Assembly (NCBI GenBank): GCA_032718475.1
Contig: JAUCBJ010005335.1
Coordinates: 2,112 to 66,111, forward strand
Source of the DNA: Nemertoderma westbladi
Taxonomy: Eukaryota; Animalia; Xenacoelomorpha
DNA length: 64,000 nt
Reading direction: 5' to 3'
Part shown: piece by piece, positions 1 to 64,000 of the stretch
Numbering within the stretch: the first letter of the stretch is position 1
Layout of the letters: each line of letters begins with the position of its first letter
The notes under the pieces: model-generated
What the model was told of the DNA's origin: nothing
Seen by the model: the letters and a program-made list of their open reading frames with translations, nothing else
Database searches by the model: none
Program-made: the position numbers and the translations under genes

Positions 1-308
1 GTGATTGAATGGTGTCAGCCCTAATAAATAATGATTTAAATGCCTCTTGATTGATGTATTCCCATTGAGAATATGCCCCCCTCCCCCGTTATCTGGTGGT
101 GGTTATTAATATATGACATGCAGACATGCTACCGGTATGTGTATATATAATACTGTGTTGTGAGTCAGTAACACTGTAACGGTATACTATGTCAGGCACA
201 GGAAGTGCCGGCACCAATAGTTGTAGACCCATATCTATATATGTTTAATAATATATGTGACAATGGTGTTATGGTTCAGACCTTAATGTTATTACAAAGA
301 TAATCACA
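1..308 (+). repeat. Probable 5' LTR of Gypsy element G1 (first base likely just outside the window)
   Basis: The window starts GTGATT and this segment ends AATCACA (302-308), giving a (T)GTGATT/AATCACA terminal inverted repeat. A PBS and gag follow. There is no second LTR in the window to confirm it. Confidence 0.6.
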
Positions 309-311
309 TGA

Positions 312-322
312 TGGCGCAGTGT
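312..322 (+). promoter_or_regulatory. Primer-binding site of G1 (TGGCGCAGT..., tRNA-Ser-like)
   Basis: TGG-starting motif 3 nt after ...CACA and upstream of gag. Confidence 0.55.
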
Positions 323-578
323 GTAGGATCTGAACTGACTGAACCTGCAACTACTGAACTGCTCTAATTACCGAATTAGGCCTACCGCGATATCTGATGC
401 TGATATGCGTTTTTGTTTAGCCCTGCCCCGGTATGTCAGAACTGACTGACGTTGCAGACCTTACTGTCGGGCAGTCGGGTGAATGTTGGAATGTGTGAAT
501 AGTAAAAAGTAAAAACCTATTCACAATTTAAATTACCGGTAACTGCCGTAAATCTATCTAAAGACAGATTTGATTGCA

Positions 579-1101
579 ATGGCGGACCAGGAGTTGTTGA
601 GGCGGCTAAAAAAGAGCCACTCCGGCTTCAAGGCAAACTACACCCGTTTAGTAAATCAACTGGAAGCAATGTTCAATGATATCCATGCTGTCAGTCCAAA
701 TGATAGGCCTGCAGCCGTAATTCAAAATTTGCAACTATTGCTAGGTAAAGTTGAGGTTGCCTTCGATAAAATAGGTGATTCCATTTTGGTTTTACAGGAA
801 CACGATATCGACTGTGATACGGAGGAAGACAATTTTGATTTATGTTCCTCCAATATGATTAAATATAGGTCTGTTGTTGTAACTTTATCTAGTCAGGTAC
901 CGACACCCCCTAGCGTACCAGTAGGTAACGTCGGGCCTATTGCTACTGATCCCATACCGGGGGCAGTAGGTACCGGTAGCCAACCGACCGCCAATGCTCC
1001 ACGAGCTCCAGTAAATAAACCCCCGATTCTTGATGATGACGTCACAATTAAAAGTTTTAATCGGTGGAGGAAATCGTGGAGAAATTATGCTAAGGTGGTC
1101 C
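579..1101 (+). pseudogene. gag: G1 gag, N-terminal part
   Basis: ORF ...SFNRWRKSWRNYAKVV is cut by the BEL insertion. Removing the insert plus one TSD copy rejoins it in frame: KVV-Q-LNKQPRDEQVSAFFGYCTPLLLSKMEH. Confidence 0.85.
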
Positions 1102-2257
1102 TGTAAAAGCTTTTGCGTCATTAACCGGTTATTTTCCCTTAAAGTACTCTGTAGTTGGTTTACCAGGCATAAAAAGGCCGTGTCCTTGCTGTACTGGTGT
1201 TTTAGAGGACATAAAAGTCATTTCCTCTGTATTTGTACTTTAGAGGACATAATCCGCAATCTCGTGACGCGATAAGCTAGATACTCTTGAAAACAGTGTC
1301 GCTACCATGACGACGGCTAACAGCTGATATTGCCACGTCGACATTTCTTTGTTTCTTTGTTCTCTCGTTGTTCGGTTGACCAATCAGAGCGTTTTTTGTC
1401 TCTGTGTTGGAGGTGGATACAGAACTCAGTAGTTCAGTGTTATGTTTTTGCCCAGAGCCTAAGAACACCGGCTTTTGGCACCTCCGTGTTTCAGTCTTTA
1501 GTCTTACATTAGTAGGCTTAATTATAGAACGTATATCTGTTATCTAACCAAACGAGCTACTTACTTACTCACTCACTATCCATAAATTACTAATATTACT
1601 GCTTTTGCTGTCGGTTATTCATTATATTTGTTGATGAAATATTATATCGGAATACTGATCAATAGTCAGATACCCCACCTTCTTGATATACTAAAGGTTA
1701 GAGAGACCGGTTACAGATAAACGATTGCGACCTATGTTAAGTGGTTTGAAGTGAATCTAATGCTATTTCATATGCCCGACATAAATTATATGTTGCTCTC
1801 TTTATACGTGACCAAATTTAGTGAAGGTCGGCAGATTAGTGTGCAGTATTGTGCAGCATTGTGTATGAGTGTAACTGATAACAAAGCATCTCCTAAAGAA
1901 TGCGCCATATACGTGAATCTATAGCCTTTTCGTTGTGTCTAGTTTAAGCCATAACTCTGTTTACATATTTAGAGCGCCACGTCCTAAAAGGAACTGTTAA
2001 TATTTCCCGAAAGTGAATAATATTTGTCAGAGATTATATATTACGATCAGTCGAATAATACAGTAGGCTTACACCATCAATCATTAAGCTCCGAACTCAG
2101 TCTCCCGGGTATATCCAACGGGTGAATGATTGCGCATAGACTGGCTTCGGCTAATGTAGTGTATCAAATACTCGTCATAGGCTAAAGACTATCTATCATC
2201 CAAAAGACATTCTAATTTTGGCAGGTTAAACTGTCAAAGGTCTTAAAAGCACAAACA
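1102..2257 (+). repeat. 5' LTR of BEL copy A
   Basis: Direct repeat of 18516-19671; only two mismatches noticed by eye. Confidence 0.96.
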
Positions 2258-2268
2258 ATAACAGATAT
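2258..2268 (+). promoter_or_regulatory. Non-tRNA primer-binding site candidate ATAACAGATAT (self-priming type)
   Basis: Abuts the LTR end, lacks TGG, and is the exact reverse complement of LTR 1533-1543 (ATATCTGTTAT). Confidence 0.7.
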
Positions 2269-2602
2269 TTGGTTCTGATTGTGGTGTAGGCAATAAATAT
2301 AGTTTAATATTGTTTTTGGTAAAAACAATAACAGATATTGCTTCTGGATTGCGGTGTAAGCAATCTAGTCGAAAGTACCGGTCGACCGGAAACCTGTAGG
2401 CCTGACTGCCTGATCATCCGAACCGGTACTTCCAGCAGGTACAGCAGTATTATTCGATTTGATTATTATATGCCGGTAGGTCTTAATAATTAATCGGGGA
2501 TGCCTGGTTTTTATTGGGATTTTACTTAGGCCTATTTCTGTCAGTTTTATTTATTTGTAGGCCAGTATTGAGCAGAAGGCGTGTAAGCCTGCTCAGATTG
2601 TA

Positions 2603-3175
2603 CAGATAATTTGTAGGCTTGACTGTTGGCTAACTGTTGATTAGGTCTGAATGGATTGCAGTGCATGTAGAGTGTATGTCCGATAAAGAACGGTTAGGAA
2701 GTAGGGGCAGCCATAGCTGTAAGGTAAACCCCCATCTAAAGAATAAGTCGTACTACTGGGTTAGAACGCATACTACTTAACCATTTCGGAGTCTGCATGT
2801 CCTGTGGTTTATTTAGGCTTGATAGTAGTCTGCCATCGTTTGGTCTGTACTTTGTTTGTGTAGTCTGTACGGGTAGCGTATAATTTTATTTAGATAATTT
2901 GTAGGCTGGATAGTTGTCTGGCTGCTGTTGGGTTTGAGGAAATTTCGGTGTGTTTAAAGCATCTGTCCGATAAAGAACGGTTAGGAAGTAGGGGCAGCCA
3001 TAGCTGTAAGGTAAACCCCCATCTAAAGAATAAGTCTTACTACTGGGTTAGAACGCATACTACTTAACCATTTCGGAGTCTGCATATACCGTAGTTTGTT
3101 TAGGCTTCATAGTAGTCTGTCAGTATTTGGTCTGCATTTTGTTTGAGTAGTTTGTACGCGTAGCGTAATATTTAT
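2603..3175 (+). repeat. Tandem duplication (~288-bp unit x2) in the BEL 5' leader
   Basis: The block AGATAATTTGTAGGCT...GTCCGATAAAGAACGGTTAGGAAGTAGGGGCAGCC...GTAGCGTA occurs twice. A homologous duplication is in copy B (~57750-58320). Confidence 0.85.
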
Positions 3176-4516
3176 TATTCAGAGTTTATGCTATTATTCG
3201 CAACATTCATATCCCCAAGTTTATTCCTACAGTAATTGTGTTTGTTATACATACCGTTATAGTTAAACTAACCCCGGTACTACATCAGGGCTGCTCGGCG
3301 TAGGTAAAGACTGGTGATTTTGTGCACCGGTCACTCCAGCAGATGCCGTGGTTCTTTTAGCTGTTCAAGTATTTTTAACTACTAATTATTTGTTGTACAA
3401 GTACTTGTACCTAATTTAGGGTTTAGTGTACAGTACTTTCCGAAGGTGATTAGTGTGTAGGCAGTATATTTGTGTTGTAAAGTGGTTAATAGGCACGTTG
3501 GTTCTGGTAGACCGCGGTAATTAATCTCTAGGTAGGGACACTCCGTGATACATAACGTAGTACCTATAGCGATATGGTTATAGGTCGTCAGGCGGTGGTA
3601 TTTTCCTATCTGGACAGCGCAGTATATTTACTACTACTTATTATTTTCAAATACCGTAGTAACCTGTCCGTTGTAATAACCAGATATTCTAACCCTTTGT
3701 TAGGCTGGTTAGTAGACTTCTTGTAAAATTACCCTAAAATTCGTATTTGTGTATTTGTAATTAAATTTTTGTGTTTATTTAGAGATTGTAATCTCAACCC
3801 GAATTGTACGTAATTTGTAGTATTAAGTAACTTAGGTAAATTAGAATTATTTGTTTTAGTGTCTAACAAGTAGCACTCCACTGAGAGCGCACAGCTTATG
3901 TGTAGTGACTCCCCCAGAAATAATAACATTTATTTCAAACATTAACAAAACCCATTAAACGGGTATATATATATTATAAATCAACTCAAACGATTTATAA
4001 ATAGTAGGCCTGCCATACAACAATTAGGTCTCAATATCAGTTGGACTACTGCTTAAATAACGGCAATAAAGTAAGTTAAAGTAACCAAGTAACCCTTAAA
4101 ATTCAGAAATTCAATTATTCTAAAATAATTGACATACCGGTATTTACAATAGGCTTATTATATTTATTTCTATAAATTTTAGGTTGAAATCATACTGGTA
4201 TTCTGTAATTAATTCTAGTCTGTAATTATACTTATATATATACATTATAAGTGTAAACTGCATACCGGTATCCACGATAGGCCTATTATATATTTATATA
4301 TATTTGTGCTAAAATTACCTACCGGTATTCTGTGATAAACTAGTCTGTAATAATACTTATATATACTATAAGCATACCGGTATACTAATATATTATATAT
4401 CACGCTACACTGAGTAGCAGTATCGGTAATTAATTACTAGGCTAGCAGTTAACACTGAATTACTAGACTTGCTTAGACTGTAATATAGCAGTAGACATTC
4501 AACTGTGTAAACAAAC

Positions 4517-7500
4517 ATGTCTGATACTAAGCGGAACCTGTCAGACAGTTTATTAGATGTAACTATCTGCGACTCAGATAGAGGTGTAGAACCGTCTAGT
4601 TCTAAGTTCAGTTCACCTCCCACTGTGAGGAAGGTCATCCCTCCATTAGTATTAACAGAACCTAGGCTGGTCCAACATCGTAGGTCTATCATAGGCACTC
4701 GAGCTCAGGTTAAGCGGGACCAAGAAGCAGCGGAACAGCAACAACCCGCAAGCCAAGAACTTATTTCTGAGCGGCCCGACAGCTCCAGTAGTGAAGATAC
4801 TGTAGAGCTGACACCCGAGCGCGGAGCAAGGATGACGGATGCGGTTTATTCGGATCCCCTTCTCATCCTTCCTGCAGCCGTACTCACTAGGTTATTGATC
4901 GCGGTGGAAGAACACCAGATCGATTGGGCGAGAAGTAAGCGATCAACTAAAGATAGTTATGAGGGATACACAAGGGAATAACTGAATTCTATGGTCGAGT
5001 CGCAATGGAACTTCCCCGGACCCAGACTCCCGTTTGATTTATCAGAAGCTGCCTGGGAAGACATACACCGGATGGGAGTAGCCAAGGAAACCATCGATCC
5101 AGCTGTGTGGAAGAGGTCCGCAGCCGGATACGCACAGGGATTCTTCAGCTCTATGGAGCGAGTAAAAGAACAACTGTTTCAACAACCTCAAGGACCTCAA
5201 GAGCAGGGACAACTGCTTTATCAAGTTAGAGAAAGAATTCTGCGAATCAGGCTAATATTATCAGCCTTTGAAGAGGCTTCTAAAAGAAGACAAGACACGT
5301 CGTTGCAAGTTGCCGTAAAGACTTGGTTTCAACGGGTGAGTCGCCAGGTTCAAGGAACAGCTCAGTGGAAAGCTCAGCTGGAGGAGCGCTCAACCCATGG
5401 AGAATCAACAGACGCTACTTTTTCCCAAGTGGAAAGTGAAGCGACGGCAGAGAAACCGCATAAGAGGGATGCCATTGACATCTATCTGTCAGACTATCAG
5501 CGTTTTTTGGGAGATGAAGAGTTGAGGAGAAGGCTAGATGGACTTAGCCCTAATAGTGAAGGAGCACAGCGTGTGCTTGACGCCATCGACGTGGATAGGT
5601 TAGCAGCGAACCAAGCTAAATTCGATGAACAACTCCGCATCGCTAGAGACCAAGAAGAAAGGGTGAAGAAAAAACGCATAGAAGACAGAAAGAAAGCAGC
5701 AGTAGCAGCTGCAGAAGCCGAAAGAGAAGCGGCAGCGGCAGAGGCAGAAGCGGAAAGAAAAGCGGCAGCGGCAGAGGCAGAAGCGGAAAGGAAAGCAGCC
5801 GAAATGGAAAGAAAAGCGGCAAGAGCAGCGGCAGAAGCGGAGCGGATAGCAGCTGAAGAGATTGCCCAATTAGAATTGGAAAATATTCAGGAGAATCAAG
5901 ACTGCATAAATAAACAGTTAACAGCTAGTAATATGCAGATGATGAATCGATCTACTCCCAAAAGACAGGGATATACATCATCTGAGGAAGGCGATACCAC
6001 CGATACTGAAGGCAAAGGAAATAGATCTCACCTAAGCAGACGCAAAAGAACATTCCACCGTCAGAAATTGCCTGATTTGCCTCCAGCTGTTAGAAGGCAA
6101 CTAAATAACACCAACTTAGGTAGTACAGAACCCACAGACCAAATAATTACAATAGAGAGACTCCCTACTATAGTAGATGAGCCTGAAATAATTAGGCCTG
6201 TTCCCGAAGCCACCCTTTCGGTCGTAGAGACACCTGTACTCCCTGAACCTACCTCTCAATTCCCTTTGCACAGCACTAAGCTACCTGTGCCCAGCAGAAC
6301 AGCCCATGAGACAGTTCATGCCCTGGACTCCGAGCGAAATATTCATGATTTGTCGCCCGTTGTCCCTCGTCCGCCCGCTACAACGTTGGCGAATCCCGCT
6401 TCGGTGGTCGAATGGGTGGATGAGAGACGACGGGGGATGGATCTCCTGCTCGGACAGATGCAGGAGACCGTTCAGCAATTCAAGGGCACAGTAAGGGAAA
6501 GTAGATTAGAGTTGCAAGAAGTGCAGCAAAGTATCGCGCTAGAACGCGATAAATTAGTAAATACACAAAAGGGTATACCAACACCCCCCGTAACAATGTG
6601 TCAACCTGTTAGGTCTGAAGTATCTCATGGCAAGGTGTGGAGCCTACACGCATCTATACTGCTAGCGAAGTAGAAACTCCTATAGTGAACCCTATTAAGG
6701 GTAATTATAGACCTGTTGATAATGATATTCCCTATAGACCGGATCATAATCCGATAAATTTATATACCGATAACTCGATATTAAATAACACGATGGCCCA
6801 AGAAAGTTTTACGCGTCAAATGGCTAGAACCGAAGCCCGGCAAGCGGTAAAGGTGGGAGAGATCGTCAAGTTCAATGGAGATGAGATGAAATGGTTACCT
6901 TTTAATGAATATTACAAAGATAACATACAGAACTCTGTGCTATCTAATGGAGAGAAACTTAGATTCCTCATCGAGTGCTTGGAAGGATCTCCCAAGTTAA
7001 TGGCGTTAAAGTTTATTGGACATCCAGACGGATTAAGACAAGTTTGGGATACACTAAACATCAGGTATGGTAATAGGAATAACATAGCTGGGTATTTGTA
7101 TGCAAAGTTGGTAGCGCCCCGAAAGTTTATTAGCAGCGGAATTATAGAGTTTTCCGATGAGATTCAGGAGATCTGCAGACAATTAGATTGGCTAGGTAAG
7201 TCTCATGAGTATCAGAATGCTATGGTTATTAGAGCAGTGGCTTCTACTTTACCGAAGGGTGGAGTAGGTACACGCTGGGATAAGAAAGTGTTATATATGA
7301 TGGAACAACAACGACGAGACCCTACCATGGCTGATCTCATGTCATTCCTAGATGGAGAAGTGAAATTACAGCTCCTGAAACTGTCCAGAGAGAAGACACC
7401 GGAAAACAAGGTAAGTGAAAAACCCGTCGCTAGGAGAAAGGTAACACCAGTGTGTTATACAGATGATGGCGAAAGCCAGACTTCTCAAGGAGAAGATAGC

Positions 7501-10500
7501 GGGAAAGACACTGACAGATCTTATTACGTAAATAAAATGCCTAAAGATCAGGTAAGTAAATTCAAGTCTCGAACAAATGACAGGAGAGAACAGGTAAGAA
7601 AAACTCCTCCTACGTCTCCCAAGAGAATTCAGGTGAGAAAGCCCGAAGAAAAGACAAGTGTACACAATGTTACTCAGAGTAAGGTAAGTAACATCAAACC
7701 GAAATGTGCACTATGTGATGGGACCCATCGCTTAAATATGTGTGATGAATTTCTAAAGAAATCATTAACTGAGAGACGTGAAGTCATGTGGGACAAGCGG
7801 TTGTGTTATAATTGCCTCAGACAAGGACACCAACGGCGAACCTGTTACTCTGACACAAGATGTGCCAAGTGCGGTGCGAAACATCATATCTTGTTGCACA
7901 CTGAATTCGAGCGAAATAGTCCGAGTCAGGTAAGTGATTCCGAACTACATGTCCAATTCAGTGATGTGAACGACACTGATCAATCTGAGATGGAAGGATT
8001 CTATACAGACGAGTTCTCCGACGAAAACGAATCCTGTTACACGATAAACACCACAGTGTATCGAGCACTCATTTATGAAAAAGATACAGACATTGACCTC
8101 GCTCTAACTACTTCTGATCGACAACCATCTTGGAAAGCGCCAACTTCCAATGTAGGGATTAGAGAATTTCCTGTGGTACAGGTAAGGGTCCACGGACCAA
8201 AAAGGAGTTATGTAGTGAACGCCCTCCTTGACTCCGGTAGTACAGGAACATTCATCGACAAAGAGCTAGCCGAGGACATATTCGCTGGACAACCCAAGTT
8301 CCGAACTAAGCTAAACATGTCAGGAATTATGCAAGTTTGGAAATCCACAGTAACAGCGGATTATATGTAGGTGCGTTGTCCACCCCCCAGGACGAACTAG
8401 GAGAACATAGCATAAGGTCAGTGAAAATGGTGGCTATAAAGAACTTCGCTACTACTCAAGCAGACCTTTATAATTGGGACGAGGATGAGAGCATCCAACA
8501 TCTTAAGATACCTCGATTCCAGACAGATTATCCTGGAGTGCAAATACTCATCGGTCAAAATGCGCATGAAGCGCTCGAGACATTGGAGAAACGACCTGCT
8601 CAACCGCAACCTCTACAAGTTTATGCGGGAAGAACTAGAGTAGGTTGGTACTTTACTGGCCCTTCCCGTAGAACTCTCATGGAAAGATTACCGAAAGATC
8701 AGGTATATCAAGCGCGAGAATGGGAAGTTGAGAACAGTGAGTTCGACGATCCAACTGAGGGAACTCCATACTCCTCAGACAACGACGATATACATCAACT
8801 CTTTGATGAGGAGAATGCCATCGATCTCCTTAAGGAAAGCGAGACTTGGCAAAATCAAGTGAACTTATGTCAACTCCTTCTTCCATCCGAGCGAGACGAC
8901 TATAACGACGAGCTTAATGACGTTATTGAACGTTATAATGCCAAGACTCGGGATGAACACGCCGTGAGATTCTTTACTCAAGAGGTCGTAGAGCCCAACT
9001 CCTACGATAAGGCCCTATCGGTGGAGGAAGAAAGAGCCAAGCAGATCCAAGCGACAACTACTCGTTTTCTTAAAGATCAAGGTAGATATGAGATCGGTCT
9101 TCCTTTCCGAAAGCGAGAACCAAAGTTCATTAACAACAGACCTTTGGCAGAGAAAAGAATTGCTCAACTACATCGACGCCTTACGGCAAATTCTTCAGCT
9201 AAAGAAATGTATAAAACACAGTTGAAGAAGTTTATTAGCAAGGGATATGCGGAGCTAGTACCGGAAGAAACCCCTATAACTGAGAGAACGTATTACTTAA
9301 CTCACCATTACGTTCCCAAACCCGGTAAACCCCATGAAGTACGAGTGGTGTTTGACGGTTCCGCCCTTTATATGGGCCAATCTCTTAATTCTGAATTGTT
9401 ACCCGGACCCAACTTACTCTAATCCTTGTTGGGAATACTATTAAGATTAAGACAATACTCCATTGCTTTCGCCTCAGATATAGAAGGCATGTTCTTACAA
9501 GTCAAAGCGCTGGATAGGGATCGAGATAGCCTACGATTTTTGTGGTGGCCTGAAGGAGACCTCAATAAGAAACCGGTGGAGTACTGGATGACCATCCAAG
9601 CTTTTGGGATAATCTCGAGCCCTTCAAACGCCTGTTCCGTGGTACGCACCACTGCGGATGACAACCGAGACGCCTTCTCTAAAGAAGTGATCGACAATAT
9701 CAAACGAGACATCTACATGGACGATAATCTAAAGTCCCTTCCATCAGTCGAAGAAGCCATTGAGGTCGCTAAAGGAACGGTAGAGTGCTTAAAAAGAGGT
9801 GGATTTCGATTAACTAAATTCACTAGCAACTCCCGTGAGTTTCTGGAGTCGATCCCGGTAGAAGATCGAGGAGCAAAAGACCTAGATCTAATAAAGGATG
9901 ATCTCCCAGAAACTAAGACCCTTGGTTTGAAATGGGACACAGAAAGAGATATCCTGTTTTTCCAACTAAAACAGCGAGATAATCCAGTTCGGACTAAACG
10001 GATATGTTTGAGTATCCTGAGCACTTATTTCGATCCATTGGGATTTATTAGCCCAGTTATATTGATTGCTCGGAGTTTAGTACAACAAATGTGGCTTGAA
10101 AACCACTCATGGGACGATCCACTTAAGGGAGAATTATTAAAGAAGTGGATGAAATGGGAAGATTCTCTACCAGCCATCGAAAACTTCATAATTTCCTGTT
10201 CATATTTTGGTCATGTTCTCCCTACGTATTCATATCAACTCCATGTGTTTGGAGACGCCAGCGATATGGGAATAGGTATAGTAGCTTACCTAAGGGTGGA
10301 AACTCCGGACGGAATCAAAGTTGCCTTGGTTACCTCTAAGGCATTGATAAACAACAAGTTGAAAGTTCCTCGAGCGAAGTTAAAAGCGGCTCTATACGCT
10401 ACAGCCATCGGCCGGAATGTAACAGAACAGATCGACTATCCCCTGGAGAAAACTGTCTATTGGACCGACGCTTTACTCGTGTTGGAGTATATAACCAATG

Positions 10501-12553
10501 AAGTCTGTCAGTTCAGCGTCTTCGTTACCAACAGAGTAGCTATTATACTCAGTCGCACGACGATGGATCAATGGAGACATTGCCCCGGAACGATTAATCC
10601 AGCGGACATCGCTTCCAGGGGAGCAACTCCACAAGAACTGGTAGATACTCCAGACTGGTTAGGTGGACCCGACTTCCTCTACAAAGAAGAAGAAGAATGG
10701 CCTCCTCATCTTACTACAGCAGAAATTAGACAGGCCAAGGGAGCGGAGAAAGTCAAACCTAAAACTCAGGCGAGTAAATCGAAGTTATTCAAACCCACAG
10801 TGGATCTGTCTGTACTACATACTTCCGGAGACGACGCTTTGGATCAGAAACCCACAGCCACAAATAAACCCATTGTGGAAATCCGTGATAAGGATTGGAA
10901 ATCTGGCATACCAGACGTCTCGCAAGGACTCTCACCCCTTCTGCAGAGAGCGATACATCACTACAGTTCCTGGAATCGGCTCTGTAAGGCCGTTACATAT
11001 TTAAAGAGATGTTTTCACCATCACTACTCTGGGATGAAAACAAAGGGTGATACCGCTCCAATCACATCAGTGCAGGTCCATGTTATTAAAGACCTTCCTA
11101 AGTATAAGGTACCCGACAAGTTTCTGAAGGAGAAGATCAGTTATCAGGAGCATGAAGAAACCAACAAACAGATGCTGAGACTCTTACAATGCTATGAAGA
11201 TTCCGATAAGTATTTCCTGTTGTTGAAAAATCCACAGATGCGCTTAAGGGATCGTTTCTCTAGCACAATGATAGATGGGTTGATACGTGTTGGAGGAAGG
11301 TTAACGAATGCCCCATTATCCTTTGATACTAAGTTCCCCATACTCATTAGAAATCTTGAAATACAAGTCAAGATGATTGTAGATGTTCACAGCAAACTTT
11401 ATCATGCTGGTAGAGAACGAGTTCTTAGCGAAATTCGAACTCGCTATTATTTTTATAAACCCCGTAGAGCTCTGAACCAAGTTCTTAGGAACTGTATACC
11501 CTGTAGGAAAGCATTCAGTAGTATTATGAACCACCCTTTACTAATACCGGTATGGATTTATTTGGCCCTATTGAAGTATATCGTGCTAGGACTATAGTCA
11601 AGAGATGGTGTGTAATCTTTGTTTGTATGACTTGTAGAGCCATCCATCTCGATATGGTGAACGATTTATCTACCAACAGCTTTCTATTAAGCTTACGACG
11701 ACAGATCGCTCGCTTTGGCACTAGTAACACGATGAGATCTGATAAGGGAACCAACTTCATTGGTGCCAACAATGAAATCAAAGCTTACGTCAAAGATTGG
11801 AACCAAAGACAGGTGGACGACCAACTACGAGTAACAGCGTCTAGTTGGACCTTCAACGCCGCCGACGCCCCTTGGTGGGGAGGAAGTTGGGAGAGATTAA
11901 TAAGAAGCGTGAAGACAGCATTTCATTTTATAGTGCCTTGCCGCGCTTATCTCACCGACGAACTTTTGCGGACGTTAATGGAAGAAATCGCCGCCTATCT
12001 CAACGAGAGACCGCTTATGCCAGTCTCATCGAGTCCCGATTCCCTGGAAGCGCTAACACCCGCGCACTTCCTACTGAAGAAACCTGTAGCCATGCTCCCA
12101 CAATCGGAAATCACAGACGGAGACGAATACTGCCGACAAACTTGGCAACTCATGCAGTTGTTATCCCGTCGTTTCGCTGACCATTTCGAAAAACATTATC
12201 TGCCCACGCTACAACTTCGAACTAAGTGGTTTGCGCAGCAAGAAAACGTCAGCGCTGGAGACATGGTGCTTATTGTCGATGTGGATCTTCCACGTAAGCG
12301 GTGGCAGACAGGTCGTATAATCGAGACGCACATCTCAGATGACGGTTTGGTGCGATCGGTAGAACTCGTCGTCATGCGACGTAACTTCAAGAAACCGGGA
12401 ATTGTCTTCGAGACGCAGCAGCTCAATCGCCCGGTGGGACGTTTATGTTTACTGGAAAGAGACAGAGAACTCTCCGGAAACTATGGGAGACAAGATACTC
12501 TTCCCACGACCACCTCCCTAATCCAACAAACATCTAGGGACTCCCCAACTTAA
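4517..12553 (+). pseudogene. gag-pol: BEL copy A gag-pol polyprotein, disrupted
   Basis: BEL gag (KFNGD...KLRFLIECLEG), triple knuckle (CALCDGTH..C, CYNCLRQGH..C, CAKCGAKH..H), protease LLDSGST, RT YMDD, RNase H LHVFGDAS/WTDA/NPAD, integrase GMDLFGP/SDKGTNF/GGSWERL. Stops at 4979 and 9420; frameshifts near 6630, 8345 and 11521 relative to copy B. Confidence 0.95.
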
Positions 12554-13089
12554 CAACGGCTGGAGTGGGTGTGTGACCATATTACTTTATATTTGTATTT
12601 GTTTTATTTTTATATTTATGTATGTAGTATTATGTAATTTTATTTTAATCGTTTTATTTAATTTTATTTAGTAACATGTTATTTTAGTGATCATTTAGTA
12701 GATTAGTGCAATATATTAGTGTTTATTACGTACGTAATTACTTAAAATATATATTTAGTGCGACGGCGAGAAATAATTATTTTTCTCTTTCCTTACTGTC
12801 CGTATCATATTATAAATACGTGACTACAGTAAGATGAAATATCCGTACTTATTAAAGTACAATAAAGCCACTACTATATTCAAGTATTATTGGTAGGCAG
12901 AGTATTAGGAATGCAAAGTTCAGATCCTCGTGTCTCGGCTAAACCAAGCTCTGGGTAGACCTTGGAAACGACTTGCCTCTTCACACTGACATTGCTTCGT
13001 GCGATATTGCTCTCATACCGTATATTAAATAATACATATAGTAGCGTGATGTCCCTTTAACAGTAGCGTATAACGCAAAATAAATCTGT

Positions 13090-13420
13090 TGAACCCTTTG
13101 ACCATCTGCAATTCTAGTCGATTAAGATATCGCGGCACCCACCGATATACTTGAAAGACAAAATTCTAGAATCAGTGGTTAACGTTCTGGAATAAACTGG
13201 TGCCCATCCTAAATATTAATTATTAATATTTACAAAATCTGTCAAATTTTAGATCCTTTAACATTCTAGTCGATTAAGATATCGTAGCATTTACCGATAC
13301 TCTTAAAAAGACAAATTCATAGAATCAAGGATCCCAGTCCCCAGATATGCTCTGGAATCAAATTGTGTCTATTTAACATTAAATAATAAAATTTACGGGA
13401 ATAAATTTAAATTCAGATAT
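13090..13420 (+). repeat. ~150-bp tandem duplication in the spacer between pol and the extra ORF
   Basis: ATTCTAGTCGATTAAGATATCG...AAAGACAAA..T..AGAATCA at ~13111 and ~13263; also present in copy B (~47570-47850). Confidence 0.75.
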
Positions 13421-14183
13421 TTCAATGAATTTAATAAATTGTCATTTTGTACAATTTATAACATTCCCAAAATTCCATTAATTAATAGATCATGGGAGCG
13501 GAGATTCACTCTATTAAGTGTATTTGTGTGCGAGAATCTCCAATGTATAGTCAATAGCCGATAAAATTCATAGAATCATGTATAAAGGGGATATTGACCA
13601 TTAAAGAATTACTATTAAATAGCATCCCAGATCTGTATGCATGAGAATTACCCTAATTCTACCGCTAGCTTTCCATAATGTCACCATGGCAACAACCACG
13701 CTAGAATTAGAAGTGAGTTAAAAGAACAATAGAAGGCATGCCCCATTGAATAGCATAGGGAATAAATAGCGCACTGCTAGTATCCAAGGATACATAATAA
13801 ATACAGTGACATTCTGGAAGGTACTGACTAACGGACAAATGGCCCGAATGTGTGCAGTTTGTTGCAGTTGTGTTGAATTTGTGCGTTTGTAGGTGAATGT
13901 TACTACTAAGGTGTGTTTACAGTAGCGAGTCGCAATTGTGAAAGTAACCCTAACTCTCCAAGAAGAACCTGCAGTACATCTAAGCCTTTGGGACGGACAG
14001 TTAAGTGACTTGTGCCGGTTATCGTTGTCGTTGTGTAGCTACATCGTTGGCGAAAGCACAGCGACGACGGTACATCAGCGCTGAGGATCTTACACTGTCC
14101 GGGGGCAAAAGAGGGGTAGGCAGCGACGCCCGCTAGCCTAATATATATAAACTCATTATAATATTGATAAACTCATAGCAGAT

Positions 14184-17100
14184 ATGACTGAGTTGATAGA
14201 AGATGATCTTGGCATCAGGGAGCGATATACTCTACCTTTACAAGCGTTTGTCGATAGCTTGATACGCGGCGATGCTGGTCCAACTACTACGGAGGATGAT
14301 GGTCGTTATATCGAACCGCTAATGTCCCCGGAGCAACTTACGCGTGAATTGGACTATAGAAAGTTCACCGCTCGCTATACGCATCGTAATGGTACGTATA
14401 TGGACTTCTTAACCACTGGCCATCCTATCGATTTACACGACACGGACGATGTGGATACCGAAAGGGAAATGGTTTTATTTAAATATCATACCCAGCGGAA
14501 TCGGAACGATAAGCCAAGAATAGAACACGAGAACTCTATTCGAAACAGACTCGAAAGAGAAGACGTTGAAGAGCCGGATAAACGTAACGACTTCAACGAT
14601 TATCTGGAATTCTTGAGAGAAACATACCTCAATATTGCCAGTCAACAGAATCTCGAAACTCGATATCCTCAAGGTATATATCATAATCCTATGATAGAAC
14701 TCAAACGACTCTATTTCACTATGATGTATCTTACCGCCGATCGACCGCTACCCGTTGTCCCGGATAGCTTCGAACAGATGGAGGAATATTGTAAAACTGG
14801 AGAACGATCACCCGCGTTTCCTCTGCAAGACATGCGTCTTTGGTATTACTGCGACGAATGCCCTAGACCCAATCAGCAAACGGAAAGACATAAACATCCG
14901 CGGAGACGTTGCGCTAAACACAGTTTTACACGATATACTTACGGGAGTTTCGAGCGAAACCTGTTCGACGTGTCCCCTGCGGTCGCTCGACTCAAGCGAT
15001 CCTTGAACAAACCGATGATCAGAGTTCCGGAATACTCGGTCAGACCTCCGCATTCCTCAGTTAGACCTCAAACTCTTGACCCTAATAGTATCACGGATCC
15101 TCCCGAACTGTACTCACTGTTCAAAGATCTAGTGTTACCCGAACAGTTGATCGGTGGCACTCCGGTAGTAGGCTCACGAGACATTCGCCAACCCTACCTA
15201 GCTGGATTGGGACGTGGTCATCTAATATCACCATTTAACCCATACAACCGTCCCGGCTTCACCTCTATCCAACCCGTTACGGAAGTCGAAGAGAGCGTCG
15301 TACGAAATGCATTAGACGCTATTTGGCAGAAAATCGGAAAGGGAACGTACGATTGTTTGGAGAAGCGTAAATTGCAGCAACAAGTCCAAGCGGTGAAGGA
15401 ATTAGCTTTACCCCAGTTCGATAGAGAAATACAAAATCTCGAGGAGGACATCGAACGTGGAAGAACCTACTCTTTACAAGAGTTTCTAGATGAGCGTCTA
15501 CAACAACAAGCGGAGGAGAATCAGCTCGAGGAGAGACATATAGAACTGGATGAGAGAGAAGAAGCGGCTTTAGCTCAACCCGAAGTGCAAATCCTTATGA
15601 CGGATCTCTACTCTAAAACCATTCTTCATCCCTCGATGGCTCCCCATTTCGGAGACAAACTTTTTGCGACGGCACAACCCCAACCGGTTGATATCAACCT
15701 AAGATCTCGCGATCTTATCGCCGACGCTCCTCTGTTGCAGCGTCCGCCCATCGAACCCGCTCGTGTCGATGGTATACTCGTTGAACCTCCGGACAATAGA
15801 GCAGATCTTGTCCGTCGCATGGTACACGATGTAAACATACGCGCTAGACCTTTACCGGACTCGTTTTATGGGATCAAAGATCACCCTTATTACGTCAATC
15901 TAAAACAATATTACATGGTAAAACCGGAAGATCCTACACATAGTCTGAAGTTTCTACCGTTAATAAATCCTCTCGATATTGTCGAACTCGAACAACTGCA
16001 GAAACATCTGGATCAGTTAGTTAAAGTAAACTCGTTTTGAAAACCATATAATGTTTCCAGGATAGAGAAAGAAACAATACCTCCGTATAATCTTGATGGA
16101 TTCATCAAAACTCGTTTAGTGCACTGGAATCTTGATGTGTTATTCGAGGAGGAAAGAATACAACAATATGGAGATGTGGAAACATATACCACACAATATT
16201 TAAAGTATAAAGACCTGCCTAATGCTAGCGAATGTGCTACCTTGTGGCATCCTGTGGGAATGACACTCGAAAACGCCACTAAAGAATAGAACGAAACTCT
16301 TAACGTTATCGAGATGTATGGAGTTGTCACTTATGATAACAAAGGTAGCGTTCCGGTTGGAGAACTTGGAACTACGCGGATGATACATATACGAGGACTC
16401 GCTGGTTCTACCCACGTATTTACTCGAGCGTGTTCCGACGTTATTGATTATTCTTTTGAAACTCTTACTGAGATACAAAAGAAACTCCGACATGGACAAT
16501 TTGAACTCGCGCAGCGTTACGTCACCGACACCGAGCGCAAGCCGGCCATGGGTATCGATGGATCGATGTTACCCCAACCCGTGCTCGAGATGCTGTTTAA
16601 CGAAGGAATCCTTAAAATCGGCTCAGCTGTTTATGGAGACCTACAGAACGACTTTCGGAATATGGAGAACATTCCATACCCCTTCGTTGATACTCAGCTG
16701 ATTGCTCCTTGGGCAGAAGGCCGAGGTTTCTTCCGCACTACGTATGCCAATACACCCAACGGAATTACCAAAGTACAACGAACCTCCATTGGACATCTTG
16801 CCTTTCAAGAATACGGATGGAATTTCAAGGTTGGAAATCCTATAAATTACCAACAAGTATACGGAGATCATTATTCTCGTTTATACTTTGATGGACCATT
16901 GACCGCACCTGGCGCCGTGTATAGCTTTATGAGTGTTCCACTTCGTCCCTCCTTAGCCATATACACGATCTTTGAAAACGCAGCACTTGCCGGTTGGCTA
17001 GCCGATGTGTGCAGTCGTACCATACGCGCCCATCCCTTAATACTTGGAACCAAACTCACCAAGTTAGATGAACACAATAAATTCATACGCTTTGAATGTT

Positions 17101-18437
17101 TCAGGCGCTTTCTGACTCCGTTCCGTAACGTTGATAGTCAGTTCAAGGACTGCGCTCTGACCAAACTCAGCCTGAGAGACTCGGCGGCGGAGAAGCTAAA
17201 CAGCGCGGGATTTGCCCTTTTTCAGGACGTTTGTATACAGAACTTGCACTCATCTGTTATACAAAGACCCCGAATACCCACGGGTTATTCTGTCGTCGAA
17301 GTTCAGACAGTGGGTCCGCTTGCGGAGACAGCCGCACCTACCTCAGCTATGCAATTGGAAGACGAACCAATATGCTTAGAAGCTGAAGCGATTCAGCCTA
17401 CAGCGCCCCGGAGCAGCGATAACGACTACGTCTTAGAGTGGTATCAAGGTCCATAATGTCTCACCGCATACGATTATCGACACGCTAACTATGTTTCTCG
17501 AAAACGTTGTCGATTATGCGCATCGAGAGACCATTTCACTCCTATGGACTCAGACGTACCCTGTTCCTATTTCCACGAACAACCAATGATGGAGATATAT
17601 TGTGCGTATTGCAGACTTAATAACTCTCATATTTTTGCAGTCTGCCCCCAATTTATGACTCAATGCCACCACTGTCAACTTAAAGGACATGCCAGTTATA
17701 ATTGCCCCTTTAATCACGATTTAGAGAGCGTAGATGAAATGATTACCCTTCGCTACATCCGAGCTTGGGAAGCTAACGCGGATTTACACTGTGAGTCCCG
17801 TCATCGATACTACCCTGGACGCTCTTACGAGGGAGTTTACGCGTTCCATCCTTATTTATTAGCGTCTGTGGAACAAAAAACACGCATACCGAGTTACGAG
17901 CTAATGAAGCGTGTTGGTGAGTGTATTTCCACTAAATTTGTTAGAAGATACCTTAGAAACGTCAATCCTAACGATATTACTTCATACCATTTGATCAATT
18001 ATATCCGTCAAGACCCTGAGTATGGCGATTTATTTATCAACTCGCACCCTGAGTTACAGGAAGTATCTCGACGGCCCTACGAATATCGAGCCCGAGAACG
18101 CGAGCTGGAAAGAACTATTAAACCAAGGAAGTTTCTCACCACTCACGGTCCGCCTACCGCCATTGCCCAGACAACCCGTCAAGGACCCGTAGGAGCTGCT
18201 GTCCTGAGGCGCGCCCTAAAGGCTGTTAGACCTTGCTCCACGGAAGTTGATATCGATCAACCAGGTACCTCGACCGGCGGATACACCGATCGCAATCCGA
18301 AACCTTCTGATGCAATTGTATTGCACCCTTCACCCAGGAGTTACAGCCCTCCTAGTAAAGTGGCTCGCCCCAAAGAGAAAAGGACTCTTACTAGCCTCAA
18401 AAAACTGCGTAAACGCCGTCCACGTAAGAAAGACTAA
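14184..18437 (+). pseudogene. Extra (non-env) ORF of BEL copy A, ~1417 codons: Cys/His motif, coiled coil, DEDDy exonuclease-like domain, CCHC knuckles, basic tail
   Basis: ORFs 14184, 16314 and 17544 share one frame, broken only by single stops (TGA 16038, TAG 16287, TAA 17454). The last stop is CAG in copy B. N- and C-terminal parts are conserved in copy B. Confidence 0.88.
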
Positions 18438-18503
18438 CTGTTTAGAGTATTTTTATATTTTAGAAACTGTGATTTGTTGTATTTTATAGACTTAAATCCC
18501 ATT

Positions 18504-18515
18504 TTCTGGGAGCGG
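18504..18515 (+). promoter_or_regulatory. Polypurine tract (..TGGGAGCGG) of copy A
   Basis: Immediately before the TGT of the 3' LTR; identical in copy B (45241-45252, minus). Confidence 0.8.
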
Positions 18516-19671
18516 TGTAAAAGCTTTTGCGTAATTAACCGGTTATTTTCCCTTAAAGTACTCTGTAGTTGGTTTACCAGGCATAAAAAGGCCGTGTCCT
18601 TGCTGTACTGGTGTTTTAGAGGACATAAAAGTCATTTCCTCTGTATTTGTACTTTAGAGGACATAATCCGCAATCTCGTGACGCGATAAGCTAGATACTC
18701 TTGAAAACAGTGTCGCTACCATGACGACGGCTAACAGCTGATATTGCCACGTCGACATTTCTTTGTTTCTTTGTTCTCTCGTTGTTCGGTTGACCAATCA
18801 GAGCGTTTTTTGTCTCTGTGTTGGAGGTGGATACAGAACTCAGTAGTTCAGTGTTATGTTTTTGCCCAGAGCCTAAGAACACCGGCTTTTGGCACCTCCG
18901 TGTTTCAGTCTTTAGTCTTACATTAGTAGGCTTAATTATAGAACGTATATCTGTTATCTAACCAAACGAGCTACTTACTTACTCACTCACTATCCATAAA
19001 TTACTAATATTACTGCTTTTGCTGTCGGTTATTCATTATATTTGTTGATGAAATATTATATCGGAATACTGATCAATAGTCAGATACCCCACCTTCTTGA
19101 TATACTAAAGGTTAGAGAGACCGGTTACAGATAAACGATTGCGACCTATGTTAAGTGGTTTGAAGTGAATCTAATGCTATTTCATATGCCCGACATAAAT
19201 TATATGTTGCTCTCTTTATACGTGACCAAATTTAGTGAAGGTCGGCAGATTAGTGTGCAGTATTGTGCAGCATTGTGTATGAGTGTAACTGATAACAAAG
19301 CATCTCCTAAAGAATGCGCCATATACGTGAATCTATAGCCTTTTCGTTGTGTCTAGTTTAAGCCATAACTCTGTTTACATATTTAGAGCGCCACGTCCTA
19401 AAAGGAACTGTTAATATTTCCCGAAAGTGAATAATATTTGTCAGAGATTATATATTACGATCAGTCGAATAATACAGTAGGCTTACACCATCAATCATTA
19501 AGCTCCGAACTCAGTCTCCCGGGTATATCCAACGGGTGAATGATTGCGCATAGACTGGCTTCGGCTAATGTAGTGTATCAAATACTCGTCATAGGCTAAA
19601 GACTATCTATCATCCAAAAGACATTCTAATTTTGGCAGGTTAAACTGTCAAAGGTCTTAAAAGCGCAAACA
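18516..19671 (+). repeat. 3' LTR of BEL copy A
   Basis: Direct repeat of 1102-2257, followed by TSD GGTCC. Confidence 0.96.
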
Positions 19672-19676
19672 GGTCC

Positions 19677-20893
19677 AGCTTAACAAGCAACCACGTGACG
19701 AACAAGTCTCGGCATTTTTTGGCTACTGCACACCTCTGCTTTTGTCTAAGATGGAACACGTGGTACACGTTCCACAAGACACTGACCTCTGTTTAGAAGA
19801 ATTTTTGGACATGTTCGAAACATATCTACGAGGTAAACAGAATGTCTCCTTGGATCGGTTGGAGCTTACCTTATGCCGACAACAAGACGGCGAGAGTTTC
19901 GATGACTTCTATACCCATCTATGCGAATCTGCTGCTACAGCGGGGTTACGTTCCATGGGGCACGATGAGTGGATGTCAACCTTAATAACTGTCGGCATAC
20001 AAAATGAAGAAATTCGACAAGATTTATTGGGTAAATTTCCGGCATTGAACCACGATGAAACCGTAAAATTTTGCCGCTGTGAAGAAGCTGCAAGAATACA
20101 TCGAGTCAAGGTGAAAAATGTACTGGCTGGGTCGAGTAATAAATCTTCAATGTTGACAGCTGCTTCATCCACAAACCAAACTACTGGTAAGAAAAAATAT
20201 AAGGGCCGATATCGATCGAAGAGCAGGAATAGGAACCCGTCAAGTTCACGAGGCCCTCAAGCGGATTCCTGCACTAAATGTGGTTACGATAAACACTATG
20301 GTGGCAAGGAGTGCCCGGCAAAGGGAAAAACGTGCTCATACTGTCACAAATCCCATCACTTTGCACAAGTGTGTCGAAATAAATCGAATTTCGGCAGTAA
20401 TAACCGGAACCGTAGCAGTTCTCCAAAACCCTCATCCGCCATCCACATCGCCATGGTTAGGCATTCCGCTACTCCATACGTCTCAGTAACGTTATTCGAC
20501 CATGTAACAAAGAAGTCAGTTGGAGACCAATCTGCAATTCCTGATACCGGTTCCCAGTGTACCATCGCCGGTATAGAGCTGCTCCATAACCAGGGAATTG
20601 ACATCGCCAACATTAATCCACCCAGCGAGGAGAAACTGGTGAGTGTAAATGGGAAAGTATTAAAACAGTTGGGTTGTATTACATTTTGTATAGTTCTAGA
20701 AGGTAGACAGGTTATTGAGGAAGTAAAAATATGTCAAGATGTTGAATTTATGTATCTGTCCCTCAATACATGCAAAAAACTAGGTATTGTTCCTTGGAGT
20801 TTTCCAAAACCCCCTCCATTATGCAGTGAAATGAGAACTGCGACTCACCTATGCTCTGGTTGTCAATCTAACTGTGTACACCCAAATTTATAA
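19677..20893 (+). pseudogene. gag: G1 gag C-terminal part and aspartic protease
   Basis: RQQDGESFDDFY gag motif, Mag-type knuckles CTKCGYDKH...CPAKGKTCSYCHKSHHFAQVC, and protease motif PDTGSQC. Confidence 0.88.
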
Positions 20894-20899
20894 AGGGAT

Positions 20900-23372
20900 C
20901 TCAACCTATTTTTGTACAAACCTCCCACACAAAGTGGATAAATAACTTACCTAAAAATCCTTCCGACAATGAAATAACAAATATTCGCGAGGAGTTAATT
21001 AAACATTATACAACGGTTTTTGATTCAAATATTGAACTGTGGAGCATGGTAGGCTCTACTATTGGTGATCCCATGAGGATCGAGTTAAAAGCGGATTTTA
21101 AACCCTTTGCAGTTCATGCAGCTCGATCTATTCCCTTTGCAAGGAGGGAGCAAGTGAAGAAGGAGCTGGATGACATGGTTGCTGGTGGTATAATTGAACC
21201 AGTCGGTGACCGCCCCACCGAGTGGTGCCATCCACTCGTTGTGGCAAATAAACCTAACGGAGGGATTCGAATGTGTGTGGATCTCACAAACCTTAATAGA
21301 CAGGTAAAGAGGGTAATCCACCCAACAAATCCACCTCTTAATGTTGTAGCTGACATTTCCCCAACATCCAAATATTTTACCGTCTTAGATGCCAAAAAAG
21401 GATATTGGCAAGTCGATCTACACCCAGAAGCTAGAGACCTGACCTGTTTTATAACGCCCTGGGGACGGTTTATTTTTCTCCGTGCACCTATGGGTTATAT
21501 TAATACCGGAGATTCTTATAATTTAAGAAATGATTTGGTATTGTCAGATATAGAAAATATTCACAGACTGGTGGATGACATTTTGGTTGAGGATAATGAT
21601 TTTAAGATACATACTGACAGAATATGTACTGTTCTAGAACGTTGTGCCAAACACAACATAACATTAAATGTGCAGAAATTCAAATTTGCTAAAAGTGAAG
21701 TCAAATTTGCTGGATACATAGTCACTGATTGTGGAATTAAGGCTGACCCCAATAAAGTGGATGCAATATCACAGTTTCCAACACCCACTAATCGATCTGA
21801 ATTGAGATCATTTATGGGACTGGTCCAGCAATTGGCCCCCTTTTCGAATGAAATCAGTAGTGCTGCTAGTCCTCTCCGTGATATAATGAAGATGAGGAAT
21901 GATTTTATTTGGACTGAAAATCATAAAACTGCATTTAATGAGGTTAAAAAAGCCCTTGCAGCCCCCCCCTATTTTAACAACATTCAACCCAAAATCAGAG
22001 ATAGTATTAGAAACTGATGCGTCACGTACCAAAGGTCTAGGATTTGCAAAAACTAAACTATTCAGACAGTTTTAGATTACTTCAATGCGGATCTAGATTC
22101 CTCACCGAAGCGGAAACTCGATATGCTACTATTGAGTTAGAAGCCCTCGCAATCTTGTGGGCGACTCGTAAATGCAGAATGTATTTGTCTGGTTTACCCA
22201 ATTACATAGTAGTCACGGATCACCGCCCCCTCTTGCCGATTTTTAATACTCATACTCTTGATATGGTGGAAAATGTCCGAATTCAGAATTTTAAAATGAA
22301 ACTTAGCGAATATAATTTCAATTTAATATGGCGAAAAGGGAAGGACCACTGTATCGCCGATGCTCTTTCCCGTGCCCCCGTTTCAGATCCTGACATGGAG
22401 GACGAAAATGAGGGGATAATAATGAAGAATATTTCTGCCATTGCTATACAAGCTGCAGTTACAGCCTTAGATGACTCAGAATTTAATCGATCGCCGCCAT
22501 ATGTTGATCCTATTCTAGAGAAAATTAACAACGTTGCCACAACTGATGAGGATTATCAGGCTCTAATTAATGCTGTAAAATCTAACTTCACACTCCCATT
22601 TACTAATAACTCGTTTGTACAACAGCTGAAGGGTACATGGAATGAATTGTCTATAGACGATAACCTTGTCATATTTGGCCGACGATTAATTATTCCTAAA
22701 ACACTCCGTAAAGAGGTCATTGACCGTTTACATGACTCCCATCAAGGTATTGAGCGGATGAAGCGACGATCACGTGAATCAGTTTACTGGCCTGGAATCA
22801 ACAGTGACCTCACTAATAGAGTCAGACAATGTTCTAAATGTCAAGAACGGTTGCCTAGCAACCATAAAGAAACATACTTTGCTGATCCCCCACCATCTAG
22901 AATTTTTGAATCGGTTTCTTCAGACCTCTTCTACTATGGTGGAAAATGTTATCTTACATACGTGGATAGACTCTCAGGGTTCCCATTCATAGCCAGATGG
23001 GCATCCGACCCATCGGCCTCCCAGGTTATTGCACAGGTCCGTCAATATTTTGTGCAAACCGGAGTACCCGTTCGCATGCGTTCGGACGGGGGGCCCCAAT
23101 ACCAGTCCAAAGAATTTCGCCATTTTCTTTGTCGCTGGGGCGTTCGTTGGGAGCCATCCACACCATACTACCCCCAATCGAATGGACATGCTGAGGTTAA
23201 TGTGCGGATTTTGAAAAACCTCGTGGCCAAAGCCGATGACGGGCGTATAGACACTGAACCGTTTTTACGTGGCCTTCTAGAACTTCGGAATTCTCCAAGA
23301 ATAGATGGCTGTTCACCTTCCCAAATAGTTTACGGCCACCCGCTCCGTTCACAGGTTCCAGCACACTACAGA
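20900..23372 (+). pseudogene. pol: G1 pol (RT, RNase H, integrase), frameshifted
   Basis: RT: RMCVDL, LDAKKGYWQ, RAPMG, LVDD. RNase H: YATIELEAL, VTDHRPL, IADALSR. Integrase: HDSHQG...CSKC, SSDLF, SDGGPQY, SNGHAE. Frame breaks near 20890 and 21970-22044. Confidence 0.92.
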
Positions 23373-23374
23373 TT

Positions 23375-23830
23375 AAATATTCTGTTGTTGTGATAGACAT
23401 CGTGCATGATTTTTGATACCTCCAATTTATATATACTATCAATTGGGAGAATGTTTAAAGTCTTATACAGTGTTTTGGAGGATGCTTGCCGGTGGCTATA
23501 TGTAATTGCCCTTAAAATTTTATTTAACTCTTATCCGTAGTGGTTTTATCACATTATTGGATGAATAGATCCAAACTGCTAAACTGTATAGGATATATGG
23601 GTGAATAAGAGCAAAGTACAACATGTGCATAATATGTTCTGAAAAAACATAACGAAGCTTATAGAACAACCCAACAAATTTTGATATCTTCTTATTAATG
23701 TATTCGAATGCGGTTTCCAAAATAATTTACTGTCAATAATCAATCCAAGATATTTTGTTTCTGAAGTTTCTTTAACTACTGTATTATTCACTATACTGTA
23801 TACTGTGGGATCCACATTGCACATTGCACA
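23375..23830 (-). mobile_element. LINE fragment (post-RT region, CR1/L2/Jockey-like)
   Basis: ETKYLGLIIDSKLFWKPH followed, frameshifted, by LYKLRYVF...LYFALIHPYILY...W. Confidence 0.75.
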
Positions 23831-24739
23831 AAGTATTATGACAAATACTACAACTATATATATTTTCAGATAGAAGTATGGCAAAATAAAATTAGTTGAA
23901 TTAGTAAATAAATTAATAAATAGAATATAAATATAATATTATATAATAAAAATTAAAATAAACTGAAATTAGTTAAAATTTTAGTTAAAATATTTCTAGG
24001 TAACGCAGTAACTGTAATGCTTAAATCAAAATAATTTAACAAGTTTTCAAAGAAGCCTTTCTTTACCGAGGTACTTTCTTTACACTTCGACATTATTACT
24101 GCCGAAAATATCGGGGGAAACAATATGGGCAGTAAATACGTGAACTGAGAGAACCTTCCGATTGGTCAATCATTAAATAGATAAACTAATCTTATAGAGT
24201 TGATTGTCACCTCCCGTCATGTGACGTTTGTTCAGATATTTGTAAAGAATCTGATTCCAGTAGACCTTGTGTAACTGAAATAACTCCCTTTGTTACGGGT
24301 TCATAAGGTCACGGTGGAACTCGTTTCGACATTTCTCCTTTGAAGAGAAGCTTTGATTACTTGCCGTTTTGATTGGCTTTTGAGTTTAGCCGAGGGAACA
24401 AGGCTTACCTTCTCAGATTCTGTCAGCACCAGTTAAATTGATTAACCAATAGAAATCAGAGTTTATTGGCATTCACTCCAATTGAATAAATATTACTTTA
24501 CTTTAAATACTATAGATCAGTGTATAGTGGTATGAATAATTGTGGTTCTTTAACAGATAATGAATGCAGCAATAATTACACTGTAAACTCTTTGTATTAA
24601 ACGAATCCCGAGGGAGTGAGTAATGATATAAATAAATAGCCAAAAATGCTTCAAAACTCGCTTTGTCATTCCTGCAACTAAATGATAAGCTGCCTTAATT
24701 TAAGCGGATAAATTCGGTTTAGAATTAATTGTGAATGAG

Positions 24740-25200
24740 ACACTTACAGGGTAGGGTACAACCAACATACGAGTATACCGAGATGAACTGATGAAGAGAA
24801 CCCAGAAAAATGGTGAACAGTTTTGGGACTTCCTTCGGGAACTGCAAAATAAACTCTAACACTGCAGGTATAAAAATGAACCAGTAGACCCTGAGGGCAA
24901 CTGTCTGCTCGATACTAGTATATTCACAGGAAAGTCACATATTGTTGGATACAGTATAAACGATATAAATAAACTCGACAGTATAAACAAGTCAAAGACT
25001 CCACAAGAATGTCATCTACTAATACATATACCCATACTAGAAATAGTTTTCAACCATTCCGTTCCCAAGGCTATGGCCACGGAGTAGGCAGTGTGTGTGT
25101 ACAATGTCCACACAATCCCAGAAAAATCTGCCCTGCAAATAATCTCCGATGCGATAATTGTGGATCGTTTGGGCATTTTTGAGTACCATGGTGGTGGTGG
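24740..25200 (+). pseudogene. Degraded Gypsy/Mag-like gag fragment
   Basis: Manual translation gives KRTQKNGEQFWDFLRELQNKL*HC (from 24794) and CPANNLRCDNCGSFGHF (~25128-25180). Confidence 0.6.
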
Positions 25201-25798
25201 TCCGCCCTGCCAAGCTGAAGTGTTCCAAGGTAGTCAAGGTAATCCTCGCTATAACTATGTACACAATTGCAATGCAGACTATGAACAGGAGTACAATAAT
25301 GAAAGTTATCAAACACAGGAAATATAGATATTGATGATACTGACTGTTTACACAACAGTAGCAATACATAATTCATTCTCATTACGTGGACTAAGGGATG
25401 GGAATGTTTTAGATTCGGCCCGATTTGGTTGGCTAAAGGACATTGGGGGTATGTCCCTATGAAAACATTTCATAATGGGGGGAACTTATATCACCTCTGT
25501 GCAGGGGACAACCCACATGGTCCAGATGGTACACCAGCATCATTAACCAATGTAGGTTTATTTCAGTGGGAGTTATATCTAGACACTAAAAATTATCATA
25601 CAAGTATCATGGTGATTGAAGGCCTTACAACTGACAAGGATGCATTAAACTAGGTTTATTACCAGAAAGTTTCCCTTGACACCTATTCAAAATTCACTCT
25701 CAAGTACCGATAGTAACCACATATTAATATAGATGCTGATGTTTAACCAAAATGTTCCCTATCAATTCTATGGTAAAATCCATAAGATGGCAGGTGAT

Positions 25799-26179
25799 AG
25801 TAGTAGGAGTTTGGCTTATTCGGTGACATACCCAACTCATGACTAACCACTTAGGAATGTGTCATCTAGGGTGTCATTGGCGCCAGACTGTCTGGGTGAA
25901 ATATCCCAATTATGTTAATTAGACCCTAATTGATAGGTGTCATTAATTAATTAGTACATTTAATTCCCTAATAGGTGTCTTATGACTCCTAATTAGGGTT
26001 TAATTGATTATTCTAATTAATCAGACTGATTAGCACCCTTACATTGGTCATCAGTGTTGTCTAATTGTCACCTAGAGGGCCAAATGGGTATCATATGTGA
26101 CACCTCTGCTCTTTTATTTATTGATAATTATTTATTTGTATTTCATTTTAATTTATTTAATTGTATTACTTTTACTTTA
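25799..26179 (+). repeat. Non-coding dispersed repeat R1, left part (split by the CRE-like element)
   Basis: Reverse-complement match to ~39681-40080. Confidence 0.85.
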
Positions 26180-26313
26180 CTCTTACCGCGTAAATATAAG
26201 TAAAAGATAGTTCCATCACCTCACCATAACCTGAGCCTACCTACTGAATCTGCTATACTGCTATACTACTGAGTTATACTGATTATCATAAGACTGTTAT
26301 TTGTTTATATTGG

Positions 26314-29300
26314 GTGGTGATGTCACAGATGCTGCATTGGTGCTGCCAGTGCGCAGCTGGTGGCTGCGGTCCCACTAGTCGATGTGGGTGTGTTCGCGCA
26401 AATCGCCAGTGTACCCGGTGTGTCCCAATGGAAACTAGCCGGTATAATAACCCGGTCGTACCTCCCTCATTGCCCACCACCATGGCAAACATTGTATTTG
26501 ACGATTCACTGTCTTGGTCCGCCACTTCAACGCCTTCGTTGAGTGAGAGCAGTGACTCGGAGTTGGACACCACTGTAGTTGAGCGGTCGTCTGCCCCACT
26601 GGCGGTGGCGTGTGGCACGGACTTCATCCCTCCGCCTCCTTCCAATTCCGACCATTTGGAAGCCACTTTCGGCGGGTCCTTGCTGAATACTCAGGGTTCT
26701 TCACCCGACCCTACATGGGAGAGTCATCATCATCGCCTATGTCGTCTACCAAACCGCCGCTATATTGTCCCTGGAGGCAATGTTGGACGCAAGATGGTTG
26801 ATGACATAACAAAGGAGCTGGCAAAACTGTGTGAAGGAGGTTATCCTTCAGAACAACCTCTTTGCTTCGTCGCTATGATTTTTCAATGTGACCCGGATGT
26901 CGTGAAGACCCCAGATGTGCGGTGTACCCTCCTAAGGCGATTAGATACGTGAGAATGGGGTGACTTTGGGCCCCTACTTGTTGAGGCCGAGTGGTGCAGT
27001 AGCAAATTCGTGACTGGAAGGGGTGCAACTTCTGGGAACACATACCGGGTCTACAATCGAAAGGTCCTCGCCAACATGAACCGGTCAGCTGTGCGGAAAG
27101 TCACAGATCGTGACTGTGGAGGTGTTCTCAACCCCGAGGACCAAGCTGAGGGTCAGCCGCTAGGCGTGACCGTACGAGATGGTCTGGAACAGAAACACCC
27201 TCCACAGATGGATGTCTCCCCTGACAGTTTTGAACCTTGCAGCGATTTACCCCCACTCGAGGGCGTTGATGTGACTGGACAGCTCATCCTCAAGGCGGCG
27301 CGAGCTCTGTGCGGTTGTGCTGGCCCTGTCAGAGGGGACGGTGAGTTCTGGCACACACTGCTGACTCGATACCAGGCCCATAGTGCGCGGTTGCGTGAAG
27401 TTGTGGCTGGGTTGGCACGACGTCTGTGTAACACCATTGTACCCTGGGGGGAGATTCGTGCGCTTCGAGCATGCCGATTGGTTGGATTGGACAAACAGCC
27501 CAGGGTCCGTCCGATTGGCGTAGGGGAGGTTCTCTATAGACTCCTCACAGTCAGCATGGCGATGGCAACAAAGACTGTTGTTGTAACTCAGTGCGGTGCA
27601 GACAAATTGTGTGCCGGGGTGAAGGCCGGAATAGAGGGCGCTATCCATGCAATGGTCTCGATATTCGATGATGAATCCACCGAGGCCATGATTCTAGTAG
27701 ACGCCCGCAACGCATTTAACAGCCTCAGCCGTCCCGTGATACTGTGGAATTGCTGAGTACTCTGGCCGAGATGTTTGAGGTTTCTCTGCAATGCATATAA
27801 TGGTCACGCCGCACTGTACCTCGCTGGCAACAACCCACCACTGTGGAGCAGAGAGGGTATGATGCAGGGAGATACACTCACTATGCTGGTGTATGGATGT
27901 GGGTCCCTGCCTATGGTACACTCCCTACACTGTGAACCAGTATTGGCTTCCTCAGATTCGTCTCTCAATTCGCGCACCATCACCCATAGTCCATCTGACA
28001 GTGTATCTCTCAGTGGTGCCCAGGAGGGTTGCATTGCCCAGGAGGGTCACTCCGCATTTTCCCAGTCCATCCCCTTGCTGTCCCAGTTTACTCCCACAGT
28101 ATTCAGTCCCTTTCCCGCATTGTCCCAGTCCAGCCCCATGCTGTCCCAGGTTACTCCCACAGTATCCAGTCCCTTCCCTGCATTGTCCCAGTCCACCCCC
28201 ATGCTGTCCCAGGTTACTCCCATAGTAGCCAGTCCCTTCCCCGCATTGTCCCAGTCCATCTTCATGCTCTCCCATGTTACTCCCACAGTATACAATCCCT
28301 TCCCCGCATTGTCCCAGTCCATCCCCATGCTGTCCCAGATTACTCCCACATTGTCCAGTCCCTTCCCCTCATTGTCCCAGTCCATCCCCATGCTGCCCAA
28401 GGGTACTCCCACAGTATCCATTCCCTTCCCCGCATTGTCCCAGTCCATCCCCATGCTGTCCCAGGTTACTCCCACAGTATCCATTCCCTTCCCAGCATTG
28501 TCCCAGTCCATCCCCATGCTGTCCCAGGTTACTCCCACAGTATCCAGTCCCTTCACCTCATTGCCCCAGTCCATCCCAATGCTGCCCCAGGTTACTCCCA
28601 CAGTATCCAGTTCCTTCCTTGCATTGTCCCAGTCCTTCCCCATGCTGTCCCAGGTTACCACCACAGTGTCCAGTTCCTTCTCCTCAATGACCCAGTCCAT
28701 CCCCATGCTGTCCTATGTTACTTCCACAATGTCCAGTCCCTTCCCCGAATTGTCTCAGTCACTCCCCATGCTGTCCCAGGGTACTCTAACAGTGCTCCCG
28801 CTCACTCTCATGGTGTCCCTGTCCAGTCCCTTCCCCGCATTGTCCCAGTCCAGTCCACAGGGGTCGCGAGTTGGTTCCACAGTGCCCCACACCCAGGGAT
28901 CATCATCAACTCAGTGCTGGTAAGCGGATGACGCCTCGGCGGCAGGGAGTCTGCGTGGAGTTGCACAGTGGCAGCTAAAGGGCCCCAAAATTGGCTACTT
29001 CCCCGAACCGATCAAAACTTACCTGGTAATAAAGCCAGGACTGGAGGCGGAAGCCAGGGAAAGGTTCGATGGGAGTGGCGTCCAGATAGTCACCGGACAC
29101 CGGTTCCTGGGGGGATATATCGGCGATGCTGATGCTGAGGGACGGAACCAGGTTGTGTCGGACAAGGTTGCGGGGTGGGTGGAACATATCGAAAAACTCT
29201 TGGAGGTTGCCATGGAGTATCCCCAGACTGCTCACACAGGGATGTCCAAGTGTGTGCAGGCTGAATGGGACTTCCTAATGTGGGTAGTCCCAATGGATGT

Positions 29301-30300
29301 TGAGGATTTTGCCCCTATCCAGACTGCGCTGCTTCGACAGTATATCCCCTCCCTGTTCGGTATCCCATTGGGCCCCTCGGTTGAGGACTTGGTCCTCCTG
29401 CCTGTTCGCCATGGTGGGATCGGGTTGTGGGACCCCCTAATGCGGTTTGGCCATGCCCATGCTGCGTCCACCGAGGGGACTTCCCTTGTGGTTGAAACTA
29501 TCCAGTCTGGTCTGCTGCTTCACGTGACCGACCACACTGTGCGGCTGCGTAAAGTCCTCACTGAGTCGCGGGCCGCCCAGGATACCGTGTAGAAGATGAA
29601 AATGGAGTCGGCGCTCGGGGCGCTACCAGCCGAGCGTCAGCGAACCACGGAGCGGACGAGGCGGAACAAGACCGGGGGATGGTTATCGGCCCAGCCGTCC
29701 GATCTGGACAACACAGACTTGGGGCCTGACAAGTTCCGGGACAATCTCGCCCTTTTCTACCAGTTAAGTGCGAGGGGTGCGGTCGCCCATTCAGCACCTC
29801 CCACGCACTGAGCTGCAAATCCGGGGGTCTTGCCATCAAACGTTATGACGAGGTTGGCCAGGTGTTTGGCGACCTCTTGGCCTCGGCTTTCGGCCAATCA
29901 AGTATCGAGCGTGAGGTGACCCTCGCCCAAGGATACAATGACAGACAGGGGAGTGGCATCGTTTGACATTGCGATAATCAACGCTGATGCCAGCTCGTAC
30001 GTCCAGGCCAACCGGTCGACCAAGTCCCTCTTGGAGCAGTGGGCCCGGCTGAAACGCGCGCATTACCGGACCGTCTGCGAAGACCGGAGGATGTCCTTTA
30101 CCCCACTGGTCGGTACAACCGACGGTGTATGATGCAATGAGGCAGAGATTCTCGTTCGCCATCTGGCTGAGACCCTTGTCTCGAGACAAGCTGGGATGGC
30201 TGAGAGGAGCCTTGCCTGTGTGAGGGTGGAGTTCGCCGGAGGCTTCAATTTGCTCTCCTCCGATCGAATTCCCTCTGCCTCAGGGGTGGTCGATGGTTTT
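26314..30300 (+). pseudogene. CRE-like ORF: Cys-rich CXC-like N-terminus, RT, C-terminal RLE-type region
   Basis: CQCAAGGCGPTSRCGCVRANRQCTRC, LVGLDKQPRVRPIGVGE, GIEGAIHA, VDARNAFNSLSR, GMMQGD, QCW*ADD (YADD mutated), LPVRHGGIGL, and FDIAI...KRAHY...FTPLVGTTDG. Confidence 0.85.
28052..28880 (+). repeat. 63-bp minisatellite (3 x 21-bp subunits), ~13 units
   Basis: Unit CCCTTCCCCGCATTGTCCCAGTCCATCCCCATGCTGTCCCAGGTTACTCCCACAGTATCCAGT. Confidence 0.95.
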
Positions 30301-30524
30301 GGCGCGGGTCGGGCTTCGGGGATGGGGCAGGTCTGCAGGGGGTTGATCTGGCAACCCAATACTGAGTATTATTGTCCTCGTCCTGCCAATGTACAACATT
30401 GTGTATAACATTGTATGTATAGTTATACAGTAGGTTTGTTTATTGATACTAGCCATTGTTTATTGTGCTATAAATTGATTAAAATATATTATATTTCATT
30501 ATTATATATATTTCTTTAACTCTC

Positions 30525-30836
30525 ATTACTTTTACTTTATTTAATTGATTTCTATTTTTAGAATTACCAATAAATAGTTTTATAAATTACTTACCAAATG
30601 ACGTCATAGACTTTCAGCTTACTATACTTGGCCCTAGGGTATAGCTTCCTTACTGGTAAATAATTACTCTTAACTATATCCAGACAGCTTTATCGTTGAC
30701 CTTTGACCCCCAATTAGCTTTAACCAAGCAACAGGATTTTAATAGTAGTTGTATCCAAGCGCCCCGCCCCCTCTCGTGACACCTCTGATTACTAATTACT
30801 CTTACCTATATCCAGCCATGTGCTGTTCTATAGTCT
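30525..30836 (+). repeat. Dispersed repeat R1, right part
   Basis: Reverse-complement match to ~39383-39695. Confidence 0.85.
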
Positions 30837-31435
30837 GCCGCTAGAGGGCTTATTATCTGAAAATTAACATCTTCTCTAACTTTGTCATTTTCATTCCTAT
30901 TAGGTTTAAACTCCTTAGGCATCTACTATGACATAGGCTATATCTTTTACGGAGTTGCAGAGTTGTCTGAAGTTCCCCAAGCTGCCCCTAGAGGGTGTAT
31001 TATCTGAAAATTAACATCTTCTCTAACTTTCATATTTACAATCCACTTAGGTTTAAACTCGGTAGGCATCTACCATATCATAGGCTATATCTTTTGCGGA
31101 GTCGCAGAGTAGTCTGAAGTTCGTCAGTCTGCCGCTAGAGGGCGAATTTTCTTAAAGTAAAAACCTGATCTCATTTGATTGTTTTTAATCCACTTAAGCT
31201 GAGACTTGGTAGGCATCTACTATGGCATAGGCTATACTTTACCGAGGAGTTTGACTAGCCCGCAGTTCTCCAGTCCACCACTAGAGGGTGAAATGTTTGA
31301 TAGTGAACTCCTGATTTCATTTGATTGTTTTTTTAACCATTTAGGCTGAAACTTGGAAGACATCTACTATATCATAGGCTATACTTTACTGAGGAGGTTG
31401 ATCGACCCGCAGTTCTCCAGTCTGCTGCTAAAGAC
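30835..31435 (+). repeat. ~147-bp tandem array (~4 units)
   Basis: CTGCCGCTAGAGGG-like anchors at ~30835, 30982, 31129, 31275 and 31422; AGGCATCTACTAT..CATAGGCTATA in each unit. Confidence 0.88.
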
Positions 31436-31485
31436 TCGCATTTAAGATTTGAGGCACTCCTAAAGTCTCGAGTTTTAGGTTTGAG

Positions 31486-32138
31486 CCACAGACTATGCCT
31501 CACTGAGGCTTAGAATATGCCTCACACTGAGGTACTGATGCACAGACTAAACCTCACTGAGGCTCAGACTATGCCTCACTGAGGCACTGAGGCACAGACT
31601 ATGCCTCACTGAGGCACAGACTATGCCTCACTGAGGCACAGGCTATGCCTCACTGAGGCACAGACAATGCCTCACTGAGGCACAGACTATGCCTCACTGA
31701 GGCACTGAGGCGCAGTCTATGCCTCACTTAGGCATTGAGGCACAGACTATGCCTCACTGAGGCGCAGACTATGCCTCACTGAGGCACTGAGGCGCAGACT
31801 ATGCCTCACTGAGGCACTGAGGCACAGAATATGCCTCACTGAGGCACTGAGGCATAGACTATGCCTCACTGAGGCACTGATGCACAGACTAGGCCTCACT
31901 GAGGCACAGGCTAGGCCTCACTGAGGCACAGGCTATGCCTCACTGAGGCACAGACTATGCCTCACTGAGGCACAGACTATGCCTCACTGAGGCACAGACT
32001 ATACCTCACTGAGGCACTGAGGCGCAGTCTATGCCTCACTGAGGCACTGAGGCATAGACTATGCCTCACTGAGGCACTGATGCACAGACTATACCTCACT
32101 GAGGCTCAGACTATGCCTCACTGAGGCACTGAGGCATA
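31486..32138. repeat. 22/30-bp palindromic minisatellite, left part
   Basis: Unit GCACAGACTATGCCTCACTGAG with an optional extra GCACTGAG. Confidence 0.95.
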
Positions 32139-32267
32139 TATTGCAAACGTACTGCAGTACTGCAATGCAAAATATCACTATGCTATTCGCTTCCGACTGA
32201 CTGTAATGTAATATATATATAATAATATAACAATTCAAATTTCCCGCTTATAGTAATATTTCCAACA
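32139..32267 (-). repeat. 3' LTR of G2
   Basis: Identical by eye to 36720-36848; PPT AGTGGTGGAGGGA (32268-32280, minus) is adjacent. Confidence 0.93.
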
Positions 32268-32332
32268 TCCCTCCACCACTTATAAAGGAAAAAACCCTAA
32301 CAATGTTTATATTAAATTGTTCTATTCCTTGT

Positions 32333-33835
32333 TCATGGACCCCCTAAGTTCGAGTATATGAGACGTTCAGGAGGCTTCCCAGCTGTTAATCGTGTTGGTC
32401 GCTTGGTGTTATCCTCTTCCACAATATCTACATTGGTCATTGGTATAGAAATATCTAGACTCATCCCACCGTATGGATTGCGATACTTTTTTACATGAGA
32501 GGCATCACGAAATATCGTTTTACCATCAATTACACGTCTTGCTTGAATGCTTGAACCTCGTATCTCCTCTATCACAAATATATCTGGGAAGTATTCACCA
32601 TGCTGCTTACTTTGGACAAGAACTTTATCTCCAACAGTGAACGAGTGATGTTTGGCTCTATGTTTCTTGTCGAAGTATATCTTTGACTTCAATTTATTTT
32701 CGGATACAGTTTCTCTCAACTGTTCGTCATTGGTCAGCTTACCGGTCATGGCCTGATGGTGCAGTAATGGTTCTATGTTCCCAATCCTCATTCGTCTACC
32801 AAATACAATCTCATATGGGGATTTTCCAGTTGTTGGGTGGGGAGTTGCCCTATCTGCTAATAGCCTATTCATGATTTCGAGTTTGTAGTCATTCCCTGTT
32901 ACGTTAGCTATTGCAACAGCTTTTTTTATTTTCTTCATGAAGTTTTCAGCTTCACTGTTCGATTGTGGATGCCCAGGTGTGATTAGGCGGACATGAAATC
33001 CTTGCATCTCCCCGAATCGTTGCCACTCGTCCCCATTAAAGGGTGGTCCATTATCGGATTTGATTTGTTGTGGACATCCATAAGTTGCAAAATAACGCAA
33101 AAATTGTTTCTTTACGACTTCAAACCTCTCTGATGTGACGAAATATATCTCTGCCCACCTTGAGTACAAATCTACTATGACCAGTGCATAGTAACCATCA
33201 CGAAATGGACCTTTAAAATCCACTCCTATACTGTGAAATGGGCTGGGAGGCATTGGTTCCGATTTCAATGGTTCTGTGTGGTGTTGTTTGGTTACCACTT
33301 GACATTCATGACATCGTTTGGTGGCTTCCTTTGCGAATACTGTACAACCTGGGAACCAGAACCATGACTTCAATAACTCAATTGTCCTAGTTTCACCCTG
33401 ATGTCCAGTTGCATGTATTGCTTGTGACACTAGTGACTTACAACTATCTGGTGGAATGCATAACTCATTCATATAAACGAGATTATCAATGACTGAAAGA
33501 TTATCCCTAATTGAATAATATGGCACCAATCTGTCATCTTTTTTAAACCTCTCCCAATCTCCTTGGCTAATTCTTTCCATTAGAAACTGTAGTAGCTTAT
33601 CGTTCTTTGTTTCCTTCTTCAACATGTTTAACAATTCCTTTCCATGTGTGATATGTAGTGCTCGAATAATATTTTCCTCTTCAAGTTCATCACATACATT
33701 ATCTAATTCAGATGTTTCATCTCCCACTGGATTCCGTGATAGGAAATCTGCTGGGTTTGTTTTGCCTGCACGATATTCCAATGTATAATCAAGATGTTGC
33801 ATGCCTAACACCTGACGTTCAATTCTGAGATTCAA
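32333..33835 (-). CDS. pol: G2 RNase H C-terminus and integrase (separated from the upstream ORF by a frameshifting lesion)
   Basis: NPADFLSR, HATGHQG...CHEC, GVDFKGP, SDNGPPF, SNSEAE. Confidence 0.88.
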   Translation of the reverse strand: MNLRIERQVLGMQHLDYTLEYRAGKTNPADFLSRNPVGDETSELDNVCDELEEENIIRALHITHGKELLNMLKKETKNDKLLQFLMERISQGDWERFKKDDRLVPYYSIRDNLSVIDNLVYMNELCIPPDSCKSLVSQAIHATGHQGETRTIELLKSWFWFPGCTVFAKEATKRCHECQVVTKQHHTEPLKSEPMPPSPFHSIGVDFKGPFRDGYYALVIVDLYSRWAEIYFVTSERFEVVKKQFLRYFATYGCPQQIKSDNGPPFNGDEWQRFGEMQGFHVRLITPGHPQSNSEAENFMKKIKKAVAIANVTGNDYKLEIMNRLLADRATPHPTTGKSPYEIVFGRRMRIGNIEPLLHHQAMTGKLTNDEQLRETVSENKLKSKIYFDKKHRAKHHSFTVGDKVLVQSKQHGEYFPDIFVIEEIRGSSIQARRVIDGKTIFRDASHVKKYRNPYGGMSLDISIPMTNVDIVEEDNTKRPTRLTAGKPPERLIYSNLGGP

Positions 33836-36672
33836 TACATCTTGAATGTAGATATTGTGAAATGTGGTGCCCCAACTAGCATATCAGCAAACTTTTCTGC
33901 TGCTCCCCACTTGATTGCTCTAGCTTCTAACTCTGTTTGACCCCAACGTGATTCAACATCAGTCATTCGTCTGCTTGCGTAATGGATAGGTACCCAACTC
34001 CCTTGATGTCTTTGTGCTAAAATGGCACTCATTCCTCCACGATGTCCCAACTGATGTGCCTTCTTTCCAGCATCTACAAATAGTGCAGTTTCTTTTCCCT
34101 TCTTGAAGTAATGATCCATGGTAACATCAGATAACGACACTTTAAGAGATTCAAAGGCCTCTTGGTGGCATTGTTCCCATACAAATGGCCCCGTCACATG
34201 TACCAGATCAAACAGAATGGCAGTTCTTTCTGCAAACCGCGGGATGAATCTCTGATTAAATCCAATCATCCCCAGAAACGAACGCAATGCTTCCTTTGAT
34301 TCGGGTCTCATGGCTTTCTGTAATGCTTTAACTTTCTCAACAGTTGGTTTGAGTCCCAACTCTGTGAATGTATAACCTAGAAAGTTGATTTGTTTGAAGC
34401 CAAACTGACACTTTGCCAATTTCAGTGTCAATCCTTTTCTCTGGAATGCATCTAATACCTCTCCAAGTATCTCTGCTAGCTCAGTTATACTACTTGCTCC
34501 ACCAATAATATCATCTCTATAATTCCCCACTTGTTTAATAGTGTGTAAAATCTCATACATTTGCTGATCATAGAAGTCTTGAGCATTCAGAAGCCCCATT
34601 GACAGTCTACTATATCGAATATTACCCCACATGGTTGACATTGTGGTTAATTCTTTACTTTCATTATCGAGCTCTAATTGGTGATAAGCATGAGGCAGGT
34701 CGAGTTTGAAAAAATAACTACAACCAGACAATAGATCGATAAAATCATCAATTTTTGGGCTCTGCACTATGCGTGTTCTAGACAAATGGGAATTTAATAT
34801 TCTAAAGTCACCCACAATGCGGATTTCGCCCGGTGTATTTGGTTTTGCTGTGACATGAAGAGGTGACACATAACGCATTGTTTGGTCAGGGGGACACCAC
34901 TCTAATACTCCGCTATGCACAAATTCGTCTAGTCTCTTTTTTGTTTTATCTTGATAGTATATTGGTATAGTCCTTGGCTTTTGAATTACTGGTACAGCGT
35001 CCTGAGTTACCTTCAAATGAACTTTGTAATCCTTTAAACATCCAATACCTTGGAATATCTCAGAATGACGCTGTATAACTTTTACAACCTGTTCCAAATC
35101 ATCATTTTCACGGCTATTCAGAGACTTTCGGTTCGGCATATGTTTTAATATTTCACTTTCTGACAGATATTCATTGGATACATTTTTCTTAGATGATGCG
35201 ATTAATTTAATAGTTTTGTTTGCTGGTTGGAATTTACCCTCCGGACTGTATTTTAAACAACCCAGTTGTAGTAAAGTCTCCTCTGATATCAATGGAGGGC
35301 CTCCCAAACTACCCTCCATAACATAGCACTCTCTCACGGTTTGTCTAGTTTTGTTCATAAATAGGGCCATAAACTTACCCTTCATTGGTACTGTGGTTGA
35401 ATTTGCCGCCTTTACTTTCTGTTTTACTTTATTTAGTTTCAAATTTGGGTTTGCTCTCTTGATATCTTTCCAGTGGCTCTCATCTACAACATCAACATCT
35501 GCCCCAGTGTCTGGGTCTGTATTGAACCTTACATTTTCGATTACAATGGGTAGTAAAATTTCAGATTGTAACTGCTTATCTAGGCTTACCTTTGACAACT
35601 TCAAATGATGCATTTTATGTGGACTTTCCCCATCAGATTCATCATCAGTTTCATGAATTGAACCTTGCGAGTCTGAATCAGTTGGAATGTCCTCAATAAC
35701 TCGCCTGGATCGATACCCACTACTGGCATGTCGTCTGCCTTCACTAGAACCAGAATATTGCTTGCTATCGCTTGATCGTCCATATCTGGACCCCCCATAG
35801 TCAATCCATCTTCTCTCTCTCTCACTGCGCCGACCTCTGGCCCCTTGGCCATGCCTACTGTGGCACCTTCGTTCAAAATGTCCAATTTCACCACAACCAT
35901 TACAACGAGCGTTTTCAGCAGTACACCTATTCCTATCATGTGTTCTCCCACAACTCTGACAATACTGATACTGCTGAACTCTATTACGGTTCCATGCTGC
36001 ATTAACTCCCAACACTTCATCTATCGGTTCCTCCTTCACACGCGCACTACTGTTACCGACTGCCGGATTTCCCAATTTAATATCATCTGCCTGAACCTTG
36101 GATGCCATTTTACTACTGGCTTTCTCCAAAAATTTTGACAGATCCCATTCTTCCTCCAATGCTTTTTCTCGTAACCGATCATCCTTGACATGGAGGATTA
36201 AGTGATCAATTAACATTTCATTCTCATGATTGCCATACTCACAATCTTTAATTAGGATTCTACATCTTACATGAAACTGTGCTATCGTTTCCCCTGCATT
36301 TTGTTTACAATTTAGAAAACGGAAACGCGCATGCCGCTTGTTCTTCTTGGGGATTAAATGTTTATTCAACTTCCTCTCCAGTTTGTCGTACTCAGTACCA
36401 TCGCCTTCATCCGGTAATGCATCCTCGCATTCTGTTATTTGGTTTCCGCCAAACACTAGCAACGCCTGTTTCTTTTCCTGAGGGGTTGTTATCCCGAAGT
36501 AATCACATTCTCGGTTAAAATCCCGTAAATATCGTTCCCAAGCTTTGCCTGACGCAATTATATCATCCAATGGCTGGAACGGTTTAATGTTCAGTTGACG
36601 ATGCGATACCACTATTCTCGTTGCCGGACCTCCTTGAGCCATCTGTATACAATAGGCCTTTTTGCTATTCAC
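33832..36672 (-). CDS. gag-pol: G2 gag-protease-RT-RNase H (N-terminal part); probable ATG at ~36642
   Basis: CQSCGRTH..C, CNGCGEIGHFERRC, PDTGAD, LDLPHAYHQ, YRDD, LFVDAG, WGQTELEA. The expected TDHxPL motif is missing at the frame break. Confidence 0.9.
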   Translation of the reverse strand: MNSKKAYCIQMAQGGPATRIVVSHRQLNIKPFQPLDDIIASGKAWERYLRDFNRECDYFGITTPQEKKQALLVFGGNQITECEDALPDEGDGTEYDKLERKLNKHLIPKKNKRHARFRFLNCKQNAGETIAQFHVRCRILIKDCEYGNHENEMLIDHLILHVKDDRLREKALEEEWDLSKFLEKASSKMASKVQADDIKLGNPAVGNSSARVKEEPIDEVLGVNAAWNRNRVQQYQYCQSCGRTHDRNRCTAENARCNGCGEIGHFERRCHSRHGQGARGRRSERERRWIDYGGSRYGRSSDSKQYSGSSEGRRHASSGYRSRRVIEDIPTDSDSQGSIHETDDESDGESPHKMHHLKLSKVSLDKQLQSEILLPIVIENVRFNTDPDTGADVDVVDESHWKDIKRANPNLKLNKVKQKVKAANSTTVPMKGKFMALFMNKTRQTVRECYVMEGSLGGPPLISEETLLQLGCLKYSPEGKFQPANKTIKLIASSKKNVSNEYLSESEILKHMPNRKSLNSRENDDLEQVVKVIQRHSEIFQGIGCLKDYKVHLKVTQDAVPVIQKPRTIPIYYQDKTKKRLDEFVHSGVLEWCPPDQTMRYVSPLHVTAKPNTPGEIRIVGDFRILNSHLSRTRIVQSPKIDDFIDLLSGCSYFFKLDLPHAYHQLELDNESKELTTMSTMWGNIRYSRLSMGLLNAQDFYDQQMYEILHTIKQVGNYRDDIIGGASSITELAEILGEVLDAFQRKGLTLKLAKCQFGFKQINFLGYTFTELGLKPTVEKVKALQKAMRPESKEALRSFLGMIGFNQRFIPRFAERTAILFDLVHVTGPFVWEQCHQEAFESLKVSLSDVTMDHYFKKGKETALFVDAGKKAHQLGHRGGMSAILAQRHQGSWVPIHYASRRMTDVESRWGQTELEARAIKWGAAEKFADMLVGAPHFTISTFKMY

Positions 36673-36705
36673 TGTACCCTAGATTAGCTCGCGGCTTCGA
36701 AGTTT

Positions 36706-36718
36706 ATCCTCGTCGCCA
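36706..36718 (-). promoter_or_regulatory. PBS TGGCGACGAGGAT (tRNA-Ser GCU-like)
   Basis: 1 nt from the 5' LTR; complementary to the typical ...ATCCTCGTCGCCA 3' end of tRNA-Ser(GCU). Confidence 0.85.
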
Positions 36719-36719
36719 A

Positions 36720-36848
36720 TATTGCAAACGTACTGCAGTACTGCAATGCAAAATATCACTATGCTATTCGCTTCCGACTGACTGTAATGTAATATATATA
36801 TAATAATATAACAATTCAAATTTCCCGCTTATAGTAATATTTCCAACA
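36720..36848 (-). repeat. 5' LTR of G2
   Basis: TGTTGG...GCAATA on the minus strand; direct repeat of 32139-32267. Confidence 0.93.
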
Positions 36849-37289
36849 GCATACACTATGCCTCACTGAGGCACAGACTATGCCTCACTGAGGCACAGAC
36901 TATGCCTCACTGAGGCACTGAGGCATAGACTATGCCTCACTGAGGCACTGATGCACAGACTATACCTCACTGAGGCTCAGACTATGCCTCACTTAGGCAT
37001 TGAGGCACAGACTATGCCTCACTGAGGCACAGACTATGGCTCACTGAGGCACTGAGGCGCTGTCTATGCCTCACTGAGTCACTGAGGCATAGACTATGCC
37101 TCACTGAGGCACTGAGGCACAGACGACTATGCCTCACTGAGACACATACTACGCCTCACTGAGGCACTGAGGCACAGACTATGCCTCACTGAGGCACTGA
37201 GGCATACACTATGCCTCACTGAGGCATTGAGGCACAGAATATGCCTCACTGAGGCATAGACAATGCCTCAGTAAGGCACTGAGGCTCAG
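36849..37289. repeat. 22/30-bp palindromic minisatellite, right part
   Basis: Same unit as 31486-32138, resuming in register after the TSD. Confidence 0.95.
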
Positions 37290-38552
37290 ATTAAGGGTCT
37301 AAGGCATTCAAGCGGATCATTTGCTTAGTTTTCTAATTAGAAGGTCGTGAGTTCGAACCCTAGAAGAGCATTATTATTTTTTCCTAGCTCCTGGCTGACT
37401 CTAGTGTAAACTAGCTTTGACTCTCACAGCTATAGTGATAGTATGCAACCTTGGGAGTTAATGCACTGTCTTATGAGTAAATGCCAAGAGATTAGATTTC
37501 AGGTTGCCTCCGTTGGTTCACTCTTCTTAACTTTACAAAATAACTCAACCTTTATTTAAAGTTTTAAAAATTATGTCTTAGTTGACTAATTTTCCAAAGT
37601 ATTTTATAAAAAACATATAATTTCTTGAATAAATAGACCTAATAGTAATAAATATTGTGGGTAAATACTTTTATAATACTAATATAATTGTTATGGATAA
37701 ATAGTTCTAATACTAATATAATTATTATGGATAAATAGCCCTAATACTATTATGAAAGGATCTCAAACAAACAAATGTCAATAGCGTCATCCTGAGTGGG
37801 CAGTGAGTGTTAGCGATTTTAGTAAATTATGTTCTTTCACTCTCTATTTTTATATATTTTGACTCTTTTCTGTTACTTAATAAACCATGCAAAAATGAAG
37901 GCAAGATGTCCGGTCTGATACAATAAGCGGGATTGCGCTAGTGTACCTGTCAACAAGGGCCGCTCACTGTATCTGTTTATTTACCCTTTTTCCCTTCGAT
38001 GCATTGATTTGCTCTATATTTCACTTAGTTCAATACGGTATTTGATTATCTATTGTATTTAACTGAGATACGATACCGGGAGGGTGTGACAACAAAGTAT
38101 AACAAGTAAATGACTGACTAATTAATTCTGTAAGGACTCAAGTCTGGTGATTGTGTTTCCCTTTAGAGGAAACGTATTGTGACAAGTCTTTGGGTCTAAT
38201 TATATTGATATCACTACAGTATTCAATTTGTGACAACTCTCAATCGTGATGTAATTAATAATGAGAGCTTTGCTTATATTAATGGTTTGTAATATCGCCA
38301 TATATTAATTATTTAGTAAGTCAGAGATATGACAATACACAAATCTGATACAATTGTCCAGATTATCACTGATACTTAGTTACAGCAACCCACCTGTTGT
38401 GGCGCGTGTAAAACCTCCTTGATTACGTAATATCAGCGATGTATTAAGCAAATAATAAAAATAAATTGAATAAACCAGTAGAATATACAATGTAGCGATG
38501 AATAATTATAATTCAATTATTAACTCTTTAATTAAAAATAATTATAAACTCT

Positions 38553-38785
38553 TCATTTGGTGCGAGACGATCTGAAGCAGGCGCACGTAGCCCTTAGGAC
38601 GCCAAATGACAGACGTGCCCTCACCCAACCCATGACACAGCTGTAGGGCTTCATCCATTTCGTTGACAGCCTGTCAGCCAGTCTCTTCAGTGTCATGGAG
38701 TACTCTGGGCCGAGAACACCATCCACCGACACCACGAGCGGGGTAAAATCTGCTTGGCGAAGGGTGCAGGCGTCATGATATTTTG
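38553..38785 (-). mobile_element. 3' fragment of a second CRE-like/RLE non-LTR element
   Basis: ...DFTPLVVSVDGVLG..LKRLADRLSTKW..PYS.VMGWVRARLSF..LRA, followed by an AT-rich tail. Confidence 0.75.
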
Positions 38786-39382
38786 ATCTTATTATATGAT
38801 ATTTCGATATTTTGATGCGGTGGAGAAACGAAAATTAACTGGAAAAAAAAACACTACGTTTTTACTTACATGTAGTGCGGAAATTTTAATTTAGTACGCA
38901 ATATGACGTATGTAACAAAGGAAAAACAAAATGTAAAGACAAAATGTCAATACAGTAGTAAAAGTTGTTACTGTATGTAACAACACCGTAATGTTAAACC
39001 TGTCCGAACCATTGTTTAGAGGGTCGGGTGATAAACGTTAAGCGGGGGGGTTATGTTTGTGGATTAGTAATGCTTCCGCAGCTAAAAGTTGTATGGTTTT
39101 ATTAAACTGGCGGTAAACGCAGACACGGAAATTGGATATTCCACAGCAGTATCAATGTTTGGCGAATAGGATATCCTCCTGGATCATGATGGATATTTCC
39201 TAATGGTGGCGCGGTGCCCGTTAACTCGTTCATGTAATCGCTGGACAGTTTTTCCGATATAGTAGCTTTTCTTGTGTAGGTAGCACCAGGCTATATAGAT
39301 TACGTTATAATCTATTTTCAGCCAGTCAGACCCCATACTGCCTGATTGTCACTGACAACTTGCATATACAGTATACATCTAC

Positions 39383-40080
39383 CAGACTATAGAACTGCAG
39401 ACGGCTGGATATAGGTAAGAGTAATTAGTAATCAGAGGTGTCACGAGAGGGGGCGGGGCGCTTGGATACAACTATTATTAAAAACCTGTTGCTTGGTTAA
39501 ATCTAATTGGGGGTCAAAGGTCAATGATAAAGCTGTCTGGATATAGATAAGAGTAATTAGTTACCAGTAAGGGAGCTATACCCTAGGGCTAAGTATAGTA
39601 AGCTGAAAGTCTATGACGTCATTTGGTAAGTAATTTATAAAACTATTTATTGGTAATTCTAAAAATATAATTCAATTAAATAAAGTAAAAGTAATACAAT
39701 TAAATAAATTAAAACTAAATACAAATAAATAAGTATCAACAAATAAAAGAGCAGAGGTGTCACTTATGACACCCGTTTGGCCCTCTAGGTGATAATTAGA
39801 CAACACTGATGACCCATTGTGTGTCAGGGCGCTAATCGGTCTGATTAATTAGAATAATAAATTAAACCCTAATTAGGAGTCATAAGACAACTATTAGGGA
39901 ATTAAATGTACTAATTAATTGATGACACATATCAATTAGTGTTTAATTAGCCTAATTAGGAGGTGTCACCCAGACAGTCTGGCACCAATGACACCCAATG
40001 ACACCCTAGGTGTCACATTCCTAAGCGATGAGTCATGAGTTGGGTCTAAGTGTCACCGAGCCTGCCAAACTCCTACTACT
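39383..40080 (-). repeat. Uninterrupted inverted copy of dispersed repeat R1 (~700 bp)
   Basis: Matches 25799-26179 joined to 30540-30836. Confidence 0.85.
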
Positions 40081-40649
40081 GGTGATCCACTGCAATTACG
40101 TGTTCGTAATGACATCCCCCAGTAAAAGTATATACCCCACAATAAATACCCTTACTGTTACGAGATATTTTAAAATCTGACTTAGTAAAGATGGTGTTAT
40201 CGAACCCATAATTGACATCCCTGAGTGGATATCTCACATGGTTGTGGTCCCCATAAATTAACAGCCACAAGAGAAAACTAAAATCTGGTTAACTGTTGAC
40301 TTTCGAACTCTCGTTAGAGCTATAGTTAGACCCATATTTTAAGTTCACCCACCAGACATCGTGAGGTCACACGACTACCAGATCCACTACCAGACTGACC
40401 CATTCATGGTATTTCTCAGTCATTTTGCTGGTTTTAGTTGGTATACACAGTCGTTGGTCTATGGTGTTTTCAGTTAACATAAAGGATGCTCTGTTATTTA
40501 TTAGCATCAATGTTGTGAGTGATTTTCCACTGTATTGCAGATCCTCACTGGCACAACTCCTAATAGTACGGTTTGGTGTTTGTTACCCGCATCTGTGACT
40601 GTTCTATGTGTTTCTGGGTTATGTTTCTGATGTTCTACTTCTAGACATA

Positions 40650-41700
40650 TATTGCGTATGTGTCCATGTTTCCCGTAACGGTGACAAAGTTGGTGTGATA
40701 TGGTGTAGTCTCTTTTGTCCGAAGGTGGCAGTTCTTGCCAGTCTTGGCAATTAAGCGTGTCGTGTCGTGTGTTGACACTGTTGTCTTGGACTGTAAGGTT
40801 TAGAGTATAAAAAATCTAAAGTTATTTGTATTTTTTGCAATGCTGCATTGTTGTCAGTATTGTTTGTTCGCCATGGTCGTGGTGGTGAAGTTTGGTATGT
40901 TTGTTTTTTGTGTCCGATTGTTTGACTCCCTGAATGAGATTCTTTTTGGAATGGTAGTCCCCTGCTCATTAACATACGGGCATCCCTGTGTACTTGTACT
41001 CGTAATCCCCTCCTCGTCGCATGCTGCATATGCTGATGCTGCAAATGACTGTGTTCTTCTTGGCATTGGATCTGCTGGGTTGTGAGGTGGTTTTGGTTTA
41101 TATTCAGTCTTGGTTTACTTCAGTCTCCTCCATACATGGGATCTGTAAGGATTTCCGATTGGAATGTTAGGAATTTTGAAAGTTCATGCATCCCTGGTTC
41201 GTTGTTTTTATTTTCCCTTGTTTTAAACATGTTTGCTCACCATTTATTGCGTAGCCATTTTGGTAAAAGCTCCACTCTAGTAGTCATGTTTGATGAGGAG
41301 TTTAGTTCCTGTGTTTGTAAGATGATGAGGGCTTTTATTACTTTATTAGCATATTTCTTTATGCTTGTTGGTGTATCTGAGATTGTTGTTACTGTTAGAT
41401 TTTTAAGTGTAAGCTTGATGATTTTGGCTTGGTGTTCGTATTCTCGATCGAGAGCTTCACAAGCAATTTCGAATCCGTTGCTCATCCCCAAATGTTCGCT
41501 CCCAATGTCGTTTGTTTCTCCTGATGTGAAACACTGTAGATATTTTAAGCAGTTCGGTGCTGCATCTCTTTGCTGGTACATATTTCGGAATTGGATGTAT
41601 TCTTGCAGTTTTGTTCCATTGAATTTAAATGGCTCGACGGCAGGCGGTTCAAGTTTAATCTTTAGGGTGTCAACTAATGTGTGCATCGAGTTTGCTTGAT
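40650..41700 (-). pseudogene. Old BEL/Pao-like gag remnant (different family)
   Basis: KFNGTKLQEYIQF...LKYLQCFTSGE...FEIACEALDREY...LLPKWLRNKW resembles the BEL gag core; boundaries uncertain. Confidence 0.6.
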
Positions 41701-42035
41701 TCTGTATATGTTGATGTTTTGTTCCTTTGTGGTGTTGTTTGAACTTCTGTCCTTGTTTGTTGTTCTGGTATCTACCCGGATACGATATGAATGATAATTC
41801 TTGTTAATAGCTGTTGCTATGCAACTGGTTTGGTACTGCATTTGTTACCGGTATGGTTCCTCCACAGTCTGTATGTGCATGTTGTCCATCACGTAGGCCG
41901 TTGACATTCTTCGGTTTATCCACTCGCTGTGACAGTCCTACATGTGTGGCTCTCTCCCGACCCTGTACCTGATGATTATATATATAATGGTCACGCTGTT
42001 GTTGTTGTACACCCATTGTTATACAGTATGTGGGT

Positions 42036-42060
42036 GGGGGGGGGGGGGGGGGGGGGGGGG
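42036..42060 (+). repeat. G25 homopolymer
   Basis: Direct read. Confidence 0.9.
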
Positions 42061-43502
42061 AGTATTTTGACTATGTGTGTGTAACATAGTCCCTGTATTA
42101 TTATATTCGTAGGAATAATTGGATTTTCTTCTTAATGTTGCAAATTATTATATTATTATCCTACCATCCGGTTGTTATGTTGCTTTGCATAGGCTCCAGT
42201 TGGGGGTTAGGCCTATCTGTGTAATAAGTTCTATCTAAATAAATTGGCCTAACCTCATTATCGGCAGCATATTGCTGTGGATCCGGTAAGTCTAGAAGAT
42301 GGTTGCCTAGCTACAGGCTGTATATTACTGTCATAGGCAGTACTGTGGTACTGTTGCCAAGAAGATGGTTGCCTAGCTACCGGCCTATATGGGTTTTCAT
42401 CAGGGTTCAATGGTTTAGATTGTGTTTGTCTATGTTCTACATCATCCTTATTATTTTCAAAACGCACATTGTCTTATGTGCGATTTTCTACTGTATTATG
42501 GCCCTGTGAGCCTCTTTCTGCTACAGTATCGGGGTTTTCGAAAATTTCTGCCATCCTTCCATCACAGCACGCCTTCCATCGTATGGCCCTCCTGGTTTCT
42601 ATCGGTGCCTAGGGCAAAATACCAGTGCTCTGTTTTCCCGACGTTCTCTGGAGAATCCTGGTTGGTTTCTCTGTGGCCCTGTAATGTTTTACTGACATTC
42701 TGCTTACCTCCAGGTGCCGTTTTATTAGGTTTATTATTTTTCTTTGTTGTACTAGATTTGTTATTAATTGAATTACGTTCTCTATACAGTACCAATCATT
42801 TTTCCATTGTTCTGTCGTATTTATTTTTGCGTTTAAATTAATTGTTATGCCAGGTTCTCCTTTACTCGAGGTTTCACGTCCGCTAGTTACTATCAAGTTC
42901 ACCCGACTTGGTGACACGCTGATACTACATGGGTTTATAACATACTCTTGTTCTGTTTGGGTATTTTTTAATGCTTTTAACCTTTCATGACGTTATCTAC
43001 TTTTTTTACCCTCATGGCTTCTCCATTGCTCTCTCTCTCTCAACTCTTGCTCTAATTCTTTCTGGTTTCTTTCCCGCTCTCACTCTACTTCTCTCTGCTC
43101 TCACTCTGTTTCTATCCGCTCCTCAACCTCATACCGAACCATTTTAATTATCCATTCCCCGGATACATATCGTCGGCAATTCGACAAAACCCCCTAAGTC
43201 GATTTTTGTAGTTTTGAGAAAAACGAAAAAAAAACTGCATATTTTAAGAAATCTTGAGTAATGCGATCCAATTTTTGACTAAATATTTATAGCGTATAAT
43301 TAGTTTGGGCACATATTTTTAGAAGTAGATCACATTTTAGACCATTTAATTTGATATCTGTTGTTTTGCCAGATTGTGATACAAAATAGTTAGGTTAGAA
43401 CATACAATTAAGGGGGGTTATCTTTAGCATGTGGGGTTTTATCAGATACAGCCTGGCCCATTAAATGACTTATTAGTGGGTCTAAGGGTCCAATAAAGCA
43501 AA

Positions 43503-44020
43503 GCTTTTATATTAGAAACACTGTAATATAACAATTATTTTTATAATTACTACTTCTACTATCAGCATGCTGCATTGCAACTGCATTATCATGTACTACA
43601 TATATATTAATAATGCTGTGCCGGCTTGTAAACAAAATTGCGCTGTCACATCTCCCTAACACCCATGACATTTGCTAGATCATCCGCATCTTCAAGGCCA
43701 GTGTTTAGATACGCCTCTAAGAGGCGTCCCAAGAAAGGCATGAGTTGTCCACCATGTTTATTTATTCGCCAAAGCACAATATTATGCACTGGCTGGTACT
43801 CACGGCGAAACCATCGTCCTGCAAAGCGGAGGCGGTTCAGGTCAAGTGTCAAGCTAAGGAAGACTAATGGATGTTTCCTCCAATGTTGTATAGAGTCTGA
43901 TTGGAGATGTGTTCATTATACTTGACACAATGAACGCGGCACATTATTCTTTTGAAAGTGCCATCAAGAGATTTGGAATCCTCTGCAGTTAGAAGCCAGC
44001 ACAGACTCCCATATACGAGT
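43503..44020. repeat. Left copy of the 518-bp duplication flanking BEL copy B (contains the 3' end of an RTE-like LINE, minus)
   Basis: Matches 59914-60431 with two mismatches seen; encodes RLRFAGRWFRREYQPVHNIVLW. Confidence 0.93.
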
Positions 44021-45240
44021 TGTACGTTTGAAGTGCCTTTTGAAGACCTTTAGCAGTTTAACCTGCCAAAATTTATATGTCTTTTGGTTTATAAATAGAC
44101 TTTAGAAGTTGACAAATATTTAATACCAATAAACACAACATTAGCAGAAGCCAGCCTAGTGCGCGTCCATTCACCCGCTGGATATACCCGGGAGACTGGA
44201 TTCTGAGGGCTTAGATTATTATTGCAGTGTAAGCTTACTGTATTATTCGATTGATCGTTAATAAATAATTTCTGACTAATATTATTCACTTTCGGGAAAT
44301 ATTAACAGTTCCTTTAGGACGTGGCGCTCTATCTAGGTAAACAGAGATATGACTTATACTAATCACAATGGCAAGTCGGTAAGGCTTATGATTCACGTAT
44401 GAGGCGCATTCTTTAGGAAATGCTTAGTTATCAATCACAATCAGGCACACTACCGGTAACACACAATACTGCTCACTAATTTGCCGACCGTCAATGAATT
44501 TTGTTATATATAAAGAGAACAGCAACGGACTCATGTAGTGCTTATCAAATAGCATTAAATTCACTACAAACCACAACAATATAAGTCGCAATCGCTATAT
44601 ATAACCCGTCTCTCTAACCTGTAGTGTATCAAGAAAATTGGAAAATTTGGGTTCTTTATAAATGTTCTCCAAATAATAATATTCAACCAAAACACAACAG
44701 TAAATAGCATTAAGACGGTAGGTTAAGATGGTAACACTGTTTGACTGGACCGATAACAGTTATACGCTTTATAATCTTAAGCCTACTAATGTTTCTTCTA
44801 AAGTCTGAAACGAATTGACTCTAGAGCCGGTGTTCCTGGCCTAGATAGAAGGAACACAACAGTATCACCAAAACAGTAAGACTGAACACTCCTAGTATGA
44901 TCGGCCGAATATCTCCACATCGACAGAAAAAATCGCTCTGATTGGCTTAAGCTAAACAAAGAACCATGCGTCCAATGGCTGTTTCCATGCCAGCAACCAG
45001 CTGCTAGATGTCGTAATCTGAATCATCAAGGCCAAGCCGTGTAAAGGTATTTGGTGCATTGCGGGTTTTTTGCCTTACCATGTCCGCCAAAACACGTATA
45101 TAGAAGAATGACTTTTATGTCCGTTAAAACACCTACAACGGTACCTTGCGGGCGAGGGGAATATATATACAGTTAGAGAGCCTTTTAGGCCTTTTATTGC
45201 GAGGCAAAAGGGCCAGTTATATCCCACAGAAGCTTTTACA
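44021..45240 (-). repeat. 3' LTR of copy B (1220 bp)
   Basis: Repeat of 58681-59913 with ~4 substitutions and two indel/filler events. Confidence 0.93.
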
Positions 45241-45318
45241 CCGCTCCCAGAAAATGGGATTTGAGTCTATAAAATATACAAAATCACAGTTTCTAATATA
45301 CGTAAATACTCTAAACAG

Positions 45319-46761
45319 TTAGTCTTTCTTGCGCGGACGGCGTTTATGCAGTTTTTTAAAGCTAGCCAGAGTCCTTTTCTCTTTGGGGCGAGCCACTTTA
45401 CAAGGAGGGCTATAACTCCTGGGTGAAGGGTGCAATATGATTGCATCAGAGGGTGTAGGATTATGGTCGGTGTATCCGCCAGTCGAAGTACCGGGTTGAT
45501 TGACGTCAGGGGAGAGGGGTCTAACGGCTTTGAGAGCTCGTTTCAAGACAGCCGCTCTTACGGGTCCTTTACGAGTGGTCTGAACAAGGGCCGTGGGTGG
45601 ACCATAGGCAGTTAGAAACCTCCGGGGTTTAATGGTTCTTTCCAACTCGCGTTCGCGGGCTCGGTATTCGTAAGGCCGTCGATATACTTCCTGTAACTCG
45701 GGGTGTGAGTTAACAAACAAGTCTCCATAGTCCGGATCCTGACGGATATAATTGATTAAGTTATAGGAATGAAGGTCGCTAGGATTAACACTCCTGAGAA
45801 ATTTGCGTACGAATTTGGTTGAAATACATTCTCCGACGCGCTTCAGTAGCTCGTAACTCGATATGCGTGATTTCTGTTCGACCGAAGCGAAGAGATAAGG
45901 ATGGAACGCATAAACTCCTTCGTAAGCGCGTCCGGGATAATAGCGATGGCGCGAATCACAATGCAAATCGGCGTTCGCTTCCCAAGCTCTGATGTAACCT
46001 AGTGTGATCATTTCATCTACGCTTTCCAAATCGTGATTAAAAGGGCAATCGAAACTGGCATGTCCCTTTAGTTGACAATGGTGACATTGAGTCATAAATT
46101 GAGGGCAAACCGCAAAAATGTGCAAGTTATTGAGTCTGCAATACGCACAATAAATTTCCATCACCGGTTGTTCGTGGAAATAGGAACAGCGGACGTTTGT
46201 GTCCATGGGCGTAACATGGTCTCTCGATGCGCATAACCGACAACGTTGCCGAGAAACATAGTTGGCATGGCGATAATTGTACGCAGTGAGACACTGTGGA
46301 CCTTGATACCATTCTAGGATGTAATCGTTGTCGCTGTTCCGGGCGCGATAGGCTGAATCTCCTCAGATTCTAGGCATATTGGTTCGTCTTCCCAGTCTGT
46401 TACGAATAGAATTTTCGTGATCTATTCTCGGTTTATCGTTACGACTCCGCTGGGTATGATATTTAAATAGAACCATTTCCCTTTCGGTGTCTACATCGTC
46501 CGTATCATGTAAATCGATAGGATGGCCGGTAGTTAGGAAGTCCATATACGTACTATTACGATGCGTATAGCGAGCGGTGAATTTTCGATAGTCCAATTCA
46601 CGCATAAGTTGCTCTTGGGACATCGGCGGTTCGATATAACGACCATCGTCCTCCGTAATGGTTGGATCGGTTTCACCGCGTATCAAGCTATCCACAAATG
46701 CTTGTAAAGGTAGAGTATATCGCTCCCTGATACCAAGATCATCTTCTATCAACTCCGTCAT
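45319..46761 (-). pseudogene. Remnant of the extra ORF in copy B (~2.8-kb internal deletion near 46392)
   Basis: The N-terminal 123 aa and C-terminal ~355 aa match copy A; the exonuclease-like region is absent. Confidence 0.9.
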
Positions 46762-48388
46762 ATCTGCTATCTGAGTTTGTTAATATCGAAATGAGTTTAT
46801 GTTTAGGCGAGCGGACGTCGCTGCCTACCTCTCTTTGCCCCCGGACAGTGGGATTCTCAGCGCCGATGTACCGTCGTCGCGGTGTTTTACGCCAACATGT
46901 AGCAACAGCACGACAACGATAACCGGCACAAGTCACTCCACTGTCCGTCCCAAAGGCTTGAATCCACTTTAGGTTCTTTCTATAGGAGAGTTGGGCTACT
47001 TTCACAATTGCGACTAGCTACTGTAAACATACTTTAGCAGTAACATTCACCTATAAACGCACAAATTCCACACAACTGTCACCAATTGTACACATACAGG
47101 CCATTTGTCCGTTAGTCAGTGCCTTCCAGAATGTCACGTTATTACTGTGTATCTTTGGATACTAACAGTGTGCTATGTATTCTCTATGCTATGCAATGGG
47201 ACAAGCTTTCTATTGTTCTTTTAACTTGCTTCTAATTCTAGCGTGGGTGTTGCTATGGTGACATTATGGAATGCTAGCGGTAGAATTAGGGTAATTCTCA
47301 TGCATACAGATCTGGGATGCTATTTAATAATAATTCTTTAATTGTCAATATCCTCTCTATGCATGATTTTATTAATTTTATCGGCTATTGACTATATGTT
47401 GGAGATTCTCGCGCTCTAATACACTCAATAGGATGAATCTCCGCTCCCATGATCTATTAATTAATGGAATTTTGGGAATGTTATAAATTGCACAAAATGA
47501 CAATTTATGAAATTCATTTAAAATATGAATTTAAATCTATTCCTGTGAATTTTATTATTTGATGTTAAAATTGACACAATTTTTATTCCAGAGCAGGTCT
47601 GGGGACATAGGATCCTTAATTCTATGAAATTGTCTTTTAAGATTATCGGTAAGTGCTGCGATATCTTAATTGACTAGAAATTTTAAAGGATCTGAATTTT
47701 ACAGATTTTAACAAATATTAAATTAATATTTAAGATAGGCACCGATTTATTCCAGAACTTGTCTGGGGACGTTAACCACTGATTCTAGAATTTGTCTTTC
47801 AAGTATATCGGTGGGTGCCGCGATATCTTAATCGACTAGAATTACAGATGGTCAAAGGTTTAACAGATTTATTTGCGTTTTACGCTACTGTTAGAGGGAC
47901 ATCACGCTACTATATGTATTATTTAATATAAGGTAGAAGAGCAATATCGCACGAAGCAATGTCAGTGTGAAGAGGCAAGTCGTTTCCAAGGTCTACCCAG
48001 AGCTTGGTTTAGCTGAGACACGAGGATCTGAACTTTGCATTCCTAATACTCTGCCTACCAATAATACTTGAATATAGTAGTGGCTTTATTGTACTTTAAG
48101 AAGTACGGGCATTTCATCTTACTGTAGTCACGTATTTATACTATGATACGGACAGTAAGGAAAGAGAAAAAATTATTTCTCGCCGTCGCACTAAATATAT
48201 ATTATAAGTAATTACGTACGTAATAAACACTAATATATTGCACTAATCTACTAAATAATCACTAAAATAACATTCTACTAAATAAAATTGAATAAAAAAC
48301 GATTATAATAAAGTACATAATAAAGTTCGCATATAAAAATATAATAAAATAGATAAAACAATGTAGTCATACACCCACTCCAGACGTA

Positions 48389-51300
48389 TCACGTTGGGGA
48401 GTCCCTAGATGTTTGAGGAATTAGGGAGGTGGTCGTGGGAAGAGTGTCTTGCCTTCCATAGTTTCCGGAGAGTTCTCTGTCTCTTTCCAGTAAACATAAA
48501 CGACCAACTGGGCGATTGAGTTGTTGCGTCTCAAAGATTATGCCTGGCTTTTTGAAGTTACGCCGCATGACGATGAGTTCTACCGAGCGTACTAAACCAT
48601 CATCCGAGATGTGGGTCTCGATGATACGACCTGTCTGCCACCGTTTACGTGGGAGGTCTGGATCTACAATAAGCACCATATCTCCGGCGCTGACGTTTTC
48701 TTGCTGCGCAAACCACTTAGTTCGAAGTTGTAGCGTGGGCAGATAATGTTTCTCGAAATGGTCAGCGAAACGACGGGATAGCAACTGCATAAGTTGCCAA
48801 GTTCGACGGCAGTATTCGTCTCCGTCGGCAATCTCCGATCGTGGGAGCATGGCTACAGGTTTCTTCAGTAGGAAATGCACGGGTGTTAGAGCTTCCAGGG
48901 AATCGGGACTCGATGAGACTGGCATAAGTGGTCTCTCGTTGAGATAGGCAGCTATTTCCTCCATTAACGTCCGCAAAAGTTCGTCGGTGAGATACGCGCG
49001 GCATGGCACTATAAAGTGAAATGCGGTCTTAACACTTCTAATTAATCTCTCCCAACTTCCTCCCCACCAAGGGGCGTCGGCGGCGTTGAAGGTCCAGCTA
49101 GACGCTGTTATCCTTAGCTGGTCGTCCACCTGTCTTTGGTTCCAGTCCTTCACGTAAGCCTGTATTTCGTTGTTGGCACCAATGAAGTTCGTTCCCTTAT
49201 CCGATCTCATGGTATTACTCGTCCCGAAGCGAGCGATCTGTCGTCGTAAACTTAAGACAAAGCTGTTGGTAGATAGATCGTTCACCATATCGAGATGGAT
49301 GGCTCTACAAGTCATGCACACGAAGATGACACACCATCTCTTGACTATAGTCCTACTGAATGCTTTTCTACAGGGTATGCAGTTCCTAAGAACTTGGTTC
49401 AGAGCTCTACGGGGTTTATCAAAATAATAGCAAGTTCGAATTTCGCTAAGAACTCGTTCTCTACCAGCATGATAAAGTTTACTGTGAACATCTACAATCA
49501 TCTTGATTTGTACTTCAAGATTTCTAATGAGTATGGGGAATTTAGTGTCAAAGGATAAGGGTGCATTGGTGAGCCTTCCTCCAACACGTATTAACCCATC
49601 TATCATTGTGCTAGAGAATCGATCCCTTTTGCGCATCTGCGGATTTCTCAACAACAGGAAATACTTTTCGGAATCCTCATAGCATTGCAGGAGTCTCAGT
49701 ATCTGCTTATTGGTTTCTTCATGCTCCTGGTGACTAATTTTCTCCTTTAGAAAACGATCAGATGTCTTATATTTGGGTACATTTTTAATAACATGAACTT
49801 GTGCAGATGTCAATGGAGCGGTATCACTAGTGGTCTTCGTCCTGGAGTAGTGATGATGAAAACATCGTCTTAAATATGTGACGGCTTTACAGAGCCGATT
49901 CCAGGAACTGTAGTGATGCATTGCTCTCTGCAGCATGGGTGAGATTCCTTGCGAGACGTCTGGTATTCCAGATTTCCAATTTCTATCTCTAATTTCCATA
50001 ACAGACTTATTTGTGGCGAGGGATTGTGGATCCGAAGCATCGTTTCCGGAAGCATGTAATACAGATAGATCGATAGTCGGTTTGAATAACTTCGATTTAC
50101 TCGCCCGGGTTTTAGGTTTGACTGTCTCCGCTCCCTTGGCTTGTCTAATCTCCGCCGTAGTAAGGTGAGGAGGCCATTCATCCTCTTCCTTGCTCAGGAA
50201 GTCGGGTCCACCCAACCAGTCTGGAGTATCTATCAGTTCCTGTGGAGTTGCTCCCCTGGAGGCGATATCGGCTGGATTAATCGTACCAGGGCAATGTCTC
50301 CATTGATCTATCTTTGTGCGACTAAGAATAATAGCTACCCTGTTAGTAACAAAAACGCTGAACTGACAGACTTCATTGGTTAGATACTCCAACACGAGTA
50401 AAGCGTCAGTCCAATAAACCGTTTTCTCCAGTGGATAGTCGATTTGTTCCGTTACGTTCCGGCCGATGGCTGTAGCGTATAAAGCCGCCTTTAACTCCGC
50501 TCGAGGAACCTTTAACTTGTTGTTAATCAATGCCTTAGAGGTAACCAAGGCGACTTTGATTCCATCCGGGGTTTCGACTCGCAGATATGCTACTATACCT
50601 ATTCCCATGTCGCTGGCGTCTCCAAACACATGGAGTTGATAGGAATACGTAGGAAGAACATGGCCAAAATATGCACGGGAAATTATAAAGTTCTCGATGG
50701 CAGGTAGAGAATCTTCCCATTTCATCCATTTCTTTAACAATTCTCCCTTAAGCGGATCGTCCCATGAGTGGTTTTCAAGCCACATTTATTGTACTAAACT
50801 CCGAGCAATCAATATAACTGGGCTTATAAATCCCAATGGGTCGAAATAAGTGCTCAGGATACTTAAACAAATCCGTTTGGTCCGAACTGGATTATCTCGC
50901 TGTTTTAACTGAAAAAACAGGATGTCTCTTTCAGTGTCCCACTTCAACCCAAGCGTCTTGGTTTCAGGAAGATCGTCTTTTATTAAGTCTAGGTCTTTCG
51001 TTCCTCTGTCTTCTACCGGTATGGCTTCCAGAAACTCACGGGAGTTGCTAGTGAATTTCGTCAGTCGAAATCCACCTCTTTTTAAACACTCTACCGTTCC
51101 TTTCGCGACATCTATGGCTTCTTCTACTGATGGAAGGGACCTTAAATTGTCGTCCATGTATATATTACATTTTATGTTGTCTATCACTTCTTTTGAGAAG
51201 GAGTCTCGGTTGTCATTCGCAGTGGTTCGCACCACGGAGCAGGCGTTGGAAGGGCTTGATATGATTCCAAAAGCCTGGATGGTCATCCAGTACTCTACCG

Positions 51301-54300
51301 GTTTCTGATAGAGGTCTTCTTCAGGCCACCACAGAAATCTCACGCTGTCTCTATCTCTATCCAGCGCCTTGACTTGTAAGAACATTCCTTCTATATCAGA
51401 GGCGGACGCGATGGAATATTGTCTTAATCTCAAAAGTATTCCCAACAAAGATTGGAGTAAGTTGGGTCCTGGTAACAACTCGGAATTGAGGGATTGGCCC
51501 ATGTATAGGGCGGAGCCATCGAATACGACTCGTACTTCGTGGGGTTTACCGGGTTTGGGAACGTAATGATGTGTTAAGTAATACGTTCTCTCAGTCACTG
51601 GTGTTCCTTCCGGTACTCGCTCCGCGTATCCCTTTCTTATAAATTTCTTCAGCTGAGTTTGGTACATTTCTTTAGCTGAAGCATTAGCCGTAAGGCGTCG
51701 ATGTAATTGAGCGATTCTTTTCTCTGCCAAGGGTCTGTTATTTATAAATCTAGGTTCTCGTTTTCGAAATGGTAGGCCGATTTCATATCTACCTTGGTCC
51801 TTTAAAAAACGTGTAGTCGTTTCCTGGATTTGCTTGGCTCTTTCTTCTTCTATCGATAGGGCCTTATCATATGAATTGGGCTCTACCAGTTCTTGAGTAA
51901 AGAATCGTGCGGCTAGTTCGTCCCGAGTTCTAGCGTTGTAGCGCTCTATCTCATCGTTTAGTTCGTCATTGTAAGCGATGGGTTCCGATGGGCGAATCAG
52001 TTGACATAGGTTCACCTGATTTTTCCAAGTTTGGTTTTCTGTAAGTAGGTCGATTGTGTTCTCTTCATCAAAGAGTTGGTAGATGTCGTCATTATCTGAG
52101 GAGTATAGTGTTTCCTCAGTTAGTTCGTCCACCTCACTGCTCTCCGCTTCCCAATCGTTTACTTGGTATACTCGTTCTTGTGGCATTCTCTCTTCGAGAG
52201 TCCTGCGGGAAGGGCCAGTAAAGTACCAACCTACTCTAGTTCTTACCGCATAGGTTTGCAGTGGCTGCGGTTGAGCAGGCCGTTTCTCCAATGTCTCGAG
52301 CGCCTCAGGCGCGTTCTGGCCGATAAGTATTTGCACTCCAGGATAATCTGTCTGGAATCGAGGTATCTTAAGATGTTGGATGCTCTCATCCTCATCCCAA
52401 TTATAAAGGTCTGCTTGAGTAGTAGCGAAGTTCTTTATAGCCACCATTTTTACCGACCTTATACCTTGTGCTCCTAATTTATCCTGGGGGGTGGACAACA
52501 CACCTACATAGTAATCTGCCGTTAGGGTAGATTTCCAAACCTGCATAATTCCTGACATATTCAATTTAGTCCGGAATTTGGGTTGTCCAGCAAAGATATC
52601 TTCGGCTAGTTCTTGATCGATGAATGTTCCTGTGCTGCCAGAGTCAAGGAGGGCATTCACTATGTAACTGTTGTTAGGACCGTGAACTCTTACCTGCACT
52701 ACAGGAAATTCTCTGATTCCTACATTGGAAGTTGGAGCTTTCCAAGATGGTTGTCTGTCAAAGGTAGTTGGGGGGAACTCATTTTCGGTGTCCTTTTCAT
52801 AAGTAAGTGCTCGATACACCACGGTATTGATTAGGTAACAGGATTCGTTGGCGTTGGAGAATTCGTCAGTATAGAATCCTTCCATCTCAGATTCTTGATC
52901 AGTGTCGTTTACATCACTGAATTGGACATGTAGTTCGGGCTCACTTACCTGACTCGGGTTGTCTCTGTCGAACTCACTGTGTAACAAGATGTGATGTTTC
53001 GCGCTACACTTTGCACACTTTATGTCGGAGTAACAGGTTCGCCGTTGGTGTCCTGGTCTGAGGCAATTATAGCATAGCCGCTTATCCCACACGACTGCAC
53101 GTCTGTCTACAAGGGATTTCTTTAGAAATTCAGCACACACACTCAAACGGTGGGTCCCGTCGCACAGCGCACAGTTAGGTTTTATGTTACTCACTTTACC
53201 TTGGGTAACTTGATGCACTCTCGTTCTTTCTTCGGGTTTTCTTCGGTGCATTCTGTTAGGGGACTGAGGAGGGGTCTTGGCAACCTGTTCTCTCCTATCG
53301 TTGGTTCGAGACTTGTATTTACTTACGTCCTTTAGGGTTTTGCTAACGTAGTAAGATCGGTCAGTGTCTTTCCCACTGTCTTCTTCTTGAGAAGCTTGGC
53401 TTTCGCCGTCGTCAGTGTAACACACCGGTGTTACTCTTCTCCTAGAAGCGGGTTTCTCACTTACCTTATTTTCCGATGTTTTCTCTCTGGACTGCTTGAT
53501 GAGTTGTAGTTTTACCTCACCATCTAAGAAGGACATGAGATCAGCCATGGTAGGGCTTCGTCGTTGTTGTTCATTCATATACAACACTTTCTTGTCCCAA
53601 CGCGTACATACTCCACCCTTTGGTAAAGTAGAGACTACTGCTCCAATAACCATGGAACTCTGATATTCATGAGACTTACCTAACCAGTCCAATTGTCTAC
53701 AGATCTCCTGAATCTCATCGGAAAACTCTATAATCCCGCTACTAAGGAAGTGTCGGGGGGCTACTAATTTTGCATACAAATACTTAGCTATGTTATCCTT
53801 GTTACCATACCTGATGTTTAATGAATCCCATACTTGTCTTAATCCTTCTGGATGTCCAATGAACTTTAACGCCATTAACTTGGGAGGTCCTTCCAAGCAC
53901 TTGATGAGGAACCTAAGTTTCTCTCCGTTAGATAGTACAGAGTTCTGTATGCTATCTTTGTAATATTCATTGAAAGGTAACCATTTCATCTCATCTCCAT
54001 TGAATTTAACGATCTCTCCCACTTTGACCGCTTGGCGGGCTTCTGTTCTAGCCATCTGACGCGTAAAGCTTTCTTGGGCCATCGTGTTATTTAATATCGA
54101 ATTATCGGTATATAAATTTCTCGGATCATTATCAGGTCTATAGGGAATATCATTAACAACAGGTTTATAATCACCCTTAATAGGGTTTGCTATAGGAGTT
54201 TCTACTTCACTAGCAGTATAGATGCGTGTAGGCTCCACACCTTGCGCATGTAATACTTCAGACCTAACAGGTTGACACAATGTTACAGGGGGTATTGGTA

Positions 54301-56443
54301 TACCATTTTGTATATTGACTAATTTGTCGCGTTCTAGCGCGATACTTTGCTGCACTTCTTGCAATTCTGCCCTACCTACCCTTACTGTTTCCTTAAGTTG
54401 GTGGACAGTCTCCTGCATCTGTCCGAGCAGGAGATTCATCCCCCGCCGTCCCTCCTCTACCCACTCGACCGCCGAAGCGGGAGTCGCCAACATTGTAGCG
54501 GGCTGACGCGGGACGACGGGAGACAAATCTTTGATTTCTCTCTCAGCTTCCAGGACAGGGATATTTTCATGGACTGTTCTACCGGGTACATGCAGTGTAG
54601 TACTGTGTAAATGGAATTTAGAGTTTGTTTCAGGGAGTACAGGTGTCTCTAGCACCAAAGGGGTGGCTTCGAGAAAAGGCCTAATTATTTCAGGCTCATC
54701 TGTTATAGTAGGGAGTCTGTTGACGGTAATAATTCGGTCTGTGGGTTCTGTACTACCTACTGTTGTGCTAGCTAATTGTCTTCTAACGGCTGGGGGCAAA
54801 TCAGGCAATTTATGACGGTGAGATGTTCTTCTACGTCTACTGAGACGAGATTGATTTCCTCCACCTTCAGGATCGGTGGTATCCCCTTCCTCCGATGATG
54901 TATAGCCTTGGCGTTTGGAAGTAGATCGACTCATCATCTGCATTCGACTGTCTGTTAACTGCCTACCGATGCTGTCTTGCGTCTCCTGCAGATCTTCTAA
55001 CTCCAGCTGGGCGGTCTCCTCAGACGCTCTCCGTTCTGCTTCTGCCACTGCCTCCGCCGCCTTTCTTTCCGCCTTTCTGTCTGCTTCTGCTTTTGCCTCC
55101 GCCGCCTTTATTTCCGCTTCGGCCGCTGCTTCTGCCGCCTTTCTGTCTGCTTCTGCTTTTGCCTCTGCCGCTTTTATTTCCGCTTCGGCCGCTGCTTCTG
55201 CCGCCTTTCTTTCCACCTTTCTGTCTGCTTCTGCTGTTGCCATTGCCGCTGCTATTGCTGCTGTCTTTTTGTCTTCAATCCGCCTTTTCTTTACTTGTTC
55301 TTCTTGAGCTCTAGCTATGCGGAGACATTCATCAAATTTAGCTTGGTCCGCAGCTATCATCTCAGTATCGATTGCGTCCAACACAAGTTGGGTTCCTTCA
55401 CTATTAGGGGAAAGTCCAGACAGCCGTCTCCTCAACTCTTCGTCTCCTAGGAATCGCTGATAGTCGGACAGATAAATGTCGATAGCGTCTCTAGTTCGCG
55501 GTCTCTCTGCTGTCACTTCGCTTTCCGCTTGAGAAAGGGTGGCATCGGTTGGTTCTTCATAGGTTGGTCTCTCAGCCAGCTGGGATTTCCACTGGGCAGT
55601 TTCTTGTACTTTGAGACTTACCCGCTGGAACCAAGTCTTGACAGCAACCTGCAGCGACGTGTCCTGTCTTCTTTTGGAAGTTTCCTCAAAGGCTGACAAG
55701 ATTAGTCTAATGCGTAGGGTTCTTTCGCGTACTTGATATAGCAGCTCTTCCTGCTCTTGAGGTCCTTGGGGTTGTCGAAACAGTTGTTCTTCTAATCGCT
55801 CTAAGGAGCCGAAGAATCCCTGCACATATCCTGCTGCCGACCTCTTCCAAACAGCTGGATCCATTGTATCTTTAGTCACTCCCATCCTGTGTATGTCTTC
55901 CCAAGTAGTTTCGGACAAATCTAACGGGAGTCCGGGTCCGGGAAAGTTCCATTGTGACTCGACAATAGACATCAATTCTTCCCTGGCGTATCCCGCATAA
56001 CTATCTTGGGTCGCTCGCTTACTTCTCGCCCAATCTGCTTGATGTTCCTCCACCGCAATCAATATAGTAGTTAGCACTGCGGCAGGAAGGGTGAGAAGGG
56101 GATCCGAGTAGGCTGTAGCCGTCATCTGCACTCCGCGTTCGGGGGTCAGCTCTACAGCATCCGAACTACTGGAGCTATCGGATCGCTGGGAACAAGTTTC
56201 TTGACTAGGATGTTGCTGCTGTTGGACAGCTGCTTCCTGGTTCCGTTTGACTTGGGCCCGAGTGCCGATGATAGACCTACGGTGTTGGATTAGCTTAGGG
56301 TCTGATACTACTACTGGAGGGATGACCTTTCTTTCAGTAGGAGGTGAGCTGAACTCCTTTCTTAATCGCTCCACACTCCTATCTGTGTCACAGATGGTTG
56401 TATCGATTAGACTGTCTGACAGGTTTTGCTGGGTGTCAGACAT
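48389..56443 (-). pseudogene. gag-pol: BEL copy B gag-pol (~2684 codons, one in-frame stop, in-frame integrase deletion)
   Basis: The 1885-aa and 798-aa ORFs abut in one frame (SLVQ*MWLE; CAA in copy A). All BEL motifs are present except GMDLFGP. Confidence 0.95.
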
Positions 56444-58669
56444 ATTTAGCTATACAGTTGAATGCTTACTGCTATAGTTACAGTTAAAGCAAGTCTGGTA
56501 GTTCAGTATGACCGTTGGCCTAGTACTGGTAATTTATTACAGTATATTAGAATACCGGTATACACTTATAGTATATATAAGTATCGTAAACTAGGTTTGT
56601 CACAGAGTACCGGTATATAATTTTAGCACAAATATATATAAATATATAATAGGCCTATCGTGAATACCGGTATACAGCTTACACTTATAGTATATATAAG
56701 TATAATTATGAACTAGAATTAATCACAGAATACCGGTATGAGTTCAGCACAAATTTATAGAAATAAATATAATAAGCCTATGGTAAATACCGGTATGTCA
56801 ATTATTTTTAGAATAATTGAATTTCTGAATATTTTAGGGTTACTTGGTTACTTTAACTTACTTTGTTACCGTTATTTAAGCAGTAGTCCAACTGATATTG
56901 AGACCTAGTTGTTGTATGGCAGGCCTACTATTTATAAATCATTTGAGTTGATTTATAATAGATATATACCCGTTTAAAATGGGTTTTGTCAATATTTGAA
57001 ATAAATGTTATTATTTCTGGGGGAAGTCACTACACAGAAGCTGTGCGCTCTCAGTGAAGTGCTACCTATGGGACACTAAAACAGATAATTCTAATTTACC
57101 TAAGTTACTTAATACTACAAATTACTTACGATACGGGTGAGATTAAATCTCTAATTAAACACAACAAAAATATTACGTACGAAATTTTAGGGTAATTTTA
57201 CAGGAAGTCTACAAACCAGCCTAACAAAGGGTTAGAATTCCGGTTATTACAACGGACAGGGTACTACGGTATTTGAAAATAATAAGTAGTAGTAAATACA
57301 CTGCGTTGTCCAGATAGGAAGATACCACCGCCTGACGACCTATAACCGTATCGCTATAGGTACTACGTTATGTATCACGGAGTGTTCCTACCTAGAAGTT
57401 AATTACCGTGGACTACCAGATCCAGCGTGCCTATTAACCACTTTACAACACAAATATACTGCCTACACACTAATTACCTCGGAAAGCACTATACACTAAA
57501 CCCTAAATTAGGTACAAGTACTGGTACAACAAATAATCAGTAGTTAAATATACTTGAACAGTTAAAAGAACCACGGCACCTGCTGGAGTGACCGAAGCAC
57601 AAAGTCACCAGTCTTTTCCTACGCCAAGCAGCCCGTGTAGTACCGGGGTTAATTTAACTATAACGGTATGTGTAACAAACACAATTACTGTAGGAATAAA
57701 CTTGGGGACATGAATGTTGCGAATAATCGCATAAACTCTGAATAATAAATATTACGCTACCCGTACAGAATACTCAAACAAAATACAAACCAAATGCTGG
57801 CAGACTACCACCAAGCCTAAATAAACTACAGTATGTGTAGATTCCAAAATGGTTAGTTAGTATGCGTTCTAACACGGTAGTACGACTTATTCTTTAAGAG
57901 GGGATTGACCTTACAGCTATGGCTGCCCCAACTTACTAACTGGCACTCTATCGGACAAACTCTACACACGCAGCAATCTCTTCAGACCTAATAATAGCTA
58001 GACAACAATCCAGCCTACAAAATATCTGAGTAATAACTATTACGGTACCTGAACAGACCACACAAACAAACACAGGCCAAAACGTTGGCAGAATACTGTC
58101 AAGCCTAAATAAACTACAGTATGTGCAGATTCCAAAATGGTTAGTTAGTATGCGTTCTAACACGGTAGTACGACTTATTCTTTAAGAGGGGATTGACCTT
58201 ACAGCTATGGCTGCCCCAACTTACTAACTGGCACTCTATCGGACAAACTCTACACACGCAGTAATCTCTCCAAACCCAACAACAATCCGACAACAGTCCG
58301 GCCTACAATTATCTGAACAATCTGAGCAGACTTACACGTCTTCAGCTCAATATTAACTTACATGTAAATAAAACTGACAGAAATAAGTAAGCTCCAAAAG
58401 AAACAAGGGGTGTACAGTCCCTAATCTCTGAAACAGCCTACCGGTATGCAATAATCAAAATCGAATAATACTAATGTACTTATACTGGAAGTACCGGTTA
58501 GGACAGTTGGGCCTACGGACTTACAGAAGTACCGGTTCTGGCAGTTGGACCTACGGACCTACAGCAGTACCGGTTCTGGCAGTTGGGCCTACTGACCTAC
58601 AGAAGTACCGGTTCAGGTTTTACCGGTCGCCCGGTACTTTCAACTTTATTGCTTACTGCAATAAAGACA

Positions 58670-58680
58670 ATAACTGTTAT
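58670..58680 (-). promoter_or_regulatory. Non-tRNA primer-binding site candidate ATAACAGTTAT
   Basis: Abuts the 5' LTR; exact complement of LTR 59405-59415 (ATAACTGTTAT on the minus strand). Confidence 0.7.
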
Positions 58681-59913
58681 TGTACGCGCTTTTGAAGACC
58701 TTTAGCAGTTTAACCTGCCAAAATTTATATGTCTTTTGGTTTATAAATAGACTTTAGAAGTTGACAAATATTTAATACCAATAAACACAACATTAGCAGA
58801 AGCCAGCCTAGTGCGCGTCCATTCACCCGCTGGATACCCCCGGGAGACTGGATTCTGAGGGCTTAGATTATTATTGCAGTGTAAGCTTACTGTATTATTC
58901 GATTGATCGTTAATAAATAATTTCTGACTAATATTATTCACTTTCGGGAAATATTAACAGTTCCTTTAGGACGTGGCGCTCTATCTAGGTAAACAGAGAT
59001 ATGACTTATACTAATCACAACGGCAAGTCGGTAAGGCTTATGATTCACGTATGAGGCGCATTCTTTAGGAAATGCTTAGTTATCAATCACAATCAGGCAC
59101 ACTACCGGTAACACACAATACTGCTCACTAATTTGCCGACCGTCAATGAATTTTGTTATATATAAAGAGAACAGCAACGGACTCATGTAGTGCTTATCAA
59201 ATAGCATTAAATTCACTACAAACCACAACAATATAAGTCGCAATCGCTATATATAACCCGTCTCTCTAACCTGTAGTGTATCAAGAAAATTGGAAAATTT
59301 GGGTTCTTTATAAATGTTCTCCAAATAATAATATTCAACCAAAACACAACAGTAAATAGCATTAAGACGGTAGGTTAAGATGGTAACACTGTTTGACTGG
59401 ACCGATAACAGTTATACGCTCTATAATCTTAAGCCTACTAATGTTTCTTCTAAAGTCTGAAACGAATTGACTCTAGAGCCGGTGTTCCTGGCCTAGATAG
59501 AAGGAACACAACAGTATCACCAAAACAGTAAGACTGAACACTCCTAGTATGATCGGCCGAATATCTCCACATCGACAGAAAAAATCGCTCTGATTGGCTT
59601 AAGCTAAACAAAGAACCATGCGTCCAATGGCTGTTTCCATGCCAGCAACCAGCTGCTAGATGTCGTAATCTGAATCATCAAGGCCAAGCCGTGTAAAGGT
59701 ATTTGGTGCATTGCGGGTTTTTTGCCTTACCATGTCCGCCAAAACACGTATATAGAAGAATGACTTTTATGTCCGTTAAAACACCTACAACGGTACCTTG
59801 CGGGCGAGGAGAATATATATACAGTTAGAGAGCCTTTTAGAGTATTCCAGCGCCTGGGGGGAAACCGGATTGCGAGGCAAAAGGGCCAGTTATATCCCAC
59901 AGAAGCTTTTACA
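58681..59913 (-). repeat. 5' LTR of copy B (1233 bp)
   Basis: TGTAAAAGCTT...GCGTACA on the minus strand. Confidence 0.94.
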
Positions 59914-60431
59914 GCTTTTATATTAGAAACACTGTAATATAACAATTATTTTTATAATTACTACTTCTACTATCAGCATGCTGCATTGCAACTGCATTAT
60001 CATGTACTACATATATATTAATAATGCTGTGCCGGCTTGTAAACAAAATTGCGCTGTCACATCTCCCTACCACCCATGACATTTGCTAGATCATCCGCAT
60101 CTTCAAGGCCAGTGTTTAGATACGCCTCTAAGAGGCGTCCCAAGAAAGGCATGAGTTGTCCACCATGTTTATTTATTCGCCAAAGCACAATATTATGCAC
60201 TGGCTGGTACTCACGGCGATACCATCGTCCTGCAAAGCGGAGGCGGTTCAGGTCAAGTGTCAAGCTAAGGAAGACTAATGGATGTTTCCTCCAATGTTGT
60301 ATAGAGTCTGATTGGAGATGTGTTCATTATACTTGACACAATGAACGCGGCACATTATTCTTTTGAAAGTGCCATCAAGAGATTTGGAATCCTCTGCAGT
60401 TAGAAGCCAGCACAGACTCCCATATACGAGT
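59914..60431. repeat. Right copy of the 518-bp flanking duplication
   Basis: Matches 43503-44020; LINE sequence continues to ~60530 only on this side. Confidence 0.93.
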
Positions 60432-61034
60432 ACTGTTTCTACTGCTGCTCTAAAGAGATTCGAACCTTTAGATTCCGTTTTATTCCACGGAACAGCCCAG
60501 ACTCCATATTTTTATAACTGTTTGCGCTGTCTGGATTGTGTTCATCTTGCCACACCTGCTGTTGGAATCTAATTCATGTTCACCGTCTTCCGTTAGCATT
60601 GATTGCTCGTCATTTACCCCGCTATTGATTGCCATAGAATCCGGTAGAGTGTCATACTCAAGATTGATGCTATGAGAATCCGTAGGCCTAAGAGATAAAA
60701 CAATCCCTTATTCTCAATTATTATTGTCTCAACACTTTCTACAATTAGCGGCTGAAGTCCTGTGCCATCATCATCTCTGATATTGTTGTTGTATGCTTCT
60801 AAAACAGATAAATCTCGAAAAAAATCTCGAAAATTGCTTCACCGTGAACATCTTCAGCTACGCTCACTAACTGATTGAACATCTCCAGCTAAACTCCATA
60901 ATCGGCCTGCTGCATTGAAACTGGTCATTGAGATGCTGGCCTAAGAAAAATATTTTGCTACCACCATGCAATCCACAATTGACAAGCCCAATGCAGGGGA
61001 TTAAGCATTAGCATAATTAATTTGAGAATTAAGA

Positions 61035-62155
61035 ATGCTATGCCGGCTTATCTACGAAGATTCACCGCCACAACTCCCTATCCCCCATGACTTTCGCGAG
61101 ACTATTCGCATCTACCAAACCAGAGTCCTTTAAGAGGCGTCTCACAAAAGTCATGTGCTGTCCACCATGCTTATTTTCTCCATGGGGCTTCCAAAGTACA
61201 AGATTATGCACAGGCTGGTCCTCACTGCGAAAACAATCTCCTGCAAACCGGAGTGTTCAAGTGTCAAGCTTGGGGGAACCAATGAGACACCTCCAATGTT
61301 ATATAGTGTCTGGTTAAAGATGTGTGCATTGTACTTGACACAATGAACCCGGCGTAGCATTCTTGTGAATGTGCCATCCAGAGATTTGGTGTCCTCAGCA
61401 GTTAGAGCCCAGCATGGACTCCCATAGAGGGGTACTGGAACTACTGCTGCTCTAAATAATCGGACCTTAAGTTTCCGATTAATTCTTGGTGACTTTCAAA
61501 TCCTGGAAAGCCTATTCAAGGCTGCCCATGTCTTTCCCTTACGTATTCGAAGGTCCTCACCTGACTTCCGGATCCATGATCCCAGGTAACAGAAGTCTTC
61601 CACTTGCTCAAACATACCATCCTTTGAGCTTATGCTCATCCGGTCAGAGACTTGCTGAGGCTTTCAAAGTTAACTGTCAAAATTTTCTAATGAGCTGAGG
61701 AGCCGTTGGGTTCCCTCTAGTGATTCTGAGAGTACTCCTAAGTCATAAGCAAAGTCTAGATCAGTTAGGTACTTGGCAGGATTTCCTCGACTTCTGGAGC
61801 CAGTAGGTGGAGTTACCATCATCCCCATGACCATTATGATGATCTAAGGACATTAGTAGAACATAGTCAACCACAATTATGAACAAGAATGGCGCAAGTG
61901 TGTCTCCTTGGAGGACTCCCCATAACATTTCGAATGGTTCTGTGTCACCATCAACAGTAGACACAAATGTTGTCGAACCATCGTATACTGATCTGATTGC
62001 TGCAATAATTTCATCAGGAATCCCATATAATGAAAGTATGCTGAACATACGTGAGCGAGAGACTGAATCAAAGGCCTTGAAGAAGTCAACAAAGATAACA
62101 GCCAGATGCCTGTCTTTCTTTTTTGACAACTCTTCAATTATCCTTCTAAGTGAAA
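61035..62155 (-). mobile_element. RTE-like LINE, 5'-truncated RT and C-terminus, decayed
   Basis: IFVDFFKAFDSVSR, GVLQGDTLAPFLFIIVVD, and LTDLDFAYDL (FADD-like); the 3' part is related to 60030-60480. Confidence 0.82.
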
Positions 62156-62195
62156 AAATGGGCTCACATGGTCCCACAACATTTATACGGAACCC

Positions 62196-62428
62196 AAATC
62201 ATCTCCAGCTACACTCACAACTGATTGAATATTTTCAGTTACATTCACTACCGGTTGAACATCTCCAGCTATACTCACTACCGGTTGAACATATCCAGTT
62301 ACACGCACTACCAGTTAATAATCTCCAGTTACACTCAGTACTGGTTAAACATCTTCAGCTGCACTCACTACTGGTTGAACATCTTCAGCTACACTCACTA
62401 CTGGTTGAACATCTTCAGCTACACTCAC
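62196..62428. repeat. 30-bp minisatellite (~8 units)
   Basis: Unit CTGGTTGAACATCTTCAGCTACACTCACTA; two related units at ~60845-60895. Confidence 0.9.
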
Positions 62429-64000
62429 CTAGAGTATATCTACAGTTCTATAAAGTAACTTGTAAATGGACCAGTAGACTTGTAAATAATCTTGTACTCA
62501 AGTACACAGTCTCATGGAGTGAATAAGCATAGTGGACAGCCCATGACTTTCTTGAGGCGCATCTCAAAGGACACTGGCCTTGGAGATGGGGATAATCTAG
62601 CAAATGCCATGGGTAATAGGGATTTGTGGCGTTGCAATTTTGTGGACATGCCGGCACATTCTTAGAATGCACCTGCAATGAAGCGTGCCGATCCTAGTAG
62701 TAGTAGTGTAAATTGACCCCCCTCCCCAGATTTTCGCCAAAGGTTAAAATAAGCATTACCAATTTTCAGCTATTTAAAAATACTGTTAGGTGTTGAGTAG
62801 GCAACCTATTCATTTAATACTAATACCGTAGACCTACTTCAAAACTCACTCCATTAATTAATTCAAGGCCAATTATCCTATCATATTGTGGCAAACGGGC
62901 ATTTTGGGGGTTTTATCAGAACGAATAATTAAAAGTCCACCTGACATTTAACTAATAAGAAACCCCCTAATATCTAATTTAAGGGGTTTTATCAGAAATT
63001 AAATCCCATATTGAAGGTGCTTAAACAGAGTTTTTTCCTACTTAGGGGGTTTTCAGATCAAGCGATATTTAGACGGGATCTTATTTTGCGTTTTTCTCCG
63101 TTATTAACGCTGTTTTAACTTCTGGGGTTTTGTCAGAAGGTGGATATCAATCTAAGGTACCAGAATCACCAAAAACCTGAAAATGGCCAAAAATCTACTT
63201 TGGGGGTTTTACCAGATTACCCACGATATGTACCAACTTTTATCCATGTCTTCCCCATTGCACACAATGTAGACCTGTACCTACTTGGAAAGCCAAACTA
63301 CCCTTGAAACCAGACATTATGGCACTTGGATATACCCGAAGGTAACGTTTTCATGTAACTCCCATGTTCAATTGACTCTGAACCTACCGCGTTTAGGCTT
63401 CCTTTGGGTTGATTGACAGAAGTACAACTCTGGTTAACAACAGCTGTGGTTTGCGGGGCCTTTTTTTGACATACGCTCCATTCTAAGCAGCGCAATCAAA
63501 GTCTGTTCTATAAATAGCGCCGATATATATACATAATATAAATGTATTTTTCCAACAGCCAGGAATACAATGGGAGTTATATGCAGTCAATAGCACACAC
63601 TGGCCACTCAGTCCTCATAGTGTACCTGTTCTGTAACTGTACCTGTTCTGTGCGACCAGTACTCTTGCCTACCATACTGCCAGTACCATGATGTCAATGA
63701 CTGTGGTACTATAGTCATAGTAATCATCCTGACCCATCACGATACCGCAATCCATCCCATCATCCCATCACCTGTGGCTCCCGACAAGTACCTGTGAAGG
63801 TGGGTGGTTCCCCCATGCATGACGACGGTGAATCTTGGTTTGTCCTCACCTACAATGACCTTAGCCTTGTTGTTACAAGCATCAGCTCAGCATACCACTA
63901 CTCGCTGCTATGCCATTTCTCATGGCTAATGACTTCACAATCCGTCCCACCCAATTATTGATGTCCTTCCATGGTGGCTGATCCACTCAGTATCCACCCA

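Follow-up and report, generated by a model that had tools for sequence, protein, structure and literature searches.

The ICTV profile of the Belpaoviridae describes an 18-nt primer-binding site (PBS) for tRNA-Arg or tRNA-Gly and a genome of 4.2–10 kb, and it calls the replication of this family "poorly understood" (PMC8742986). The window, i.e., the entire 64-kb stretch of DNA that was analyzed, contains two copies of one BEL/Pao family, A and B, in opposite orientations. Neither copy has TGG in the first 8 nt beside its 5′ LTR, as the original prediction had stated, and the locus raises the question of which RNA primes the minus-strand DNA synthesis of these elements. Judged by this absence of TGG, A and B do not carry the tRNA-Arg or tRNA-Gly site of the profile, a trait that describes the exemplars but does not define the family phylogenetically.

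Elements A and B and their primer-binding sites

Both copies carry PF03564, PF05380, PF17921, and PF18701 (DUF1759, Peptidase_A17, the integrase zinc finger, and DUF5641), which are the Gag/Pol domains specific to BEL/Pao elements, in PR-RT-RH-IN order (Table 1). Their internal regions are 84–89% identical. The LTR hallmarks of the group, namely TG..CA ends, a TSD, and a polypurine tract, are complete in A, where the TSD GGTCC occupies 1097–1101 and 19672–19676, and 2 of 1156 nt distinguish the two LTRs. In place of a 5-nt TSD, B is flanked by a 519-nt direct repeat (43502–44020 and 59913–60431, 99.6% identity); its LTRs diverge more than those of A, with a 21-nt indel and a differing 3′ end. 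B probably arose by recombination of two insertions, or else its two parts were joined during assembly. Extra reading frames of 629, 388, and 326 aa lie 3′ of pol in A (14151–18437, + strand), and B likewise has one or more (45319–46362, − strand). The last extra frame holds two CCHC-like knuckles. The search with these frames returned neither a Pfam match nor a homologue among longer proteins. Because of the long extra frames, A is far above the size range of the family.

The RT sequences of the relatives are 39–47% identical to those of A and B, with 40–47% for the best ones. All the best ones carry PF05380, and corals, echinoderms, bivalves, and fish are the sources of those with names. In a quick tree, which contained no named Sinbad or Suzu references, B lies on a long branch among coral, echinoderm, and other elements, and B and the relatives fetched by RT alignment are separate from the insect elements (SH-aLRT 99). 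The window also holds other mobile DNA. A interrupts the gag frame of one Gypsy element (552–1101 and 19672–23393). A further Gypsy element (32138–36848, − strand), whose identical 130-nt LTRs end in AT instead of CA and whose primer site is of the TGG type, sits in a 22/30-nt satellite (31482–37293). A 63-nt tandem repeat of at least 12 copies (27926–28918), open in several frames, lies within another mobile element. ARAGORN found no tRNA genes in the window.

Table 1. Positions of the features of A and B and of a neighboring control site
Feature	Position	Strand	Remarks
Element A	1102–19671	+	18.6 kb BEL/Pao retrotransposon
A 5′ LTR	1102–2257	+	1156 nt, TG..CA ends
CCAAT-box-like block	1380–1391	+	common to A and B; putative promoter role
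Conserved block before the 11-mer	1507–1532	+	donor-like GTAGG at 1512; upstream arm of the possible second helix at 1526–1530
Possible second helix, A	1526–1530 with 2272–2276	+	5 nt; downstream arm to 2277
A self-primer core (predicted)	1533–1543	+	LTR positions 432–442; reverse complement of the PBS
Divergent stretch	1544–1679	+	possibly intronic
Conserved AG/GT site	1682–1703 (1696/1697)	+	candidate splice acceptor or donor
A PBS (predicted)	2258–2268	+	flush with the LTR end (offset 0), no TGG
A gag-pol	4982–12553	+	five reading-frame pieces: DUF1759, protease, RT, Peptidase_A17, integrase, DUF5641
A polypurine tract	18508–18515	+	abuts the 3′ LTR
A 3′ LTR	18516–19671	+	second copy of the primer core at 18947–18957
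Element B	59913–44021	−	15.9 kb BEL/Pao retrotransposon
B 5′ LTR	58681–59913	−	1233 nt
B self-primer core (predicted)	59415–59405	−	LTR positions 499–509
B PBS (predicted)	58680–58670	−	offset 0, no TGG
B gag-pol	48389–56449	−	pieces of 1887 aa and 798 aa, one stop between
B 3′ LTR	44021–45240	−	primer core copy at 44753–44763
Neighboring Gypsy PBS	36707–36718	−	control, outside the system; TGG-type, self-pairing only 4 nt

The 11 nt that follow the 5′ LTR of A are the exact reverse complement of a site within this LTR, and the corresponding sites of B are complementary at 11 of 11 positions. Both pairings had been reported in the original prediction and were reproduced by recomputation. The further claim that the pairing is exactly 11 bp holds for the core, since contiguous Watson-Crick pairing ends at 11 in both elements, and a possible second helix lies outside it. 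The PBS of A is also duplicated, with a second copy at 2328–2338 (+ strand) that had not been noted before. It belongs to a short tandem duplication in the leader of A (2251–2345), which repeats the LTR end, the PBS, and a donor-like motif; one contig of run X3 has a variant second copy of this duplication. In the most conserved LTR block (94% between A and B), AACTGTTA at 1992–2001 is complementary to 8 nt of the PBS of B and to 6 nt of that of A, making it a possible alternative pairing partner by complementarity.

None of 200 dinucleotide shuffles of either LTR reached 11 at offset 0, where the Markov expectation is 0.0013 and 0.0012 per LTR. In a looser search, with offsets 0–4 and splice junctions allowed, 11 was reached in 2/100 and 3/100 shuffles. 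Since A and B are kin, their pairings count as one event, not two. The statement that both partners had changed together concerns a real compensated change, between position 4 of the LTR site, which is T in A and A in B, and position 8 of the PBS, which is A in A and T in B. It is a single pair, which by chance would arise in an estimated 1 in 33 cases, and is weak evidence alone. The site of B is a near-palindrome, with 10/11 same-sense identity to its LTR site (8/11 in A). The A variant breaks this palindrome while the complementarity persists, which is informative. Among the 40 of 214 and 40 of 74 variants listed from the contigs over this region, none falls inside either 11-mer, and these variants thus add no third covarying pair.

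Own-LTR pairing in distant BEL/Pao families

Relatives fetched by RT alignment comprise 83 loci, 79 from the best 80 of 528 confirmed metagenome stretches and 4 from genome contigs, which form 48 families at 85% RT identity. Twelve families were tested, in each of which the 5′ LTR end was set from two LTR copies, independently of any pairing. L074 and the tandem L022/L023, with unclear ends, same-family duplicates, and families without usable ends were left out. Pairing was scored at offsets 0–4, a range set after the first results had been seen, and either contiguously or across a GT..AG junction. In all 12 families the primer site pairs with its own LTR over 10–15 nt, with different letters each time, and 0–2 of 100 shuffles per family reached the observed value. 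Swapped pairings between the LTR of one family and the PBS of another average 6.8 nt and reach 10 in 6/156 combinations; none of 100,000 permutations matched the diagonal. Two controls are imperfect: L009 scored 12 in the reversed-only control, against 14 observed, and L052 scored 14 in the control with wrong-strand introns, against 11 observed.

The partner is found only across a GT..AG junction in 10 of the 12 families, and it is contiguous in L052 and L056, as in A and B. Canonical introns of 71–186 nt, with junctions that match the PBS, are predicted in the LTRs of L004, L009, L012, L020, L033, L048, L061, L071, and L077. Among the nine junction families displayed, the donor is GTAAG in seven, and the acceptors are pyrimidine-rich YAG; L010 is a decayed copy. 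The predicted primers of the intron-bearing relatives mostly end in AAC or similar. TGG is missing from the first 8 nt in 11/12 families, and L061 has it at offset 1. The paired part in the relatives contains only 3–9 nt from the first exon. AATAAA, where present, lies downstream of the primer (9–10 of 11; two without), which places the primer of the relatives within R and makes it available at the 5′ end. A TSD is present in only one of eight relatives with both flanks, as one would expect of contigs collapsed from short reads.

A blind junction search over the 45 loci in which the LTR ends could not be set gave noisy results, with controls reaching 9–11, and was not counted. Plausible extra cases are L029 and L074 from this search and L022 by eye. 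No exact match to the LTR 24-mer occurs in the viral and metagenome contigs, and the RT alignments returned no relative among the viral contigs. L080–L083 are BEL/Pao contigs in bacterial MAGs, probably reflecting eukaryotic contamination of the bins.

Judging from these sequence relations, A and B likely prime minus-strand DNA synthesis with a piece of their own RNA, not with a tRNA. The claim that the family self-primes thereby gains support, mostly from the agreement of 12/12 distant families rather than from the lone A/B swap. Since B is on a long branch, we infer rather than observe that the result for the relatives carries over to A and B.

Transcript start, leader folding, and a proposed mechanism

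The original description of a conserved block that runs into the 11-mer, with divergence after it, is borne out by the identity between A and B, which is 96% over 1507–1532, 91% in the 11-mer, and 56% over 1544–1679. Just past 1547, the contig depth drops about 100-fold in run X1 and about 60-fold in run X3 (two DNA runs, summed), indicating that the shared sequence ends with the primer core. A TATA-like word, TTATAG/A, precedes 1533 by only 10 nt; were it functional, transcription would start downstream of the 11-mer. Donor- or acceptor-like sites conserved in the LTRs of A and B occur at 1512, 1696/1697, ~1972, 2063, and ~2228, and introns in this long LTR, if they exist, could shorten the loop between primer and PBS. 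On paper, a spliced primer can also be drawn for A and B, with an intron at 1539–1696 that yields 10 nt at offset 1; its donor is weak, the AG/GT site taken as its acceptor might just as well serve as a donor, and the splice scores of A and B at offset 0 are not above those of shuffles (55/200 and 48/200). Run X4, which is RNA only by guess, contains no splice joint in its coverage, from which 1537–1652 and the PBS are absent. Donor-like GTA(A/G)GC motifs lie about 18–28 nt past the PBS in both elements.

The core duplexes are weak, with energies of −10.5 and −10.1 kcal/mol for A and B, respectively. The loop between primer and PBS spans 714–724 nt in A and B, versus 87–216 nt in the relatives. 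Upon folding of the 766–966-nt leader, the helix was predicted in 0/8 trials for A and 2/8 for B, and its mean pair probability is 0.01–0.02 for both, versus 0.82–0.99 in 9/11 relatives. The arm of the possible second helix measures 5 nt in A and 6 nt in the 3′ LTR of B, where its letters differ; cross pairs give 2–4 nt. Between the 12 nt that precede the core and the 12 nt that follow the PBS, paired runs of at least 4 were found in 8/12 cases versus 42/132 swaps (permutation p = 0.003, in a run-length test devised after the data had been seen). An energy test of this helix gave p = 0.23 for A, 0.48 for B, and a marginal Fisher value of 0.04 over the 12. The initiator motif CA[GT]T is present in 8/12 (p = 0.001; the motif was chosen after the data had been seen); YYANWYY, the insect Inr, and TATAWA showed no enrichment in this test. 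The Rfam search returned one match, at chance level.

It is doubtful that A and B follow the strict geometry of Tf1, in which the transcript would start at 1533 and the primer would be its first 11 nt. The second helix would require about 9 nt upstream of 1533, which suggests a start upstream of this position, and the short first-exon part of the paired segment in the relatives likewise points to an earlier start.

In LTR replication, the start position of the minus strand is set by the LTR end. In A, the same CA terminates the 3′ LTR, directly ahead of the TSD, so that priming has to start no more than a few nt from 2257, the position of the paired 11-mer. The sole partner found for this site is the element's own LTR. 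In the mechanism that we propose, the transcript would start at or upstream of ~1524, and LTR 1533–1543 would anneal to 2258–2268, aided by the second helix of 5–6 bp and probably also by the nucleocapsid domain of Gag. A cut 3′ of 1543, made by the element's RNase H if the analogy with Tf1 applies, would free a 3′-OH facing the terminal CA of the LTR. The RT would then copy U5 and R back to 1544 and jump to the 3′ LTR, by which the primer sequence would be restored. The primer of most relatives is predicted to be assembled by splicing of the LTR intron, while that of A and B would be ready-made. For the group as a whole, we lean slightly toward a scenario in which a large aquatic-animal branch of BEL/Pao dropped tRNA priming in favor of an internal piece of leader RNA within a two-helix structure. 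In most of its lineages, the primer would be built only when the host splices out an LTR intron. The lineage of A and B, which is deep and of giant size (18.6 kb), would have an unsplit primer, either ancestrally or after intron loss.

Alternative explanations and comparison with known systems

The element could also supply the primer by a route other than cis cleavage of the 5′ end; the source would then be the copy in the 3′ LTR (18947–18957), a short separate LTR transcript, or the second packaged RNA. The 11-mer is present in both LTRs, the cis loop is very long, and folding does not favor the helix; furthermore, A has no AATAAA to fix its R region, and the second helix of B is better with its 3′ LTR (6 nt) than with its 5′ LTR (3 nt). 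The relatives speak against such a route, as their cis helix folds well and their AATAAA places the primer in R at the 5′ end. We regard it as an unlikely variant of own-RNA priming and count it within that reading. The prospect of a host RNA, such as a tRNA half or another small RNA, priming at the PBS, with the LTR 11-mer as a structural partner or remnant, is quite improbable. The PBS varies between A and B and among the 12 families, each time tracking its own LTR (in 10 via the splice junction), which is not what a fixed host RNA predicts. The only TGG near the LTR end of A, at 2270, lies 12 nt away and is missing in B and in the second PBS copy of A. Host priming would nevertheless agree with the tRNA priming that the ICTV profile gives for the family (PMC8742986), with the half-tRNA primers without TGG of copia lineages in the available text of PMC6317226, and with the TGG of L061.

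The 11-mers might also serve as protein-binding sites in DNA or RNA, or form a packaging or translation hairpin, with no role in priming. Both contain TAAC.G, which we take to be a Myb-like core, the PBS of B is nearly palindromic, and the LTR site lies within a promoter-like conserved block. This role is improbable: what the relatives have in common is the pairing and not the letters, and the LTR end shows no other primer site. The complementarity could also be a chance product of an A+T-rich LTR, dating from one ancestral event and passed on to A and B, which would be compatible with the 2–3 per 100 shuffles that reach 11 in the loosest search. With an expectation of 0.001 at offset 0 and the same pattern in 12/12 relatives, such an origin is highly improbable.

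Own-RNA priming thus remains the preferred reading. If it is true, a third LTR superfamily has evolved or retained self-priming, which would be the standard mode in a widespread branch and would free its elements from the host tRNA supply and from control by tRNA fragments. Where the primer spans an intron, replication would be tied to host splicing. It would also explain the failure of tRNA-based PBS searches on such elements, and the pairing gives a sequence rule for locating R, the primer, and the cut site.

Full-text searches of the literature other than subscription journals, Repbase entries, and supplements returned no report of BEL/Pao self-priming. The terms PBS and tRNA were looked up in the available text of the Sinbad paper (PMC554778) and of a survey of BEL/Pao elements (PMC3118150) and occur in neither, and the accessible parts of PMC13524379 and PMC8220671 contain nothing on BEL/Pao priming. 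The feature in A and B is real, and its likely mechanism is of a known kind in a BEL/Pao setting for which no report was found.

Tf1 RNA anneals to the PBS by its first 11 bases and is cleaved by RNase H between positions 11 and 12, according to the available text of PMC7175516; the excerpts of PMC5341516 and PMC4600332 likewise describe Tf1 self-priming. The available portion of PMC6317226 describes Tf1/sushi elements as self-primed and gives self-priming as a prediction for Tcn1 and the copia TAR lineage, and the corresponding portion of PMC3601003 names only chromoviruses. Like Tf1/Tf2 (Schizosaccharomyces pombe), Tj1, and the Tf1/sushi and Tcn1 groups, A and B have a PBS that adjoins the 5′ LTR, pairs with 11 nt of their own LTR, and is not a tRNA site. 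They differ from Tf1 in their BEL/Pao domains, in place of a Ty3/gypsy (chromovirus) polymerase, in the loop of ~720 nt, and in a primer that is probably not the first 11 nt. The primer of the relatives spans a predicted splice junction in 10/12 families, for which the available Tf1 texts hold no counterpart. A and B resemble the ICTV Belpaoviridae in DUF1759, Peptidase_A17, DUF5641, the PR-RT-RH-IN order, the TG..CA LTRs, and the 5-nt TSD (in A), and depart from them in the absence of a TGG-type site, in their lengths of 18.6 kb and 15.9 kb, and in the extra 3′ frames without known homologues. For the TAR lineage of Ty1/copia (Houba, Osr-1), self-priming was also deduced from sequence, as the available text of PMC6317226 indicates; those are plant copia elements, and BEL/Pao would be the third superfamily with this mode of priming.

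Follow-up and report, generated by a model that had tools for sequence, protein, structure and literature searches.

Does the exonuclease-like sequence that lies inside a long retrotransposon of Nemertoderma westbladi belong to a genuine gene of that element, and if so, what might its product do? The sequence occurs in a window of 64,000 nucleotides (assembly GCA_032718475.1, contig JAUCBJ010005335.1, positions 2,112 to 66,111 of the forward strand), and all positions given here are those of the window. An earlier note, prepared from the letters of the window alone, had assigned the sequence to an extra open reading frame of a BEL/Pao element and had compared it with the DEDDy 3'-5' exonucleases of the WRN, EXD2 and RNase D type.

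The retrotransposon holding the domain is about 18.6 kb long and is, by its coding content, a BEL/Pao element, because it carries DUF1759, a protease, Peptidase_A17, an integrase zinc finger and DUF5641 together with YMDD and DAS motifs. These features were recognized in the translations of a gag-pol region of BEL/Pao type (4511 to 12553, + strand), in which the order gag, aspartyl protease, reverse transcriptase, RNase H, integrase is present; the Pfam E-values are 6e-11 for DUF1759, 1.5e-34 for Peptidase_A17, and 1.8e-20 for DUF5641, and the reverse transcriptase motif YMDD and the DAS motif are found at 9714 and 10254. The 5' long terminal repeat (LTR; 1102 to 2257, +) and the 3' LTR (18516 to 19671, +) are 99.8% identical across 1,156 nucleotides. 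Comparison of the flanks reveals GGTCC directly outside both LTRs (1097 to 1101 and 19672 to 19676, no strand assigned), which constitutes a 5-bp target-site duplication. The LTR identity and the presence of GGTCC on both sides imply that the insertion is recent. The gag-pol of this copy (copy 1) is broken by stops at 4979 and 9420 and by frameshifts near 6650, 8340, and 11560. The LTRs, the Pfam domains, and an additional frame at 14151 to 18437 thus bear out the earlier assignment to a BEL/Pao host with an extra open reading frame. The gene order and family-specific Pfam domains are those of the Belpaoviridae, whose size range in the ICTV profile is 4.2 to 10 kb (PMC8742986). The present element differs in being about twice the upper size, and in having a third gene that is not env-like and has no transmembrane stretch.

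Several other features of this region and of the rest of the window were observed. A gag leader of about 700 codons, which contains an Ala/Glu-rich repeat and has no clear family match, precedes DUF1759 (4511 to 6673). A primer-binding TGG does not directly follow the 5' LTR in either of the two family copies in the window (2258 to 2290; about 58630 to 58700), and the first TGG in copy 1 occurs 12 bases past the LTR. The BEL/Pao element abuts a Gypsy-type gag-pol with reverse transcriptase, RNase H, and integrase (19676 to 23393, +), and probably was inserted into this adjoining element. Farther along, a decayed frame resembling a non-LTR reverse transcriptase (26248 to 29592, +) contains 11.8 in-frame copies of a 63-bp unit (28052 to 28793) that encode a Ser/Pro/Thr-rich repeat; two pieces of this frame were scanned and gave no Pfam match. 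A Gypsy element at 31485 to 37322 (-) has open gag-pol frames, and both of its ends consist largely of 22-, 30-, and 52-bp tandem repeats.

The third open reading frame (ORF3) comprises 1,428 codons as a whole frame, or about 1,420 codons when counted from its first ATG (14184 to 18437, +). In-frame stops are present at 16038, 16287, and 17454, and the motifs of interest are in the third piece of the frame, a stop-free segment of 388 codons (16290 to 17456). The intact protein would be large, with charged and probably helical stretches, and with the exonuclease-like domain in its middle followed by three zinc knuckles, a layout that the earlier note had not recognized. Its first 630 residues have no family match. 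No transmembrane stretch was found in ORF3 (peak 19-residue hydropathy of 1.19), and there is no Pfam match to env. The stop at 16287 is not common to family contigs from four sequencing runs, and the stop at 17454 is missing in a second copy of the family, which was found by comparing the window with itself (44037 to 59913, -; 83 to 89% identical). Between copies 1 and 2, ORF3 has dN/dS ratios of 0.08 over 121 codons, 0.07 over 323 codons, and 0.05 in the part with the knuckles; these values cover the parts common to both copies and so leave out the exonuclease domain, which copy 2 lacks. They are similar to the values of 0.03 to 0.08 for pol between the same two copies. Judged by these substitution ratios, the third gene of this BEL/Pao family is under purifying selection, even though it is broken in copy 1. 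ORF3 is therefore a real, selected accessory gene.

The candidate DEDDy-like 3'-5' exonuclease domain, of the WRN/EXD2/RNase D type as judged by profiles and a distant relative, occupies 16320 to 17000 (+) and contains two insertions. All five motifs listed in the earlier note are found in a single frame on the + strand: VVTYDNKG starts at 16323, LPQPV...YGDL at 16569, FVDTQLIA at 16683, SIGHLAFQEYGWNFK at 16785, and VPLRPSLAIYTIFENA at 16935. The conserved core (16569 to 16697, +) reads LP...ILKIG...GDL...VDTQ and is matched by every profile; its putative ExoII Asp (16638) aligns to the ExoII position of RNase D, and the Asp of DTQ is at 16689. The elements LP-x-L-x3-ilKiG-x5-DL, DTQ, and, in the likely ExoIII register, PL-x6-Y-x3-acid are shared, with canonical spacing, with the WRN-exo/EXD2/Mut-7/RNase D group (PF01612). 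The domain departs from this group in its two long insertions (78 and 91 residues, vs 35 to 36 and 48 to 49 in bacterial enzymes), in a Glu at ExoIII, and in scoring below all curated cut-offs. Also, no HRDC domain is seen, and zinc knuckles follow instead.

In an exhaustive search of 1.84 billion representative proteins with phmmer, a single relative appeared: P0001 (E 4.5e-5), a singleton of 648 residues with 30% identity to the window domain in an alignment of 150 columns. Its motifs are SIDVE, GSNIKADL, LDTQ, and YIYCEN, so that D-x-E, the ExoII Asp, DTQ, and Y-x3-E are all intact, and three knuckles are also present. P0001 matches PF01612 weakly (E 0.039) and can be aligned with the motifs of bacterial DEDDy domains from one end to the other. 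The distances from LP to the ExoII Asp (23), from there to the DTQ Asp (17), and from Tyr to the acid (4) are equal in the window domain, P0001, and a bacterial WRN-like protein. Word-indexed protein searches revealed no further relative, either with the window domain against longer proteins (0 of 6,515 candidates), with P0001 (only itself among 7,995), or with a profile of the two sequences (0 of 4,219).

The domain reaches no curated cut-off. Pfam gives no match for the window domain, and the only NCBIfam matches are the RNase D models TIGR01388 (E 0.015) and PRK10829 (E 0.04). Profiles were made from 33 bacterial PF01612 domains that were fetched independently of the query, as a hand-picked subset with subtype labels of our own. 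The profile built from the 21 non-polymerase domains places the window segment first, at 17.6 bits, and P0001 second, at 14.6 bits, in a set of 631 real entries plus 2,631 decoys, of which the highest scores 8.9; for each of the two sequences, none of 1,000 shuffles reaches the score. The significant part of this match is confined to residues 95 to 141, the central 47 residues that hold the ExoII-DTQ core. Among subset profiles, the WRN-type profile (four sequences) gives 15.8 bits, and the RNase D profile (14 sequences) gives 7.0 bits, a score exceeded by 1 of 1,000 shuffles. The DNA-polymerase-type profile (12 sequences) leaves the window segment at background (149 of 1,000 shuffles). Thus, under our own subtype labels, the K-x-G signature of the domain scores best with WRN-type sequences. 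The profile of the window domain and P0001 retrieves RNase D (E 1.3) and EXD2 (E 2.1) as two of five matches in the PDB, and hhalign pairs it with E. coli RNase D at 73% probability over 48 columns; run against the chromosome of E. coli, where RNase D is encoded, this profile gave no match. When 301 bacterial genomes were searched, 22 had a match at E <=1, and the best of these, with E 6e-4 per genome or about 0.18 overall for the 301 genomes, falls within a PF01612 gene.

Other searches were less informative. Two weak matches from a single-sequence PDB search are unrelated, PHROGs contains no match for the window domain, phage tblastn gave one match with an E-value of 8, and domain searches of viral, metagenome, and genome contigs found no locus. 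AlphaFold models of the domain have pLDDT values of 33.6 and 32.3, and Foldseek and VIA-align were uninformative with the second model. The DnaQ-like fold proposed in the earlier note is thus a prediction from sequence profiles. Perhaps the likeness is partial or due to chance, such that only a 47-residue core is DEDDy-like and the remainder is another fold or a remnant. The sub-threshold library scores, the pLDDT values of 32 to 34, and the ambiguous ends of the domain would suit this explanation. However, five different searches converge on one family, and P0001, itself alignable with the motifs of bacterial DEDDy domains over their full extent, shows 30% identity to the window domain, so a partial or chance likeness is very improbable. 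From this convergent sequence evidence, each line of which is sub-threshold, we infer that the domain is a DEDDy homologue of the WRN/EXD2/RNase D type, as the earlier note had supposed.

The likely ExoI motif is at 16320 to 16343 (+), with Asp at 16335 and the second position at 16341. This register is chosen because 16320 narrowly ranks first in ORF3 with a matrix of 33 bacterial ExoI words from which the second-acid column was omitted (8.7 vs 8.3), and because the site is conserved among copies. Of 15 variable places in 16300 to 16420, 12 are third codon positions, and a reading by hand with the genetic code makes these 12 synonymous. Two other placements were rejected. YVTDTE at 16512 has the top score when all columns are used, and leaves no room for two strands before LP, and the MAFFT placement at 16437 has no acid pair. 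In the N-terminal part, the pairwise score against P0001 lies within the range of shuffled sequences (4,376 of 5,000 shuffles). In the likely register, D-x-E is not present in copy 1, the canonical residue is read at 16341 in other copies, and P0001 has an intact D-x-E. The sequencing depth with another letter at 16341 is 80,417 of 80,534, 82,714 of 82,714, 581 of 581, and 15 of 15 in the four runs (37, 28, 6, and 3 contigs, respectively). Because nearly all depth differs from the window at this position, the non-canonical residue is private to copy 1. The earlier note had offered either a pseudo-nuclease or a decayed copy as the cause of the altered ExoI, and of these two, decay of a single copy is the one supported.

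The likely ExoIII motif (16938 to 16979, +) aligns to PL...Y...EN of P0001, with Tyr at 16962 and Glu at 16974 in the same Y-x3-E arrangement. The fourth metal ligand would then be Glu, not Asp. An alternative register (16896 to 16937), which a bacterial matrix prefers (12.7 vs 7.2), has no acid. Either the Glu or the acid-less register makes activity less than certain, and we consider exonuclease activity likely at a little over an even chance on the basis of the motifs. Alternately, the protein might be a pseudo-nuclease comparable to Egalitarian or EXD1, in which the fold is kept and the protein binds RNA with its knuckles for packaging, transport, or shielding of element RNA. The ExoIII residues, the long insertions, and the large size of the protein with its charged, probably helical stretches are consistent with this possibility. 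In contrast, both ExoI positions are kept in other copies, and P0001, although just 30% identical, retains all four acids and the Tyr with equal spacing; such retention would be difficult to account for if no metal site were present. A pseudo-nuclease seems less probable than an active DEDDy enzyme, and is a close rival to it.

A low-complexity linker joins the exonuclease-like domain of ORF3 to three predicted Cys/His zinc knuckles (17508 to 17705, +; starts at 17508, 17601, and 17664; zf-CCHC_3 E 0.005). P0001 and ORF3 share this exonuclease-linker-triple-knuckle layout. The P0001 knuckles match retroviral nucleocapsid chains with an E-value of 1e-4 and give a weak match to Air2 (E 0.064). 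When metagenomes were scanned with the window integrase, 318 pattern matches were obtained, one of which, L174, is a relative: a distant BEL/Pao element with an integrase 26% identical to that of the window and a DUF5641 match (E 9e-8). The same integrase found no match in viral contigs. Downstream of its integrase, L174 contains a match to the knuckle module of P0001 (E 8e-7), and, even when taken alone, the non-cysteine segment that follows these knuckles matches between L174 and P0001 (0 of 3,000 shuffles). With a profile of P0001 and L174, the two ORF3 sequences of the window (E 1.4e-4 and 2.9e-3) rank above a gypsy gag-pol segment (0.031). The post-knuckle segment of the window, taken alone, is not significant against P0001 (2,983 of 3,000) or L174 (628 of 3,000). 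L174 also has an ExoI-like word and the later motifs in the right order, spread across frameshifts, and the candidate exonuclease domain there gives no profile match and is not distinguished in pairwise comparisons (140 to 2,000 of 2,000 shuffles). These sequence comparisons show that distant BEL/Pao elements have the predicted knuckle module in common, and they suggest that the nuclease may be common to them as well. From them, we also infer that P0001 is derived from a BEL/Pao-type element.

The earlier note had regarded absence of the domain from all other family members as evidence against its proposal, and the domain is present in many of them. Contigs from four runs of four studies cover all 30 bins of 13800 to 18700, where one run possibly has the same source as the window and another (X5) is filed under a different organism label. 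In copy 2, about 2.8 kb of ORF3 is missing, and with it the entire exonuclease domain; the junction is near 46390 and shifts the frame. The corresponding joint (14552 to 17357) recurs in runs X4 (depth 2,918) and X5, and further deletions across the domain are found in runs X1 and X3. Because domain-less copies have spread, the ORF3 domain is not needed in cis, and this spread fits action in trans. Copy 2 is flanked by a 519-bp direct repeat that is 99.6% identical (43502 to 44020 and 59913 to 60431) and has no short target duplication; aberrant integration, recombination, or an assembly effect are candidate causes. Its integrase (about 49350, -) is missing some 60 bases, among them the first catalytic motif.

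The closest cellular types, Mut-7/Nibbler, EXD1, and EXD2, handle RNA ends, and several of them act in small-RNA pathways. CCHC knuckles bind RNA in single-stranded form and deliver the 3' end to a two-metal site, as in the case of Air1/2 and Rrp6. In this TRAMP/exosome system, CCHC knuckles are paired with a DEDDy nuclease, and ORF3 would combine both in one transposon protein; the likeness drawn here is one of architecture. By analogy, the knuckles of the ORF3 protein might hold single-stranded RNA, its DEDDy site might remove nucleotides from the RNA 3' end, and the protein might be supplied in trans to copies that lack the domain. The most likely targets would be host small silencing RNAs or their precursors, which is the weakest step of this scheme. 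Such targets are favored because cellular enzymes of this type work there and because the polymerase-type profile finds no match. The explanation that we tentatively prefer, at somewhat less than an even chance, is that a selected third gene, broken in copy 1, encodes a zinc-knuckle-guided 3'-5' exoribonuclease that acts in trans, most likely on these host RNAs. A bolder form of this explanation, which we regard as doubtful, is that ORF3 is an old, unreported accessory gene common to BEL/Pao elements with just 26% integrase identity, whose knuckles and active DEDDy nuclease destroy or mis-trim host piRNAs or siRNAs, and thus is a silencing suppressor that defective copies use in trans.

An active exonuclease might instead serve the element's own cycle, by trimming the 3' end of element RNA or of a tRNA primer, or by removing mispaired ends during reverse transcription of a long genome. 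RNase D trims the 3' end of tRNA, and the library models that the window domain matches best are those of RNase D. The resemblance of the P0001 knuckles to nucleocapsid knuckles also suits such a role, as does the unusual length of 18.6 kb against the 4.2 to 10 kb of the family (PMC8742986). Moreover, nidoviral ExoN is tied to genome growth (PMC7968707), and 3'-end processing of element RNA is proposed in PMC5408684. However, most BEL/Pao elements lack the domain, and deletion copies have spread, which supply in trans would permit. Also, the polymerase-type proofreading profile is at background. A role in the element's own cycle appears less likely than action on host small RNAs, and is a close rival to it.

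DEDDy frames are already known from other retroelements. In bdelloid rotifers, the Juno and Vesta LTR retrotransposons and the Athena/Terminon elements carry a DEDDy ORF3 with the motif DEED and untested function, according to PMC5408684, in which there is neither a clear link of such ORFs to copy number nor a clear departure from neutrality. Rotifer DEDDy ORFs are also described in PMC5718144, PMC6431247, and PMC6338049. As described in PMC5408684, Juno, Vesta, and Athena resemble the present element in that a DEDDy/RNase D-like third ORF follows pol, its catalytic residues seem intact, and its acid motif varies. Their ORFs were not among the sequences recovered by the protein searches made here. 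They differ from it in that the host here is BEL/Pao and the exonuclease is in the middle of a protein of about 1,420 codons with three knuckles; also, comparison by these descriptions gives a likely D-E-D-E here and DEED there. A nematode precedent mentioned in the earlier note was not encountered in the literature searched; the word 'nematode' is absent from the available text of PMC5408684. Similarly, 'exonuclease' is absent from the available text of PMC3118150, a survey of BEL/Pao elements, and of PMC554778, on Sinbad, and no BEL/Pao case appears in the available parts of PMC11662393, PMC3315495, and PMC7968707. Thus, in the literature searched, we found no report of a DEDDy third ORF in BEL/Pao elements; an earlier mention may exist, for instance in Repbase or in supplements.

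If the predicted homology is correct, ORF3 extends nuclease capture by retroelements to BEL/Pao, in this case with strong purifying selection on the third gene, and adds to the known kind a predicted RNA-binding knuckle module that is common to distant elements. The ways in which animal retrotransposons counter small-RNA silencing are little understood, and the rotifer DEDDy ORFs are not known to have been assayed. With P0001, a naturally intact relative, the putative enzyme can be tested directly. If unrelated retroelements have captured 3'-5' nucleases repeatedly, this would indicate a common pressure on RNA 3' ends.

Follow-up and report, generated by a model that had tools for sequence, protein, structure and literature searches.

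Downstream of pol in a retrotransposon of Nemertoderma westbladi, at the position of env, three open reading frames follow one another in a single frame. Are they separate genes, an env gene, or one gene that the element keeps for some other function? A preliminary description had read them as one interrupted accessory gene for a nucleic-acid-binding protein. We addressed this question in 64,000 nucleotides of contig JAUCBJ010005335.1 (assembly GCA_032718475.1, positions 2,112 to 66,111), hereafter the window, in which the same LTR retrotransposon occurs twice, as copy A on the plus strand and as copy B on the minus strand. The survey covered these two copies and contigs from four public runs.

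A conserved accessory gene in a BEL/Pao element

Copy A (1102-19671, plus strand; 18,570 bp) is bounded by two LTRs (1102..2257 and 18516..19671, plus strand) that mismatch at 2 of 1,156 sites, carry TG..CA ends, and are accompanied by a 5-bp target-site duplication. Its gag-pol region (4982..12553, plus strand), now split over several frames, matches in order DUF1759 (Gag), Peptidase_A17 (the Pao reverse transcriptase/RNase H region), and last the integrase, with Integrase_H2C2 and DUF5641. The element is thus a BEL/Pao LTR retrotransposon. Among the matches listed for its RNase H-integrase region, none of the 120 relatives, nearly all of which carry PF05380 and/or PF18701, exceeds 34% identity, placing the element in a divergent BEL/Pao lineage; the best named relatives among these matches come from marine invertebrates and fish. 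The LTRs of copy B (58689-59913 and 44037-45240, minus strand) are 97.6% alike. A search of Rfam gave no match anywhere in the element.

The accessory gene (ORF3) occupies 14184..18437 on the plus strand, a separate frame of 1,417 codons between pol and the 3′ LTR. Only three stops interrupt it (16038, 16287, and 17454; residues 619, 702, and 1091), compared with 57 to 98 stops in the other five frames of the same interval. At stop 1 in run X1, contigs with other letters provide 31,559 of the 31,665 depth units; in runs X3, X4, and X5 they provide all of the depth, and no difference is listed at the other two places of this codon in the run contigs. At stop 2, all depth differs in four of four runs (40 of the 1,516 variable rows are listed, and neighbouring places are not among them). 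Stop 3 reads open in copy B, whose accessory gene (45319..46761, minus strand) lacks about 2.8 kb of the middle part, a deletion whose junction recurs in a single contig of run X4 and a single contig of run X5. Since contigs from all four runs lack the first two stops and copy B lacks the third, the three reading frames are one gene of the BEL/Pao element, interrupted by three stops in copy A. No contig of the four public runs spans the whole gene; an uninterrupted copy is likely to exist elsewhere.

We next compared the two copies for signs of selection. Because copy B lacks the middle part, 461 of the 1,417 codons are comparable, and over these dN/dS is approximately 0.09. The value is equivalent at both ends of the gene: 0.085 for the first 123 codons (95% bootstrap interval, 0.03 to 0.16) and 0.087 for the last 338 (0.06 to 0.12), with 0.07 for the zinc knuckles and the following module. 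For reference, pol of the same element gives 0.045 to 0.099 and gag 0.12 to 0.21. The first 123 residues differ at 10 positions, as had been counted before, and the impression that many nucleotide differences are synonymous is borne out by their distribution over codon positions in this stretch (5/6/26). The part absent from copy B shows the same tendency in the run contigs. In 15960-16120, 17 of 27 variable sites fall at third positions (p = 0.0015), with 7 of 11 upstream of stop 1 and 10 of 15 downstream, and third positions account for 15 of the 30 variant rows listed for the absent part as a whole (p = 0.04). Two outcomes had been set in advance as evidence against conservation, a dN/dS near 1 and stops shared by all copies; neither was observed. 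The accessory gene is under strong purifying selection, comparable to that on pol.

The gene had also been proposed to help explain the size of the element. It does account for 23% of the 18,570 bp; a leader of 2.7 kb, a spacer of 1.6 kb, and a Gag extension of 800 residues make up much of the rest. The element family is very abundant in the public runs examined, in which two internally deleted subfamilies have been amplified. Copy A itself has near-identical LTRs yet several breaks; both observations would fit a product that acts in trans.

The exonuclease-like domain and its relatives

The motifs noted in the preliminary description (a Cys/His motif, knuckles, and a basic tail) are all present. 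A Cys/His cluster at residues 223 to 246 (14850..14921, plus strand), seen in copy A and lying in the region absent from copy B, is a possible zinc site without a family match in Pfam. It is followed by an E/Q-rich, helical stretch at residues 392 to 465 (15357..15578, plus strand). The E/Q richness is real (38% E+Q), but the coiled coil assigned to it is unproven, as its heptad signal is weak (hydrophobic fraction at a/d positions, 0.38 versus 0.32 overall). Three zinc-knuckle-like Cys/His groups, one of them a canonical CCHC, and a conserved module lie at 17508..17852 (plus strand), and a basic, NLS-like C-terminal tail at 18390..18434 (plus strand) is kept in copies A and B. On the whole protein, Pfam returned only a weak knuckle match, and the likeness of the knuckles to yeast Air2 falls below significance (E = 0.39). 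The N-terminal 680 residues match nothing in Pfam, in PDB sequences, or, from residue 218 onward, in phmmer searches. Taken together, these motifs suggest a protein that binds nucleic acid and may be located in the nucleus.

Residues 683 to 945 (16230..17018, plus strand) had been described as exonuclease-like, and several lines of evidence, each weak individually, point to a 3′-5′ exonuclease fold of the DEDDy type. NCBIfam RNase D models match residues 798 to 843 weakly (E = 0.014 and 0.038), and Pfam gives no DEDDy-family match for the region; every single database match to DEDDy families is weak. We built profiles from bacterial DEDDy domains, 20 of the stand-alone type and 13 of the RNase D type. 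With the RNase D profile, the accessory gene came first of 369 (E = 0.015), whereas a WRN-like profile did not separate it from shuffles and, with a mixed profile, one shuffle outscored it. Seven DEDDy blocks chain in order with a score of 35.1, which none of 150 shuffles and none of 120 BEL pol proteins attains at gap limits of 40 and 70; at a gap limit of 20 the score is 29.2, and 1 of 150 shuffles beats the accessory gene. These gap limits were picked after the sequence had been seen. The Exo I, II, and III blocks stand in the order of a DnaQ-like fold. A predicted model on the 34-sequence alignment described below (pLDDT, 63.8 overall and 77 to 92 around Exo I and II) resembles RNase D, EXD2, Nibbler, and WRN; this likeness indicates compatibility only and is not independent, because the alignment was seeded with DEDDy sequences. 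A single-sequence prediction reached a pLDDT of 31 and was unusable, and its fold matches are meaningless. Considering these results together with a relative that retains the motifs (below), we regard the DEDDy fold as very probable.

The active site appears to have changed. Alignments of 14 and 34 sequences, both including bacterial DEDDy domains, place it at D718, K720, D819, Y927, and E931. Here the Exo II Asp is present (D819, an invariant column in the 34 sequences), and at Exo III the Tyr is kept (Y927) and a Glu at 931 replaces the Asp of Y-x3-D. At Exo I, copy A reads D718-x-K720 in place of D-x-E. The register at Exo I is uncertain and not significant alone, and the block chain preferred S757-x-E759; in both registers one of the two Exo I acids is missing. 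A third candidate, D782-T-E784, was ruled out since two strands would not fit between it and Exo II. Because a Lys occupies the expected place of the Exo I Glu in copy A, the nuclease is probably weak or dead.

To what is this protein related? Searching 1.84 billion protein representatives with residues 218 to 1417 (phmmer), we obtained two matches only, P0122 and P0123 (E values of 8.9e-6 and 8.6e-4 for the two). P0122, from a contig of 9,449 bp, aligns to the exonuclease region with 30% identity over 150 residues; it has D-x-E, D, and Y-x3-E motifs, the last with the same Glu as at 931, and three knuckles, and it matches PF01612 at an E value of 0.2. Since P0122 keeps four acids, the family probably includes active members. 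Its knuckles match retroviral nucleocapsid (E = 1e-4) better than Air2 (E = 0.064) and are closer to HIV nucleocapsid. P0123 is encoded by an uninterrupted ORF of a 3.7-kb contig on which no pol or LTR was seen. It aligns to the knuckles and to the module that follows, and it has two knuckle modules; its exonuclease-like N terminus, with D-x-K at Exo I, is recognised by alignment only. Both relatives share the exonuclease-like region, three knuckles, and the same post-knuckle module, and they differ from the accessory protein in length (approximately 640 residues), with 27 to 30% identity in the matched parts. Judged from sequence, the three proteins form a small family in which the domain layout is constant and the active site varies. 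Neither the word-index searches, which found nothing, nor phmmer revealed a close cellular relative of the accessory protein. In PDB sequence searches no match was significant (for RNase D, E = 2.1), a 388-residue piece had no usable match in the ESM Atlas, PHROGs, plasmid, and phage searches returned nothing of note, and metagenome and viral contig scans contained no relative.

Predicted expression signals around gag and the accessory gene

How might such a gene be expressed? The model that follows is predicted from DNA; run X5, possibly RNA, was left out of consideration for expression, and splice sites were scored with an approximate metazoan weight matrix. The 3′ half of gag contains a cluster of eight strong donor-like sites (7194..8187, plus strand). 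Eight of the nine strong donor-like sites of the element fall within 1,150 bp of gag, with none on the antisense strand there. The perfect donor 8-mer occurs five times in copy A (0.29 expected) and three times in copy B (0.15 expected), counts reached in 0 of 500 synonymous shuffles for each copy, and in copy B four of the eight clustered donors score at least 6.5. Downstream of the nucleocapsid knuckles is the donor 7929|7930, which does not differ between the copies.

A splice acceptor had been suggested directly at the ATG of the accessory gene. The 8-mer on which this idea rested does precede the ATG in both copies, but the site scores poorly, ranking approximately 425th to 447th of 1,319 AG sites. 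The best acceptor candidate of the spacer, together with a branch-point-like word, is at 13828..13893 (plus strand): 13892|13893 is the only AG between 12400 and 14300 with at least 2 bits, has an equal score in both copies, lies 291 nt upstream of the ATG, and is preceded at 60 nt by the conserved branch-like word. Joined to 13893, the phase-0 donors would end Gag 10 codons on in both copies.

Between this predicted stop of spliced Gag and the start codon of the accessory gene lies a long conserved hairpin (13984..14106, plus strand). This 120-nt structure is the most stable of 45 windows scanned per copy (z of -4.5 and -8.1), and it is followed by a second, short hairpin predicted in both copies (14116..14139, plus strand) and an A/U-rich run to the start codon. 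The consensus of both hairpins has 48 pairs, of which none is broken between the copies and one shows a compensatory change. The long hairpin could assist internal entry or reinitiation, serve as a signal for export or packaging, or be the precursor of a miRNA. An internal TATA promoter for the accessory gene was considered and rejected, as copy B retains only part of the TATA word.

In the model that we favor, joining the gag donors to 13893 would yield a spliced RNA that makes Gag alone, and the accessory gene would be read downstream on this RNA by reinitiation or internal entry, helped by the hairpin. We consider the odds of this route about even. A precedent for its first half exists in copia and plant Ty1/Copia elements, in which a single gag-pol frame has a donor after gag and splicing produces an excess of Gag (PMC5580714). 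The present element shares the single gag-pol frame with a donor after gag and differs in that splicing is predicted only, the donors form a cluster, and a large second gene would be left on the spliced RNA.

Possible roles of the accessory protein

With its DEDDy fold and zinc knuckles, the accessory protein would likely bind element RNA in the nucleus, and a weak or dead nuclease might protect or escort the long unspliced RNA against host RNA surveillance. This protective role is inferred, and we put the mechanism as a whole forward tentatively, as a possibility somewhat short of an even chance. A more specific version, in which a retroelement-borne family of DEDDy domain plus triple knuckle mimics the host Rrp6/Air2 surveillance module and a disarmed member, made from a spliced, hairpin-driven bicistronic gag RNA, protects the 17-kb genome, strikes us as improbable. 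The Rrp6 and Air2 pair (abstracts place Air2 in TRAMP) and Trypanosoma brucei RNase D (PDB 7C45, "CCHC-type domain-containing protein") resemble the accessory protein in combining a DEDDy domain with CCHC knuckles; they differ in being cellular enzymes and have no significant sequence match to it.

If the domain were instead an active 3′-5′ exonuclease, it might trim RNA or cDNA ends or remove reverse-transcription mismatches and so sustain a 17-kb RNA genome. Retention of D718, D819, Y927, and E931, the four acids of P0122, the DEED variant of rotifer ORF3, for which 3′-end processing is suggested (PMC5408684), and the proofreading nidovirus ExoN, presented as size enabling in an abstract (PMC6693484), all speak for activity. 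We nevertheless consider it unlikely, given the Lys that copy A and P0123 have where the Exo I Glu would stand, the basic tail, which suggests the nucleus over the particle, and the amplification of copies that lack the domain, although these could be served in trans. The knuckles raise the further question of a second nucleocapsid-like RNA chaperone in particles, possibly as a Gag fusion from a phase-1 donor (7195|7196) to AG sites before the ATG. The two copies have the same sequence at that donor, the join would preserve the reading frame, and the nucleocapsid match of P0122 agrees with such a role. However, the AG acceptors there score poorly, the donor falls within DUF1759 (816-944 in copy B), the capsid domain, and would truncate it, and Gag already has knuckles of its own, which makes this role improbable.

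A cytoplasmic antagonist of small-RNA silencing, acting as a decoy of DEDDy proteins like EXD1, Mut-7, or Egalitarian, would fit the great abundance of the family and the participation of inactive DEDD derivatives in piRNA biogenesis (noted within PMC5408684). PDB sequence searches, however, gave no likeness to any of these proteins, and the fold matches to them come from the DEDDy-seeded model; we hold this role to be quite improbable. Three further readings, suggested by the env position and the three stops in copy A, are largely refuted and very improbable: that the gene substitutes for env, that it was captured recently from the host, or that it is really two to three separate genes. No signal peptide or membrane helix is present (best 19-residue hydropathy, 1.19), so the gene is not env, as the preliminary description had also concluded; the lack of a close cellular relative in the protein searches argues against recent capture, and the stops that vanish in other copies argue against separate genes.

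We turn to counterparts of the accessory protein in other mobile elements. The rotifer retrotransposons Juno and Vesta are Ty3/gypsy-like, whereas the carrier here is BEL/Pao. In these bdelloid elements, a DEDDy ORF3 likewise forms a separate ORF after pol that replaces env, with an RNase D-like fold and an altered acid motif, and the rotifer extra ORFs are described as showing no significant departure from neutrality (PMC5408684). The present protein differs in its 1,417 residues, three knuckles, basic tail, and unmatched 680-residue N terminus, in an Exo I that looks degenerate, and in the strong purifying selection on its gene. Other oversized or accessory-laden mobile elements belong to different element classes: Burro giant LTR elements, Terminons, which carry DEDDy exonucleases (PMC6431247), and KolobokD, which carries DEDDh exonucleases (PMC9587614). 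"Pao" is not mentioned in the giant-transposon review, and the literature searched contained no BEL/Pao element with a DEDDy accessory ORF; Repbase, Dfam, or supplements could hold one.

Together, these results add BEL/Pao to the rotifer elements as a carrier of non-env exonuclease accessory genes, and they reveal strong selection on one such gene, whereas none was found on the extra ORFs in the rotifer study. The donor cluster offers a possible answer to how a single-frame BEL/Pao element obtains excess Gag. To our knowledge, transposon-encoded counters to host RNA surveillance have rarely been shown; this abundant element family is a candidate for one, and if the mimicry reading were true, its accessory gene would encode a transposon-borne anti-surveillance protein.

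Deletion forms of the accessory gene

In copy B, the accessory gene carries a 2,804-bp deletion (14552-17357) together with a 1-bp loss (17408), which restores the reading frame; a stop is present within the intervening frame-shifted stretch. This deletion form reaches high depth in X4, one of the public runs whose contigs were compared with the element. A second deletion subfamily, represented in runs X1 and X3, has lost both the exonuclease and the zinc knuckles, with a net loss of 2,728 bp across 15545-18303 and several diverged junctions. One contig from X1 joins 14106 almost directly to the start of the 3' LTR and thus represents a form without the accessory gene. P0123, a distant relative of the accessory protein, has a knuckle module encoded as two tandem copies lying 585 nt apart (positions 1243-1316 and 1828-1901 of its 3.7-kb contig, L134).

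The spacer and gag

The non-coding spacer upstream of the accessory gene (12554-14183) is 91.7% identical between copies A and B, a conservation far above that of synonymous sites (dS of 0.42 to 0.82). It contains eight AATAAA words (2.1 expected). A purine-rich stretch resembling a polypurine tract lies at 14101-14122.

Within gag, perfect splice-donor words are densely clustered at 7194-8187, more so than the protein sequence accounts for. The Gag N-terminal extension (4982-6900 in copy A; 54000-56449, minus strand, in copy B) is approximately 800 residues long and contains Ala/Glu/Arg/Lys repeats; it has no match in Pfam and a dN/dS of 0.21.

Neighboring repeats and the flanks of copy B

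Two further LTR-type elements (19661-23393, plus strand; 32333-36678, minus strand) have their reverse transcriptase, RNase H, and integrase arranged as in Ty3/gypsy elements, and minisatellite-like arrays occupy approximately 28050-28830, 31480-32140, and 36850-37290. Copy B is flanked by a 519-bp direct repeat of 99.6% identity (43502-44020 and 59913-60431), and its 3' LTR end appears altered. Unequal recombination or a duplication could have produced these features, or they may be an artifact of assembly.

Divergence between copies A and B

Likeness between the two copies is uneven, at 89% in 11587-14558 versus 83 to 84% elsewhere, and dS in the accessory gene is 0.42 at its start and 0.82 at its end. 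Together, these sequence comparisons suggest that subfamilies of the element recombined with each other.
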